From Strigamia acuminata (taxonomy: Eukaryota), in NCBI GenBank assembly GCA_949358305.1, contig OX442314.1, positions 28,520,001 through 28,584,000 on the forward strand: DNA of 64,000 nucleotides, written 5' to 3'. A model generated the notes under the pieces. That model made no database searches, had not been told where the DNA came from, and worked only from the letters and a program-made list of their open reading frames with translations. Positions 1 through 64,000 of this stretch are shown here, in pieces (within the stretch, counting starts at the first letter, position 1; each line of letters begins with the position of its first letter). The translations under genes and the position numbers were made by a program.

Positions 1-968
1 ATTGATTATATCCAAGTTCTAGAATTTCTACTGTCGCCGGTACTAAAGTAGCAGGTAGAGAGTCAATGTCGCTACAAGACAGTATTACTGTCTTCATCTT
101 ATTGGAAAAATCCTTCTTTGAAAACTGGAATTTTAAAATAAAACGTTAAAAGAAATTTCAACTAAGTGTAGTAAATCCTGTATTTGTTCGATTAATTACA
201 TTTACAACATGCTGTGTTTGTATTCCAAAGGCATTTCCACTGTTACCAGTCAAAATGCCTTTGTAATCCTAACACAGCGTTTGTAAATGTCATTTTAAAC
301 AGTAACTGCATTCAAAAATTAAAATAACAATTTTTTTGATGTCATTTTTGGTTTAAAATTGAAGTAAAACACAAAATATTTTAGTTTTTGAGTGCAGCTA
401 GTGATAAACAATCGAAATAGAAGTATTAAATCGGTAGACTAACTCCTTCTTCTGTAATTGCCATTTTACCTTTTTGCTAGCATATTTCAAATCAGAATCT
501 TTTTCTGTAGACTTTTTTGGTAATTCAATTTTCTTGTTCTCCTATTTAAAAAAAAATACATTTGTAACTGCTTATTTACTAAACATGGTATTGTATTCAC
601 AGGTGCAAGAGATTGAATCTTTTTCGTATACCGGTACTTCTCATTCATTTTGCATTAAATAACTAAGTACTATATTTATAACTGCCGTTTCAAAATCACG
701 GTAACAATAAAATTTATATTTTTCACACTCAGAAGTAAAAAATCCCCATTAGCAAAATCCCTGAACTATATTACACAAGCGAACTTAAAATTAAACGGTC
801 ATTGTCAACCATGATCAATGTTTTATAAGAAAGAAACCAGGGGGAAGCACGACTTACCCAAAAGCTAGAGACAGACCGAATCCCCACTATATTAAAGTTC
901 GCTGCTCCGTAGCTCGCTTGCATGGCTCTACAATTCGGACAACAATGTGCACATGTTTTGGACAGCTG
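1..968 (-). CDS. Partial multi-exon gene, probably a leucine-rich-repeat protein (runs off the left edge)
   Basis: Exon 1-125 (after acceptor ttccag) reads FSKKDFSNKMKTVILSCSDIDSLPATLVPATVEILELGYNQ, an LRR-like LxxLxLxxN pattern. Further splice-bounded segments lie at ~420-541, ~600-650 and ~857-964 (ttttgcag...gg|gtaag). Exon structure not fully resolved. Confidence 0.35.
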
Positions 969-1811
969 CAAAAATTAATGATTTGTTAACTGCTTTGAAT
1001 TCCAGTCAACTCCAGAATTTAAATTAACAATAAAATATTTTATTACACAAAAAAATCTACAAATAATCTACAAAATCAGGAAAAAGGGGTCTTAATTACA
1101 TGTGGATAACTCTTATGCAACAATCAAAATTCATTTTTAATAAAAACTTATACATAGAAATATTTTAGAAAATAAAAGTATTCAACTTTTGATAAATATA
1201 TTAAATTTCTTTAACAAATAATAATAGTGGAATGTTACATTTTGTTTTAAATTGTTACTAGTTTAACTAAACTTGCTACTTTTTTCAAAAAAAAATATTG
1301 AAAACACCCAGCAATCTTCTTGGCCATCACATCAATTCAATCCATTGCTATCAATCCTAAATAAAATAAAAAACATAAATTAGCAACAATTACACTAAAT
1401 AAATAAATGCAGTTAAAGTGAAGGAAAACATGCAATAGTACTACAAAGAATAAATAGAATGGCAGGTGTTGTAAGAAAGCTGAAACCAATGCATTAATGC
1501 AATCAAAACAAACTTTACCCCCAAACAGAACCACATCAAAAGTGCAATTCAAATTTCAAATAAAATAAACAATACCAGTTGAACCCAAAACAGGAAATGA
1601 ATCCTTCTCCACCAATAACCAATTATATTAAGTTTACAACTTATTAGTTCACCCCAAAGACAGAATTCCTATTGGGGATCACGGAGTTATCGATGGAACG
1701 ACTTTAAAAACCCAAACTTACATTTGCACCAAGAAACTGGAAAAACCACAGAAAACCCAGTGCGATAACTCCATCATGCAGGCTCACGTCTCAAACATTC
1801 TCCAATAATAA

Positions 1812-1853
1812 GTCGCCCATCCAAGTACTAACCAAACCCAATGCTGCTTAACT
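1812..1853 (-). pseudogene. 5S rRNA-derived fragment (internal promoter region; SINE3-like or pseudogene remnant)
   Basis: Minus strand AGTTAAGCAGCATTGGGTTTGGTTAGTACTTGGATGGGCGAC matches the conserved 5S rRNA core AGTTAAGC...GGTTAGTACTTGGATGGGTGAC; flanks are degenerate. Confidence 0.65.
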
Positions 1854-2061
1854 CGCGTGTTTTAATGGAAAGGTGCACTCAAAACCGTGCATTCATGCAA
1901 AAATTAATTAACGACAAACAAACCCATGCATTCAGTTAGCCAAAACAAGATGTGGAATTAGTCAAGTTATGCAAAGCCCGAGCGATACGCATTAATTCGT
2001 GCAGATCAAAGTGTTGTTAGTTGCTACGACTACAAACTCGTATATATCTCCTTACATGTTC

Positions 2062-5000
2062 CTAGCGATCTCTATTTACTATAAAAGAATCCATAACCCA
2101 TCCATTTTTCTTGTTCAACTTATTCTGCGACTCTATTCTGGACTCTTCGTTCGACGGCGACGTAAAGAAATCGTCGGCAAACGGATCGGAGTTCCGATGA
2201 AATATCGACTGCTCGACCGGCTTCGCCATGATCCACGCCGTCTCAAAGTCCGTCACATTCCCCCGATTCCTAGTCACCATATTGTCTACTTGCTCCACAT
2301 TCTCATTCACTGTAAACCGTTTATTGTCCACTCCGTTATTCAAGCTATTCGGCGGCGGCAGCGGAATAAACGCCGGCGACGAAACCCCGACGTTCGGGCA
2401 GCGCGGCGAATAGCTACTTCCGTTCGGCGAACTCCAGCACACGCTGGAGCCCTTGCTTCCGTCCGACTGCTGCGACATGGAACTGACCGAAGTCAGCGAG
2501 TTGGATTCCGGCGTGTTCGCGTAGCGCCCGGAAACCGGTCGGGGGGAGCTCCCCAGCCCGGGAACCGGTCCCCGGACGCGGCGGCTCGGGATGGTTATGG
2601 GTAAAGTCCCGCCCGGTCTGTCTCCGCAAGGTCTATCCGCTTTGGCCGGCTGGTTGTCCCTCAAAGACGCCGGCGGATCGAGTTTGAACATCGGCGTCGG
2701 CTTTTTGGGCGGCAACGGCGGCGCGAACCCCGTCGGTGGACGCGGCGGCAGGACCGGCGGCAGCGGCGGCGGCGGGTTGGGCGGCGAAGGAAGATTGAAC
2801 TCGTCGTCGAAGAACAAATTCCTCCCGTTGGTCTTCGACGCGAAGGAGTCGGAAGAGCCGCCATCCGAGTTGGCCAGTGGACTGGAAGTGCCCGAAGACG
2901 ACGGTTCCCTAAAGGGGTCTGGCGAAGGACTGACGGACAGGGGTGGGGAACCTACGGATCGACTCGAAGCCACGGAAAAATTGCTGTCGGACGATGGCGG
3001 CGAGGACGAACGCTGGGAAGAGGCTTGAACCAGGTCGTTGAGGACCTTCTTGGGGGGATTTTTTACCTCGTGGAAGAAATCTTTCTTGTGTATAAAAGGC
3101 CGGTCTTTGCCCAGAGGGTCGAGATCGGAGAAAAAATCCGGATCGGTCTTCGGAATGTCGGTCTGCGGCTGTTCCGTCACGTCCAGGTCCGGGTTGGACT
3201 CTTCCGGAGAGGCGAGGAAAGCGTCGTTGAGGACGCGGTCGAGCATGCTGCTGCTGCGTTCGCGGATGACGGCCAGCGGAGCGTATTTGTCGGACGATTC
3301 GAATGGGTTTGTTATGGGCGAGGGGCGCGTGTTGGTCACCGCAGGTGTCGATTGAGGTCCGTCGAAGTGGGCCGTGAAAGCCGCCGATACCTCTTCGCTC
3401 GCTGGCGATTTGTTGCTGAAAGCAAACTCGGTTGCACTGCTCACGTTTACAGTCAGGAAAGATCCTCCCTAGGAAACAAATAAAATAAAATAAAAAACAG
3501 TTTTTTCCATTCAATTTCACTCTAAATACTCTAATAGAATGCGGGTGTTCTAATTACAAAATCCAAAAATCGAAAACATTAAAAGTTACCAAAATAATTT
3601 TATTATTTCAATTTTTTTTTCAAAAAACATTGAAAAATTACATAAAAAAAATTTCCATAGATTTAATTATGACCCGAGAAGTGCACAATGCTTAAGTAAA
3701 GTTGAATAACTGGGTGGCTTAGGTGGTCCAACCCAGTTATAGCAAATCCGCCTTAACGTAAAATCCGTTTTCACAACATTTGGCGATTCGCTACAACGGC
3801 GTTGGACTGCACCTGTAAAGCGTGAACGAGCTTCGTTTAGTACCGCAATTAAAACCATTGCATAATGCACCACTTATATTTAATTGAGGGTATTCAATCA
3901 TTCCCAATGACCTCCTTTACTATTAAATATTGCAACTGTTCCAGATACAAAAAATAGCATCAAAATTGAATACCCCGCACTCATTTATGCGTACTATGAC
4001 TAATTACCGTGTTACTGCTCATGGATGAAGATATGCTGCTGATAAAAGTCAAAGGATCCGTGAAAAATGGATCATTGCTGGCGGGGTTTGCAAAGAAATC
4101 ATCCTCGCCCGTGACGGATCTTCGCGGTTCCTTCAAAACAAAGTATTTGCTTAGTGTAATTGTAATTTTGCAATTTTTGAATAAACTTACGTTGACTACT
4201 AGAGTGGTCTCTGCATCAAGATCCAGCAGGTTGGGTCCGTTGTCGGGGGCATCTTCAATGATATAAATTGTCTGCAATTTAATTCACTGTCAGTTAATGT
4301 GCAATTTTTTAAGCGTTTCAATAAACTTTACTTGTTCATTTTCAGTGCTGCTAGAGCTTCCTCGATTTACTTCGCGCTCAACCGACTCTTCGCTAACATC
4401 GGACGTCTTGCATTCGGATTCTGAACCGTTCGCTGGAGCATTGCAGGAAAGGTTTTCCTCTATTTCTCGCTTGCGGAGATTGAAAACCACTTGAAACAGA
4501 TCTCGCATGGCCACAACCACTTGTTGTGCCTAGAAATAATCGAAAACATATAGAAGTGAGACAAAATTGAATTCGAAAGCAACAGATATGCAATATTTAC
4601 TCGTAAAACCCCAAAACTAAACTATAAATAGACAAAGCAAATTTTTTTTTATATTTCATATGCGTAGTATCACTTTTGATGTTTTTATTAAAACATTAAA
4701 TTAAATTAAACTAAATTAAATTAAACTGAAGGGAAGTTTTCTTTGTCCACGACTGTACATACTTTCTGTAGTCTTTACCATTTACATAAACACCCAAAAC
4801 AACAAAAACAGAAACTTTCAATGCGCCTATTGTAGCATTAATACCTTGCCACTCATATAAATTTACATAATTCCGGGTAAACGCACACGTTTCACTTTTA
4901 ATTGAAGCTTTGTCACATCATTCAGCCCACCAAGGATGGCTGATCAAACAAACCTTGAATCAGAAGCTGAATCACTTGATAAAGCAAGCAGAACCTCATC

Positions 5001-8000
5001 CGGCGAACAAAATCCGCCGAAGCAATTACATAACGAGCGAAACTGTTTCCACCCAATATATATTTACCGCTTTCTCGGTCTTAACGGCGAAGAAGCTGTG
5101 TCCAAGTGCAGGGCTGCCAAATACATATCCAAAAGCACGGTTGTCCGAGATATCTTGAGCTATAAACGATATCTTGTGGACCGGATGGTGGTGCAATACA
5201 TTCTGCAAACAAAACATAAAAATACTTTTATTCACACACATTAAATTGCAATTGAATAGTCACAGCTGGAACAAATAAACTATTGGGATCTATGGCCTTT
5301 TTTAACTACCAATAAGTCCTCAAAACCCAGATATAAACCAGATGTTGCTGAATGATACCCTTGACATCAAGGAAACAACAGGATTTGATGTTTTTCTTTC
5401 CCCCTTTTTTTTCTTTCTTTCTTCTTCACACTTTTTGCTTCTCTGTCCTCATTTGAGATGACTAATTTAAATATAGTTTCAACCTTGAAATTACAACACA
5501 GCTGACCTCAAAACTATCAAAACCATAATCTAAGCAGAATGTAAACAATAATAAACATTAAAAAACACAATTCAACTGATGATAGCATTGAAAACTCATG
5601 TTTAATTCCCAGAATGTAACTATTCAAGGTCATAAACCCGAACAATCTGCACAAGGACAGTGCAAAAATTTACCATTTCATGGCTGCGACTTAGAAAATA
5701 TTTAAAGTAAACTTTAAAAAAAAAAAAAAAAAAACATTCATCAAAAATAAACATATCTAATTGGCTGTTGCATCTTTTTTCCGCCAAACATTCCATTTAT
5801 GCATGATTGAAGCAACAGTTGCATCCGAAAAGTAATTTAAAACAAACAAACATTTTTAAACTGTTTGTTCATGCAGCAAATTTCAGGTTGAACATTTAAG
5901 TTGGTCATTTAATTAACGTTTCTTTGATCTAACAATAATTTTAAACTACGAAAGACGTTCAACTAAACTTTAAAACAGCGTTTATTGCAACTATCCGTCA
6001 ACGTCCGTACTTACCGCCTCATTTAAACACCAGGATTCATTAAGACGCCGGGCCCGTTTTAGCGCAGGGCGTTTAAACGAGGCGGCACGATAATAAACAC
6101 ATTTAAAACACGTCAAACCATTTGCGATGAAAAATTATTTACCAATCCTTTCTCATCTTTGATTTTAATCCCGTCTACCGATACATTGAAGACAATCTTC
6201 TGCTTATGAGTATTTGATGCCTTCACGTTTGCCTAAAAAAAAATACAAGAAAAACTCTTATTAAATGACAATATTAACAACTAATGAAGCTAAATCAACT
6301 TGATATCAAGTGATAACATGATTGGATATTTTTTTATTATTATTATCAACTTGTGCAAGTTATTCAACCATAAGTCGTGTATTGGATTACCTTCAGTTCC
6401 AATAGAGCTTCTTGGGCGAGGCGATCACCTCGAGCCTGGCCAACCTCTTTGATCCCAATTAATTTTGCCTTGAAATTCACACCATCTCCAAAAAACCGAT
6501 TGGGATCTTGTTTATCAGCAACTGCACACATGACACAAGAAATTAAAGTGAGTTTTATGCTTCAATATCATTAAACTCAGTTTCCACTAATTCATTTACA
6601 TATCAAGGGGAAAACAAGTTTCAATTTGTTCAACCTTGACTTTACAATATAAAAAAATAGATATCAATTTGGATAGGAGCAGGTGCCAGAATGGTTGACA
6701 AATCAGATGCCAGCATTTTTTTTTTTTTTTTTTTTAAATACATTAACTGCAATACAAAATGGCTATTTTGCAAAGGTAGTAAAGAAATTAGCTCATTGAA
6801 TTAAATAATTGAAAAGATAAACATTTGTGGTAATAAATATTACATCAAACGGAATAATGATGGGGCTAATTCGAAGTAAATACAAAAGGGTGTGTACAGA
6901 TGAAATCTGTTTTCCATTGCATCATTAGATGAATGTTTAAACAGTGCTGGGCTGGTTTCATGCTTTATTTAGTTAGAAGGTCAAATGTATGTTGAAATCA
7001 CAAAGAATTTAAAAAATAAACTTTACATGTTTTTTTGTATATTATTATTATTATTATTATATAAATAAATTTACACTTTTCAAGCTGAATATCGATCCCA
7101 TGCACAAAATGTGCATATTTCAGATTACATTTTAATTGTAATGGCAAAATGGAAACAACATCAAAGTGTTTTAATCATCTAACAGATTAATCCCACTGCA
7201 TTCCAATCTACCTGAATTTATCTTAAACTCTGCACCTGGTATCGGCAGGGCTGCCATAACCATGAGTGCAAGTTGTACACCGCACAAGAGCGCCACACAA
7301 GTGCAGGGCGGGGGGGGGAGGGGGGAGGACAAGCGCCATAAAAGTTTTTGCACAAAAGCGCCTTAGTCAGCAGCGGCCCGGGTATTGGTATCTTTAATGC
7401 CAAATCCAAACCCTAAATTTTATTTTTTCCCCACGAAACCACGAAAGTGTAAAATTGTTTACAGCGCACGAGTGAATAGTGCTATTTATCCGTTATTATT
7501 TCTAAAAATCATGCATTAGCTACGCTCCAGTGCACAAACAGCAATTTTTAAGTTTTAACAATTTTTACCATAATTGTGGATAGGAGTGTGGACTCAAGTT
7601 GCCTGACAAACTCTACTGGTTAACCTAGTGCAATCATCCCAACAGTGGACATAATGCTTACGTAATTGGGATGCATGAGACTCAAAAACTACGCTATAAT
7701 AAACCAGGCCCAAAAACAAACGCATTCACAGTTAGGCAAGTTTTTGCCTTCTGTTTTTCTTGTTTATAAAAAACACCAACCCCCACAAAAACTTTGAATG
7801 CCCTTATGGTTTTTCTACCAAAGGACTTTTAAAAGAACTGATGAGTAGTCTTATCGTCAGTGCACTGTGCGATTTTCCGTGCGCTTCATCATTCATTGTT
7901 TTGAATGCCAGTCAGAAGACTTTGGACGCATTAATGCACCTAAAGATGGAAACACAAGGGAGCGGGTAAAATTTAAAAGCTTGCTTTTACTTGAAAAAGC

Positions 8001-8597
8001 GGCTAAAAACTCGCCCACTATAACAAACACAAGCTTGCGTTTTTATTCAAAGCTTTGTTTTGAAGCGAGCTTGTACTCACCCGCTCCGATCAAACTGCGT
8101 TTGATTTACCAGCTTCAAGCTTGCTGGTGTTCTGGTCATGTGACTTTGACAGCCAATCAGAATAGTGAGGAAATTCTTGAAAGAGATTTTGGCGGGAATT
8201 TCTACCTAGTTACCTACCTAGCTCGAGTTTGCCAGTTAACCTGGTAAGCAAAAAGCGGATGAAGTGAGCTCGTAAATGACTCCCTCTTTAAACTTGTACC
8301 AGCAAGCTTTGAAATTTTACCCGCTTCCTCGTGTTTCCACCTTTAGTCTCGGTGCCCCGTGCTGTTGCACCGCTCGATTGTGCTTTCAGCCGCCCCTGGT
8401 TGTCGTTAATTTCCAAACGCAGGCTTTGTGTTAGTGGACAATAAAAACAATCAATGTTCCAGTTTTGTAATAAATTAAATGCTATAAATAAGTCATTCAA
8501 TCAGTTGATTACATTACACTGCACTCACCCAAATCAGGCGATGGAGGCGGATTCGAAAACTGCTTGGGAGGATTCGGATTTAAAGGACTAGGCACAA
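2062..8597 (-). CDS. Dab: Disabled (Dab1/Dab2-like) PTB-domain endocytic adaptor; 5' end unresolved (upstream exons possibly to ~14.3 kb)
   Basis: Exons ~8529-8597, 6391-6522 ([36 protein letters not shown]), 6143-6232, 5068-5202 ([26 protein letters not shown]), ~4332-4529 ([13 protein letters not shown]), 4191-4271 (LLDLD clathrin-box-like), ~4008-4130 and 2062-3468 (NPF/DPF motifs, proline-rich). Confidence 0.92.
7246..7380. mobile_element. Short hAT-type MITE
   Basis: CAGGGCTGCC...GCGGCCCG ends, flanked by near-identical 8-mers GGTATCGG/GGTATTGG. Confidence 0.5.
7941..8345. mobile_element. MITE with ~43 bp TIRs (PIF/Harbinger-like)
   Basis: TAAAGATGGAAACACAAGGGAGCGGGTAAAATTTAAAAGCTTGCT versus its reverse complement AGCAAGCTTTGAAATTTTACCCGCTTCCTCGTGTTTCCACCTTTA; TAA/TTA ends. 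Confidence 0.75.
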
Positions 8598-9289
8598 CTA
8601 AGGAGTGAAGAAGCAACTTTGGCACTAATCAAGCAAAAAAAGACAAAAAAAAATATGGATGACAGGTTAATTTAAGCACAAAAGGATTTTACTTTTTGTT
8701 GAATTTAAATAAAAACATGAATCATTTTTACTTACAACATCAGCAGCCAAAAACAAACATTTGTTAAATATTATTCCCACTTAAGGACAAGTTACAGAAA
8801 CTCTCACAAGTTGTTAATCCACACAACAAAAGAGATGCGTAATTTTATTGTTGTGGTCAAACTTTGAACCATTGTGAGCTTAACCAGGTCAATCCCACAG
8901 AAAGATTTTAAAATTATGTACAAATCGGGTCCACTGAACCCCAATCTGATGCTTCTTAATAATCCACTTAACCACACATGCATGCCCTCTATTTCAACTG
9001 AATTTGGTTAGTGTCTCATATGACCTTCCATTGGTTAATTACACTTGTACACAATCTCACATTTGCATTTCAAGGTGTTCTGGTTCTACAAACATAAAAA
9101 AGAAAAAAAAAGAAAAAAAAAAAAAAAAAAAACCTCTTTATAAAGTTTCAAAATTATATAATCAATTCATTACAAAATAAATTTAAAGTTGAAATAACAA
9201 CAATTTAAATGTAAAAATGCAAACGGTTTTGGTAAATTTCAAACCAAATTCTCCATTTTTTGGATAAATTTTGAAAAAATTCTCCATTT

Positions 9290-9545
9290 TTTTGATCAAT
9301 TTCGACCAAATTCTCAACTTTTTCTCAAATTTTGACAAATTTTTCTCAAATTTGAGAAAAATTTGTCAAAATTTGTCAAAATTTGAGAAAAATTTCTCAA
9401 AATTTGTCAAAAGATGAGAAAAATTTGTCAAAATATGAGAAAAATTTGTCAAAATATGAGAAAAATTTGTCAAAATATGAGAAAAATTTGTCAAAATATG
9501 AGAAAAATTTGTCAAAATATGAGAAAAATTTGTCAAAATATGGTT
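9290..9545. repeat. 21-bp minisatellite (GAGAAAAATTTGTCAAAATAT)n
   Basis: About 6-7 near-perfect units from ~9380 to 9541, with degenerate inverted units to the left. Confidence 0.9.
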
Positions 9546-11735
9546 AAAAAATATACTTTGCAATATACTGCGTTTCACTTAACGCATTCCAAAATGTATA
9601 TCATTTCGCAGAATTAAATGTATTACAGTCGAAACTCTTTATAACGAATCGCAAGGGACCAGAATAATCGATCCAAAGAATTTTTGTTCAATATGGGAGG
9701 AATGTCCCCATACGTCCTATCTTCTGTACCACTCATCTAACCGGTAAATGTTCCCGGCATTCTTTAAAACTCGATTTCTATTTGTATTTTTGATACCTAG
9801 CATAGTCACGACCCTTTAGAACTGCCGGGGCCCAGACCCCAATCAACCTTTGTCGAAATAGAACATCATACGCTCTCTTTATGGGACCCATTTCTAGGAC
9901 ACGACCTATGTCCGGACCACACAGCTTACACTGTATTCTAGTCTTATCGATCAATCACCTTTTCTGGCATTGCGAAACTTCTTAAACTCTCTCCACTTGC
10001 CACTGGGAAGATCCCGCTTGCTTTCCTCGCTACCGGTTGAATTCGTCTCCTCCATTTCTTCTTTTTCGATACTCTCCTCCATTATTTTCTACTGGCAATT
10101 AATCTCTAACTTGAAACCACTTTCAAAACTGTAAACAAAAGATAATTTGGTATAATTAATAATCTTTTAAAAACAACAACAAAAAATTTCACAATCTGAT
10201 ACCCAAAACAAAGTGAACATTTATAAAAATTTATTATTAATCTTTTTGATTTTTTTTTCCTGACAACACAATGTGCAGCTAAGATAAACTTCATGGAAAT
10301 TGGTCCATAAAAAAAAGATAATTTCCTTTTTCACAAGGTCACAACACTAATATACATCTTAAAACATTTACACTCTGGTTAATGACCCAAATTAGAAAAT
10401 ATATACACAAGAGTTCACTTACCATCTCTGAAAAATTCAAATTTCCAGCTATGCTTGAATAGACCTAACTTTCACCCTTTCCCAAGTGTTTATGTATATA
10501 CATTCAACACTATAAAAACATGATCTTTGGTTTATTGCTCCAATTCCTTGCAGAAAATCTCAAATTTTACTTATTTTAAAACACAATAAACATCCCTATT
10601 GCATTTTTTATTCAGAATTAAAAGGTCAAATGAGTAGGAAGACTTCCTTAGGTCTGATTGTGTTATGGGGTCAAATAAAAACTTAAGGTCACAATTAAAC
10701 ACTAAAAGCTTCAAATGTTTACAAATTTAACATTGGTTAAGTTGACCCAAGACATGCATTCACCTCTGCAGTAAACATGTGATGAGTTTGGCTGAGGTCC
10801 AACATGATTCATTAATGATACAATTCATACTGTGACTGAAAGAAGTGTCACATTTCTAGCTAAAGTCATTCATTTGAGACAAATTGAACCCAGCAATTGT
10901 TTTTCTTCTGGAGTGAAACAATCCCAGGTCATCCAGGAGCCTCCAACACAATACAATTAACCATTAATAAGCCAAAAATAAACCAGCATTAAAAAAATAA
11001 ACAATTTTTTTTCTCCTATCAACCCTAAGATTCAATTTATTTTCGGTAAATTACTTGTAAAAACCAGTTGGTTATCACCAATTTATTTTTATCACTTGAT
11101 AGCATTGTTTCATAACACCATGCTGGGTCAAACATGATCTAAAAACATGTTTATTCCACTTAATTTCACCATGTGCTGTGAAAAACAACTCCCAAGCTGC
11201 ATTTGCATCAATAAAATAACAAGAAAGTGATAAAGAACAGCAGGAAATTGCCCAACTTTACAACATCCATCACTAAAAATCAAACTGTCATTTATAGCAA
11301 ATAACACAGTAGTTAGCAATGCAAATACTGCTGAACAATAGTCAATTTAGTAATGGTGTTCCCCATAAAGGGAAATATTAGTTGAGGATATGCTTTTATT
11401 TGATACATTCAAACGTTATGCTTGCTGGGCCGGATGTAAGTATTGCCTGGCCTTAACCTACCACACAACATATATGGGCCCTTACATATAATGTTCTAGG
11501 CACACGCCTAATCTGCCTTATGGGTAATCCGCCATTGACCAAAAGCCAAAGAATCATACCGCATTACCTCGCTTTCGAGGGAATGCCCTAAAATCATGAA
11601 TCCGACCACGGTGCCGGATAATCCCAATTATCTGGCAGTGCCGGATAAAACAAGCCCCAATTTTCCAGCCAATCGGATTCCCAGATCTAGTCTAACTCTC
11701 ATTTTAGGGCATGCCCTCCAAAGAGGGGCAATTCG

Positions 11736-12023
11736 CAGTGCTGGACTGGCCTGGCGAGCTATCGGGTATTTCCCGGTGGCCTGTGGCCCGTGGTGGGCCC
11801 ACCGTACAGGGCCGTCTTTACACTTTTCAGCGCCCTGGGCTAATAAAACTCAGGTGCCCCTTGCCCAGCACTTTTCTGTGCCCATTGAGCCCCTGTGCCC
11901 GGCGCCCCTGGGCTGCAGCCCAAGTTAGCCCAATGGTAAAGGTGGGCCTGCCACCGTAGCCTGTCTTTGTGGCCCGACCCATCCAGATTTCCCGGTACTA
12001 AATTTGTACACAATCCAGCCCTG
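11736..12023. mobile_element. hAT-type MITE (same family as 23290-23444) with a nested MITE
   Basis: TIRs CAGTGCTGGA.../...TCCAGCCCTG; 8-bp TSD GCAATTCG/GCAATACG. Confidence 0.8.
11807..11950. mobile_element. Nested hAT-type MITE
   Basis: CAGGGCC...GGGCCTG ends with a perfect 8-bp TSD CCACCGTA (11799-11806 and 11951-11958). Confidence 0.8.
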
Positions 12024-12867
12024 GCAATACGGTAAAATAACTTCATATCTGGACAAAGATGCTTAATATACATTGCAGAGAATGGCTAATGGATGTTAAA
12101 CACGTGCTTTTGTTATTTTGGGGATGTTAAACTCACTTACCCTTTCGGTTTGGTTGGGAATGTCCAGTTTGTGTTTGTTAGTTGTGGTTCAAATGCACTT
12201 GTTTAAATGGCTACTTTGAAAATATTGCGCTGGTTTTATCTCAGTTTGGTTTTTTTTTTTTTTTTTTTTTAAATATTTTTCTTGAAAATCCAATCAGTTC
12301 TAGTTTGGACATACTTCCGGTCAAGGAACCAGACGTAACAAGGTTCAATGGGATTTTTCATCAGAAAAAGTTTGAGTCAAAGATCAGGAAACATCAAACG
12401 ATTTCAGCACGTTCAGGCGCCACGAGTGACGAAATTAGTCAAAAATCAACTCGTGTCATCCGCCACTTTATCAATTATTTCTCAATTCAAGGAAAAATAA
12501 ACCGTAATTCGATACTTCAATTCAATTCGAGTCAACAAAGATAAATTTCTTATACAAAATTCGAGTTAGTAGTGGAAAATAAAAAATAAAAAATTGATTT
12601 TTTTTTTCTTCGTAATTTAACTTATTGAGGTTAAATTTTAAACTATAGCGCTAAATAAACGGTGTTTTGACTCCACTGTTCCAATGATATCGATTGAGCC
12701 ATACGTCATACGTGAAATGTATTGAAGTCAAAAAGCGAAGAAAATCGATTGTTAATTGCCGATGATAAACAAACATGGCGGAATGTTAGCCTTTAACCTT
12801 GTCCAAGTTACCATAATTATTTTTCCAACTAATCACGATGCACTTTGTAACAAGCATTTTCATTGGG

Positions 12868-13110
12868 CGATTTGAATTTCGATAACCAAATTTGGTAAAA
12901 CAACGGAAATCCGAATTTGGGATTTGGAAAAACCGAAATCCGTATTTGGGAAAACCCGAAATCCGTATTTGGGAAAACCCGAAATCAAAATTTGGTCCAA
13001 CCGAATTCAAAATTTGGTCCATCCAAACTCAAAATTTGGTCCAACCGAATTCAAAATTATTAAATTGTTAAAACCCAAAATTGATAAAACCGAAATCCGA
13101 ATTTGATAAA
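12868..13110. repeat. Degenerate tandem repeats (CCGAAATCCG/AAAATTTGGTCC units)
   Basis: Recurrent ~22-bp units visible directly in the sequence. Confidence 0.7.
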
Positions 13111-15019
13111 ACCTGGAATTCACAATTCGGTTTTCACTGAACCACGGGCGAACGACCTCTGAAGTTCGTTTTAGAGTAAAATAAAAACCGAAATACACAA
13201 CCTGAATTTCGGTATTCAGCAATTCGGAGTCGGTTCCTTTTTTAAAAATCTCTCACAAACCATTTCCCATTGGTTCTAAATTACCGATTAATTTTTAAAT
13301 CCTCGCCCAATTTTGCACGTAAAAAAAAATGGCCGCTTCGTAAATTAATAACCGGTTGGATTTGACACAAATGCCATTAGATTAGAATTAAATTAAACGA
13401 TTTTTCAATGTCAAGGATTTTTCTTCAAGGATATCCGTATGAAAGACCCCAGGTGAGAGACAACTCCTCAAAAAAAAAAAAATAAAAAATTTAAAAATTA
13501 AATAGTACGAGGTCAAATCACGCCATATTGTCGGCTAGAAAATGCATTACAAAGAGCGCGTACAACAACTGTGGTAGAAACTCTCCAAATTTCCCCGAAA
13601 AACGTGAGAGCGCGAGATATTTCGTGACCCAATGACATAAATAAAATGGCGCAGGTCACGAAATATCCCACCAAATATTGGGCACATCTCGAAATTAATT
13701 AAATAAACACGAATTACGACTCTTTTCAAATCCAAACTGGCAAATTGCCACTTTTTCCACATTGGTCACATCCTTTTTAATTCGCCCATGTTAACTTTTC
13801 ATTTCGAAAAAATAAAAAAAAATAACCAAAATTCATAATCAACATGATGCAACCAAATATGCAAAAAAATAAAAACACGTGACCATCAAGGACAATGATT
13901 TTCATCGCCAGAAATAAAAAAAAAATAAAAAATAAAAAAATATATCAATGACAGAAATTTCTAACCGGAAGTACATTTTTTACGCAGGAAATACCATCAA
14001 CCAATGACCTATTCAACAGTTTTATTGGAGCGTGGATTCGTAATGTTAATTTCGTATTTCGACACCTAATGGTAATTTTTATAAACATTTCTGCTTTAAA
14101 AATGCAGTGGCGAATCGATGCAACACGAAATGTTGTTTACTATATCAGTGCATGACATGAGTAAAAAATAAAATAAAATGCAACATGCACAATGGTGGAA
14201 TTTTTTTTTTTTTTGTGGATTAAATAATTCTAACTTACGTCAAATCGCATTTTTTTTTCTTCCAATTTTGGCCACAGTAGCACACAGTTCCGCTCGTACA
14301 GGTACAACCGATCGATCGTCGAGTCTCTGGATGTTTGTCGACTCCTACCACGTGCTGATCCGCAGTAATCGTGACCTTCGTTCTGATTGGTTGAAAATGA
14401 AAATAGAGTTTCCCTCGCAATTTTTCTTGCTAAATATATTTTTAGGCATTGTTGATTAATTTGTAGTTGTTTAATTAATTATTAAGTGTTGTTTGTTGTT
14501 TTAATCCAGCTAAATTAAATATAAACTCGTTTATTTTACATCGTAGACGATTTGGTTTGTTCAATGAGGTATCATGCTGTGGGTAGTGTGTACGATTTCT
14601 AGCGTCAGAACGATGCCTCGCTTTGTGATGTATCATCACGTTTTATTAATCAGAGAAAAAAAAATTAAATTTGTGGTTAAAACTCGAGGGTAAAAGTTGA
14701 ACTATTTGTGAGCAAATTGAATAAATAAAAAAATTTAATAGTAAAAATCATGTTTTATTCGAAAGGAGCAATGAACTTCAATAAACTCTATACAATATTT
14801 TTTATTCTCATCTCCCTGTAATCAGGTGTAGCAAGAAATAAAAAAAATAAAAATAAAAAACAAAAATTTGTCTCATTAAAATAAAAAAAAATTTATTTTC
14901 AATAACATAATATCATCATAAATCTTCCATTTATTTTTCCAAGAACTTATTTACAATCAGCCATTTTGTAGTCAGCGCCTTCTGATGCCAACACATCCAA
15001 CTCCACGCCAAAACAAGCC

Positions 15020-15033
15020 GTAACCATGACCAC
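15020..15033 (+). promoter_or_regulatory. Putative RFX X-box upstream of BBS2
   Basis: GTAACCATGACCAC resembles the X-box GTNRCC-AT-RGYAAC and ends ~40 bp before the ATG of a ciliary gene. Confidence 0.45.
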
Positions 15034-15074
15034 GCTGCCAAAACAAACAAACAAAGCCGACTTTTCGTTGAAAT

Positions 15075-18000
15075 ATGCTCGTCCCGATATTTACCCTCAA
15101 CTTAAACCACCGTTTTCTGACCAATCGTGTGGCCATCGGTGTGTACGATGGAAAACACCCGTGTTTAACGGCCGCAACAACCGCCGATAAAGTGCTGATC
15201 CACTCGCCGCACATGAGAGGAACGTTCTTGGGCGGAAGAGTGTTCAGTCACGCGGTCGCATCCGACATCTCGCTGCTGAATATCAACCAATCTGTGAGTT
15301 CGTTGGCTACTGGTAATTTGGTCCCGAATGGATCCAATGACACGCTAGTAGTCGGCACTCCAAACAGTGTGTTGGCATACGATGTTTTGAACAATTCGGA
15401 TCTGTTTTATAAAGAGGTTCGGTTATAACACTGTAGTTTCGTTTAAATCGAAACTTGGTTAAATTTTAAGGGAAATTTATTTTTATAGTTACCGGACGGT
15501 GCAAGTTCGGTTGTTATAGGAGATCTTGGTTCTTCCCAAACCCCAACGGTGGTTATTGGCGGGAATTGCTCGTTGCAAGGGTTTAATAGTGAAGGAAAAG
15601 ATGTTTTTTGGACTGTAAGTTTGGAGTTTGATTTTAATTTATTTTCTTTAATAAAAAATAAAAAATAAAAATATTTTTTAGGTAACTGGGGATAATGTAT
15701 CTGCCTTGTCATTGGTTGATGTGGATGAAGATGGGGAATCTGAGGTTGAATATAATTTTTACCAAAATTTATGATGAAGTTGAATAGAAATAATTTCTTT
15801 TCCAGTTGTTGGTTGGTTCTGAGGATTTTGATGTCAGGATATTCAAAAATGAAGAAATTATAGCAGAAATGACTGAAACTGAGGTAAAACAAAAAGTGAA
15901 TAATAGCCCTGACTTAAATAGTAGCCTAGTGTGGGACACTACAGCCAGTGCGACAGCCATAAACGCAGTGTTGTGTGCGTTACTAGAATTTGGTAGCTAG
16001 TTACCGTTACCGTTACTTGGCAAAAAAAGTAACTAGTTACCAACCGTTACCGTTACATTTTTTATACCTACGTTACCGTTACCGTTACTTGGCAAAAAAA
16101 GTAACTAGTTACCAACCGTTACTGTTACATTTTTTATACCTACGTTACCGTTATCGTTATCGTTACCGTTACGTTACCGTTACATTTGCGAAAATTTCAG
16201 GCAGTCACGGCTTTGTGTTTGTTGCAAGGAAGTAAATTTGGTTACGCCTTAGCCAATGGTACAGTTGGCGTATATGATAAAGTAACAAGAAACTGGAGAA
16301 TAAAAGTAATGTGAGAAATCAAAATGTTGTACTTCACAATTTTGCAATATTTATTTACCTGTAAATGTTTTGTTTCAAGTCAAAAAATCATGCCACCAGC
16401 ATTTTGGGTTTTGATCTGGACTCTGATGGAATAGCTGAATTGGTTACTGGATGGAGTAATGGAAAGGTAAGAATAAAAAAATATACATGATAAAAATGGA
16501 ATAAATTTTATTTCTTTCATCCAGATGGATGTCAGGAGTGATCAATCTGGTGAAGTGATTTTTAAGGACAATTTTAGTCAATCCATTGCTGGACTTGTTC
16601 AAGCTGATTATAGACTTGATGGGAAAACAGAACTGATTTGCTGTTCAGTAGATGGAGAAGGTTTGATTTTAGTTTTGAATATAAATTTAAAAAATATTGC
16701 ACTTGGAGAGCAATTTTCTCTCTTTCAATTTAGTTCGAGGGTTTTTACCGGCTTCTGGTGAAATTCAGCAAAGCATGTTAGATTCCAATGTCGAGCAAGA
16801 CACAATAAGAGACTTGGTCTTAAAGAAAAATGTAAGCAATCAAATTGCTTAATGTTGCAACCTCAAAGTTTAATTTCACTTTTTCTTTGTAGAATCTCAT
16901 GATGGAATTGCAAAACTATATGGATAGTTCGAGATTGTCTGATTCAATTCAAAGCAGCAGCACAAGTTTTGACACCAGGCTTGGAATGATTCCTGTAATT
17001 AAAAAAAACAAAAACATTAAAACAGCGTTGAGAGCAAATACCGAACTGTAGCACAAAATTACACTCGCAGTACGGCATTACCACCAATGCAAAATAAAGT
17101 ACAAAAAAATAATAAAATGAAAAAATTGTCATAGCCATAATGTTCAGCCAGGTACCGGGAGAAAATATCTATTTGGCAGTTTTGCATTAGCAGTAGTGTA
17201 GTGCAATTAATCACACTGGCCTTGCAGTTAAACGAGTTTTGTTGTTTAAATGTCGTGCGCATGCCCACTGCGGGTATTGTATGAAGTGCTATGGTTTTAC
17301 AAATCTCTTATCCCTTATGCAATTGCTAAGACCTAAAAATAATAAATAATTATTATTCAAAAGGCTGATACACAACTTCAAGTTGCAATCTCAGTTTACT
17401 CGGACACAACTCACGGTGACCCTCATGTCCAGCTTGTGCTTGAAACTTCAAACGACACACTTATAAAGAGTGTGATTGTGTTTGCTGAAGGAATATTTGA
17501 AGGAGAAAGTAAAGTGGTGTAAGTTGTGTGGATGAAGTGTTTACATGTTGAGATGTTCAAACTTTTGTGTTTTGACAGACATCCAAGAGAAAATGTTCTA
17601 AGCAACAGAATTATAGTTCCAATTATTCCATCCAAAGATGTTCCAGTGGACATCCACCTCAAAGTGTTGATTGGTCACAAAGGAAGGTGAATCAAATCCT
17701 TTTCATAGTTCTGTTTATTTGTAAGAATAATTTTTAAGAATTAAATTGCAGCAACAATTTCCACGTGTTTGAAGTCAGCAGGCAATTGCCAAGGTTCTCC
17801 CTGTATGTAATATGCAAGGATACAGACGTAGCCAAACCTAATGGATTTGTGCATTTTGTTATAAATGACAGGGTTCAAAGGGTTAGTTTCCTTAATTGCT
17901 AAAAACTAATTATAAAAATATATTTTTTTTTAATTGTGACCACATTTTCAGGTTTTATTGTGGTTGAATCAAAGTTTCCTCCTGATGGAAGAAATTGAGT

Positions 18001-19060
18001 TACCGGAAACCAATATTTTAGATGTTACATTTTTATCACTAAGAAACGGACAAGTTTTGAATATAAAAATGGAACCAAATGGAGCTGTTAGTAATAGATT
18101 GACACTTTAAAAACTGGCAAAAAAAACTGTTTTCCCTCTCTAAATCAGACCTACATCAATACTGACGACATTGACTTAGCTGGAAACATAATTCAAGCTT
18201 TGGCAATATTTTTAAACATCAATGAATTGGCAGCCACTTGTGACTTCCCTGCAGAACTTGAGAGATTAAACCAGACTTTAGAAAGGGTCTGTTCCAACAC
18301 AAATCCACACAGTATCCGAACGTCGATTATGCGAACAAATCGGTTTTACGAACGCCAGTAACGCACCAATCTCCAAATCCCCACTGCAAAAAAAATGAGA
18401 TTTCCATACGGAAAGTATAATGAAAATATAGCTGTAAATGATCGTCTTTCCGCATAGTGGAAATGTGTATAGAATTCTCTGAAATTTGGTCAGGGTGCCG
18501 AAAGTCTCCCAATTAGTTCGGATAATCGACGCTCTACTGTAATTGACTTGACATTTAATTATTTCTGATGAACGCAGGTCCAAGCCTATAATTCAACCAG
18601 ACTAGCAATGATGGCCGACACTGCAGACCATTCCTCGGTGATTAGGTCACTAATTGTCAGGGCGGAAGACTGTCGCTTAATAAAAGACTAGTAAGAACAA
18701 TTCCCACCATTTTTGAACGCAAATTAATAAACGTGTATCCAGCACTAATATGAAACAGTGGTATATCAACCTGTTTGATATCAACAAGGACCTGATAAGC
18801 AACTTCAAAATCAGTAACAACAACCACCAGGAATTGCTCAATTGTTTGAAAATTGTAAACCAGACTATCCAGAAAGTGGGACAACTTCGTGGTTTGTCAT
18901 AAAATAGTTTTTAATTTTATTAATATTTTTGTTTTAAATTACAAACTTCTCTTTTACAGTTGGGAAGTCAAAGAGTATGTTGATAATGGCTTGCAGGACA
19001 GCAATTCAAAAACATAACCCAACTAGTTTGTTTAAGGTGATAAAAACAGGTGTATATTAA
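15075..19060 (+). CDS. BBS2: Bardet-Biedl syndrome 2 protein (BBSome subunit), multi-exon
   Basis: N-terminus [46 protein letters not shown]; internal [13 protein letters not shown] and [13 protein letters not shown]-terminus ...[27 protein letters not shown] introns. Confidence 0.95.
15965..16185. repeat. (CCGTTA)n-rich repeat with a ~69-bp tandem duplication in a BBS2 intron
   Basis: GTTACCGTTACCGTTACTTGGCAAAAAAAGTAACTAGTTACCAACC occurs twice. Confidence 0.8.
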
Positions 19061-19557
19061 AAAATAAATTAAAAAATGTAACATAACCTAACTTCTATTG
19101 CTTCCTGAGTTTTGTAAAACAATGAAATGAAATTTATTGTTACACAATTGTTATACATTTAATAACACAAGCACCAAAAGCCACTTAATCAAGGAAACTC
19201 CTTTGAGGCTTTTGGAATGCCAAGCACCTTCAGTAGCTTTGAAATTGAATTAAATTTTCAAGGAAGTAAATTCAGTAATTAATTATTTGGAATAACTTCA
19301 AAAATGTAACTTTGAAACTAGACACAAAAGTAGAACCCCGATAACCTGAAATTGAGGCGCCTGCACTTCAAATTCAGGGGGAATTCTATGGGTATTAAGA
19401 GTCCCCTATTTCATCTGCGCTTCTGAATCTCTTTTCAAACAATTCTGTTTTGGAGCAAATTTCAAAGCAATAAGCTTTGCCGTATAATAAGTTTTCTCAG
19501 CACAAAAACTAGTCTGCACCCTGTGGCTTGATGCCAAATCCAAACATTAAATTCTGT

Positions 19558-20048
19558 TAGGTGCGTTCAATTCTTGAAGAAAAGTCACTTTCCTTACTTT
19601 CATTCCTTCTAAAAGGCGGAAGTGATGCTTTTTAGACTTCTAAACCTGATGTTTAGAAAGTCTATTAAAATGGTCATGTCCGTCTGTCCGTCCGCGCACT
19701 TCCGGCTTCATTTCACTTTTACGTCATATGACATCATTTCCGGAAGTGTCTACATCGCGCATTTGCGACGAGTTAAATCCAACATTCGGTTTAGGGGTTT
19801 AGAAGTCTAATATGTAAATGCATCCATGCATTACAGATGTTTACTTGTTTACGTCATAATTAAAGAAAGTCAGCCTTAGATTTCTTGACTTCATTCAGTC
19901 ATTTTTTGTTCTATTATCAACTAAGAAATTAATCCATGTGTGCGTTCATTCGAAAGTTACTTTTCTAAAAGGACGGGAAGAAAAAATTACTTTTCTAAAA
20001 GGAAGGGAAGTAAAAGTCACTTTTTCTTTCTTGAATTGAATGCACCTA
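19558..20048. mobile_element. MITE (TIR TAGGTGCGTTCAATTC) containing a nested element
   Basis: Ends TAGGTGCGTTCAATTC and GAATTGAATGCACCTA, with repeated subterminal CT..TAAAAGG motifs. Confidence 0.65.
19629..19850 (+). mobile_element. DINE-1/HINE-like non-autonomous Helentron-type element
   Basis: 5' sub-TIR TAGACTTCTAAAC with an adjacent inverted partner, a GTCC/GTCT microsatellite, a 3' sub-TIR TTTAGAAGTCTA, then a short hairpin (TGTAAATGCAT...ATGCATTACA). Confidence 0.55.
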
Positions 20049-20340
20049 TTGTTTGTTTTAACTTGAAAATACAAAAGTCTAAAATTGTTTATTGCACCGA
20101 TCACTGTAATTACTTCTAAAAACATGTATTTGTTGAGTTTGTGCGCACCTAAAGAGATTTTCAGCTTGATTTTGGTATCCTGATACCAGGTGCAGCCTAC
20201 GAAAACAATTTAAACTGATACAAGTATGTTATGGAACACAAAAGTTTCAGTCATCGTAAAGTTATGAAATCAAACAGAATAGTTCTTATCTTCAGTATCA
20301 ACAAGCTGCCATTTATCAAGTGTGTACGTAGTAAAATTTA

Positions 20341-20515
20341 TATGGTCGAGCCTCGTTATAACGAATCGCAAGGGACCCGAGAAATCGGTTGGTTATAACG
20401 AAAGTTTGTTTGATCTGGTGTTCTGTGGCAAACCAGTCAACCGAGCCATTTTTAAGTATTCGTTATAACGAAAAATTCGTTATATCGTGGTTCGTTATAA
20501 CGAGGCTAGACTATA
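20341..20515. mobile_element. pogo/Tigger-like MITE
   Basis: TIR GTCGAGCCTCGTTATAACGAA / TTCGTTATAACGAGGCTAGAC with TA flanks; a truncated relative lies at ~9624-9662. Confidence 0.75.
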
Positions 20516-20910
20516 AAACTAAAAAAAAATTTCATCTACAAAATTCTATTTTTTGGCCATAAAAATTAAATTATTTGTTAAGTTATAAACCATGTTGCAG
20601 CACTGCAAATAAATCAGATTCAAAAACCTGATAAATTCATGGAAACTACAAGCTGCGATAACCATCCAAAATGTATTGCAAATAGTATGTTGTTTCATAT
20701 ATTCCACATAAAATTTAACTATTATTACAGAAAGTGATGAATTTCAAATAGAAATCTGCGCAGAAATAGGGCACACAAGTAAGTTTTACGCAATTTAAAT
20801 GATTGATTGAATGGCACCCCGTAAAATCTGCCATCAGGGCCCCAAGGACCGTAAATTCGCCACTGATTGCAAGGCACTATTGAAGCTAATTTGTTTTAAT
20901 AACTATATTT

Positions 20911-23900
20911 CTACTCGAAGATAAGAATTCTATTATTAAAATAAGCTAAAGTAAATAAGGTTGTCACTCCGGTGAGCCAACCAAGGTTCTGTAGTAATAA
21001 AATAACTAATGCTTTAGATACACTTTGTTGACTAGCTGTTTTGAGTGTTTCATTCATTTCTGGTATCTGGAATGAACAAGACATTATATTTTATACTCAT
21101 TTATCACTCAATAAAAACATTCATCTCACCATGTCTACCAATGATATGTATAAAAACATTCCTCCTGCTAAAGCAAAAATGTAAGTACTTGCTGCCGTTA
21201 ATTCTCCTAAAAGAACACCGACTATAAGGCCGAGGTAACAGGTGCACGCCGATAAGAAATTGTACATGAGGGCTTGCTTCATGGTCATGCCAGCATTTAG
21301 TAATACTGCAAAGTCACCTGGAAAAGTTTTTTTTTTTAACAAATATATTTTTTAATGGATCAAAATATTCAAAATTGTTTAATTAAAATCAAGAGCACAA
21401 AGTGTATTTTAGCAAATTAAGAAAATTTTTTTTTTGTTATTTTTAAAATAATTAGACTGACAAGTGAAGGCTCAAATGGCATCTCGCATACTCAAATTCC
21501 GAACCTGAAACTGCATTTTTTTTCAAGGCAAACTTAGTTCAAGTTCACGAATTTGAACCAATAGTTCACGTTCACTTTAATTTTTTTTTTTAAATTGACA
21601 TGTTTTTTGTTCCATTTTGTGCATTGTAGATGGAAAATAACCACTTTTTTTTTTTTTAGAAAAGTAGTCGTTTTCATGCCTTTTTATGACTAAAACGGCT
21701 ATTTTCGATTTGAAATGAACGTTTTGATGATAAAAACGTCATCAAAACAATAAAAAACAATTTTTCCAACAAAAAGTAACGCTTTTGCGACGTTTACATG
21801 ACAAGGATTCACGGTGTGTTCATTTTACATTCAAGACTAATATAAAAAATTGAAATACACGCGTGCAAATGACAAAAATTGGTAAAATTTCAGACAAAGG
21901 CTTCTAGAAATCAAATCGGCGCAGGTATCGGTATCGACCAATATTCGGTTGCTGATTACTTGGTATCGGCGATACTGCAAAATATCGATATCGGTCAAAG
22001 TCTACCTAAAACTGCTCCTGGGATATAACCGATATTGCCACTACCTGATTTTTTTAAAAAACTAATATTGATATCTAAATGATAAAATTACAACTTTGTG
22101 ACCTTGACCTTAAATTTAAAAAAAAAAAAACACTTTTTACCCAATTCATGTGGAAACTCCTCACACAATACAGCCAGTGAAATACTAACTCCAGTTAAGA
22201 TGCTCTTATTGAAAGCCGCTCCGATCGAAAGACCATCGATGAAATTGTGCAAACCATCTCCAAAAATAATCATCCAAGCCACTGTTGCAATTGCACTATC
22301 TTTTCCCGGCTTGAATTCAATATGATGCTCATGTCTGTGTTCTTGAGCCTGAATCATAACACAACTATAAAAAAATATCCCTTGCGCTAACATATCTGTG
22401 CAGTGCATTAACTACGGTATTAGAATAGCAAAACTAGAAAGGAAAACATATCACAACAGAAAATGAAAGTGAGATAATCAAAATGGCTGCTAACAAGTAC
22501 AGCAGACAAAAACCACCAAACCTAATTGAATTTTCTAACTTAAATAATAAATTTAAAAAAAAAAAACTATTTCTAAGCTATTTAATTTAAGCCTACTGGT
22601 TAGAAATGTGCAAAACCCAGCATTATCCACTAGTGTTAAAGTGTAAGCTATGCTCTCCAATAAGCAAAATGACAGAGGGCTTACATCACAAACAAATGCA
22701 ATTGAGCACAGCCAAACACTAACTTTGTTGGAATTTGCATCCTTCTTTTCAACACAGTTTTGCACTGGTGATGGAGTCTCTGAAATTTGCTTATGTGGAG
22801 ATAAACTAGTGCTCAAACACATGTTTCCCACCGAACGTTGAAACTCCTGCGAGATAGTTGCCGGCACGTACCGAAGAGTCTCCACGTCCGAATAATTACT
22901 GTTCACTTTGGAAATTGATCTCTGAAATTAGACAGGCAACATCATACAGCAAGCAAAAGGAATTCAATCAATAAAACAAACAAATAAAGGTTTTCTTTTA
23001 CCATACAATAAAGCAAATACTCAATAAATCTCTCAACCCTAGAAACCTCCAACAATCAATTGCGCATTCAATAGATAAATTAAAGATATATTAGATGCAT
23101 CTTAATGCCAAAATTACTTAAAATTTTCTATTTAGGGAAATTTTTTCCAATTTTCCAATTTTTTTTTTGCATTTTTGCCATAGATATTGATTCTGAAGTT
23201 GTTTTAATGATTGGTTGGCTCCGTAAACGTAACAAATGCATTGATTTGTAGGAATCAATTATTTCTTCGATTCTACACTGTACGTCAACCAGGGCTGGAC
23301 TGGGAACAAATTTATTGCCGGGAAATCTGGGTGTCCGGGCCACAATTAATGAAGTCGGGGCAGGCCACAGCGGGCCGCAACAGGCCACAGCGGCCACGGG
23401 CCACCGGGAAACTCCCGATAGCCTGCCGGGCCAGTCCAGCACTGACGTCAACGCATAATAATATAAATTTAGAATCCTGACAATTGACTGTTGTTTTGTA
23501 CCTGGTTGGGCACCTACCTTACGGGCCTCCAAAAGAATTTTCATAAGACATTCCGTCATGAAAAATAAATAAATTCCTCCCATGACTCCTAGAGATATAA
23601 ATAAATAACCGTGCTCTTGATCGTCATCAGAAATCAAATCAAAAGCCTGCAAAGTGAAGATATTTTTGTGTAAAATGACTAAACGGTTGGATTGATGCAA
23701 GTTACCTGTGGGAGGAGATGAAATACAGCACTTCCGGATAAACTACCGACCGCTAAACCGATGAGGAAAGTTAGCAAACGTTGGTAAAGGCTTTTACCCA
23801 TGAATGGAAGTACGCTAACTCCGACCAGAGAGCACAGGCTAATAAGAGTGACAAACAAGATGCCATAACCCCAAACTAAAAATGAAAAATAAAAATTATT

Positions 23901-24865
23901 CCAATATTTATCAAAAATTTTCAAAATCTTTTGAAAATTTCTAATATTTATCAAAAATTTTCAAATTTTTTTGAAAATTTCAAACATTTATCAAAAATTT
24001 TCAAATTTTTTTGAAAATTTCAAACATTTATCAAAAATTTTCAAATTTTTTTTCAATTTTTTTTGAAAATTTCCAAAATTTCCAAAATTATTTTCCAAAA
24101 TATTGCTAAATTTATTAAACCTGCAGATTCACAGGCAAGATTAAACCCGTTGCTAATCGATTTCAAGAATTCGCTGACCTTCTAGATGTGATGATTTGCT
24201 TGTTGATATTGGTGGTGCACTTTGGTTTCGGTCGTAAGCACAAATCCCCAATTCAATTTGCGCCAATATCGCAGGACAAAGTTTCTCAATTGTACTTTTA
24301 TCAATTTTCACATTACCATCTGTGTGTGCATACTCAATCCACTCAAACAATTCCTTTGAAGACAAACACTATGACAGAAAAAAAAAATAAAGAAAATCAA
24401 CCAAACCCTTTCAAAACATTGAACAGTCTCCAAGCACCCAAAATAACCCACAAATTACGCCAAAATGAATAAATAAACCCTTCAAAAACCACATGACATT
24501 TAAAAACAATATTTCTTCATTTTCTTTCAACTGATAACTAAATTCTAACAATTGATATAATCGATTAAACGATTATTAATTAAAAAGAATTTTTTTTTTT
24601 AAAAAAAAAGATAAAATCATCTCACTTGATTTGTCACGTTACAAACTCTCTCCTGTCCATTATTGCACTTCCATGCTTGTTGTTTATTCCTATTGTTGCC
24701 TTTAAGTCTAACAGCATCCAATAAATCTTGCAGCTCATCCAGGTTGAGCGCATTGTTGTGGCTGTTGCTGTATTTGTCAATTATCAGATCGAGTACTTGA
24801 GAATTAGTGGAAAACACTTGGAAAATGGTCACTTGAAAGACGATAAAGACAAACAGAGTCCACAT
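20911..24865 (-). CDS. LIV-1 subfamily ZIP metal transporter, ZIP8/ZIP14-like (SLC39A8/14)
   Basis: Signal-peptide-like start [20 protein letters not shown] (CPALLY-type motif); TM1-3 (VWGYG...[17 protein letters not shown]); [32 protein letters not shown] with E replacing the first H, as in ZIP8/14; C-terminus ...[10 protein letters not shown]...ILIFE*. Confidence 0.93.
23290..23444. mobile_element. hAT-type MITE in a ZIP intron
   Basis: TIR CAGGGCTGGACTGG / CCAGTCCAGCACTG; perfect 8-bp TSD ACGTCAAC (23282-23289 and 23445-23452). Confidence 0.85.
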
Positions 24866-25274
24866 TGTGTATGACTATCTCAACCTCGAGTTTCCCATGC
24901 GGATTCCACGCGCTAACTCACGTGCGGCAGTCGGGGTTCATCTGAAATCGGAAGTAGACGTGTTAAAATAGTACTGCATAATTTCGGTACGATAAAATTA
25001 CGCTTACGTCATGTGCCGACGATTTATGTTAGAGATATTTGCCGCTATCAGTATGCTCTGCCGTATCACGGACTAACCAAAGGACGATACTTAATACCCA
25101 CAAACCAAACTTTTGTTTTTCAAAAATTATATTTTTGTTTTTATAAAAAATTAATTTTTTTTTTATTAAATATTTAGTTGTTTGGTACATTTATTGATTG
25201 GTTGGATTTTTATTTTTCGAAATTTTGGATCCGGTTTGTCGCTAGACGTTGCGCGCGCATAGTAAACAAACAAA

Positions 25275-26074
25275 ATGGCCGCCGATGGCGAACAAATAAG
25301 CGAAGAAAACGGCGACACGAATCTTCAGGTGGATTGTTTCAACACCGATCCGTACGAGAAGAAATATTTCGCCTTGCTTCGTCGTTGCGAAGGCATCCAG
25401 CAAAATAATGAACGTTTAGTTAACAGAATTCATCATGTACAGAAATTACTACGAAGGCTTCGACACGAACGAAGGTGGAGTATTTTTCCCGTTTTATTTC
25501 CTAAAATATTCACAAAACGAAACGAATAATATGTTTTTTGACATTCCAGATTGCTAATAAAAAGATTAGACCACCACGGGGACGATTATCTATCCGTACC
25601 AGTGTCGTTTCCAGCCGATGTAACGAAATTTCACATTATAACCGAAAAAACCTCAAAAAACATTAATTTCATTAAATATATTAACAGGACGAAGCGGATT
25701 TATTTACCACAACATCGTCCCCGAGTGTGAAGACGAGCAAACCGCCAACATCAGACATTGGTGTTGTTAGTGGGCCGCAAAAGAAGAAAATCAAGACGGA
25801 GAACACTAAAAAGGGGAATGCAAATAGCAGCCCTTTTTATTTGATTTCACAAAGCAATAACAATAACGCGCCAATCATTGATGATATTAAAAGCGAGATC
25901 AAAGTAGATGAGAGCGCTGGAATTAAAACGTAAACAAATATATTAAACAATTTAATTAAATTGCAGAGTGAATTTACGAGCGATGATCTCGGTAAAACGT
26001 TCGCCGACGGCTGGGGCAGCGAAGAAAAGAAGAATTTATTTTACCCGTTGAATATCAAACAAGAATTGGAATAA
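25275..26074 (+). CDS. TFPT: TCF3 fusion partner / INO80 complex subunit F-like, 4 exons
   Basis: KKYFALLRRCEGIQQNNERLVNRIHHVQKLLRRLRHERR|LLIKRLDHHGDDY matches the TFPT coiled-coil core; last exon ends NIKQELE*. Confidence 0.8.
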
Positions 26075-26431
26075 ATTTAAATTGAAATAATTTTTTTTGT
26101 TATTTTTCTTATTATTTTACTTGTTATTTATTGTTTTCTGTATCCTATTGTACGAAAACCACAAAAAAAACGATAAAATTTTTTTTATAAAATAAAAAAT
26201 AAAAATAAAAAGATAAATGTGTTTCACTGACTTTATTGAGATCAAGCCAAACTGTGTGTACAAATCAACTAAGCATTGTTAATGAAGAAAAATATTACAT
26301 ATACAATGGAAGGATGCGGGTTATCGCCAAACGTCTCCGATTAATAAATTAAAAATTACTTTCCCACCAATTGAAACAAAAACAAACAAAAAAATGACAT
26401 TTTCCTTACAATTCTTTTTAGTTATTTTACT

Positions 26432-28358
<1,927 letters not shown>

Positions 28359-28777
28359 GTTGAAATTTTTAAGTCATCAAATCGTTTATGTGCGGAGCAT
28401 TTTCGCTGTTGTTTTACACCAACATCGAGGTCCTCGGATCAACGTTTCTCTTAAGTGTGCCCCTATTTGCAAAAATTAACCCGACATTCAAGGATAAGTA
28501 GACAGGAAGTAAGGATTTTTATTTTAGGAAACTACAGGGATGCCTGAATGAAAGCAAGGGGAGAAGCTTCCGGTGTGTTTCCAGTTCATGTTTCAATGGG
28601 TGGTTTTGGATTCGACACCGTGTGGTGATGTTTGCGACCAAAATGGCCGCGATTGTTTTTGTTGTCTTAATTATTATAATTATTAATAATAATAAACGCA
28701 ATTTTATTACCGAGTTAAAAGTGACAATGAAATTACATTGGATGATGGTGGTTTTTTTTTTTGGGAGGTGGGGAGGT

Positions 28778-31214
28778 TCACCAGTTTGTGAATTTTTTAA
28801 ATTCCGTTTTTTCGATTGTTTTTTTCCGTTTCGGCGCGGGTTCCGTATCACTGGTTCGAGATGTCGAAGTACTGAGAAAGGAGAAAAAAATTAAATTTAT
28901 GGATTTTTTTATGTTAAAAACGAATAAATATATTAAATAATATAAGTGTTTACCTCGGTGCCGAATTGATGTATTTGCCGACACCCTTTTTATACGTTTT
29001 TAGCTCATCTTTCCTCGCATCGTCTTCGGATTTCACTTTTTGCTCCACTTGAGCCGCCATTTTCTTTCCCTCTTCTTCTCGGTCTTTCGCCAACTAATTC
29101 AAAGAAAAAAAAGAAAAAAACGATAAACCTTGAAGGATAAATTCCCCAAATTAAAAAAAAAAATACCTGATCTTCGACTTCTTGGAACGGGTCGACAAAA
29201 ACAGTCACTTTTTCAATTTTAATATCGACCTGTAAAGAAAAATAAATAAAAATCTCAAATTTTTCCAAAGAAAAAATACCAAACAAACGAACTTTAGGTT
29301 TATCTTTTCCAGACACTTCGGCCTTTTCCATCGAATCCAACGTATCGAATCCACCAACAACACTAAAAAAAAAATAAAATCAAAATTAAAACCCAAATAA
29401 TTAATAAAAATAAAAAGGAAATCCAAACCTTCCGAAAACCGTGTGTTTTCTATCCAAATGCGGACAAGCCCGATAAGTGAAAAAACTAAAAACAAAAAAT
29501 AAAAATAATAATTACAAATAAAATTTAAAAAACAAAAAAATTATCCGTTACAATTGCGATTTATTAGTGTTGGGTCCCGAATTGGCCATGCTTAAAACGC
29601 CACGTCCGTTATGCTTCAAATTCGTCTTAAATTCGTCTTTAAACGGCCGATTCCAGACGGAATCGCCGCCTTTTCCCGTCCCCGTCGGATCCCCGCCTTG
29701 CACCATAAAATGTCGAATCGAACGATGAAAAATCGAGCCGTCGTAATAACCATTTTGACACAATTTCATGAAATTCTCGCACGTCAGCGGCACCAAATCG
29801 CAATGCAGCTCCAAATTTAACATCCCGAGCGTCGTATGCAACCTTACGTAACCCTTTTTCTTAACTCTCTCGTACCGTACTGCCCTATCCGACAAAACAG
29901 CTGCAAAAAACAAAACAAAAAAATATTTTACAACGTCAAAATGTAAGAAATTCAATTTATATGGTTATACCGTATTCGATTTTCGTTTTGGGTTCCATTA
30001 CGGTCGACGTAAAACCCGCTGCGACCGTTCCCGTCGAATAATGCGCCTAAAATCAAAAATAAAATTTTTTTTTTTGCATTTTGTATTTGATTTTCAATTA
30101 ATTTTACGGCGTTGTATTTATCGGCTATTTTGGTCGGTTCGGGTTCCTTTTTCTCCTCCGGTTTGTACGATTTTTGCAGCTCATCCAATATGGTCGCGGT
30201 TTCCATATTGATCGATTTGAGAAAGTATTTTGGGTCCTTTCGCGCTTTTATTTCATCTGTTAGTTGAATTTCGGTATTAATTACGGTATATTTTTATATT
30301 TCTTGATATTTTTTTTTGTTTTTGACCTTCGTTATCGACCGATAAATTGTTTTTCAAGTAATGGAATTTGGCCAAGTTGAATTTCTCCAAATGTGACGGA
30401 TCTTGCAAGATTATGACGTCGTCTCGGACGAATGGACTGTCGTCGATTAAATCTCGGTAGGTTTTGGGCTTCAAATTCAATTGTTCAACGGCCTAAAATT
30501 TAAGGAATAAAACAATAAAAGAAAAAAAATTCGAATTTTGTGACAAATCGATAAAACCTCGTATGAGAAAACATTGCCGGTCGTTTTAATCGCAACGATG
30601 TGAGAATTATTATTAAAAATCTTGTACAGAACGGGGCAGTGGAATTCCCCTTCGCTATTTTTGTGGAAACTCAAACGAATTAACGATTTCATATCCAATG
30701 GCTGAAAAATATAAATTTTTAATAAATTTTTTTTAATGAAAAATTTCAATTTTGTCAATTTTTACCTTTCCGGTGATGGGATTGGTTGAAAATTTTTTTA
30801 AAAACGGGAGTATATTCCTTGAATTTATAACAAAAAAATATAAATTACTAATAATTAAATTTTAAATGAACTAAATAATATATACATGAAGTCGAATATG
30901 TGTCCTTCGGGTGAACATAGCGGATTTTCGAACGGTTGTAACGATAAACTGCAGTGATCGAACGGTAAACGACGGAAATCGGCTTCACCGACGGGTCGAT
31001 CTAGAAAATAATTTATTTATTCATTTTATTTTATTTTATTTTATTTATTTATTTCTTCATATTTCTTACCTGGTTTTTTGCCTCCGTATAATGTCGTCCA
31101 TTCCGTGCATGTCAGGTACCTATGAATCATTAAAAATGTATTGTATTAAATCTTTAGTGTTGTTCGATATTTGTTTCGTTACATCTTATCCTTCTGATGC
31201 TGTCTTTTCCCCAT
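28778..31214 (-). CDS. PPIL2: RING/U-box-type E3 ligase cyclophilin PPIL2 (Cyp60)
   Basis: Start MGKRQHQKDK; RLPFDHCSL; FHCPVLYKIF; cyclophilin domain VKKKGYVRLHT...FHRSIRHFMVQGGDPTGTG...LSMANSGPNTNKSQ; ends FTNW*. Confidence 0.95.
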
Positions 31215-31854
31215 AGTTATAGTTTAGTGACAAAACCAAAGGATCTATCGCTTGTGTTTACAACATAGAATATCGTTTACAAGACGGAAGACACAATGCG
31301 CCGCGCCGAGGCAGTGAGTGGCATTATATTCGTAATGGCGAGATTTCATATTCTCGATGCCAGCTGAGTGGAGAGGTAAGACCGAGACGAGACCGAGGGC
31401 ACAGTCCGAGGGTAAGACTAAAAAAATTAATTTTTTGTTTTTTGTTAAAAATTTACAATTTTTGTGTCTAAAAAGCCTATTTTTTGTTGAAAACTCTCCG
31501 TTTTTTTTTTGCGTCAAAATAACACACCACCAACTTGAATATGGGCGGAGCCAATCGGCGACTCAACTCCCTGGTGGTGGCGATAGAGATTACACTAGCA
31601 GACAACGTAATATAGTGGTTTTGAATATTTGATGTTATGTGTTATGTTTTGTCAATATTTGCGTGACAATCGCTTAAGATGTAATTTTTCTGAAGAATTT
31701 TTAGGCGAAAAAATAAGCAATTGTTTCCTGCATTCATTTTTGTTTTCATCACTTTAAAAATGTCAAAATTGAGGGGCATTATTACTCTGCCATAAGTATG
31801 AAAAGTGCTATTTTGCACAAGAAAAGTGTCATTTTGCACAATAAAAATTTATTT

Positions 31855-32115
31855 TGCACAATAAAAGTGCCATTATGCACATGAAAAATGTCATATTGCA
31901 CATGAAAAGTGCCATTTTACACATAAAAAGTGCCATTTTACAATAAAATGTGCCATTTTACAATAAAATGTGCCATTTTACAATAAAATGTGCCATTTTA
32001 CAATAAAATGTGCCATTTTACAATAAAATGTGCCATTTTACAATAAAATGTGCCATTTTACAATAAAATGTGCCATTTTACAATAAAATGTGCCATTTTA
32101 CACATGAAAAGTGCC
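31855..32115. repeat. 20-bp minisatellite (TGCCATTTTACAATAAAATG)n
   Basis: About 8 perfect units from 31931 to 32090, plus degenerate flanking units. Confidence 0.92.
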
Positions 32116-32173
32116 GTATTGCACACCTAGATACATACAGACAGAGGTAATTATTAATTTTGGGGATTGGAGA

Positions 32174-35100
32174 TTACTTTTTACATGTTACAAACAACAA
32201 TGCAATGCCATTCTGTAATAGCTCCGGTATTACCAGCAACGACAAGCCAAAAAACAAGCCAAAACTATTTCCCACATCACAGAACAGAGCGTTTAGGCTG
32301 TATACATAATGTTCTTCAAATTTCTCTATTAAATTATTTACGGGCATAATTGCAGCAACTGACACAATACTTGTGTTAGGTTGTTGAAAATAAACACGTG
32401 TTTGGTATATATTCTCTGTGCAGGAAGGTTGACAGTAACATTCTTTCTTTATGTCGGTCTTCAGAGATAAATGAATAAACGTGGACAAAGCTTCTTTGGC
32501 TTCTTCGGCAGAGCTGCATGCGTTGGTCAAATTGTTCTCGGTGAAAGGTAATCTAGTTGAATACAGATTTTTAGTCATTTAGTAATTAGATGAATGTTTC
32601 AATTTCAATGAACTTTGGCATGAGATGAGTGACTTACTTGCACTTGATTGATTGAAATTTACTTCGAAAGCATTCGTTTCGGCATCGGACATGCTCTTCT
32701 CGTGCGATGCAGGCACGTGATTTTAAATTAAGTGATATTTTCTGCAGCAATTAAAAATATAACATAAATCAATAAGTTTTCTCGAGCCTAAAATAATTGC
32801 AATTTTATGACTGCATCATGGAAGTAGTAAAATTACTTTTCTTTTCTGTATTCAAGTGATGTAATACGTTGAGTTTTTCTTACCGGCAATTTTAAAGTAA
32901 AAATACAAAAAACCCAAAACATCTATAGTACTATACTCTAGTTCAATCAAAAAGAGTCCTTCCTCTCATTGGCTGAGCCTCATTACTCCTAACTCTAAAC
33001 CACAGTATAGACTGTATAGACTGGGGTTGCACCGAATACCATAAAGGCCGAATACCGAATATTCGGTATTCGGCCGAATAACCGAATAAAAATTTAAAAA
33101 ACAAATCTACATTGTCAAAAGCGATTTCCAAGCCAATTAAAGCAATCCCCAGGTTAAACATGCTATTTTCATGCCGAAAACCCAATTCCCACTGTTGAAA
33201 AAAGCAATTACCACATCAAAAAACCAATTTTTGCAACCAAAAAAGCAAACGCCATGTTTCACGTCAAAAATGCAGTTTTCACAAAAAAATTGTAAGTTTT
33301 TCAGTCGAAATGCAATTTTTATCTAAAAATGTAAAGTTATCTGGTAAAATGCATTTTATAAGATGAAAATTATTAGTACACTCACACCTAAGAAGACAAC
33401 TGTCTAGGAGAAAGCACTCTTTTGGATTGAACAAGAAAGGATCACAAAAGGATACTGCATGGTACATTGTACGGGCTTCGCATTCAATTTCAAAATGGCC
33501 ACCACATAAGTTAGATAAGGGACAAATAAACTTCCAATTTCTCTAATGCTTGCAGATGAAGCATCCATAACCAAAACTAAGCAAATTTTCTAATTTCACT
33601 ACAATGCATACATACATTAACAAATGTAAATTGCAATATTGAAGAAGTAGACTGCATGAGGTTCCGCTGACTCGTAAGAATAGATTCTATCTTCGCTCCA
33701 GATGGCCGCACATACAACTGAGGAGATAAAAATATCGATCAGTTTCAAATCTCAACAAACATCAGAAAATGTTGACAGAGATGCTAATAAACAGTGCACG
33801 TGCACCTACCTGCCACAAGCCATGAGAACATGTGATGTCTTTATTTTTTACAAAGCTTAACAAAACTGTTGATCCGGATCCAGCAAACTTCATTGGCTCT
33901 AAAATGAATTAATAACTCACGTAATTTTAATTTTGATTTTTATTTAAATTGTTCTAGTATACTTAGTTCGAACTCGTTGCATATTCCCGAATGCATGTTT
34001 ATATCATCCTTACTGAAGGTATCGTCTTTTTTCCTTAACCCAGCTCCCTGGTGTAAAAGATTAAATAATTTAACGTCAAAAATAAACGAGACAACAAGAA
34101 AAAAGAACTACTTTCAGTACTGCATTCACGGCGTATTCATCAAATCTCGGTTTCTGGTCTTTCCAAACCTTTTCGAGTGATGGTTTTCTATCACTCTTCA
34201 TTAGATCAATAAAATGAACTTCGCACTGGTGTTTTTTAATCTGCTCTGCATATTTTTTCGTGTACGCTGCCGTTAAAAGGCCTTCAGTGCAGGCAATTAC
34301 ATTAGGCATGTAAATTGTGTCGTTTTCGTGAACTGTAACGACTGTTTTGGTCGGTTCGCTGCAGTAAAACTGGATTTTAGTTGCGACGACATACGATGCA
34401 ATGACAGCACCTGCAAACAGAACGGTGTATTGCACGTAACGAGTGGTTTTTGATTTATACGCAATAATTTTGTTGGTTTTTCTCTCCAGCTTTCCGTGAA
34501 TCTTCACTATTTTGCTCGCAATTCTTTTCGTCGACGGCCTTTTTTTAAGGTTTTCAAATAGCCGCTTAGCAAGCCATCGAATTACAGCCAATAAGGACAA
34601 CAAGGACAAGCCCAATGCAAATCCCAAATTTCCACCAAAGTCCACCAAAAGTGCAATTTTGTCGTAGACATATTTTTCAGTCAGGACGACGTATGTCGCA
34701 TCAGTTTGCTTCAGTTTGGTAATTACTATATTTTCATCCGTTAATTTCTCCACAACGAGGTGGTAATGATATGCGTTTTTTGAACAGGGTCGCAAGCAAC
34801 CACAATCTAATGTTGCCAGTGTGGATAATTCCTGTTTGTACGCAGCCTCGTGAGTTTTAGATACAATGGCCTTATTTTTCACGGTACTGCAATCACGAAC
34901 TGCATCGTTAAAAGGCATGTAGGGTAATCTGAAATTTAAAGACATATTTAAAGTCAATAAACTCAATATTGATTGAAAAACAGATAGGCACTTCCTCTTT
35001 TTTCTGATTTTCTTTACTTAATGACAATTTTTTAACGTGATTATGATTACTTGTTGGTATACAGAGTAATACACGATTAAGAAAATGTTGACTAACCGAC

Positions 35101-36641
35101 ATTCCGGCTTTAGGATTCTAGCCAAACAATCTTCGTAACATTTGATGTTTAGCTCTTCGTCTGGGCTGCAAAACGGGTAGTTTGATGGTAAAAAATTGTA
35201 CTGGAAATGAATAATTATTTCAATACGTTTATACCGGTAGGGACATTTAAACCAAAATCTGGTGATCCTGTTTATATCTCACTTGTATGATGAAATACCA
35301 AAAAGCACTTACCTGTCGTAAATGAAAATCCACAAACAACACGTTACCAACTTGTGTTGGTATTGCATATCCATATGGTTGCAAAGGATTTATAATAGCA
35401 ATCTATTATGGAGATAATTTAAAATTTAAAGATATGGTATACTATTAAATAAATGACTACAGTTTTGTCAACGGAGGGAGTTAGTGGGTGTTATTACTCG
35501 TTTCATTCCACCCTGTAATCACCAGAAAAAAAAAACAGTTTTTTCACACAAGAGAAACAGACGGAGCATGCATGAGAAGCGAGTTTTGCAAAGCATTATC
35601 GTCTGATTTGTAAGTATGCCATCTTGGGGTTCAACCCCAAACATAAGGTTTGGCAAATTCTCCATTGGGATTGGATTTCTGATCAGGTCAGTGGAATGAA
35701 TGGACTCTAGTGATCTGACTAATCTGTTTAGAAAAGAGTCAATAAGATAAAAAGTAATAATACGGTTATAAGTGGAGTTCTGCAGTTTCCATTTCGACGT
35801 AAACTAAATTCGACTGAGGATCCTTCACTCATGGATAAACCTAAACCAAAATGGAATGATTTAAATAAAAAAAAATGTACTCTACTTGAACAGATATTGC
35901 TTACTAGTCGTCAATACTAAGGTAGCTCCTGTGCTCGTGTCCTTTTCACTAATTTCTACATTGGAATCAGATGCTATCAAAACACTGCCATTACGACGCA
36001 CTTGAGACAGAATTTTGTTGTACTGCAACAATAATCAACTCTGTTAATCAAATAATCAAATTACAATTGAAATAAAATCTATTTCTATTCTACATCAATC
36101 ACATCGATAAAATATAATTTTCTTAGCTTACTTTTTTAACTCTTACAAGCTCAACATTTCCCATTAAACTCGAATCGCTCCACAGCCGAGTGTAGTTGTT
36201 AATGTCGGTATTTAAATTGATTAGTCCTCTCACTGCACTTCCACAATGTTTAAATTCCGAATTGCTGTCACCTTCAAAATATAGTGGCCACAAAGCGGTC
36301 AAAGCTGCAGTGTCGAACCCTGTTGCAGAGAAACCGAGTATTTTTAAGTGTGTTGTCTCTTTAAATTCAATGTTAACTTCAACCGGTCCAGACATGTAAT
36401 AGCGTAGTCTGTCATACGTTTGGTAACAGCAAATGCCCGAGCAAAAACCGACTGCAATCAGCCACAGAATTCGAACAGAAAGTGATCTTCGTTTGTCCAA
36501 AATCTTGTTGAGTATCGGTAGGGAATTCTTCTCGATTGAATTTGCAATTTGTTCTTTACATAAATACCTAATGCGATGTTTTCGTTTGTTGACTTTTCGA
36601 TTTCTCGCGAGTGCCATACTGCGAGTGTAGTTGTTGTCCAT
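32174..36641 (-). CDS. DEG/ENaC (ASIC/pickpocket-like) channel with two tandem channel domains
   Basis: Domain 1: TM1 RILWLIAVGFCSGICCYQTYDRLRYYMSGPV, Cys-rich thumb (KCYEDC...EC|RLPY...CGCLRPC), TM2 LLVDFGGNLGFALGLSLLSLL. In the same ORF (34076-34966) follows a second TM1, RYVQYTVLFAGAVIASYVV...YCSEPTKT...MPNVIAC. Later exons give a second thumb (CRNEC...KC|RLPF...CYCQPSC) and TM2 LFCDVGNSFGLFFGLSLL. Confidence 0.85.
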
Positions 36642-37170
36642 TTACGCACACTGAAAATGTATTTTAAAAAACTCAATAACGTTTTTCAATTTATTTTCAG
36701 AGCAAGCCGCACTATATAATTATCACTGACGTGACGAGGCCTAATTTAAATTTAAATTAAATAATAAAATAAAAAAAATTATTAATATATATAATTATTA
36801 TTTTTAACGTTTTTCACAGAGAAAATTGTTAATTGAATTTTTAATTTGAAATGTTTAGGAAAAGTCGATCACTAACTAAATTTTCTACTTGCAATGTCGC
36901 TAAAATTAAGTGACTTGATGTAACCGGTTTTTGGTCACGTGCAACCAAGTTCCCGAATGGCCTGCAAATCTTGATAAGATGAAGCTTTTTAAGATTTCGA
37001 TAAGCACCCCCTTATGCTTCACTGCAGCATAATCTGAAATTATATCAAAGAGACAAACACTTGTTGTGATCCGGGAATTTATTTGAATAAATACTTACCT
37101 TTTATCCAAATAACTCACAATCGAGATGCCTCTGTGGGGTTTAAACTCTAATAGCCTGTAAAAATGTGTC

Positions 37171-37424
37171 TATACTCTGGCCATGTGTAAGTTTGGCCTA
37201 ACTCCGAGCCTTTTCTCTGGTGTAGTGATACAAGAAAATAGATCCAAACACCAGGATTACTGGTATCCATTTTGTTTCAGACTTAACAATCAATAATAAA
37301 TTTCAAAATTGTTTTGGTTTCTGGAAGAAGCAAGCAATAAACTATGAACTATTTTTCCTGGTGGCAGCACAGAGTGAGTTATGAGGCTCGGAGTTAGGCC
37401 AAACTTACACATGGCCAGAGTATA
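37171..37424. mobile_element. Tc1/mariner-type MITE with 40-bp perfect TIRs and TA flanks
   Basis: TATACTCTGGCCATGTGTAAGTTTGGCCTAACTCCGAGCC (37171-37210) is the exact reverse complement of 37385-37424. Confidence 0.85.
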
Positions 37425-38033
37425 GGGGTGTTGAAAAATAAGGAATACAGTTTTGATTGAACAAAAATAGTAAATTGTGCTTTATTTGTGGAAATTACAA
37501 ATGATTTAGAAAATATAATATATTATTACTAAAATATTAGAGGTTAAATTTAAGACTAAAAAAGGAAGAATTAGAAATGAAATGTGAAACGATGTTTGTT
37601 GCACACAAAATGGCGAGGCGGACTCGCCTGGAAAAATTTCCCTGCACGTACAATGGCAGCGACCGCAAGCTCCGGAGGGACTCCGCGGTGGCTTACAGTC
37701 GTTTACGATGGTACACGGCAAGTGTGGGTGCTGTGACAGTAACGGTGAGTCCTAGATAGTTCAACGGGACTCACGATAACCGACAGTGAGCGGTCTCTTG
37801 GGCGTTACTCGAGATTTGTACAAGTACGTGTAGCAGACAGTGACTGTTACACACGAGCGCAAATGGAAAATCAGTGGAAACAGCAAAGTCTCAACTCACC
37901 AAACGGTACACTATCAATACTTGAAGTTCTGGGAGATTCAAAGCAGTGATGTTGTGTGTTGTTGGTGTGAAGTCAAGAGTGAGCAAAACCGCCAAACTTT
38001 GGGGTTTTATTCACTCTCTGGTCCTGCGCACTA

Positions 38034-39061
38034 ACAAGGGGAGAGCACCAATAAGCTATCACAGATTGTTGTAATATTAAACAAGAAGGATTGTTATATC
38101 ATGCTGAATGAGACCCTAAAATAATTTCATTCCATAAACAGCCAACAATGCAAACAATGAGCTGAAAGTTGGCACTATTTTGTCTGTGTATACATCAAAT
38201 CTGAGCAATCAGGCCTAGTGTATGAATACTGTAAACAACAGTTGCTAGGTAAAAAATAGTTCCAAGATCCAAGTTCAATTTTACCATTTGAGATTCAATG
38301 ATGTCATTTCCTCTTTTGATATCACATGACATATGACATCAGAACTTTGTTCAACAACATGACTGTCTTCATGAAGACAATAATAGTTTGTAGTGGTGGT
38401 TCAGTGGTTAAGGCAATGGACCAGGAATCTTTCCACACAGGTTCAAATCCTGTTGGGTGTGAAAATTTTTACATTTATTTTTTGTTAAATTTTAGCAGTT
38501 ATTTTAATTTTTGTAATTTTATATTTGTTAAAAAATTAAAATTAACCAAATTAAAATTTTCTGAAAACAAATATAAAATTACAAACATTAAAATAACTGC
38601 TAAAATTTAACAAAAAATAAATGTAAAAATTTTCACACCCAACAGGATTTGAACCTGTGTGGAAAGATTCCTGGTCCATTGCCTTAACCACTGAACCACC
38701 ACTACAAACTATTATTGTCTTCATGAAGACAGTCATGTTGTTGAACAAAGTTCTGATGTCATATGTCATGTGATATCAAAAGAGGAAATGACATCATTGA
38801 ATCTCAAATGGTAAAATTGAACTTGGATCTTGGAACTATTTTTTACCTAGCAACTGTTGTTTACAGTATTCATACACTAGGCCTGATTGCTCAGATTTGA
38901 TGTATACACAGACAAAATAGTGCCAACTTTCAGCTCATTGTTTGCATTGTTGGCTGTTTATGGAATGAAATTATTTTAGGGTCTCATTCAGCATGATATA
39001 ACAATCCTTCTTGTTTAATATTACAACAATCTGTGATAGCTTATTAGTGCTCTCCCCTTGT
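38034..39061. repeat. Long near-perfect inverted repeat (fold-back; ~496-bp arms, ~36-bp spacer)
   Basis: 38034-38529 is the reverse complement of 38566-39061, with about 2 mismatches seen; mirrored ORFs 38326+ and 38769- have identical N-termini. Confidence 0.95.
38390..38460 (+). other. tRNA-derived (SINE-head-like) Pol III promoter in the palindrome arm; mirrored copy at 38635-38705 (-)
   Basis: A-box TGGTTCAGTGG and B-box GGTTCAAATCC at tRNA-like spacing, but no closing acceptor stem. Confidence 0.6.
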
Positions 39062-39425
39062 GAGTATAATTAGTCTATACCAGGGGTCGGCAACCTTTTG
39101 AGACAGAAGAGCCAAAAGTTAAAATTTACATAATTTTCAGTTTTTAAAGAGCCATAAACGCTCGGGCGTTTAATTTTTTTTTTCAGCAGCTTCCCCGGCG
39201 CCAATTTGAAACCCGGCGCTAAATTGAACCAGCGCATAACCAAAAATTCGTCAATTTTTCGCAAATATGGCGATTTTTCGGCAAAAATCATCAATTTTTT
39301 ACAAAAAAATCGGTAATTTTTGGGTCCCTGCACCAATTCATTGAACCGCCGATGACTGCCCGACGCTAAAACGGGGCCGGCGCTTTATTGAACCCGGGCG
39401 TTTAAACGGGGCGGTACGGTGTATT

Positions 39426-39569
39426 ACTTTAGCGACGCCGTGTTTCAGCTGCTTAGATTCAGCTAGGTTAGTTCAGGTCAGGTTAGGTTAGTTTGTTTAG
39501 GTTAGGTCAGGTCAGGTTACGTTTAATTAGATTAAAAAACGGCGTCGCTAAAACGGGCGTCGCTAAAGT
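39426..39569. mobile_element. Small MITE with internal (AGGTT/AGGTC)n repeats
   Basis: TIR ACTTTAGCGACGCC / GGCGTCGCTAAAGT. Confidence 0.65.
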
Positions 39570-39872
39570 GAAGTACATTCTTCCAGTTATATGAATGTAC
39601 GCCTAACTTTGTACTGTGTTCTACTACGTGGAAAAGTAGTTCTGTGTCAAAGCATCACCTTTGACAATGTTGGTATTCGAGCACAATGTCTGGAGTTCGA
39701 TTACACTTCTGGTGTTTTGGACTACTTTTTTGTGCCACTACACCAGTGAAATAGATCAACGTTGGAGTGGTTTTGAGTATAGAACTGTTCTTAAAAAAAT
39801 TATCTCTTACTGAAAAGTTTTGAGAAAAAAAGGTTTGAAATATTGGTCTACTCAGCTTTGTAACCTAAAACT

Positions 39873-40916
39873 TGTCACGTCGTAGTCGACTTTTTAACAA
39901 TGGTTTCGGAAATTTGAGAATTTCCAGGGATTGTAATAACCAGAAAATTTAGGTTCGCAGGCGCTGCAACTCTTAAAACTTTGCCGGGGGTGGTAGCTAG
40001 GTTAAGACAGCGTCTATTCGTGAAATCTGTATTTTTATGGGTGCAGGATTCAATTCGGGCGCCGTACAAAATGGCGAACGTTGATACTTCGAATTTAAGA
40101 CCAAAATATCGCTCTTCACTAGGGAAAATGTCGTCATATGCTAGGCGTACTTACGAAGAGTATATTTCTTCTTTTGGACACGCGCAAACGTTGGGTGAAC
40201 GCGCAAACAGGTACCAAACCGCAGACAACGTCGTCGAACCGTCGATAATGAAATGAATACGCAATTGAGACGAGTATGAGTTCAAAATGTCTAGGCTGAG
40301 GAGGAAGTCACAGTCGTGGCATAAAATGTATTGACGAATTAAGACCGTCGAATACGCCGCTTTTCCAGTAATTTGTACGCAAATAATGGGCAAATAATAA
40401 AGGTTGTGGTTAGATAGCCAACCATGAGAATTCGGGCTGCATAATGACCGTATGCGTTGAGACGCAACATAAATCGCACTTGGAAATCTTCCTAGTTAAG
40501 ACAGGAGATGTTGACTAGTCGAAGGCGAAAATTATTCTCTCTGTCGAAAATGTCTTGACAGAACAAGTCACCTCTGATCACATGTCAAAGGCCAAGTCAA
40601 TTCCCAATGCGGACCGAGCAGAAAACAGGCGATCAGGGGTGAAATATGCAAATTTAGAGCGCGATTATATCAACTTATTGCAGAATTCTCATGAATTGTC
40701 TGGATGGGGTGATTAAAACCAGGCCAAATTAAAGATAAACATCAAAAATAAGGAAAATAATATAAAGTAAAATAATAAATTTGGATTTGGGAAAAACAAA
40801 ATAATTAAAGGAAACTGGAACAATTTCTCAATAATATTGGGAAAAATTTAAAGGAAAGGCGCAAAATGCGCTTAAAATTTTGAAAATTATTACTGTCTAA
40901 AGTCAGGACCGTGACA
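39873..40916 (-). repeat. 3' LTR of element 1 (1044 bp)
   Basis: TGTCACG...CGTGACA; differs from 52457-53486 by about 5 substitutions and a 14-bp indel; adjacent minus-strand PPT AGGTGGGGGGGAA at ~40917-40929. Confidence 0.97.
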
Positions 40917-41748
40917 TTCCCCCCCACCTAGATGTTTATTATATGGTTTTTATATAATCAACATCTAAATGGAGTCAACAACATGATTGATAAAAATTTG
41001 AACATATAGATAAATAAAAATAATGAATCAACAATAGCAATCTCACTTATGAACACATAACAAAGGTAGGGATTTAGACAGACAGACGCAACAGACGCAC
41101 AACTTGGCGCAATTACAGACAAGAACAAACAAACACAAACAAATGGGTTTAGGAGAGGAATATTGTAAAAAATCGTTTGATTAAAAATTAATAGAATCAA
41201 TAGACGTTTAGGCGCTAATTACGACTAAATTCTAAATAAAATAATAAAATTTGTTAAATTATTTGATAACACTTGAAATTAACAATGGTATTTTTCGTTA
41301 TGACTAGAAAATAAAATAATTTAAGATTAATTAACAATGCCTATGGGTGACAAAATTTCTATAAAAATGTAGATTATTAGCAAACAAAAATATTGATTAG
41401 GCGCTGATTTGGCGTCAATTATCACAATATAAGGATAGCAAAATTTCAATGATCACAAATGGTTAATAAAAAATGATTGGCAAAAATGATTAGCAAAATA
41501 TAAATATCAAAAAATAAAAAGTTCGCAAACGAATATTATCTTCTTTCGTAGGCGTTTGAATTTTCACGGAACTTAACGTAAAATCTTCATAGAGGCGCAC
41601 AACAATCACATTTTAAACAATTATAACACTTATTGTTTGTATCACAATTATCACAATAAAGTCCACACACATAACAGTTCGTATATGGGTCTCAGGAGGC
41701 GCAAAGTCACTTTATAGGTTTTCGAAGTCAATTTTAGGGATCTTAATT

Positions 41749-44616
41749 CTAGAATGCAGACGCGCCCTGACCGTCCATCGCATAATAGACTAGTTTAAGC
41801 GCTGTTTTCACGAGGATCACTCTCACCTGTTGTTTAGAGGTCGCATAACACTTCCGGCTAATCCTGTTCACTCGATAATGGAAATGTACGACGTAATATT
41901 GTTTAATGATGGATAATAACTTTTCGCCCGCGTTGTGGTCAAGTTGCAAGTCCGAAAAGATGATTGTCTCGTAAAGGCGCGTCAGAATACTCCAATCCAC
42001 GACCAATTCGATTTTGGGCTCCCACGGCAATGAGTAGAAAATATCATCAATCGGAATAATCTCCTCCATGATCGCAAGGGCGCAGGTGGGCTCCTCCAAA
42101 CGCTTTTCTTTGGGTTTCGGGTTGACTGGCTCACGTAGACTTTCACGCGTGACAACCTCGCCTTGGTCGTCGTCGTTTTCCTTCGGTGGCGTCAAAATCA
42201 TTTTAGGCATTCTTGACATCAAAGGCGATCGACGTCCAGCCCCTGCACCGCCCCGTCCAACTCCAGGAAGTCTGAAGGGCTCGTCGGCCTGAATTACCTC
42301 AATTTTGTTGTGTTCCCGCGCCGCCAGAAATGCCTTGTGGTTTTCCTCGTCACCCGTTGATTCGCGAAGCGATTCGACATCCGACATCGAATAATCCACA
42401 TCCGATGATAACTCCGAGGCGAGTATTCCTGTGTCTGCCACGATTACGGGGTCGTATCGGAATGAATATTTGGTTCGGGGATCTGCCAATTTCGGATTCT
42501 CGGCAATTGCGTCCTCAAATTGTTGCACCAGTTTTTCAGGCGCCAACTCAATGAGAATTTTCTCTGAAAAGTTCTTGATTTCATCCTCCGTCATGATCAA
42601 TTCCGGGTCCAGTGGTGGCTTAGCGGGCGCATTTTTCTCGTCCTCAAGTCTCTGGGCCTCCCTGAGCGCGTCGGCCTCTCGAAATCATTTGACAGCGTCA
42701 CGACGACTCTGATGCATTTGGGTGATAATTTCTTTTAAATTAAAGTGCACGGCGTGCACAATGAGGTGCTGCACCGCGTGTTCGTCTCCGGTACAGTCTT
42801 TTGTCATCTTTGCTTCAATTTCCTTCGCGATGTTCCCGAGGCGTCCGAAAATCGTTCCGACGACCGTCTTGAAGTCTGAGGCGCTAACGTTGAAATCCAG
42901 GTTAATCGACATCTTGAAAAGTTCTTTCCATCCCTCAGATCTCAGGTTGATTCGTCCTTGGCCCCTGTTCTCCATGGGGTACAGAATCTCAAGCTCATGG
43001 CGCCGGAATATTTCGGACATCTGAGTGAAGATACGATCCGGGCGCATGGTACATCCGTTTCGGTCGAATCCCTGGAGATATCGTGGCTTCAGGGATGCGC
43101 ATCCTTCCGACGACGTCGATCCGCTCGAGACCGCTGAAATGGCTTTAGCAATTGGATTAGAAATCTTGCTCTCCAATTTCTTGATGTCGTGGATCTTTGC
43201 GCATTCTCCTGCATCCTTTGCAATCTCAGCAGCGATATTCGCGATGGATGAAGACGGTGTGAAGTTTAGCAACGCCTTAATATCTCGGTCAACCTGTGGG
43301 GAAAAATCAGCTGTTATTAATTTTTTGTTAAAATCTGCGATAGTGTCCATTTTTGTGTTTGTGGTCATAATCCCAGAATACGTAATCGGCACCGATGTCG
43401 CAACGACTGAAGTCATCATTTTTGGAGTCACATTCGATTGGGTCACAGTAGTGGCATCGACAGATCGGGCAGCTTGGCTCGATTCAGACGTCTCAATCGA
43501 AGATGATTTGTTCTTTACGACTCGAAAATATGGAATTATAATCGGCGCAGCAGCAGTGGTCACTGTCGTAACATTAGTCGATTTCGCCTCCGCCGCCGTC
43601 ACGCTCGATTCCGTTTTGATGATCGGGGTCGACATCGTGTTGATGTTGTTAATTTTTTCTCTCTCTCTTCTATTTTCTTCATTTTTTAGTACCTTTTTAG
43701 CCACTTGATCGTTTAACGAAAGTTCCTTAGCGGGCTCCACGACAAGCGATGCGGCAGGCGCTACTCCAACCGCTCCGTTTTCCTCGATGATGACTGAAGA
43801 GACGTCCAACGCTGGTCCGGATCGTCCCGTCACGAAGTGAGCGTCTCGGTTTGCCTCCGCTCCAATTCTTTTCGTCACTCTCTGTGTATATTCCTTCAAA
43901 CGATGTGCACTTCGCTCCTCGTATGTATGTCGTGGACGCAGATTTGAATGCTGAAACGGCAAGTCGGCTGCAACTCTTTCCGGCTCCGAATATGCTCTTT
44001 TCGCGTCCGCAATTACACCAGGCGCTGTTAAACATAGTTCCAGGCCCGATTCCACATCGTAGGTCTTTCCTTCAGGCGTCACAAACTGGTCCGGAAGTTC
44101 GGCAGGTTGCTCGCCGGCAATTATGTAGGCTCCCTCCGGATATTTCCAAGTCAACGGCCGGATTCCCTTCTCTTTCGCCAATTGCTTTATGCGTGCCAAA
44201 TATGATGCGTGCGCATGACGAAAACGAGCGATGGCGTTTGCACTGCCGAATGGAATCCTCGGCGGTGGAAAATCCACTCCAGCCAACGAAGTTTTATCCA
44301 TCGACTCATAACCAAGTACATATGCAAACATAAGGCGCATCCATTTCCGAAATTTGCAACGGCGCAAGTCACCGCCGCCCCGACACGCTCGGCATTCTCG
44401 TGGCGCCCGCAGTTGATAAATTTCAAATCCAGTTCCGCTACAAACTGGACACAATTCATAGTTTGGAAAACTTTGGTCGTTCGGGTGGTCTGGATGAAAA
44501 CGCGGTACTAGTCCTTCGTCCGACGCTTCGATTGGTGGCATTGGCAGGTACTTTGGATAGCCTTTTTGGGTTGGTTTTGGAATCGTAATTGTCACATTTG
44601 GATCGTAGGACGCCAT
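41749..44616 (-). CDS. Extra ORF3 of element 1 (955 codons, one in-frame TGA at 42685-42687), with an N-terminal DnaJ-type CxxCxGxG zinc-binding pair
   Basis: The 643-aa and 283-aa ORFs are in the same frame, joined by 28 sense codons after a single TGA (AVK*FREADALREAQRLEDEK...PELIMTEDE). Motifs CPVCSGTG and CRACRGGG at ~44371-44451. No signal peptide or TM segment seen. Confidence 0.75.
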
Positions 44617-45149
44617 AATAAATTATCGTAAAGTGAAACTAAAAGAAATGGAAATTTCCGGGAAAGAAAGAGTTATTTTAACTAAAATATTCAATTAAAA
44701 ATGAATTGTTGTGAGATAGAAAGTACTTACGGTTGATAGACGCACAATTTTTAACAATATTTATCCAATTTTAACAATTGTTAGATGTTTTAAGGCGACT
44801 ATTCAGACGCAAACTAATTTCAAACTAACTAAGTCGTGCCCTCACATGTCTTTAATACACGCGGTCTCGCTACGGGGTCGCTTCGTCACAAAATATGACA
44901 CGGACCTCTCGCGTGAACGAGATTTGATCACACACCTCGAAGAAGCATGAGTTTGGACTTAGTAAATTTACGTATCATCATTTTAAATTGATGAATTTCA
45001 AATTCCTAAACTAATCTTTACTTACTATTTTCAGCGTCTATCCTCCATAAATATTTGGTTTAAAGCAGGGAAAATTATAAACACAAGAAGGAAAGAGGAT
45101 TGGGTAAAGTAAAGAAAGAAATAAAATTATAAAATGAAAAGAAATTAAG

Positions 45150-46931
45150 TTATTTTATCGAAAATGAAGCGATAATGGTTTCAATTTCCGATGTAAACGC
45201 AGCAACATGTTTTTCGATAATTGTTGCGTCTGTGTGGTCTAGATCATCATCATTGTTGAACCAATGGCGCAATTCTACGACGTTATACGGCAGCATTCGA
45301 CGACCATCCTTGTCCATTAGAATGACAGTATTGGGCCCAGTTAATTTATGGATTACGTAAACGCCTTCCGTCCTCTGTCGAAGTCCTGCAGCAAACTGTC
45401 GGTCCGCTGATGACAATTGTCGATTTTTGATAGACACAAAATCGCCCGGTTTGAAATCATGTGGTCTTCTTTTTCGATCAAACCAACGTTTATGTCTAAT
45501 CTGAGCTTTTTGTAAATTTGCAGTGGCATTATTTCGCAATTCTCTCATCAATTCATGCGTCTCTCGCGCTCGTACTGGCGGTAGTGGCTGTCCATCGTCG
45601 GTGTCTGAATCGAAATCACCTGGATAACGCGCCTCTTGTCCCGTCACCATTTGATAAGGAGAATATTGAAGCGAAGCTTGATATGCTGAGTTGATTGCTA
45701 GCACAAAATATCTAATGTGAATGTCCCAGCGCACATGCTCTTCAATATAAGCTAAAATGCAGTTTTTTAATGCTTGGTTTAGTCTCTCGGCCAAGTTCCC
45801 TTGTGGATGATAAACAGCCGTGTAGCGATTGATGGCGCCAAAACTCTGACATGCAGCCTGGAATTCCATTGATCGGAAAGCTGGCGCATTATCACTGATG
45901 ATAACTTTTGGAAATGCCCATCGCTGAATAAATCCTTGCAATTGTTTGATTGTTGTTTTCCAGTCAGATGTCTCAGTCAATCTCACATCCAACCATCGAC
46001 TGGCGGCATCCACAATTACTAATGCGTAACAATGTCCTCCAATCGATCGGGGTTTTTTACCATAATAATCGATGTAAATTGTGTGAAACAAATGTCGTGG
46101 TTTGGCCATGATCATTGGTCCATATGGAAGGCGATTCAACGGCTTGGCTCGTTGACATGGTTCACATTTTTGAATCCAAAGTAAAACGTCCTCCTTCATT
46201 TTAGGCCAATAAACTCGGGCCCGAAGTCGATGAAGTGTTTTTTCAATTCCTAAATGTCCGCAGCTCGGCGGGTAATGCAGAGCTTTGAAATATTGTTCGC
46301 GTAACATTAAAGGCAAATAGATTTGTCTTCTACGGCGAATTTTATTTATGTCGATCGGTGGATAACGACACAACATTCCCTTATAAATAGCAAAATCTAC
46401 GGCACGATACCTGATACGCGCTGCTTGTACTTGGTCATTGGGCAAATGTCCTTGATCAAGATATTCGATTAATTCGGAGCTCCACGTGTCCTCGTGTTGT
46501 CGACGAATTATTTCGTTAATTGTTGGTATTAGACGAAAACATTGGTGATCTTGCGGCGCATCATGTGCTTGCTCGGCCTCATCTTCTTCTTCGTCTTGTT
46601 GTTCATCAACAATTGGTCGTCTCGATGCATTTCTTTGAAATTGTGATCGATCTTGACGCACTCGTTGTGGTATAAATCCTGCACGTCCCATCCATGCCGG
46701 TCGATAAGTTGTCGAATCGTCCGACGAATCCGAATCCGGACCTCCATATCCGTCAAAATTCGGTCGCACAGCTCCGGATGGTCCTGCAGGTGGGCTTAAC
46801 ATATTAGGGGTCGGAAATGATGTGGTCGGCACATTTGGTGATGGCAGGGGCAACATTAGAGGTGGCAAGGGTGCAACAGCTCCAGGAGGCGTCGAAACTT
46901 GTGCCTGCTGACGTGCCCTGGCTCGAGTCAA
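45150..46931 (-). CDS. Gypsy integrase portion of pol (out of frame with upstream pol)
   Basis: HHCC (HYPPSCGH...CEPCQ), catalytic D-D-E (IYIDY, ISDNA, AERLN), GPY/F-like region (EGVYVIHK). Confidence 0.93.
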   Translation of the reverse strand: MTRARARQQAQVSTPPGAVAPLPPLMLPLPSPNVPTTSFPTPNMLSPPAGPSGAVRPNFDGYGGPDSDSSDDSTTYRPAWMGRAGFIPQRVRQDRSQFQRNASRRPIVDEQQDEEEDEAEQAHDAPQDHQCFRLIPTINEIIRRQHEDTWSSELIEYLDQGHLPNDQVQAARIRYRAVDFAIYKGMLCRYPPIDINKIRRRRQIYLPLMLREQYFKALHYPPSCGHLGIEKTLHRLRARVYWPKMKEDVLLWIQKCEPCQRAKPLNRLPYGPMIMAKPRHLFHTIYIDYYGKKPRSIGGHCYALVIVDAASRWLDVRLTETSDWKTTIKQLQGFIQRWAFPKVIISDNAPAFRSMEFQAACQSFGAINRYTAVYHPQGNLAERLNQALKNCILAYIEEHVRWDIHIRYFVLAINSAYQASLQYSPYQMVTGQEARYPGDFDSDTDDGQPLPPVRARETHELMRELRNNATANLQKAQIRHKRWFDRKRRPHDFKPGDFVSIKNRQLSSADRQFAAGLRQRTEGVYVIHKLTGPNTVILMDKDGRRMLPYNVVELRHWFNNDDDLDHTDATIIEKHVAAFTSEIETIIASFSIK

Positions 46932-47143
46932 TACCTGATAATTTGGTGCGGTCTCTTCTTATTTTTAGAACCTTTTGGCCTGCCCAACTTTGGTTTAACC
47001 TGCTGTTGTCGTCCTTGCGCTCTTGTCATCACAGCTGCGTTATTTCGTTGCTGTGCCGCAGCCAATCCAACTCCAATAATGTTGATTATTGGTAATTTTG
47101 GCCAATCATTTGGGTCGTCAAAATAGGCGATGTAGCATGTTTC

Positions 47144-47634
47144 GGGGTGCCGTTCCAACGGCGAATCGTTTAAGGGCGAATCTGGCCATTCGGACGAATG
47201 GCGAATTTCGACCTTATTCCGTCCAAAAGCAGTCCCAATGGCAAATTTCTCCCAATTCGCCATTGGGAACGTATTTGGACCTTCTAATGACGAATTGGTA
47301 GAAATTAGCCACAGGAGCGCGTCATGAATCTGCCGCGACAAGCCGACGCAAAAAAATGGTTTTGGATCAAAAAACCAGTAAGGTTAGGTTCGCGGGGGGT
47401 CAAGGGGGGGCTGCGCCCCCCCTTGTTAGCCCTTCTTAGGAATTGGGAGTCGCGGTAGTTGACGCCCACAGATTCGCCATTGGAAACGCAAATAACGTTT
47501 CCAATGGCGAATTTCAATACACACGTTTCCAATGGCGAATTTGCCCAGATTCGCCATTGGAATGTCAAAATACCTTTCCAATGGCGAATTTTCAAAATTC
47601 GCCATTAGGTGATTCGCCGTTGGAACGGGTACCC
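47144..47634. mobile_element. MITE inserted in pol of element 1
   Basis: TIR GGGGTGCCGTTCCAACGGCGAATC / GATTCGCCGTTGGAACGGGTACCC; TSD CATGTTTC (47136-47143 and 47635-47642); internal CCAATGGCGAA repeats. Excision restores the pol frame (IDET|CYIAYFDD). Confidence 0.9.
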
Positions 47635-50468
47635 CATGTTTCATCAATGAGAGGCGAGTCGTCCGCATCTAATGGTTCCGATGGTTCCACAGGCGCACGG
47701 CTAAGGGCATCCGCAACACGATTCTGTGCTCCTGAACAGTAAAGAAATGTAAATTTGTACTCACTGAGGGACAAAACCCATCGTGCCAGGCGTCCTTTTG
47801 GTTCTCGCTGCTGGAAAAGCCACTTTAACGACAAATGATCGCTTTCTAAATAAAAATTCATCATCTCAAGATACACACGAAATCTCTTGACCGCCCAAAC
47901 CGCCGCTAAGCATTCAATCTCGGTGACGCTGTAATTCTTTTCAGCAGAATTTAATGCACGCGATGCAAAGGCGATAGGTGTTCGTTCACCTTGATCATTT
48001 AGTTGCATGAGGGCAGCGCCCAAACCTGAATAGCTGGCGTCTGTTTGTAGTATGTATGGCTTGGTCCAATCTGGGAATTTTCGGTGTAGAGTTGGTTCTG
48101 CCAATCCTTTCTTGAGTGAATCAAATGCCTCTTGGTGTTGAATCGTCCAATTCCACTCAGAATCTTTTTTGAGTAAGGGGCGAAACACCTCGCATGTTTT
48201 TGAATAATTTGGGAAAAATGACTGATAATAACCAATCATTCCTTTGAATCTTTGTAATTCTTTGATGTTGGTAGGCGCCGGAAAATATTGAATCGCCGTC
48301 ACCTTGTTTGGATTTGGTTTAATATGTCCAGCCTCCACAATGTGTCCCAAAACCTCGAGCGATGTTCTGCACAATTCCGTCTTGTTGGCGTTCATGGTGA
48401 ATCCCGCTTCATCCAAGGCTTGAAGAATTATTTTGAGATGTTGTACATGCTCCTCGAAAGTTTTGCTGAAAATTATCACGTCATCGAGATAAACGAACAC
48501 GAACTTGTAAAGATATTTCGACAAAGTTTTGTTCATGACTCTCTGCAGAGTTGCTGGGCCATTAATGGGTCCAAACGGCATTCTCACATATTCGAAAAGT
48601 CCTCTGTGCGTAATAAATGCGAGAAATCTCTCGTCACCTGGACGCACTCCAATCTGGTGGAAAGCTTCTCGTCCATCTATGATCGAAAACCAATTTGATC
48701 CTCCTAAATAAGAAAATATAATATCGATGTCGGGTAGTGAGTAGACATCTGGTAAAGTTTGAGCATTCATCGGTCTAAAATCCATGGCTGTACGCCAATC
48801 TCCAGTTTTCTTTGGAACAACAACAGGCGCCACCGCACAATCACTTTTTGATCGACGAATAATGCCTTGCTTTAGTTTTTGGTCCAAATAAGCGTCAATT
48901 ACCATCTTTTTTGCTGGGTTAACGGGTCTTACAGGCACATGAATTGGTCTAAAGTCCGGTTTTAAATTTACTTTAAACTGAGTGTTGTTGCATAATCCAA
49001 CCTCCTCGCGAAATACTTTCGAAATTGGTCGAAGAGTCTGAATTAATAAACGAATTTGGGGTACCGTCAATGATGACCACAGCTGGTCGTAAATCCAATC
49101 CAGTTGCGTTGGATCACTGCTTGGTTGATATTGTAGTACGTTAACATCCAGAGGCGGCTCCGAAATCGTCGAATGATCGTGTACTCTGGCCATGAGCGCA
49201 TCTTCATCCACACGACGCAAAAGCTGTCTTCCCTGTGTGTTAAGCTGTTTCACTGTTGGTGACAATTCATAAAGGCGTCTCCGCTGTCGTCTTGCACGTC
49301 TGCGTTGGCTAAGCGTCGAAAACAATGATGAATTGAATTTTCTTGATTTTTTAATAGAATCCTTTCTTCTTGGTGACCATATTAATGACCATTGATCCCG
49401 TGCACGATTCCGAATCCTCTTGATTTGGTGCTGAGCATCGTCATTTGGATATTCAAAAATCTCTTGCGATAAAGGTCGATGTTCTAGAAGAATACAATTA
49501 ATGTTGTTAATTAATACCTTGGGCACATCCTTGGGGCTGTCCTTTGTATCATCGGGCTTCTTGATGGGAAATAAAAGAACAGATTCTGACTTATTAGCTT
49601 GTTCTAAAGTCATGAATTGTCTTCGCTCTGGCGATCCCTTCAAATACCACTGGCACAACTCAAAGTCTGCGCACAGACCAACCGCTCTGCAGAAATCTCT
49701 TCCCAGCAGAAGGTCCTCTGATGTTTTGGGTATAATTAAACAAATGAAAGAAATAATGGCCAAAGGCGCGCGCACCGACAGTTTAACAGATCCCTTAACT
49801 GGAATTTTGTCATCGGCCGCTGTACGCACTGTTTCGTGAAGTTCGAGCAATTCCAAACCCATATTTGCTTTAAGTTTGTTAAATAACGACTCCGACATTA
49901 CACATGTCTGAGCGCCTGAATCTAAAAGTGCGACAAAACTCACGTTGGCCCATGTTATTTTGATGTATGGTGCTTCTCTGTTGAAGCGATCAGTCTTCGT
50001 AATTTCGATTATTGGCTCTTCGGATTTTTGCAATTCCTCGGGCGACAAAAGAACGAAGTTTGTTTGCAACGCCTCACTCTGCGTTGTCAACGAAGTTGGT
50101 TTTTTGGGGGTTTCCTTGGCTTTCACAGACGAAAGTTGCGCTGATTGTGTTGGTTGTGGTGTTACGACACCGGGTGTTTTTGTTTTTGATTTACTTGAAT
50201 CTGATTTGATTAATGTAGTTAATTTAATGTCCGTAGACGGGGTTAATGATTTGTTGTTGTCTTCTCGAACAGCAGATGGCGCCTCTGGTGTCGGAGTAGA
50301 CGGTTTTGTACTTCCATCGATGTCTGGTGATTCCTCAGTCTTCTTCTCAGTAGAGTCCTTGATGTTTGTATCCGACCCACTCTCTGGACTCATGCTTTGA
50401 GCAGGCCGCTTGCGTTTCCCGACTGACGACTCCATTCCTTGCCACAAACGGGGCACACAGGCCTCCAT
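47592..50468 (-). CDS. Gypsy pol: protease, reverse transcriptase, RNase H (interrupted by the MITE)
   Basis: LLDSGA protease; RT YVRMPFG...VYLDDV; RNase H LQTDAS...EIECLA...SDH...ADALSR. Confidence 0.96.
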   Translation of the reverse strand: MEACVPRLWQGMESSVGKRKRPAQSMSPESGSDTNIKDSTEKKTEESPDIDGSTKPSTPTPEAPSAVREDNNKSLTPSTDIKLTTLIKSDSSKSKTKTPGVVTPQPTQSAQLSSVKAKETPKKPTSLTTQSEALQTNFVLLSPEELQKSEEPIIEITKTDRFNREAPYIKITWANVSFVALLDSGAQTCVMSESLFNKLKANMGLELLELHETVRTAADDKIPVKGSVKLSVRAPLAIISFICLIIPKTSEDLLLGRDFCRAVGLCADFELCQWYLKGSPERRQFMTLEQANKSESVLLFPIKKPDDTKDSPKDVPKVLINNINCILLEHRPLSQEIFEYPNDDAQHQIKRIRNRARDQWSLIWSPRRKDSIKKSRKFNSSLFSTLSQRRRARRQRRRLYELSPTVKQLNTQGRQLLRRVDEDALMARVHDHSTISEPPLDVNVLQYQPSSDPTQLDWIYDQLWSSLTVPQIRLLIQTLRPISKVFREEVGLCNNTQFKVNLKPDFRPIHVPVRPVNPAKKMVIDAYLDQKLKQGIIRRSKSDCAVAPVVVPKKTGDWRTAMDFRPMNAQTLPDVYSLPDIDIIFSYLGGSNWFSIIDGREAFHQIGVRPGDERFLAFITHRGLFEYVRMPFGPINGPATLQRVMNKTLSKYLYKFVFVYLDDVIIFSKTFEEHVQHLKIILQALDEAGFTMNANKTELCRTSLEVLGHIVEAGHIKPNPNKVTAIQYFPAPTNIKELQRFKGMIGYYQSFFPNYSKTCEVFRPLLKKDSEWNWTIQHQEAFDSLKKGLAEPTLHRKFPDWTKPYILQTDASYSGLGAALMQLNDQGERTPIAFASRALNSAEKNYSVTEIECLAAVWAVKRFRVYLEMMNFYLESDHLSLKWLFQQREPKGRLARWVLSLSEYKFTFLYCSGAQNRVADALSRAPVEPSEPLDADDSPLIDETWGTRSNGESPNGEF
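50373..50420 (-). promoter_or_regulatory. -1 programmed ribosomal frameshift signal (gag/pol)
   Basis: Slippery G GGA AAC in the gag frame (50420-50414), a 5-nt spacer, then stem CGGCCTGCTC / GAGTGGGTCG; pol is in the -1 frame. Confidence 0.8.
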
Positions 50469-52306
50469 GATTGCCTGTCAGACATGAACCATTTGTCCGT
50501 TGGTGTTTTTCTCCACATAGCATTCTTCGGGAGCTTTGGCTCAGAAGGCGCTTCTTTAGCTGCTGGAAAAATGACAACGTCTTTGGCACATGTGTGCTGT
50601 GTTTCCGCTCTAGGTGTTGGCGTAGTAGTCGCATTCATGACGTGGACATCAGACTTTTGTGCTGCCGCCGATGCAGACTCCTTTGGCGGGTCCCTTTTTG
50701 ATTCCTCGCTGTTGGGATCTTCTGGATCAATTGCACAAGTCGACATGTCCTCGAGCAACGCTGTTAATACTTTGTTGAATCGTGAAAAACGACCAGACCT
50801 GGACGAAGTAGATTGTTGATTTAACTTCTCCTCCTCCGTTCTGGTACGTGTGGCAGGACCCACTCCTGCGGGCAAAGGCATCTCTTGGTCCGAAACTCCG
50901 CACTGTCTGTACTCAAAAGTCCGCAACGAATCCAACTGAAGGCGATTATCGACGTCGTTGCCCATTTTGACTGCGTCGTCGATCGTCCTGATGCACCAAG
51001 AGCGCATTAATTGTACGACCTGAGTTTGCATCATGCCCTGAACTCGTTCCCACTGCAAGCCCTTGTCCTTGTATCCAGCAATGTTTAAATAATGAATCAT
51101 CTCGCTGAGGAACGACATAGTTGATTCCCCTGGCTTTTGTTTGCGCTGAGACAACTTAACATTAGCTAAAGCTGAATTAATGGAAAATACCTGCCTGAAA
51201 ATTAATTCAAAGTCCTCCCAATTGTTAGGTTTTGGAGTTAGAGCCATCCACCAACGTTGCGCTCTATTTCGAAGCGCGAGAACCACGTATACTTTCAAAT
51301 ATATTCCCTCCGGTGCTCCCATGGTAAACATGTGCGCATATAGCTTACCCAGGAACAAGTCCACTGTGTCGAAAGTAGCTTCATCCGGGTTGAAGTATGG
51401 AATTTTTTCAACTTTAAGTTTATACCTTCCAACCTGAGCGGCTTGACGCTGATCCTCCGACTCCAACGAGAGTTGAGATCTCGTGTGAGGGTGTTGTCTT
51501 GAGGCGCTGAGTGGTATGCCTTGACTACCTCTTTGAGCGGAATCCGGGTCAGGATTTGTTGGTGGGTCCCGTGGAACATTGAAAGTCGTGTCTCCCTGTT
51601 GTGAATGTTGTTGGCGTCGTCTCGGAGAATAAGAGCCAGTGCGTCGGGGTTCTGACGCACGTCCAGTATCTCCAAAAGAAAAATCGGCTCCCCGAGTTTC
51701 TTCTTGACCACGACGTGTGGCCCCTGAACCTGCTTCTGGTGCTGGTGGTTCAGGTCGAGTTTGCTCGTTGTGCGAGTGGATAAACTCCTCCACTCTGTCG
51801 TTCAGCTCGCGCCTAATTTGCCTCATTGATTCGAGCAACTCCTGGCGAAGTTCGTGTTGTAACTCCCTTCTATCCTCTCGTAATACTCTCATCAATGCTT
51901 CCATCGACAATGCAGGTGGATTCCTTCGATGTTGTTGTGGTTCCGGTTGCATAAACGTAGGTTGGTAAGGAGGCGGCGGTCCTCGTTGAATTTCTTCTCG
52001 AACCGCCCGCATCCCGTCCACAACTCGTCTTCTCTCCATGAGTGAGTCCTGCAAATGGCGTCTATTTTCCTCCCATTGTTCTCGTGCCGCAGCCGCTTCC
52101 TGTTCATGTTGGAGTTGATCCGCTTCCATTTGGGCGTATGTCCTCCAAGGATTGGAAAATGGTACGTCTGTAGAAATTGGTTGTACTAGTAGATCTTGTT
52201 GTTGGTCTGGCTCATGGATAGGTGAGTCTGGAAGTGGCAAAGTATGCGCTAGTTCGGCGTCTACGTCCGAAACACTGGACTCTGACAGAGCGTCGCGTGA
52301 AGCCAT
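50390..52306 (-). CDS. Gypsy gag (638 aa)
   Basis: Coiled-coil N-terminus and Ty3-type capsid motifs (LRNRAQRWW, WEDFELIFRQVF, RKQKPGESTMSF); lies between PBS and pol. Confidence 0.9.
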   Translation of the reverse strand: MASRDALSESSVSDVDAELAHTLPLPDSPIHEPDQQQDLLVQPISTDVPFSNPWRTYAQMEADQLQHEQEAAAAREQWEENRRHLQDSLMERRRVVDGMRAVREEIQRGPPPPYQPTFMQPEPQQHRRNPPALSMEALMRVLREDRRELQHELRQELLESMRQIRRELNDRVEEFIHSHNEQTRPEPPAPEAGSGATRRGQEETRGADFSFGDTGRASEPRRTGSYSPRRRQQHSQQGDTTFNVPRDPPTNPDPDSAQRGSQGIPLSASRQHPHTRSQLSLESEDQRQAAQVGRYKLKVEKIPYFNPDEATFDTVDLFLGKLYAHMFTMGAPEGIYLKVYVVLALRNRAQRWWMALTPKPNNWEDFELIFRQVFSINSALANVKLSQRKQKPGESTMSFLSEMIHYLNIAGYKDKGLQWERVQGMMQTQVVQLMRSWCIRTIDDAVKMGNDVDNRLQLDSLRTFEYRQCGVSDQEMPLPAGVGPATRTRTEEEKLNQQSTSSRSGRFSRFNKVLTALLEDMSTCAIDPEDPNSEESKRDPPKESASAAAQKSDVHVMNATTTPTPRAETQHTCAKDVVIFPAAKEAPSEPKLPKNAMWRKTPTDKWFMSDRQSWRPVCPVCGKEWSRQSGNASGLLKA

Positions 52307-52434
52307 GTTGAAATAATAATATGTGTGCCGGCAAAAATAAGTAATTAATTAAATAAATATAACGACCTATACTTGCGTAGTCTTCACTGAAGAAAATGGT
52401 GGTTTGTGTTCTCTTAGAACACGTTTCGAGTTGA

Positions 52435-52452
52435 ATCCTGTCTAGCTCGCCA
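52435..52452 (-). promoter_or_regulatory. Primer-binding site (tRNA-Arg-like)
   Basis: TGGCGAGCTAGACAGGAT lies 4 nt inside the 5' LTR and resembles the complement of the tRNA-Arg(ACG) 3' end (TGGCGAGCCAGCCAGGA). Confidence 0.7.
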
Positions 52453-52456
52453 AGAT

Positions 52457-53486
52457 TGTCACGTCGTAGTCGACTTTTTAACAATGGTTTCGGAAATTTG
52501 AGAATTTCCAGGGATTGTAATAACCAGAAAATTTAGGTTCGCAGGCGCTGCAACTCTTAAAACTTTGCCGGGGGTGGTAGCTAGGTTAAGACAGCGTCTA
52601 TTCGTGAAATCTGTATTTTTATGGGTGCAGGATTCAATTCGGGCGCCATACAAAATGGCGAACGTTGATACTTCGAATTTAAGACCAAAATATCGCTCTT
52701 CACTAGGGAAAATGTCGTCATATGCTAGGCGTACTTACGAAGAGTATATTTCTTCTCCTGGACACGCGCAAACGTTGGGTGAACGCGCAAACAGGTACCA
52801 AACCGCAGACAACGTCGTCGAACCGTCGATAATGAAATGAATACGCAATTGAGACGAGTATGAGTTCAAAATGTCTAGGCTGAGGAGGAAGTCACAGTCG
52901 TGGCATAAAATGTATTGACGAATTAAGACCGTCGAATACGCCGCTTTTCCAGTAATTTGTACGCAAATAAAGGTTGTGGTTAGATAGCCAACCATGAGAA
53001 TTCGGGCTGCATAATGACCGTATGCGTTGAGACGCAACATAAATCGCACTTGGAAATCTTCCTAGTTAAGACAGGAGATGTTGACTAGTCGAAGGCGAAA
53101 ATTATTCTCTCTGTCGAAAATGTCTTGACAGAACAAGTCACCTCTGATCACATGTCAAAGGCCAAGTCAATTCCCAATGGGGACCGAGCAGAAAACAGGC
53201 GATCAGGGGTGAAATATGCAAATTTAGAGCGCGATTATATCAACTTATTGCAGAATTCTCATGAATTGTCTGGATGGGGTGATTAAAACCAGGCCAAATT
53301 AAAGATAAACATCAAAAATAAGGAAAATAATATAAAATAAAATAATAAATTTGGATTTGGGAAAAACAAAATAATTAAAGGAAACTGGAACAATTTCTCA
53401 ATAATATTGGGAAAAATTTAAAGGAAAGGCGCAAAATGCGCTTAAAATTTTGAAAATTATTACTGTCTAAAGTCAGGACCGTGACA
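52457..53486 (-). repeat. 5' LTR of element 1 (1030 bp)
   Basis: Near-identical to 39873-40916. Confidence 0.97.
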
Positions 53487-53662
53487 AACTATTGAGGCAA
53501 CCAAGCTAATCCTCAATTAGGACACATTATTGGGTCATACTTGTAAGTAGAAGAGAGGAAACACAAAAGAAAGGAAATAATTTATTTTGGAAATACATTC
53601 CACATGATAGGATTACCGAAATATCGGCCGATAGCCGATACCGATATCGGTATCGGTCAAAG

Positions 53663-55018
53663 TCTAGGAGAAAGCACTCTTTTAGATTGAACAAGAAAGG
53701 ATCACAAAAGGATACTGTTGCAGTGTACGGGCTTCCCTTGTCAATTTCAAAATGGCCACCACACAAGTTAGATAAGGGACAAATAAACTTCCAATTTCTC
53801 TAATGATTGCAGATGAAGCATTCAAACCCAAAAGTAAGCATTTTTCTAATTTTACTACAATGCATACATACATTAACAAATGTAAATTGCATTATTGAAG
53901 AAGTAGACTGCATGAGGTTCCGCTGACTCGTAAGAATAGATTCTATCTTCGCTCCAGGTGGCCGCACATACAACTGAGGAGATAAAAATATCGATCAGAT
54001 TCTACTCTCAACAAACATCAGAAAATGTTGACAGAGAGGCTAATAAACAGTGCACGTGCACCTACCTGCCACAAACCATGAGAACATGTGATGTCTTTAT
54101 TTTTTATAAAGCTTAACAAAACTGCTGACGCGGATCCAGCAAACTTCATTGGCTCTAAAATGAATTAATAACTCACGTAATTTTAATATTTATTTAAATT
54201 CTTGTAATACTTAGTTCGAACTCGAAGCATGTTCCCGAATGCATGTTTACATCATGCCTACTGAAGGTATCGTTTTTTTTCCTCAACCCAGCTCCCTTAT
54301 GAAAGATTAAATAATTATACGTCAGAAATAAACGAGACAACAAGAAAAAACAACTACGTTCAGTACTGCATCCACGACGTATTCATCAAATCTCGGTTTC
54401 TGGTTTTTCCAAACCTTTTCGAGTGATGGTTTTTTATCACTCTTCATTAGATCAATAAAATGAACTTCGCACTGGTGTTTTTTAATCTGCTTTGCATATT
54501 TTTTCGTGTACGCTGCCGTTAAAAGGCCTTCAGTGCAGGCAATTACATTAGGCATGTAAATTGTGTCGTTTTCGTGAACTGTAACGACTGTTTTGGTCGG
54601 TTCGCTGTAGTAAAACTGGATTTTAGTTGCGACGACATACGATGCAATTACAGCACCTGCAAACAGAACGGTGTATTGCACATAACGAGTGGTTTTTGAT
54701 TTATATGCAATAATTTTTTTGTTTTTTCCCTCCAGCTTTCCGTGAATCTTCACTATTTTGCTCGCAATTTTTTTCGTCGACGGCCTTCTTTTAACGCTCT
54801 CAAATAGCCGCTTAGCAATCCATCGAATTACAGCCAATAAAGACAACAAGGACAAGCCCAATGCAAATCCCAAATTTCCACCTAAGTCCACCAAAAGTGC
54901 AATTTCGTCATAGAGATATTTTTCAGTTAGGACGACGTATGTCGCATCATTTTGCTTCATTTTGGTAATTACTATATTTTCATCCGTTAATTTCTCCACA
55001 ACGAGGTGGTAATGATAT
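53663..55018 (-). pseudogene. Partial duplicate of the tandem DEG/ENaC gene, disrupted by Gypsy element 2
   Basis: Colinear and highly similar to ~33403-34771, including introns. ORF 54322-54999 retains the TM2-linker-TM1 junction. The exon is cut after GATAT at 55018, and the 3' exons (32174-32900 equivalents) are not seen. Confidence 0.85.
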
Positions 55019-56038
55019 TGTCGCGCTCAACTCTAACCGTCGCTAACTCGTGGGTTGATTACTTAATTCGACTAACTCACTACCGCTTTGCTCAAGCGGT
55101 TTACCCAAAGAAATGATTACACAGATATAAAAGGTAAAATATAATATAGATTTATTCTGTGGGACAATGTACAGATATATCTTATATATATATATATATA
55201 AAAGGTAGGTAAAAGGTAAATCGGAATGGGTGAAGGGAAATGGAAAGGTAAAGGTATGATGAAAGCTGGCTGGAATCGGCGAGGTCGTCTGTTGTCTCGG
55301 TCGTGTCCAAGATGGCGTCCTCGTTGTGGCAACGTGGTGTCGTCTTGGGCCGGCGTGGCAATATGGCGTCCTCGGCTCGTCTCTGGCTGGTCCTTCGGGC
55401 TCACGCTGGTCGGGCGCGAGTGAATGCTTAGTTAAAAGGCTTACTTCGGGCTGTTGTCTAGGTTTTTGTGTGGTGTCCGGCGATCACACAGCGGCGGACT
55501 CTTCTGGCTCCCGGCGGTCACACAGCGGCGGGAACGCTCGTCGTGGTTTTACTGCAGTTTAGGCTTGTGCGACCGTTTGTCTGCACAACTCGCTAAACTG
55601 GAGTGGTTTTTACTATTTCTAGCTGGTGTGCTAAAATAGTGTGGTAATCTTATCTCGCAGGTTACTCTGCGGAGTTTGACACTGACCAAACGTACTCACG
55701 GTAAATTGTCCTTTGTCCTTGGTCAATCCCAGTATATTTACTTGGGCCTGATCTTGTAGGACGACGGGTTTTACGTGTGTTTCTCGTTTGATGGTTGTGT
55801 TGGTTCTGCCCGCTCAGTGCAAGGCACATTCCTTTGCACAAAGCGGGGTTGACAGGTGACCGGAATCACCCAATGGTGGGGTGGACGAGCCATCCCCACT
55901 CCCTCAGGGCAGACGCCTGTCCATTGACTAGATGTCAATGCACTGAGGGAAGGGAGACGCGCTTGCGGCTCCCCTTACACCCGAAACGAGGTCACGAGAG
56001 AAACTCTTCGTTGACCCCGGTCCAGTCGGGTCACAACA
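55019..56038 (-). repeat. Putative 3' LTR of element 2 (~1020 bp)
   Basis: Minus strand begins TGTTGTG directly after PPT GGAGGGGGAAG (56039-56049) and ends CGCGACA exactly where DEG/ENaC homology resumes. The partner LTR is not in the window. Confidence 0.8.
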
Positions 56039-56074
56039 CTTCCCCCTCCGAGCTCAGACCGTGGGGCTGAGCGA

Positions 56075-59000
56075 TCACTTCTTTCCTGGGGGACCCGACA
56101 CTGAGTCCGTCACCTGGGCGTAACTCACTCCAGGGACAGGCGGTTGAGTGCCGGGTGGCGCGGGTAGATCGCCTACTAACGCCGAGGACCGATCTCGGGG
56201 GTCCTCATGCTCCGTAATGAAGCATAATGCATGGCCGTCAACTGGCTCATGCGGGGCACGCGTCCTCTCGTGTAACCAAACGCTCGGGATGTAGGCGGAG
56301 AAGCCGGTGTTCGTATGCCGGATGGCATTGGCTTCCGCTGGCGTCACTGGCACACGGTGGGCTCTCAGCAACCTCTGGTGGAAGATGAGGTCTCTAGTCT
56401 TCCGGATCTGGTTGTGAAGCCAGATGAAGACTGATTTGCCTTTGTCCCGCTGCGCGAGGATAAACCTCCTGGTCGCCGTCGTCATCGAGAGATGGGGAAA
56501 CTCTTCGATGATTCGCCCGTAATAGTCTGGCGGAGGCGGTGCCGGCTTCGGCTTCTGGGTGGCCGCGGGAATAGCGGCTTGCGTCGTTGTCGCCGCTCGG
56601 GCCGGTGAGGTCCCGGGCGGTGTCGGCTTCGTTTGCTCGACGGACCTGACGGGTGGCGTTCGGCACAGCAAGCGCTTTGGTTTACCCGCCACTTCGAACA
56701 GGGCGGGTCCTTGCGGGGATATCTCCGCAGGCATCGGTGGCGGAATCGGAACTCCGCTCGTCGGCGAGATCACCATTTCTACATCCTCTGCCGATTCTTC
56801 CGTCTGGATGGTCAAGGCGCGCAGTTGTTGGGTAGGCGCCGCTGTCCAGGTGGCGGAGGTATAACGAAACGCCGTGCTTCGCAACTTGTACCCCTCAAAT
56901 TCGGGGTTTACCACATCCCTGGTTAGCTCGTACCGAGTCAACACAGGGTCGGGCAGAATGGAGCTCCACTCTGCGAGGAGTGCACGGGGAACCTGTACAC
57001 CCTCTCTGTCCACGACAGACCATGCGGCCATCGCCTGACGCCCTTCTCCGAAGAGTGCTGGGGTTAGCAGCTGCATCATGACCTTGGTCAATGATAGCTG
57101 TAGGCTGCGACGATTCACTGGATTCGATCGCTCCGAATCCGCAGTGAAGGCACACGAGAGCTTACTCATCATCGCCGTTGCCCATTCGATGAAATATCGC
57201 TGGGCCTGATCCACACCTCGCAAGGCGGGCGCGGAGACTCTTGGGTCTTCCATCACGAAGCGAAACGCTGAGAGCTCGGAGATAGTCGGATTGGCGGCTT
57301 CTCTCGCGAGTCGCGCTTCTTCGTCTCGCCTCTCGAAAAACAGGGCCGAGGAACCGGATCGGGGTTGGCTCGGCCTGTAAATGCCGGTCAAATTGGCTCG
57401 ACATTCCTGCGCAATGCTCTGTCCAACGGGGAGAGGGACTGAGCGGTCGGTGGGTAAATCCGGCGGATCGCTCGAATTCAACAACGACGGCGGCGGCAGG
57501 TTCGGAGGCGGCTGCGTCTTGGTCGGCAGCGTCGGCGTCGGCAGCGGTGGTGTTGGCTGCGTCGGCGGTGGTGGCGTCTCCGTCGTCTGCACTCCAGTCA
57601 TTGCGACTTGGAGCGCCGGGAGATGTTGTCCGGAGCCTGAAGGCTGCACGATGGCGGTTGGCATGCCATCGGGTCGTGGTCGCGAATTAATGTAGTCTGC
57701 GAGCCACCTTGCCACCTCGTGTGGGGTCACCTTCCCGTCGGTGACAACACCCATCTTCCTGGCGTGTTTCATCGCGGGATCGAAACGTGTCAGTTTCGTC
57801 CGCTTCATCTGAGTCAGAATCTCGCGAAGGTCCCGCGTATCTGCCGCTGGGACGTTTCGCTCACCTGACTGGCTACCACCTCGTCGACCCGCTCTCTTGG
57901 AGGCGTAGGCGGGTTCGGGGATGGGACGGCCCCGAGCTTCGCACCTCGCGAAGTATCGCTCTTTGCGATCTTTTTTCCGCTGCTCGCGATGAGTCAGCGG
58001 ACGTCTAGAAGTGCTGGGACGAGAGACTCGCTCTTCGTCACCAGACATCCAAACCTCCTTGCACTCCTTACCGTCTTTAATCTGACGGTTTATGAAAATT
58101 CGCGGTCGGGAATACTGCGAAGGGTCACGCACCGTACTAGTGGATGGCCCAGCTTCGTTGCCTTCAGTCGTGTTTTGAGCGACACGCTGCTTCTTGGTTG
58201 TCGCTGGGGAACGCGACTGGCTGTCCCCGGCGCCTTTGGAGCGCTTGCGCTTCCGCGGGTAGCTGCTCTTGGGCCCCAAAATCCCCAGGTAGTGGAGCTG
58301 CCACATCTCGGCTTGGGACGTCAAAATTCCCATCCGAGGTCTCCACTGGGGCGTACTCTCTCCCAATCGCAGCCTCTCAAACCACAGATGAATATCATCC
58401 GCGGTCATCCCCTCGTTTTGGAGGATGCGCTCGGCCACTGCCGTAGCGGTATCCACCAGCTGTTGTCTATAATGCTGGTAGATGGCCTCACGGGCCTCTT
58501 CTGTCTCGGCTGCTCGCCACGCATGCAGCACGTGTTCCTCCGCCGGGTTGCCAGTGTACTGACTTGACAATCCGGGGTGGAAAATCGGCGATTTCGGGTC
58601 ATCGTCACGAGCTAACTCTGTGGCGATGCCTTCGCGCATTCCCTCCGGGAACGTATCCAGGAGCGTGCAGTCTCGTACCCAACGTCGGGCGATGCATCGG
58701 GAATGTAGTATTCGCAGGCGCCAAGGGTCGGCGTCTTCGCCGAAACATCGTCGGTAAAAATCGGGCAGCGCGCCTCGAAATATCCCGCCACGAGTGATGC
58801 AAGCGGGGTCTAATGGTCCCCATGTTTTACGTAGTGCCATCTGGAAGGATGGAGAAATAAACAATTAATAAAAAGTTAATATTTAAATACGTAGATAAAT
58901 GGTTGGTTTCGAGGGACGTTGCCAGTACGTGCAGCCGTCCGTCGAGACCGATTCCTGTCTATCGGTGCAAACGTAGGACGAATTGTCCCTCGTCGGATAG

Positions 59001-59778
59001 AAAAAGAGAAGTCATCACGTGAAAAATCTGTCTCATGTCCAAAACGCACAGCGAGACGGAATCGAGCCTTTAATCTGGATTCTTATCATCAGATTTTACT
59101 TCAAATTAATTCTAACATTAATTAGAACATTACTAATAATTAAATTAATAATTATCAGTCATTCGTAAAAAGAATTCGTCGGGTGTAAATTATTACTAAA
59201 ATCGCACAATAAATGTGCTTGTCGAAATGTTATTAAATAAATAAACCTAATAAAGAATTATTCCGAAGTCGGACTTTGTCTAATTTTTAAAAAAGTTAAA
59301 GTCAAATTAAATTTATCCAACACACCGAAAAATTCATCGTACGAATGTTAAGTTGCATCAATTTGATGCGTCAAATTACTTGTGGAGAAAAAATATTCTT
59401 TTACAGAATATTCTCCCCTTGTCATAAAATTATCTATGGCTCGAGCCCATTGTCTCGCTCGTGACTCAAGTCATGAGGAATTTTCGAGACGCGAGGCGAC
59501 GTGAAGTCTGCGCTCGCACCTCGAAAACAAATTAACAAGGAAAAAAAAATACGATCGTGTGAGCGATCGCGGTTAATAATTAATTATACGCTATTTCGAG
59601 TGCAAAGCACTCATGTCAGGTATTAGTCAACAAAATTTCTTCTTCAGCAGCACGGAACTAGTTCTCATGTGCCGATGCCGACTTCTACCTGATCGGGCTG
59701 GACTTGGTTTACATCGCGGTCCCAGTTTTCCTCGTCCTCGTGCTCGATGGCCAGCACGTCGTTCTCTTCCTCGTCCAT
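56075..59778 (-). CDS. Extra ORF3 of element 2 (main exon 58840-56075, ~920 aa; probable upstream exon 59778-59689), unknown function
   Basis: Long intact ORF, Arg/Pro-rich, NLS-like PRKRKRSK, no TM segment. Acceptor TTTATTTCTCCATCCTTCCAG|ATG at 58841. Upstream CTCGCCATGG opens MDEEENDVLAIEHEDEENWDRDVNQVQPDQ, ending CAG|GTAGAA in phase 0. Confidence 0.7.
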
Positions 59779-60254
59779 GGCGAGGAGCGCGCACAAAAAT
59801 CTCAATCACGATTTAAAAAGGATGATAAAACTATCTCAAAAACTCGGTGAAAAACTCGGTAAAACGTTAAAAACGAGGATCACGCACGAATGCAGCGATC
59901 AGCTGTGAAAAGCGGAAGTCTGTGTGAACACGAGGTAATCGCGATGGATTCTGGGTAATATACTCCAGAACCCGGGTGTTTGAGACTAGTGCGCACCTAC
60001 CCGTGCGCATGTTACGCTACGGGTCTCCTTTGTTCTCACTCCCGTGCGCGATTGCTGCTACGGGGTCTTTTGCACGCGGTATCCGACCCGTGCCGATAAT
60101 TTTGCTACGGGTCCCGCGTTTCCACGCCATCTCGTGACGCGAATTCGACCGATATCCGCTTTGTTGGACTTAGCGAAATTTTCTGCGACGTGATGGCTTG
60201 CACTATCGGTCGATTACATTTATTTTTAGTGCCGCCATCGACTCGTAATTTATT

Positions 60255-63200
60255 TTACTTCTTTCCTACGACCTTTCCGCCTTTTATGAACGGATTATCT
60301 CTTTTTGGTCGCAGGTTACGGATCGAGGCAGGTACGATATTTTTTGTTGTTTTTTGTGTCTGTACCTCCTCATTATTGTTTTCTTTTTTATCCGTGTTTT
60401 TTGTGTTTGTTTCAGGAGTTTCTCCTGTTTCCCCCCCGACCAAAATTGGATCCGGAACGGATTCAACTATCTCGTTTACCGGAGGTGAAGGGGCGTCGAA
60501 ATACTCCTCGTTGTCACTTGGCGGTGCTTTTTCCGACTCGCCAGCGAACATATCGACGATTTGGCCGTCAGTTTTAGACTTGACTTGGCCTTTGGCCCAC
60601 ATTTCTTGCGGGAATTCCGGAATGTACGGAGTTAACTCTCGTACTTGTATCGACTTATGCTCGGTGTTGTCTTCGAGCTTGCGTAATTTATACGCGTTAC
60701 CGCCATGCTTGCCGATGATCACATACGGACCATCTCTCTTGTCGGCCAAGCTGGCGGTGATTCCTCTCGCTGCATTTGAGAGGATGTGTGTGTCCTTCCA
60801 CACTAAATCATTGTTCTCGAAATTCACAAATTTTCCACCGCTTTTATCTTGTAAAATGCGGTCGCGCATGTTAAAAATGTGCGCCATCATATGTTTGTAT
60901 GTGCTCGAAATTGTTTGCTCCAATTTATATACATACTCATGTGGTTTCTCTGGGTCCACCACATTTACCGACTCTGCCACTCGTGGGTCCCAAGGCACTC
61001 GTACCTCTCGGGCGAAGTTGAGGTAGGCCGGAGAAAAATCTCTCGTCCTCGAGACTGTTGTTCGTATGCTGAACGCGATCTCCCTCAAGTATTCATCCCA
61101 CCTATTGTGGATGTCAGTGAATATGCTTAGTGCATATTTAATGTCCCTGTTGAGTCGCTCAACGGGATTTGTTCTGGGATTGTAGGTCGAAGTATGTGAC
61201 GCCACAATCCCGAATTTCTCACAAAACTTACCCCAAATTTTCGAGATAAATTGGGGTCCGTTATCGGATATAATTTTACGTGGAAATCCGTAACGTAACG
61301 CCACGTCGTAGATACATTCAACGATTTTCTCTGCTGAAGGTCTAGCGACGGCGTACAACTCGGGCCAACGAGTTGCCACGTCCATTATAACGATAATGTA
61401 CGCATTTTTATTTCCCGTAACGGGTTTTGGGCCCATCACATCGACACTTAAACAATCAAAAGGCGCGTAAGGCCCTAAGAAAATAGTTTCGAATGGTGAT
61501 TTACTCCTCGGCTTGCACGCTTGACATCGCTGACATTGGTGGACAAAAAGAGCAATATCTTTTTTCATCCCTGTCCAGTGAAAAAGCTGTGTAGCACGAT
61601 AGAGTGTTCTGCTTACTCCCGCATGGCTCGCAAGCGGGTGCCCGTGTAACAACCACAGCACGCGACCGATTAAGGAAGCAGGTATTACTACCTTTACTGC
61701 GGTGTCCGATTCACTCAAGTCATCTTGGTGATTTGGGTGATGTTTCACTAAAAGGCCGTCATCCAATAGGTAATCTATGGATTCGTGTGCATAACGACGC
61801 TTCTGCCTTCTGGTTAGATTGGGCGGATATTTTCCTGTCAGTACGAATCTAGCTCTGTCCTGACATTTCTTGTCTAATTTTTGTTGCACAATTATTTCCT
61901 CCCTTGTCGGGGGACTGCTTTGCATCTGCTCGCCGACATGAGCGTGGAAGGCGCTTAGAAGCGGGTCATTTATTCTCCGCTCTAGCTTAAATTCCTTCCT
62001 TGCATTTGGGTAATTGTCAGCAGCTGGTTGGTATAACCGCGTCCAAAATCCACAGAATTTTACATCTGCCGGAGACGCGGTGGGAATTTCATTCATCTTC
62101 CTTAAATCCCAACGGTGACAACTCGTAGGGCAATAAATGATGCGGGAGTCATCCTCGCCATCATCGTCAGCGTCGATTGGATCTGACACTGGTGCCCGTG
62201 ACAGAGCGTCAGCCACGACGTTATATTTGCCGGGCTTGTATTGAATGGTCAAGTCGCATGCCATCAGTTCTAACTGCCATCTGGCTAGTCGACCGGCTGG
62301 CTCTTTTAATTTCATCAGCCATTGTAACGCTTGATGATCTGTGTGGACCACAAATTTGGTATATTCGAGATAATCTCTGAATTTCCTTATGGCCCACACA
62401 ACGGCCAAACACTCCAACTCGGTGGCATTGTAATTCTTTTCAGCGCCTTGGAGTTTGCGACTTATAAACATGCACGGCAGGTCTTGTTCGACTCCGTCGC
62501 GCACGTGTGTTTGGAGCAACGCCGCTCCTAACCCAACTCTGCTGGCGTCCGTGTGTAATATGAACGGCCGGTTTAAGTCGGGTAGAGGCATTACGCCGAC
62601 TTCCGTCAGCATCCTCTTTATTGCATTAAATGCGATGTTGCACTCATTTGACCATACAAATTCGTTTTCATTCTTCAGGAGGTCGGTAACTGGGGCTGCC
62701 ACTTCAGCTAGACCCGGTAGCAACCTGCCGAAGAAGTTTATCATTCCCATAAACCGTTGGACACCTTTAACGTCCTCGGGTGGTGGGAAACGATTAATCG
62801 CATCGATTTTTTCGGGGCCAATAGCTAAACCATTGACTCCAATGCGATAACCCAGGAAGGCAAGCTCCTTTCGACAGAACTTGCTTTTGCCCGGATGCAC
62901 GTGTAACCCAGCTTTTGCCAGCCGGGTGAGCACTTGGTCGATGTGCTCAATGTGCTCTTCGAATGTTTTAGAGGCAATAACTATGTCATCTAGGTATGCC
63001 CACACAAACTGATGCAGGATATCACCCAATACGCTTTCGATTAGTCTCTGAAAGGTACTGGGAGCATTCACTAAACCAAATGGCATGACGTTGAACATCA
63101 ACCGTCCAATTGGCGAGTAAAATGCTGTTTTTAACTTATCCTCTGGCCTCATCTCAACTTGCCAGTATCCCTTCGACAGATCCATCGTCGTAACCCAAGA

Positions 63201-64000
63201 AAAGGGGCTAAGCTCTCTCAAAATGGATTCGATAGACGGCATCTGTATGGGATCTATTTCTGTCACCGCGTTTAATGGGCGGTAATCAATGCATAGGCGT
63301 GGGTCCGAGCCCGGGCGCATCACGAGCACAACTCGCGTCGCGTATTCTCCCTGGGCCTCGGAGACAATGCCACTGTCTAGCATTTCTTGGCACATTTTTT
63401 GCACTATTTCACGTTTTTGCGGGTTCATTCCCTTATACGCAACTCGTATAGGTTTATTATCCGTCAATTTAATTTCGTGAATAGCCCTATTCGTTCGGCC
63501 CGGTTTTTTCGACAGGATCCCCTCATATTTAAGTAGGACCCTTCGTAGGGCTGCCGCTTCGTTTAATTCTAAAGCGGCGTCGGCGACAAGCGTTTCCACT
63601 ACATTGTCCCGTTGCAATTCTGTTACGAATGCTTTAAAATCGTAATCTTGAACGAATTTCTTTAGGCCTTTCTCCCACTGTGTCTTGTCGGCCGCTTCTT
63701 TTACAAGAGCTGGTGGCACGACAATTGCGGGTCTTTCCTTATCATTTCTGATATAATTCCAAGATTTCGTTATTGGATTGGGTTGTATTTCCATTGACGC
63801 CATGAGGTCTAAGCCCAACAGAAAAATTCTGTCGCATGTGGGCAGGACCAGGAAAGGGTGCTGTTCTACTCCTCCGAGCCACTCCATGGTCAATAATATA
63901 ACTCCTTTTGGACGCGCCATTCCGTTGGCGGTTTTTAGACGTATATTTTTATTAACGCCTTTTATCTTATCGGTGAGACCCAATGATGCTACTATGTCTT
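60255..64000 (-). CDS. Gypsy pol (end of PR, RT, RH, IN), uninterrupted within the window
   Basis: FLLGLD protease C-terminus; RT MPFGL...AYLDDI; RH LHTDAS...ELECLA; IN HGHPLASH...CQRCQ, SVD, SDNG, VERLN; GPY motif. Confidence 0.97.
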   Translation of the reverse strand, partial: DIVASLGLTDKIKGVNKNIRLKTANGMARPKGVILLTMEWLGGVEQHPFLVLPTCDRIFLLGLDLMASMEIQPNPITKSWNYIRNDKERPAIVVPPALVKEAADKTQWEKGLKKFVQDYDFKAFVTELQRDNVVETLVADAALELNEAAALRRVLLKYEGILSKKPGRTNRAIHEIKLTDNKPIRVAYKGMNPQKREIVQKMCQEMLDSGIVSEAQGEYATRVVLVMRPGSDPRLCIDYRPLNAVTEIDPIQMPSIESILRELSPFSWVTTMDLSKGYWQVEMRPEDKLKTAFYSPIGRLMFNVMPFGLVNAPSTFQRLIESVLGDILHQFVWAYLDDIVIASKTFEEHIEHIDQVLTRLAKAGLHVHPGKSKFCRKELAFLGYRIGVNGLAIGPEKIDAINRFPPPEDVKGVQRFMGMINFFGRLLPGLAEVAAPVTDLLKNENEFVWSNECNIAFNAIKRMLTEVGVMPLPDLNRPFILHTDASRVGLGAALLQTHVRDGVEQDLPCMFISRKLQGAEKNYNATELECLAVVWAIRKFRDYLEYTKFVVHTDHQALQWLMKLKEPAGRLARWQLELMACDLTIQYKPGKYNVVADALSRAPVSDPIDADDDGEDDSRIIYCPTSCHRWDLRKMNEIPTASPADVKFCGFWTRLYQPAADNYPNARKEFKLERRINDPLLSAFHAHVGEQMQSSPPTREEIIVQQKLDKKCQDRARFVLTGKYPPNLTRRQKRRYAHESIDYLLDDGLLVKHHPNHQDDLSESDTAVKVVIPASLIGRVLWLLHGHPLASHAGVSRTLYRATQLFHWTGMKKDIALFVHQCQRCQACKPRSKSPFETIFLGPYAPFDCLSVDVMGPKPVTGNKNAYIIVIMDVATRWPELYAVARPSAEKIVECIYDVALRYGFPRKIISDNGPQFISKIWGKFCEKFGIVASHTSTYNPRTNPVERLNRDIKYALSIFTDIHNRWDEYLREIAFSIRTTVSRTRDFSPAYLNFAREVRVPWDPRVAESVNVVDPEKPHEYVYKLEQTISSTYKHMMAHIFNMRDRILQDKSGGKFVNFENNDLVWKDTHILSNAARGITASLADKRDGPYVIIGKHGGNAYKLRKLEDNTEHKSIQVRELTPYIPEFPQEMWAKGQVKSKTDGQIVDMFAGESEKAPPSDNEEYFDAPSPPVNEIVESVPDPILVGGETGETPETNTKNTDKKENNNEEVQTQKTTKNIVPASIRNLRPKRDNPFIKGGKVVGKK

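Follow-up and report, generated by a model that had tools for sequence, protein, structure and literature searches.

Two distantly related Ty3/Gypsy elements of Strigamia acuminata with long non-env genes after integrase, possibly encoding intracellular regulators

Introduction

Animal Ty3/Gypsy elements usually follow a gag-pol or gag-pol-env scheme. The window analyzed here (64,000 nucleotides of Strigamia acuminata contig OX442314.1) contains two Ty3/Gypsy elements, elements 1 and 2, each of which carries one long sense (minus-strand) open reading frame between integrase (IN) and the PPT, designated ORF3-1 and ORF3-2. An extra 2.8-kb gene is kept despite its cost to a reverse-transcribed genome, and a function outside the core cycle is therefore expected. 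The locus raises the question of what these two genes encode and how they are expressed.

Results

The Pfam domain order PR-RT-RNase H-IN, characteristic of Ty3/Gypsy, was found in both elements, and the two also share an integrase C-terminal motif that may be Osvaldo-like. The LTR hallmarks of the group (paired TG..CA LTRs, target duplication, PBS, and PPT) were all present in element 1. Element 2 shows the 3' LTR and PPT within the window; its gag and 5' LTR (with PBS) fall beyond the window edge. Among PDB sequences, element 2 pol matched Ty3-G best (E 1.6e-103). The main parts of the two elements are as follows.

39869 to 39872 and 53487 to 53490: target duplication of element 1, 4 bp, on both flanks
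39873 to 40916, minus strand: 3' LTR of element 1 with TGT..ACA ends, compared with the 5' LTR
40917 to 41748, minus strand: AT-rich 3' untranslated region of element 1 (29% GC), AATAAA at 40940; the PPT adjoins the LTR
41749 to 44616, minus strand: ORF3-1, 955 codons, with an in-frame stop in this copy
45150 to 46958, minus strand: integrase frame of element 1 with H2C2 and rve domains; lesions of this copy lie between it and RT-RNase H
47136 to 47642, no strand assigned: MITE-like insertion in element 1 pol, about 490 bp, with imperfect TIRs and an 8-bp target duplication
47592 to 50477, minus strand: element 1 pol with protease, RT, and RNase H (Pfam domains)
50390 to 52306, minus strand: element 1 gag (weak Retrotrans_gag match, E 1.3e-4)
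52435 to 52452, minus strand: primer binding site of element 1
52457 to 53486, minus strand: 5' LTR of element 1, TCATTT at 52840 and GTAAGT donor at 52738
55019 to 56038, minus strand: 3' LTR of element 2 with TGT..ACA ends, GTGAGT donors at 55699 and 55080, AATAAA at 55156
56075 to 58840, minus strand: ORF3-2, 921 codons, open
60255 to 63998, minus strand: element 2 pol with RT, RNase H, IN, and a weak SH3 match, open to the window edge

The LTR pair of element 1 differs by 5 mismatches and one gap over 1,031 aligned bases, and a splice acceptor lies ahead of gag at 52387. This copy is decayed, with a stop in ORF3-1, the MITE-like insertion in pol, and a frameshift before IN. A natural IN/pol split was rejected, since the gap is an insertion with a target duplication, and contigs of X1 and X3 pass the site without it. 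The 3' LTR of element 2 adjoins a host DEG/ENaC (ASC) exon. Element 1 resembles the Osvaldo lineage of insect Ty3/Gypsy elements, described as long elements whose LTRs measure roughly 1 kb or longer and whose target duplications are mostly 4 bp (PMC3286476), in its length, its LTRs of about 1 kb, and its 4-bp duplication. It differs in its primer binding site, which is Arg-like (10/12 nucleotides identical, counted by eye, to a tRNA-Arg(ACG) 12-mer in the supplement of PMC13524379), whereas the site of Culex Osvaldo elements is invariably tRNA-Lys (PMC3286476).

A preliminary description of the window had placed a long sense ORF between IN and PPT in each element, separated from pol by noncoding DNA, and measurement bore this out, with gaps of 533 nt in element 1 and 1,414 nt in element 2. 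Frames of this length are not due to chance, because the longest ORFs in 1,000 second-order Markov simulations reached only 373 and 526 codons. The reported 955 codons of ORF3-1 hold for length and position and not for continuity, as an in-frame stop at 42687-42685 splits the frame into 643 and 311 codons. Likewise, of the approximately 950 codons given for ORF3-2 from 59778/58840, the stretch 58840-56075 is open (921 aa), and 59778-59665 may be a separate 37-codon ORF. The ORF3-1 stop is not in the contigs of 4/4 public runs, and all of their depth at that position disagrees with the window; programmed readthrough was rejected, since other copies lack the stop.

The LTRs and ORF3 proteins had been called dissimilar by eye, and sequence comparison agreed: the best BLASTP match between ORF3-1 and ORF3-2 had an E value of 0.94, and the LTRs gave no blastn-short match. 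The RT-RNase H regions of the two elements are 38% identical. Because the two proteins are unrelated, they do not constitute one shared module, and the proposal of a single lineage-wide module was not supported; searches of protein sets and metagenome contigs also yielded no sister element beyond this organism. We infer that the two genes were acquired independently.

The two proteins differ in composition. ORF3-1 has two CxxCxGxG motifs (aa 56-63 and 75-82), a pair found in 0/20,000 shuffles, followed by a Ser/Thr-rich linker (aa ~330-430); its middle and C-terminal parts are helical by prediction, and it has no NLS-like match. ORF3-2 (pI 9.7; GC about 60%, unlike pol) has an NLS-like RKRKR at aa 196 within a basic disordered stretch (aa ~150-350), a Pro/Thr-rich stretch (aa ~400-480), and a single PPxY-like match at aa 770. 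The lack of a signal peptide or TM anchor, as first described, was confirmed in a crude scan (not SignalP): the N termini are nonhydrophobic and the highest 19-residue Kyte-Doolittle means were 1.44 for ORF3-1 and 1.07 for ORF3-2, with no membrane segment. Neither protein has an R-x-K/R-R (furin-like) site, cysteines are few (12 and 10), and a Pfam search at E 0.1 matched no env family to either ORF3. Comparison with the element's own Gag and Pol gave no similarity (best E 0.30), and there was no CCHC knuckle or Gag-family Pfam match.

Database searches left both proteins as orphans. No relative of near length was found for either in a set of 5.8 billion proteins, no shorter relative of ORF3-2 in the same set, and no relative of ORF3-1 by HMMER over 1.84 billion representatives. 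The ESM Atlas held no relative of ORF3-2 or of ORF3-1 aa 1-643, and PDB sequences gave best E values of 0.93 and 0.7. Matches in PHROGs and NCBIfam were confined to the CxxCxGxG stretch (E 0.001 and 0.049); Pfam, PHROGs, and NCBIfam thus offered no confident match to env or to a described ORF3 family. Metagenome contigs had no match for ORF3-2 or element 2 pol, and viral contigs none for element 2 pol. The whole ORF3 proteins did not match SGNH/GDSL or DEDDy catalytic families. A faint Lipase_GDSL_2 match in ORF3-2 (E 0.062, aa 76-152) was rejected; the protein lacks GxND, and its sole GDS sits past that stretch, in the disordered region. Single-sequence AlphaFold models (mean pLDDT 35 and 40) were too poor to test function. 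With these low-pLDDT models, Foldseek TM-scores against viral structures were under 0.1, and the best VIA-align Z scores, 6.0 (a helical hairpin) and 3.6, were not meaningful. HP1-, PPxY-, and KEN-like short motifs, single matches without a control, were rejected as evidence.

Read depth and differences among copies show that both genes are multicopy parts of their families and are under purifying selection. In run X2, depth was 6.7-9.7k over ORF3-1, 9.6-13.1k over its own gag, 42-72k over ORF3-2, and 353 in a host exon bin. Selection was assessed by comparing one copy with pooled contigs, using the best 40 of 963 and the best 40 of 152 rows. Among these best-supported differences, 9/11 coding differences in ORF3-1 were synonymous, with the stop counted as nonsynonymous (expected fraction, 0.297; p 5e-4), as were 22/38 in ORF3-2 (expected, 0.304; p 4e-4; crude omega, 0.32), which showed no stops. 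A dN/dS near 1, raised beforehand as evidence against function, is thus not what these pooled, best-supported counts indicate. ORF3-2 codons 28-183 and 418-687 had no amino acid change among the best-supported differences. Both indels tabled in the predicted coding DNA of element 2 (18 and 3 nt) keep the frame, the 3-nt one being the sole tabled indel in the candidate exon or ORF at 59665-59778; in element 2 noncoding DNA, 7/8 do not. Gag-like depth and synonymous excess, read from contigs and not from assembled copies, give the family-wide presence and conservation by which a gene of the Grande gene23 type is recognized. The earlier characterization of these genes as non-env, soluble accessory genes therefore stands, on family-wide depth, purifying selection, and the lack of a membrane segment or env match.

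The DNA upstream of each ORF3 contains the following candidate signals.

44639 to 44730, minus strand: predicted 92-nt intron in the ORF3-1 5' leader, GTAAGT donor (44730) and pyrimidine-rich acceptor (44639) 22 nt before the ATG (motifs)
44813 to 44879, minus strand: candidate promoter inside element 1, with CCCGTAGC and three Inr-like TTAGT sites (motifs)
58841 to 59688, minus strand: predicted intron of 848 nt with a weak donor and a strong acceptor that abuts the ATG at 58840 (motifs)
59665 to 59778, minus strand: candidate acidic 30-codon first exon (59778-59689), or separate 37-codon ORF
59903 to 60000, minus strand: second possible intron, 98 nt, GTAGGT donor at 60000 and acceptor at 59903 (motifs)
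60000 to 60113, minus strand: CCCGTAGC...GCACGGG, repeated three times, every repeat being an imperfect palindrome
60219 to 60254, minus strand: two AATAAA hexamers directly after the element 2 pol stop

In element 1, the TTAGT motifs (44832, 44828, and 44817) lie about 90-100 nt upstream of the donor at 44730. No acceptor-like match occurs in the element 1 spacer upstream of this donor, which gives the leader the look of a first exon. The splice layout of each ORF3 was found at 1/1,265 background ATGs (the patterns were chosen after the sequence was seen), and the element 1 layout of donor, acceptor, and three TTAGT motifs at 0/1,265. Splice signals just upstream of both genes, as first described, are therefore present above background, and the weak part is the donor of the proposed element 2 exon 1 (CAG|GTAGAA at 59688). 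Of the joints in the run contigs, 15 of 53 in one comparison and the sole one in another, none coincided with a predicted intron, an outcome that speaks neither for nor against splicing. CCCGTAGC occurs at 44876-44869 in element 1 and also upstream of ORF3-2; the window contains 4 copies in total, all of them upstream of one or the other ORF3 (expected, 0.52; 0/100 shuffles). An 11-mer common to both spacers was reached in 25/300 shuffles, with the motif picked post hoc. The repeat region of element 2 shows stem-loop folding (z -3.2). Of the upstream Inr-like sites, none has a DPE at +28, and the surroundings of 59930 in element 2 lack a TCAKTY/TYAGT match. From these motifs, ORF3-1 probably has an internal promoter, with some reservation; for ORF3-2, such a promoter is predicted at slightly below even chances.

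Discussion

Extra non-env ORFs are a class already known, to which ORF3-1 and ORF3-2 add two orphans without a fold and with predicted expression. The suggestion of an undescribed module was partly anticipated, since non-env ORF3s and an accessory gene with its own promoter have been published for other Ty3/Gypsy elements (PMC5408684, PMC7264820). The bdelloid rotifer elements Juno and Vesta are reported to carry family-specific, independently acquired non-env ORF3s downstream of pol, which code for a DEDDy exonuclease, a GDSL esterase, or a small transmembrane protein (PMC5408684). The likeness is a non-env third ORF after pol in an animal Ty3/Gypsy element; the ORF3s described here, however, lack a membrane segment and any enzyme motif set and are orphans of ~950 aa. 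Maize Grande gene23 is reported as a nuclear protein with its own promoter, and Grande-type ORFs as lying between pol and the 3' LTR, antisense to gag-pol, conserved in most copies and without database matches, with sense-oriented additional ORFs in plants described as env-like (PMC7264820). ORF3-1 and ORF3-2 share the position, the presence in most copies, the conservation, and the lack of matches; unlike the antisense Grande ORFs, they lie on the gag-pol strand, with predicted introns, in an animal host. Judged by titles and the beginnings of abstracts (subscription journals and Repbase being outside this scope), no listed paper described an arthropod Gypsy element in which an internal promoter serves a large non-env ORF3.

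Readings differ on how the genes are expressed. Splicing of both ORF3s from the LTR in the manner of env is possible, judging from motifs: GTRAGT donors occur in both LTRs (52738; 55699 and 55080), acceptors precede both ORF3s, including the one at 59903 upstream of the candidate exon, which is equally usable for a splice from the LTR, and spliced messages are described as typical for ORF3s of LTR retrotransposons (PMC5408684). That real accessory genes lack a promoter of their own and are expressed only by spliced RNA starting in the 5' LTR is nevertheless somewhat unlikely, because such a splice would have no need of the donor at 44730, which lies 92 nt ahead of its acceptor, no acceptor-like match lies upstream of it in the spacer, the TTAGT trio does, and an AATAAA pair follows the element 2 pol stop. 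The env position and the splice acceptors just upstream could also suggest that the ORF3s are env or other fusogen genes that have diverged strongly. Errantivirus env shares the slot after integrase and the Ty3/Gypsy pol, but its ectodomain is described as lying between a signal peptide and a transmembrane segment, or between two such segments (PMC13524379), and the ORF3s have none of these features, furin-like sites, or env-family matches, and few cysteines; the hydropathy scan, crude as it is, largely refutes this reading, to which we give only the slightest chance.

A structural or cytoplasmic role, such as a second Gag-like scaffold or an RNA-packaging or particle-trafficking protein, would fit the basic, Pro-rich ORF3-2 with its PPxY-like motif, the absence of an NLS-like match in ORF3-1, and the stem-loop repeats upstream of ORF3-2, which could serve as RNA signals. 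With no similarity to Gag or Pol, no CCHC knuckle, and no Gag-family match, it appears improbable. Passive capture of host or nested-transposon DNA with no role for the element is very doubtful. In its favor are the splice signals and the promoter-like and poly(A)-like motifs that each ORF3 has of its own, a GC content unlike pol, and the broken ORF3-1 of this copy. Against it stand the synonymous excess, the frame-keeping indels among copies, the absence of the stop from the contigs of the 4 runs, and the failure of protein searches to find a host homologue. Capture may explain the origin of the ORF3s, not their maintenance.

We favor, at about an even chance, two distantly related Ty3/Gypsy families, each with its own large non-membrane accessory gene after integrase, whose products are likely intracellular regulators. 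A nuclear, host-interacting role is tentatively suggested by architecture and motifs, because small helical domains are set among disordered linkers, ORF3-1 has a one-site zinc motif, and ORF3-2 has a basic NLS-like stretch and a possible acidic first exon. In the working model, the downstream gene would be made independently of gag-pol, from a separate, spliced mRNA, and would act back on the element, as foamy virus Tas/Bet and Grande gene23 may illustrate by analogy; the ORF3 products would help element expression or escape from host silencing. Foamy virus Tas and Bet are reported to be encoded near the 3' LTR and expressed mainly by an internal promoter and splicing, with Tas activating transcription (PMC13220597). 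The analogy is one of function, in which the ORF3 promoter and transactivation are modelled; foamy viruses, in contrast, are retroviruses with env, and no similarity in sequence to the ORF3s was found. A bolder and rather improbable extension is that a foamy-like second transcription unit evolved repeatedly in animal Gypsy elements, with the CCCGTAGC-marked promoter shared and the protein cargo swapped. If true, this unit would yield a spliced mRNA for a large regulator specific to the lineage, for instance a transactivator or an anti-silencing factor, and the two genes would represent two new protein families. To our knowledge, little is known of retrotransposon-encoded regulators or silencing suppressors in animals, and ORF3-1 and ORF3-2 provide two concrete candidates for element-encoded regulators, with exact predicted start sites and junctions.

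Two distant Gypsy families each carry an orphan accessory gene

Two Ty3/Gypsy families of Strigamia acuminata, represented in the window by elements 1 and 2, carry real, selected, orphan accessory genes, termed here ORF3-1 and ORF3-2.

39873-53486, minus strand: element 1 (LTRs, target duplication, gag-pol order)
44616-41749, minus strand: ORF3-1, in element 1
58840-56075, minus strand: ORF3-2, in element 2

As the preliminary description held, both elements place a long sense ORF between IN and the PPT, behind a non-coding spacer. Element 1 reads LTR, PBS, gag, PR-RT-RNase H, IN, a 533-nt spacer, ORF3-1, an AT-rich tail of 830 nt, PPT, and LTR; its LTRs (∼1.04 kb) differ at 5 of 1,031 aligned bases and by one gap, and a 4-bp target duplication flanks it. 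The pol of element 2 (RT, RNase H, and IN) is open, extends past the window edge, and has Ty3-G as its top PDB match (E 1.6e-103); downstream lie a 1,414-nt spacer, ORF3-2 as an uninterrupted 921-codon frame, the PPT, and a 1,020-bp LTR that adjoins a host DEG/ENaC exon. Because identity between the elements is 38% in RT-RNase H and 27% in IN, they represent distant families. Both share long LTRs with the Osvaldo lineage as excerpted in PMC3286476, a likeness of description rather than of a tree, whereas the Osvaldo PBS is Lys and that of element 1 is Arg-like.

The host gene belongs to tandem DEG/ENaC (Pfam ASC) paralogues (33402-36641 and 53662-55018) that share 94% identity along 1.37 kb; one copy has element 2 within an exon, and element 1 occupies the interval separating the copies. 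Elsewhere in the window are a near-perfect 1-kb palindrome (38030-39065; 500-nt arms, 99% complementary, 36-nt spacer), which may be a foldback element or may have arisen in assembly; a GC-rich island (1996-3553; 58%) with overlapping frames of 167 to 468 codons on both strands, with no Pfam match for the three frames scanned; short-period tandem arrays of 10- to 23-nt units, one palindromic (9265-9563, 12901-13137, 23899-24114, and 31802-32124); and several small inverted-repeat elements (e.g., 7940-8346, 16000-16143 [tandem], and 37170-37425).

The 955-codon ORF3-1 had been described as continuous; in the window copy, an in-frame stop at 42687-42685 divides it into 643 and 311 codons. Element 1 pol is interrupted twice: an insertion of ∼490 bp, flanked by an 8-bp target duplication, lies within it, and its reading frame shifts ahead of IN. 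Contigs of four public sequencing runs (X1 to X4) were compared with the window over 40800-60700. At the stop, all four runs disagree with the window over their entire depth (19, 8, 13, and 1 contigs); two of the runs include contigs that lack the insertion. The stop and the pol interruptions are damage particular to this copy. The insertion (47136-47642) is MITE-like: its terminal inverted repeats are imperfect, repeated units occur inside it in both orientations, and read depth is higher across it.

Both ORF3 genes are family-wide and under selection

The longest frames in 1,000 simulations each were 373 and 526 codons for ORF3-1 and ORF3-2, respectively, so that both lengths are far beyond chance. 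Although summed contig depth does not measure copy number, it sets the elements far above the host exon: in X2, bins held 353 for the host exon, 6,668 to 9,727 for ORF3-1, 9,629 to 13,098 for element 1 gag, and 42,344 to 72,460 for ORF3-2. X1 and X3 showed the same excess; X4 covered ORF3-1 in one bin only.

The best 40 of 963 differences over 40800-60700 were used, picked by read support and not by effect; 27 fell in classed frames, and the remaining 13 were excluded from this tally (12 lay outside them, and 1 at the ORF3-1 stop was counted separately). Among these 40, synonymous changes made up 9/10 in ORF3-1, or 9/11 including the stop (expected 0.297; p 5e-4), and 8/15 in element 1 gag and pol (p 0.04). 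For ORF3-2, X3 and X4 were compared over 56060-59960; among the best 40 of 152 differences, 38 lay in ORF3-2, with 22 synonymous, 16 changing a residue, and none creating a stop (expected 0.304; p 4e-4). Codons 28-183 and 418-687 held none of these 16 changes. The proposed dN/dS check thus yielded a synonymous excess in both genes and, from the same 38 differences, a crude omega of 0.32 for ORF3-2, values that set one copy against pooled contigs rather than assembled copies and are not a formal dN/dS. Of the 10 tabled indels, the two in predicted coding DNA measured 18 and 3 nt, and among the 8 non-coding ones, 7 had lengths not divisible by three (Fisher p 0.07 versus coding); none of the 7 frame-shifting indels lay in predicted coding DNA, which makes up 73% of the stretch (by length, p 1e-4). 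Both genes are present family-wide and under selection, with which the rival reading of passive cargo has to be weighed.

The ORF3 proteins lack membrane features and homologues

A hydropathy and motif scan found no membrane segment, R-x-K/R-R site, or hydrophobic N-terminus in either protein (highest 19-residue hydropathy, 1.44 for ORF3-1 and 1.07 for ORF3-2), bearing out the earlier reading. Errantivirus env, in contrast, has signal and membrane segments in the excerpt of PMC13524379. Diverged env is the rival here; we consider it very probable that ORF3-1 and ORF3-2 are real non-env accessory genes. The two proteins are unrelated to each other (best E 0.94), as had been judged by eye, and to the elements' own Gag and Pol (best E 0.30); the single lineage-wide module suggested earlier is therefore unsupported at the protein level. 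No homologues were found in large protein sets, the ESM Atlas, PDB sequences, or, for ORF3-2, metagenome contigs. Single-sequence models of both were too poor for meaningful fold searches.

The sole recognisable motif in either protein is a CxxCxGxG pair in ORF3-1 (aa 56-63 and 75-82), which matches Pfam DnaJ_CXXCXGXG faintly (E 0.009 to 0.033), occurred in two copies in 0/20,000 shuffles, and would form one zinc site; Pfam gave no J-domain match. ORF3-2 is basic (pI 9.7), with RKRKR at aa 196 and predicted helical blocks alternating with disordered basic and Pro/Thr-rich stretches.

Candidate expression signals upstream of ORF3

Element 1 has three TTAGT motifs (44832-44817), a GTAAGT donor (44730), and an acceptor (44639) 22 nt 5' of the ORF3-1 ATG. 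Among 1,265 background ATGs outside both elements, an acceptor of this kind preceded 55, the donor was present as well at 1, and TYAGT in addition at 0. Since the spacer holds no acceptor-like match 5' of the donor, the donor reads as a first-exon end. A similar layout precedes gag in the 5' LTR (TCATTT 52840, donor 52738, and acceptor 52387); these initiator-like TTAGT and TCATT motifs suggest an arthropod host, and its DEG/ENaC genes mark it as an animal. The LTR donor and pre-gag acceptor define a candidate intron (52387-52738) that would excise the PBS, and a gag-pol mRNA so spliced would be unable to prime reverse transcription. An AATAAA (40935-40940) just before the PPT, absent from the element 1 LTR, could terminate ORF3-1 mRNA and would need leakiness for full-length RNA.

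In element 2, an acceptor immediately precedes the ATG at 58840, a weak donor follows an acidic 30-codon candidate exon, a further donor-acceptor pair lies at 60000-59903, and two AATAAA follow the pol stop directly. The splice signals reported upstream of both ORF3s thus hold up, each layout recurring at 1/1,265 background ATGs, with the introns predicted only.

All four window occurrences of CCCGTAGC, a motif chosen post hoc, lie upstream of the two ORF3s, three forming palindromic repeats in a well-folding region (z −3.2). An 11-mer common to both spacers was equalled in 25/300 shuffles (11/1,000 for the 128 nt leading up to the TTAGT cluster). None of the upstream Inr-like sites is followed by a DPE, and no Inr-like motif lies near 59930. 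LTR-driven splicing could also supply the mRNA, as both LTRs have GTRAGT donors able to feed the same ORF3 acceptors. Weighing the motifs against these donors, the missing DPE, and the post hoc choice, an internal promoter is plausible in element 1 and possible in element 2. In foamy viruses, an internal promoter is the main source of Tas and Bet (PMC13220597, in excerpt).

A model for ORF3 function

Excerpts of earlier reports offer partial parallels. Bdelloid Ty3/Gypsy elements have third ORFs that, like ORF3-1 and ORF3-2, are non-env (PMC5408684); maize Grande gene23 encodes a nuclear accessory protein from its own promoter but is antisense, whereas both ORF3s are sense (PMC7264820); and plant transposon accessory proteins show faster evolution and more predicted contacts with the host than core enzymes do (PMC13547354). 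The ORF3 proteins may instead be structural or cytoplasmic, and a nuclear regulatory role, taken alone, is offered tentatively, as possible but somewhat doubtful. In the model that we infer for origin, transcript structure, location, and role, which as a whole seems to us evenly balanced, each family would have acquired its own ORF3 gene, expressed from a separate spliced mRNA, and the product would be an intracellular factor, probably nuclear, that favours expression of its own element or blunts silencing.
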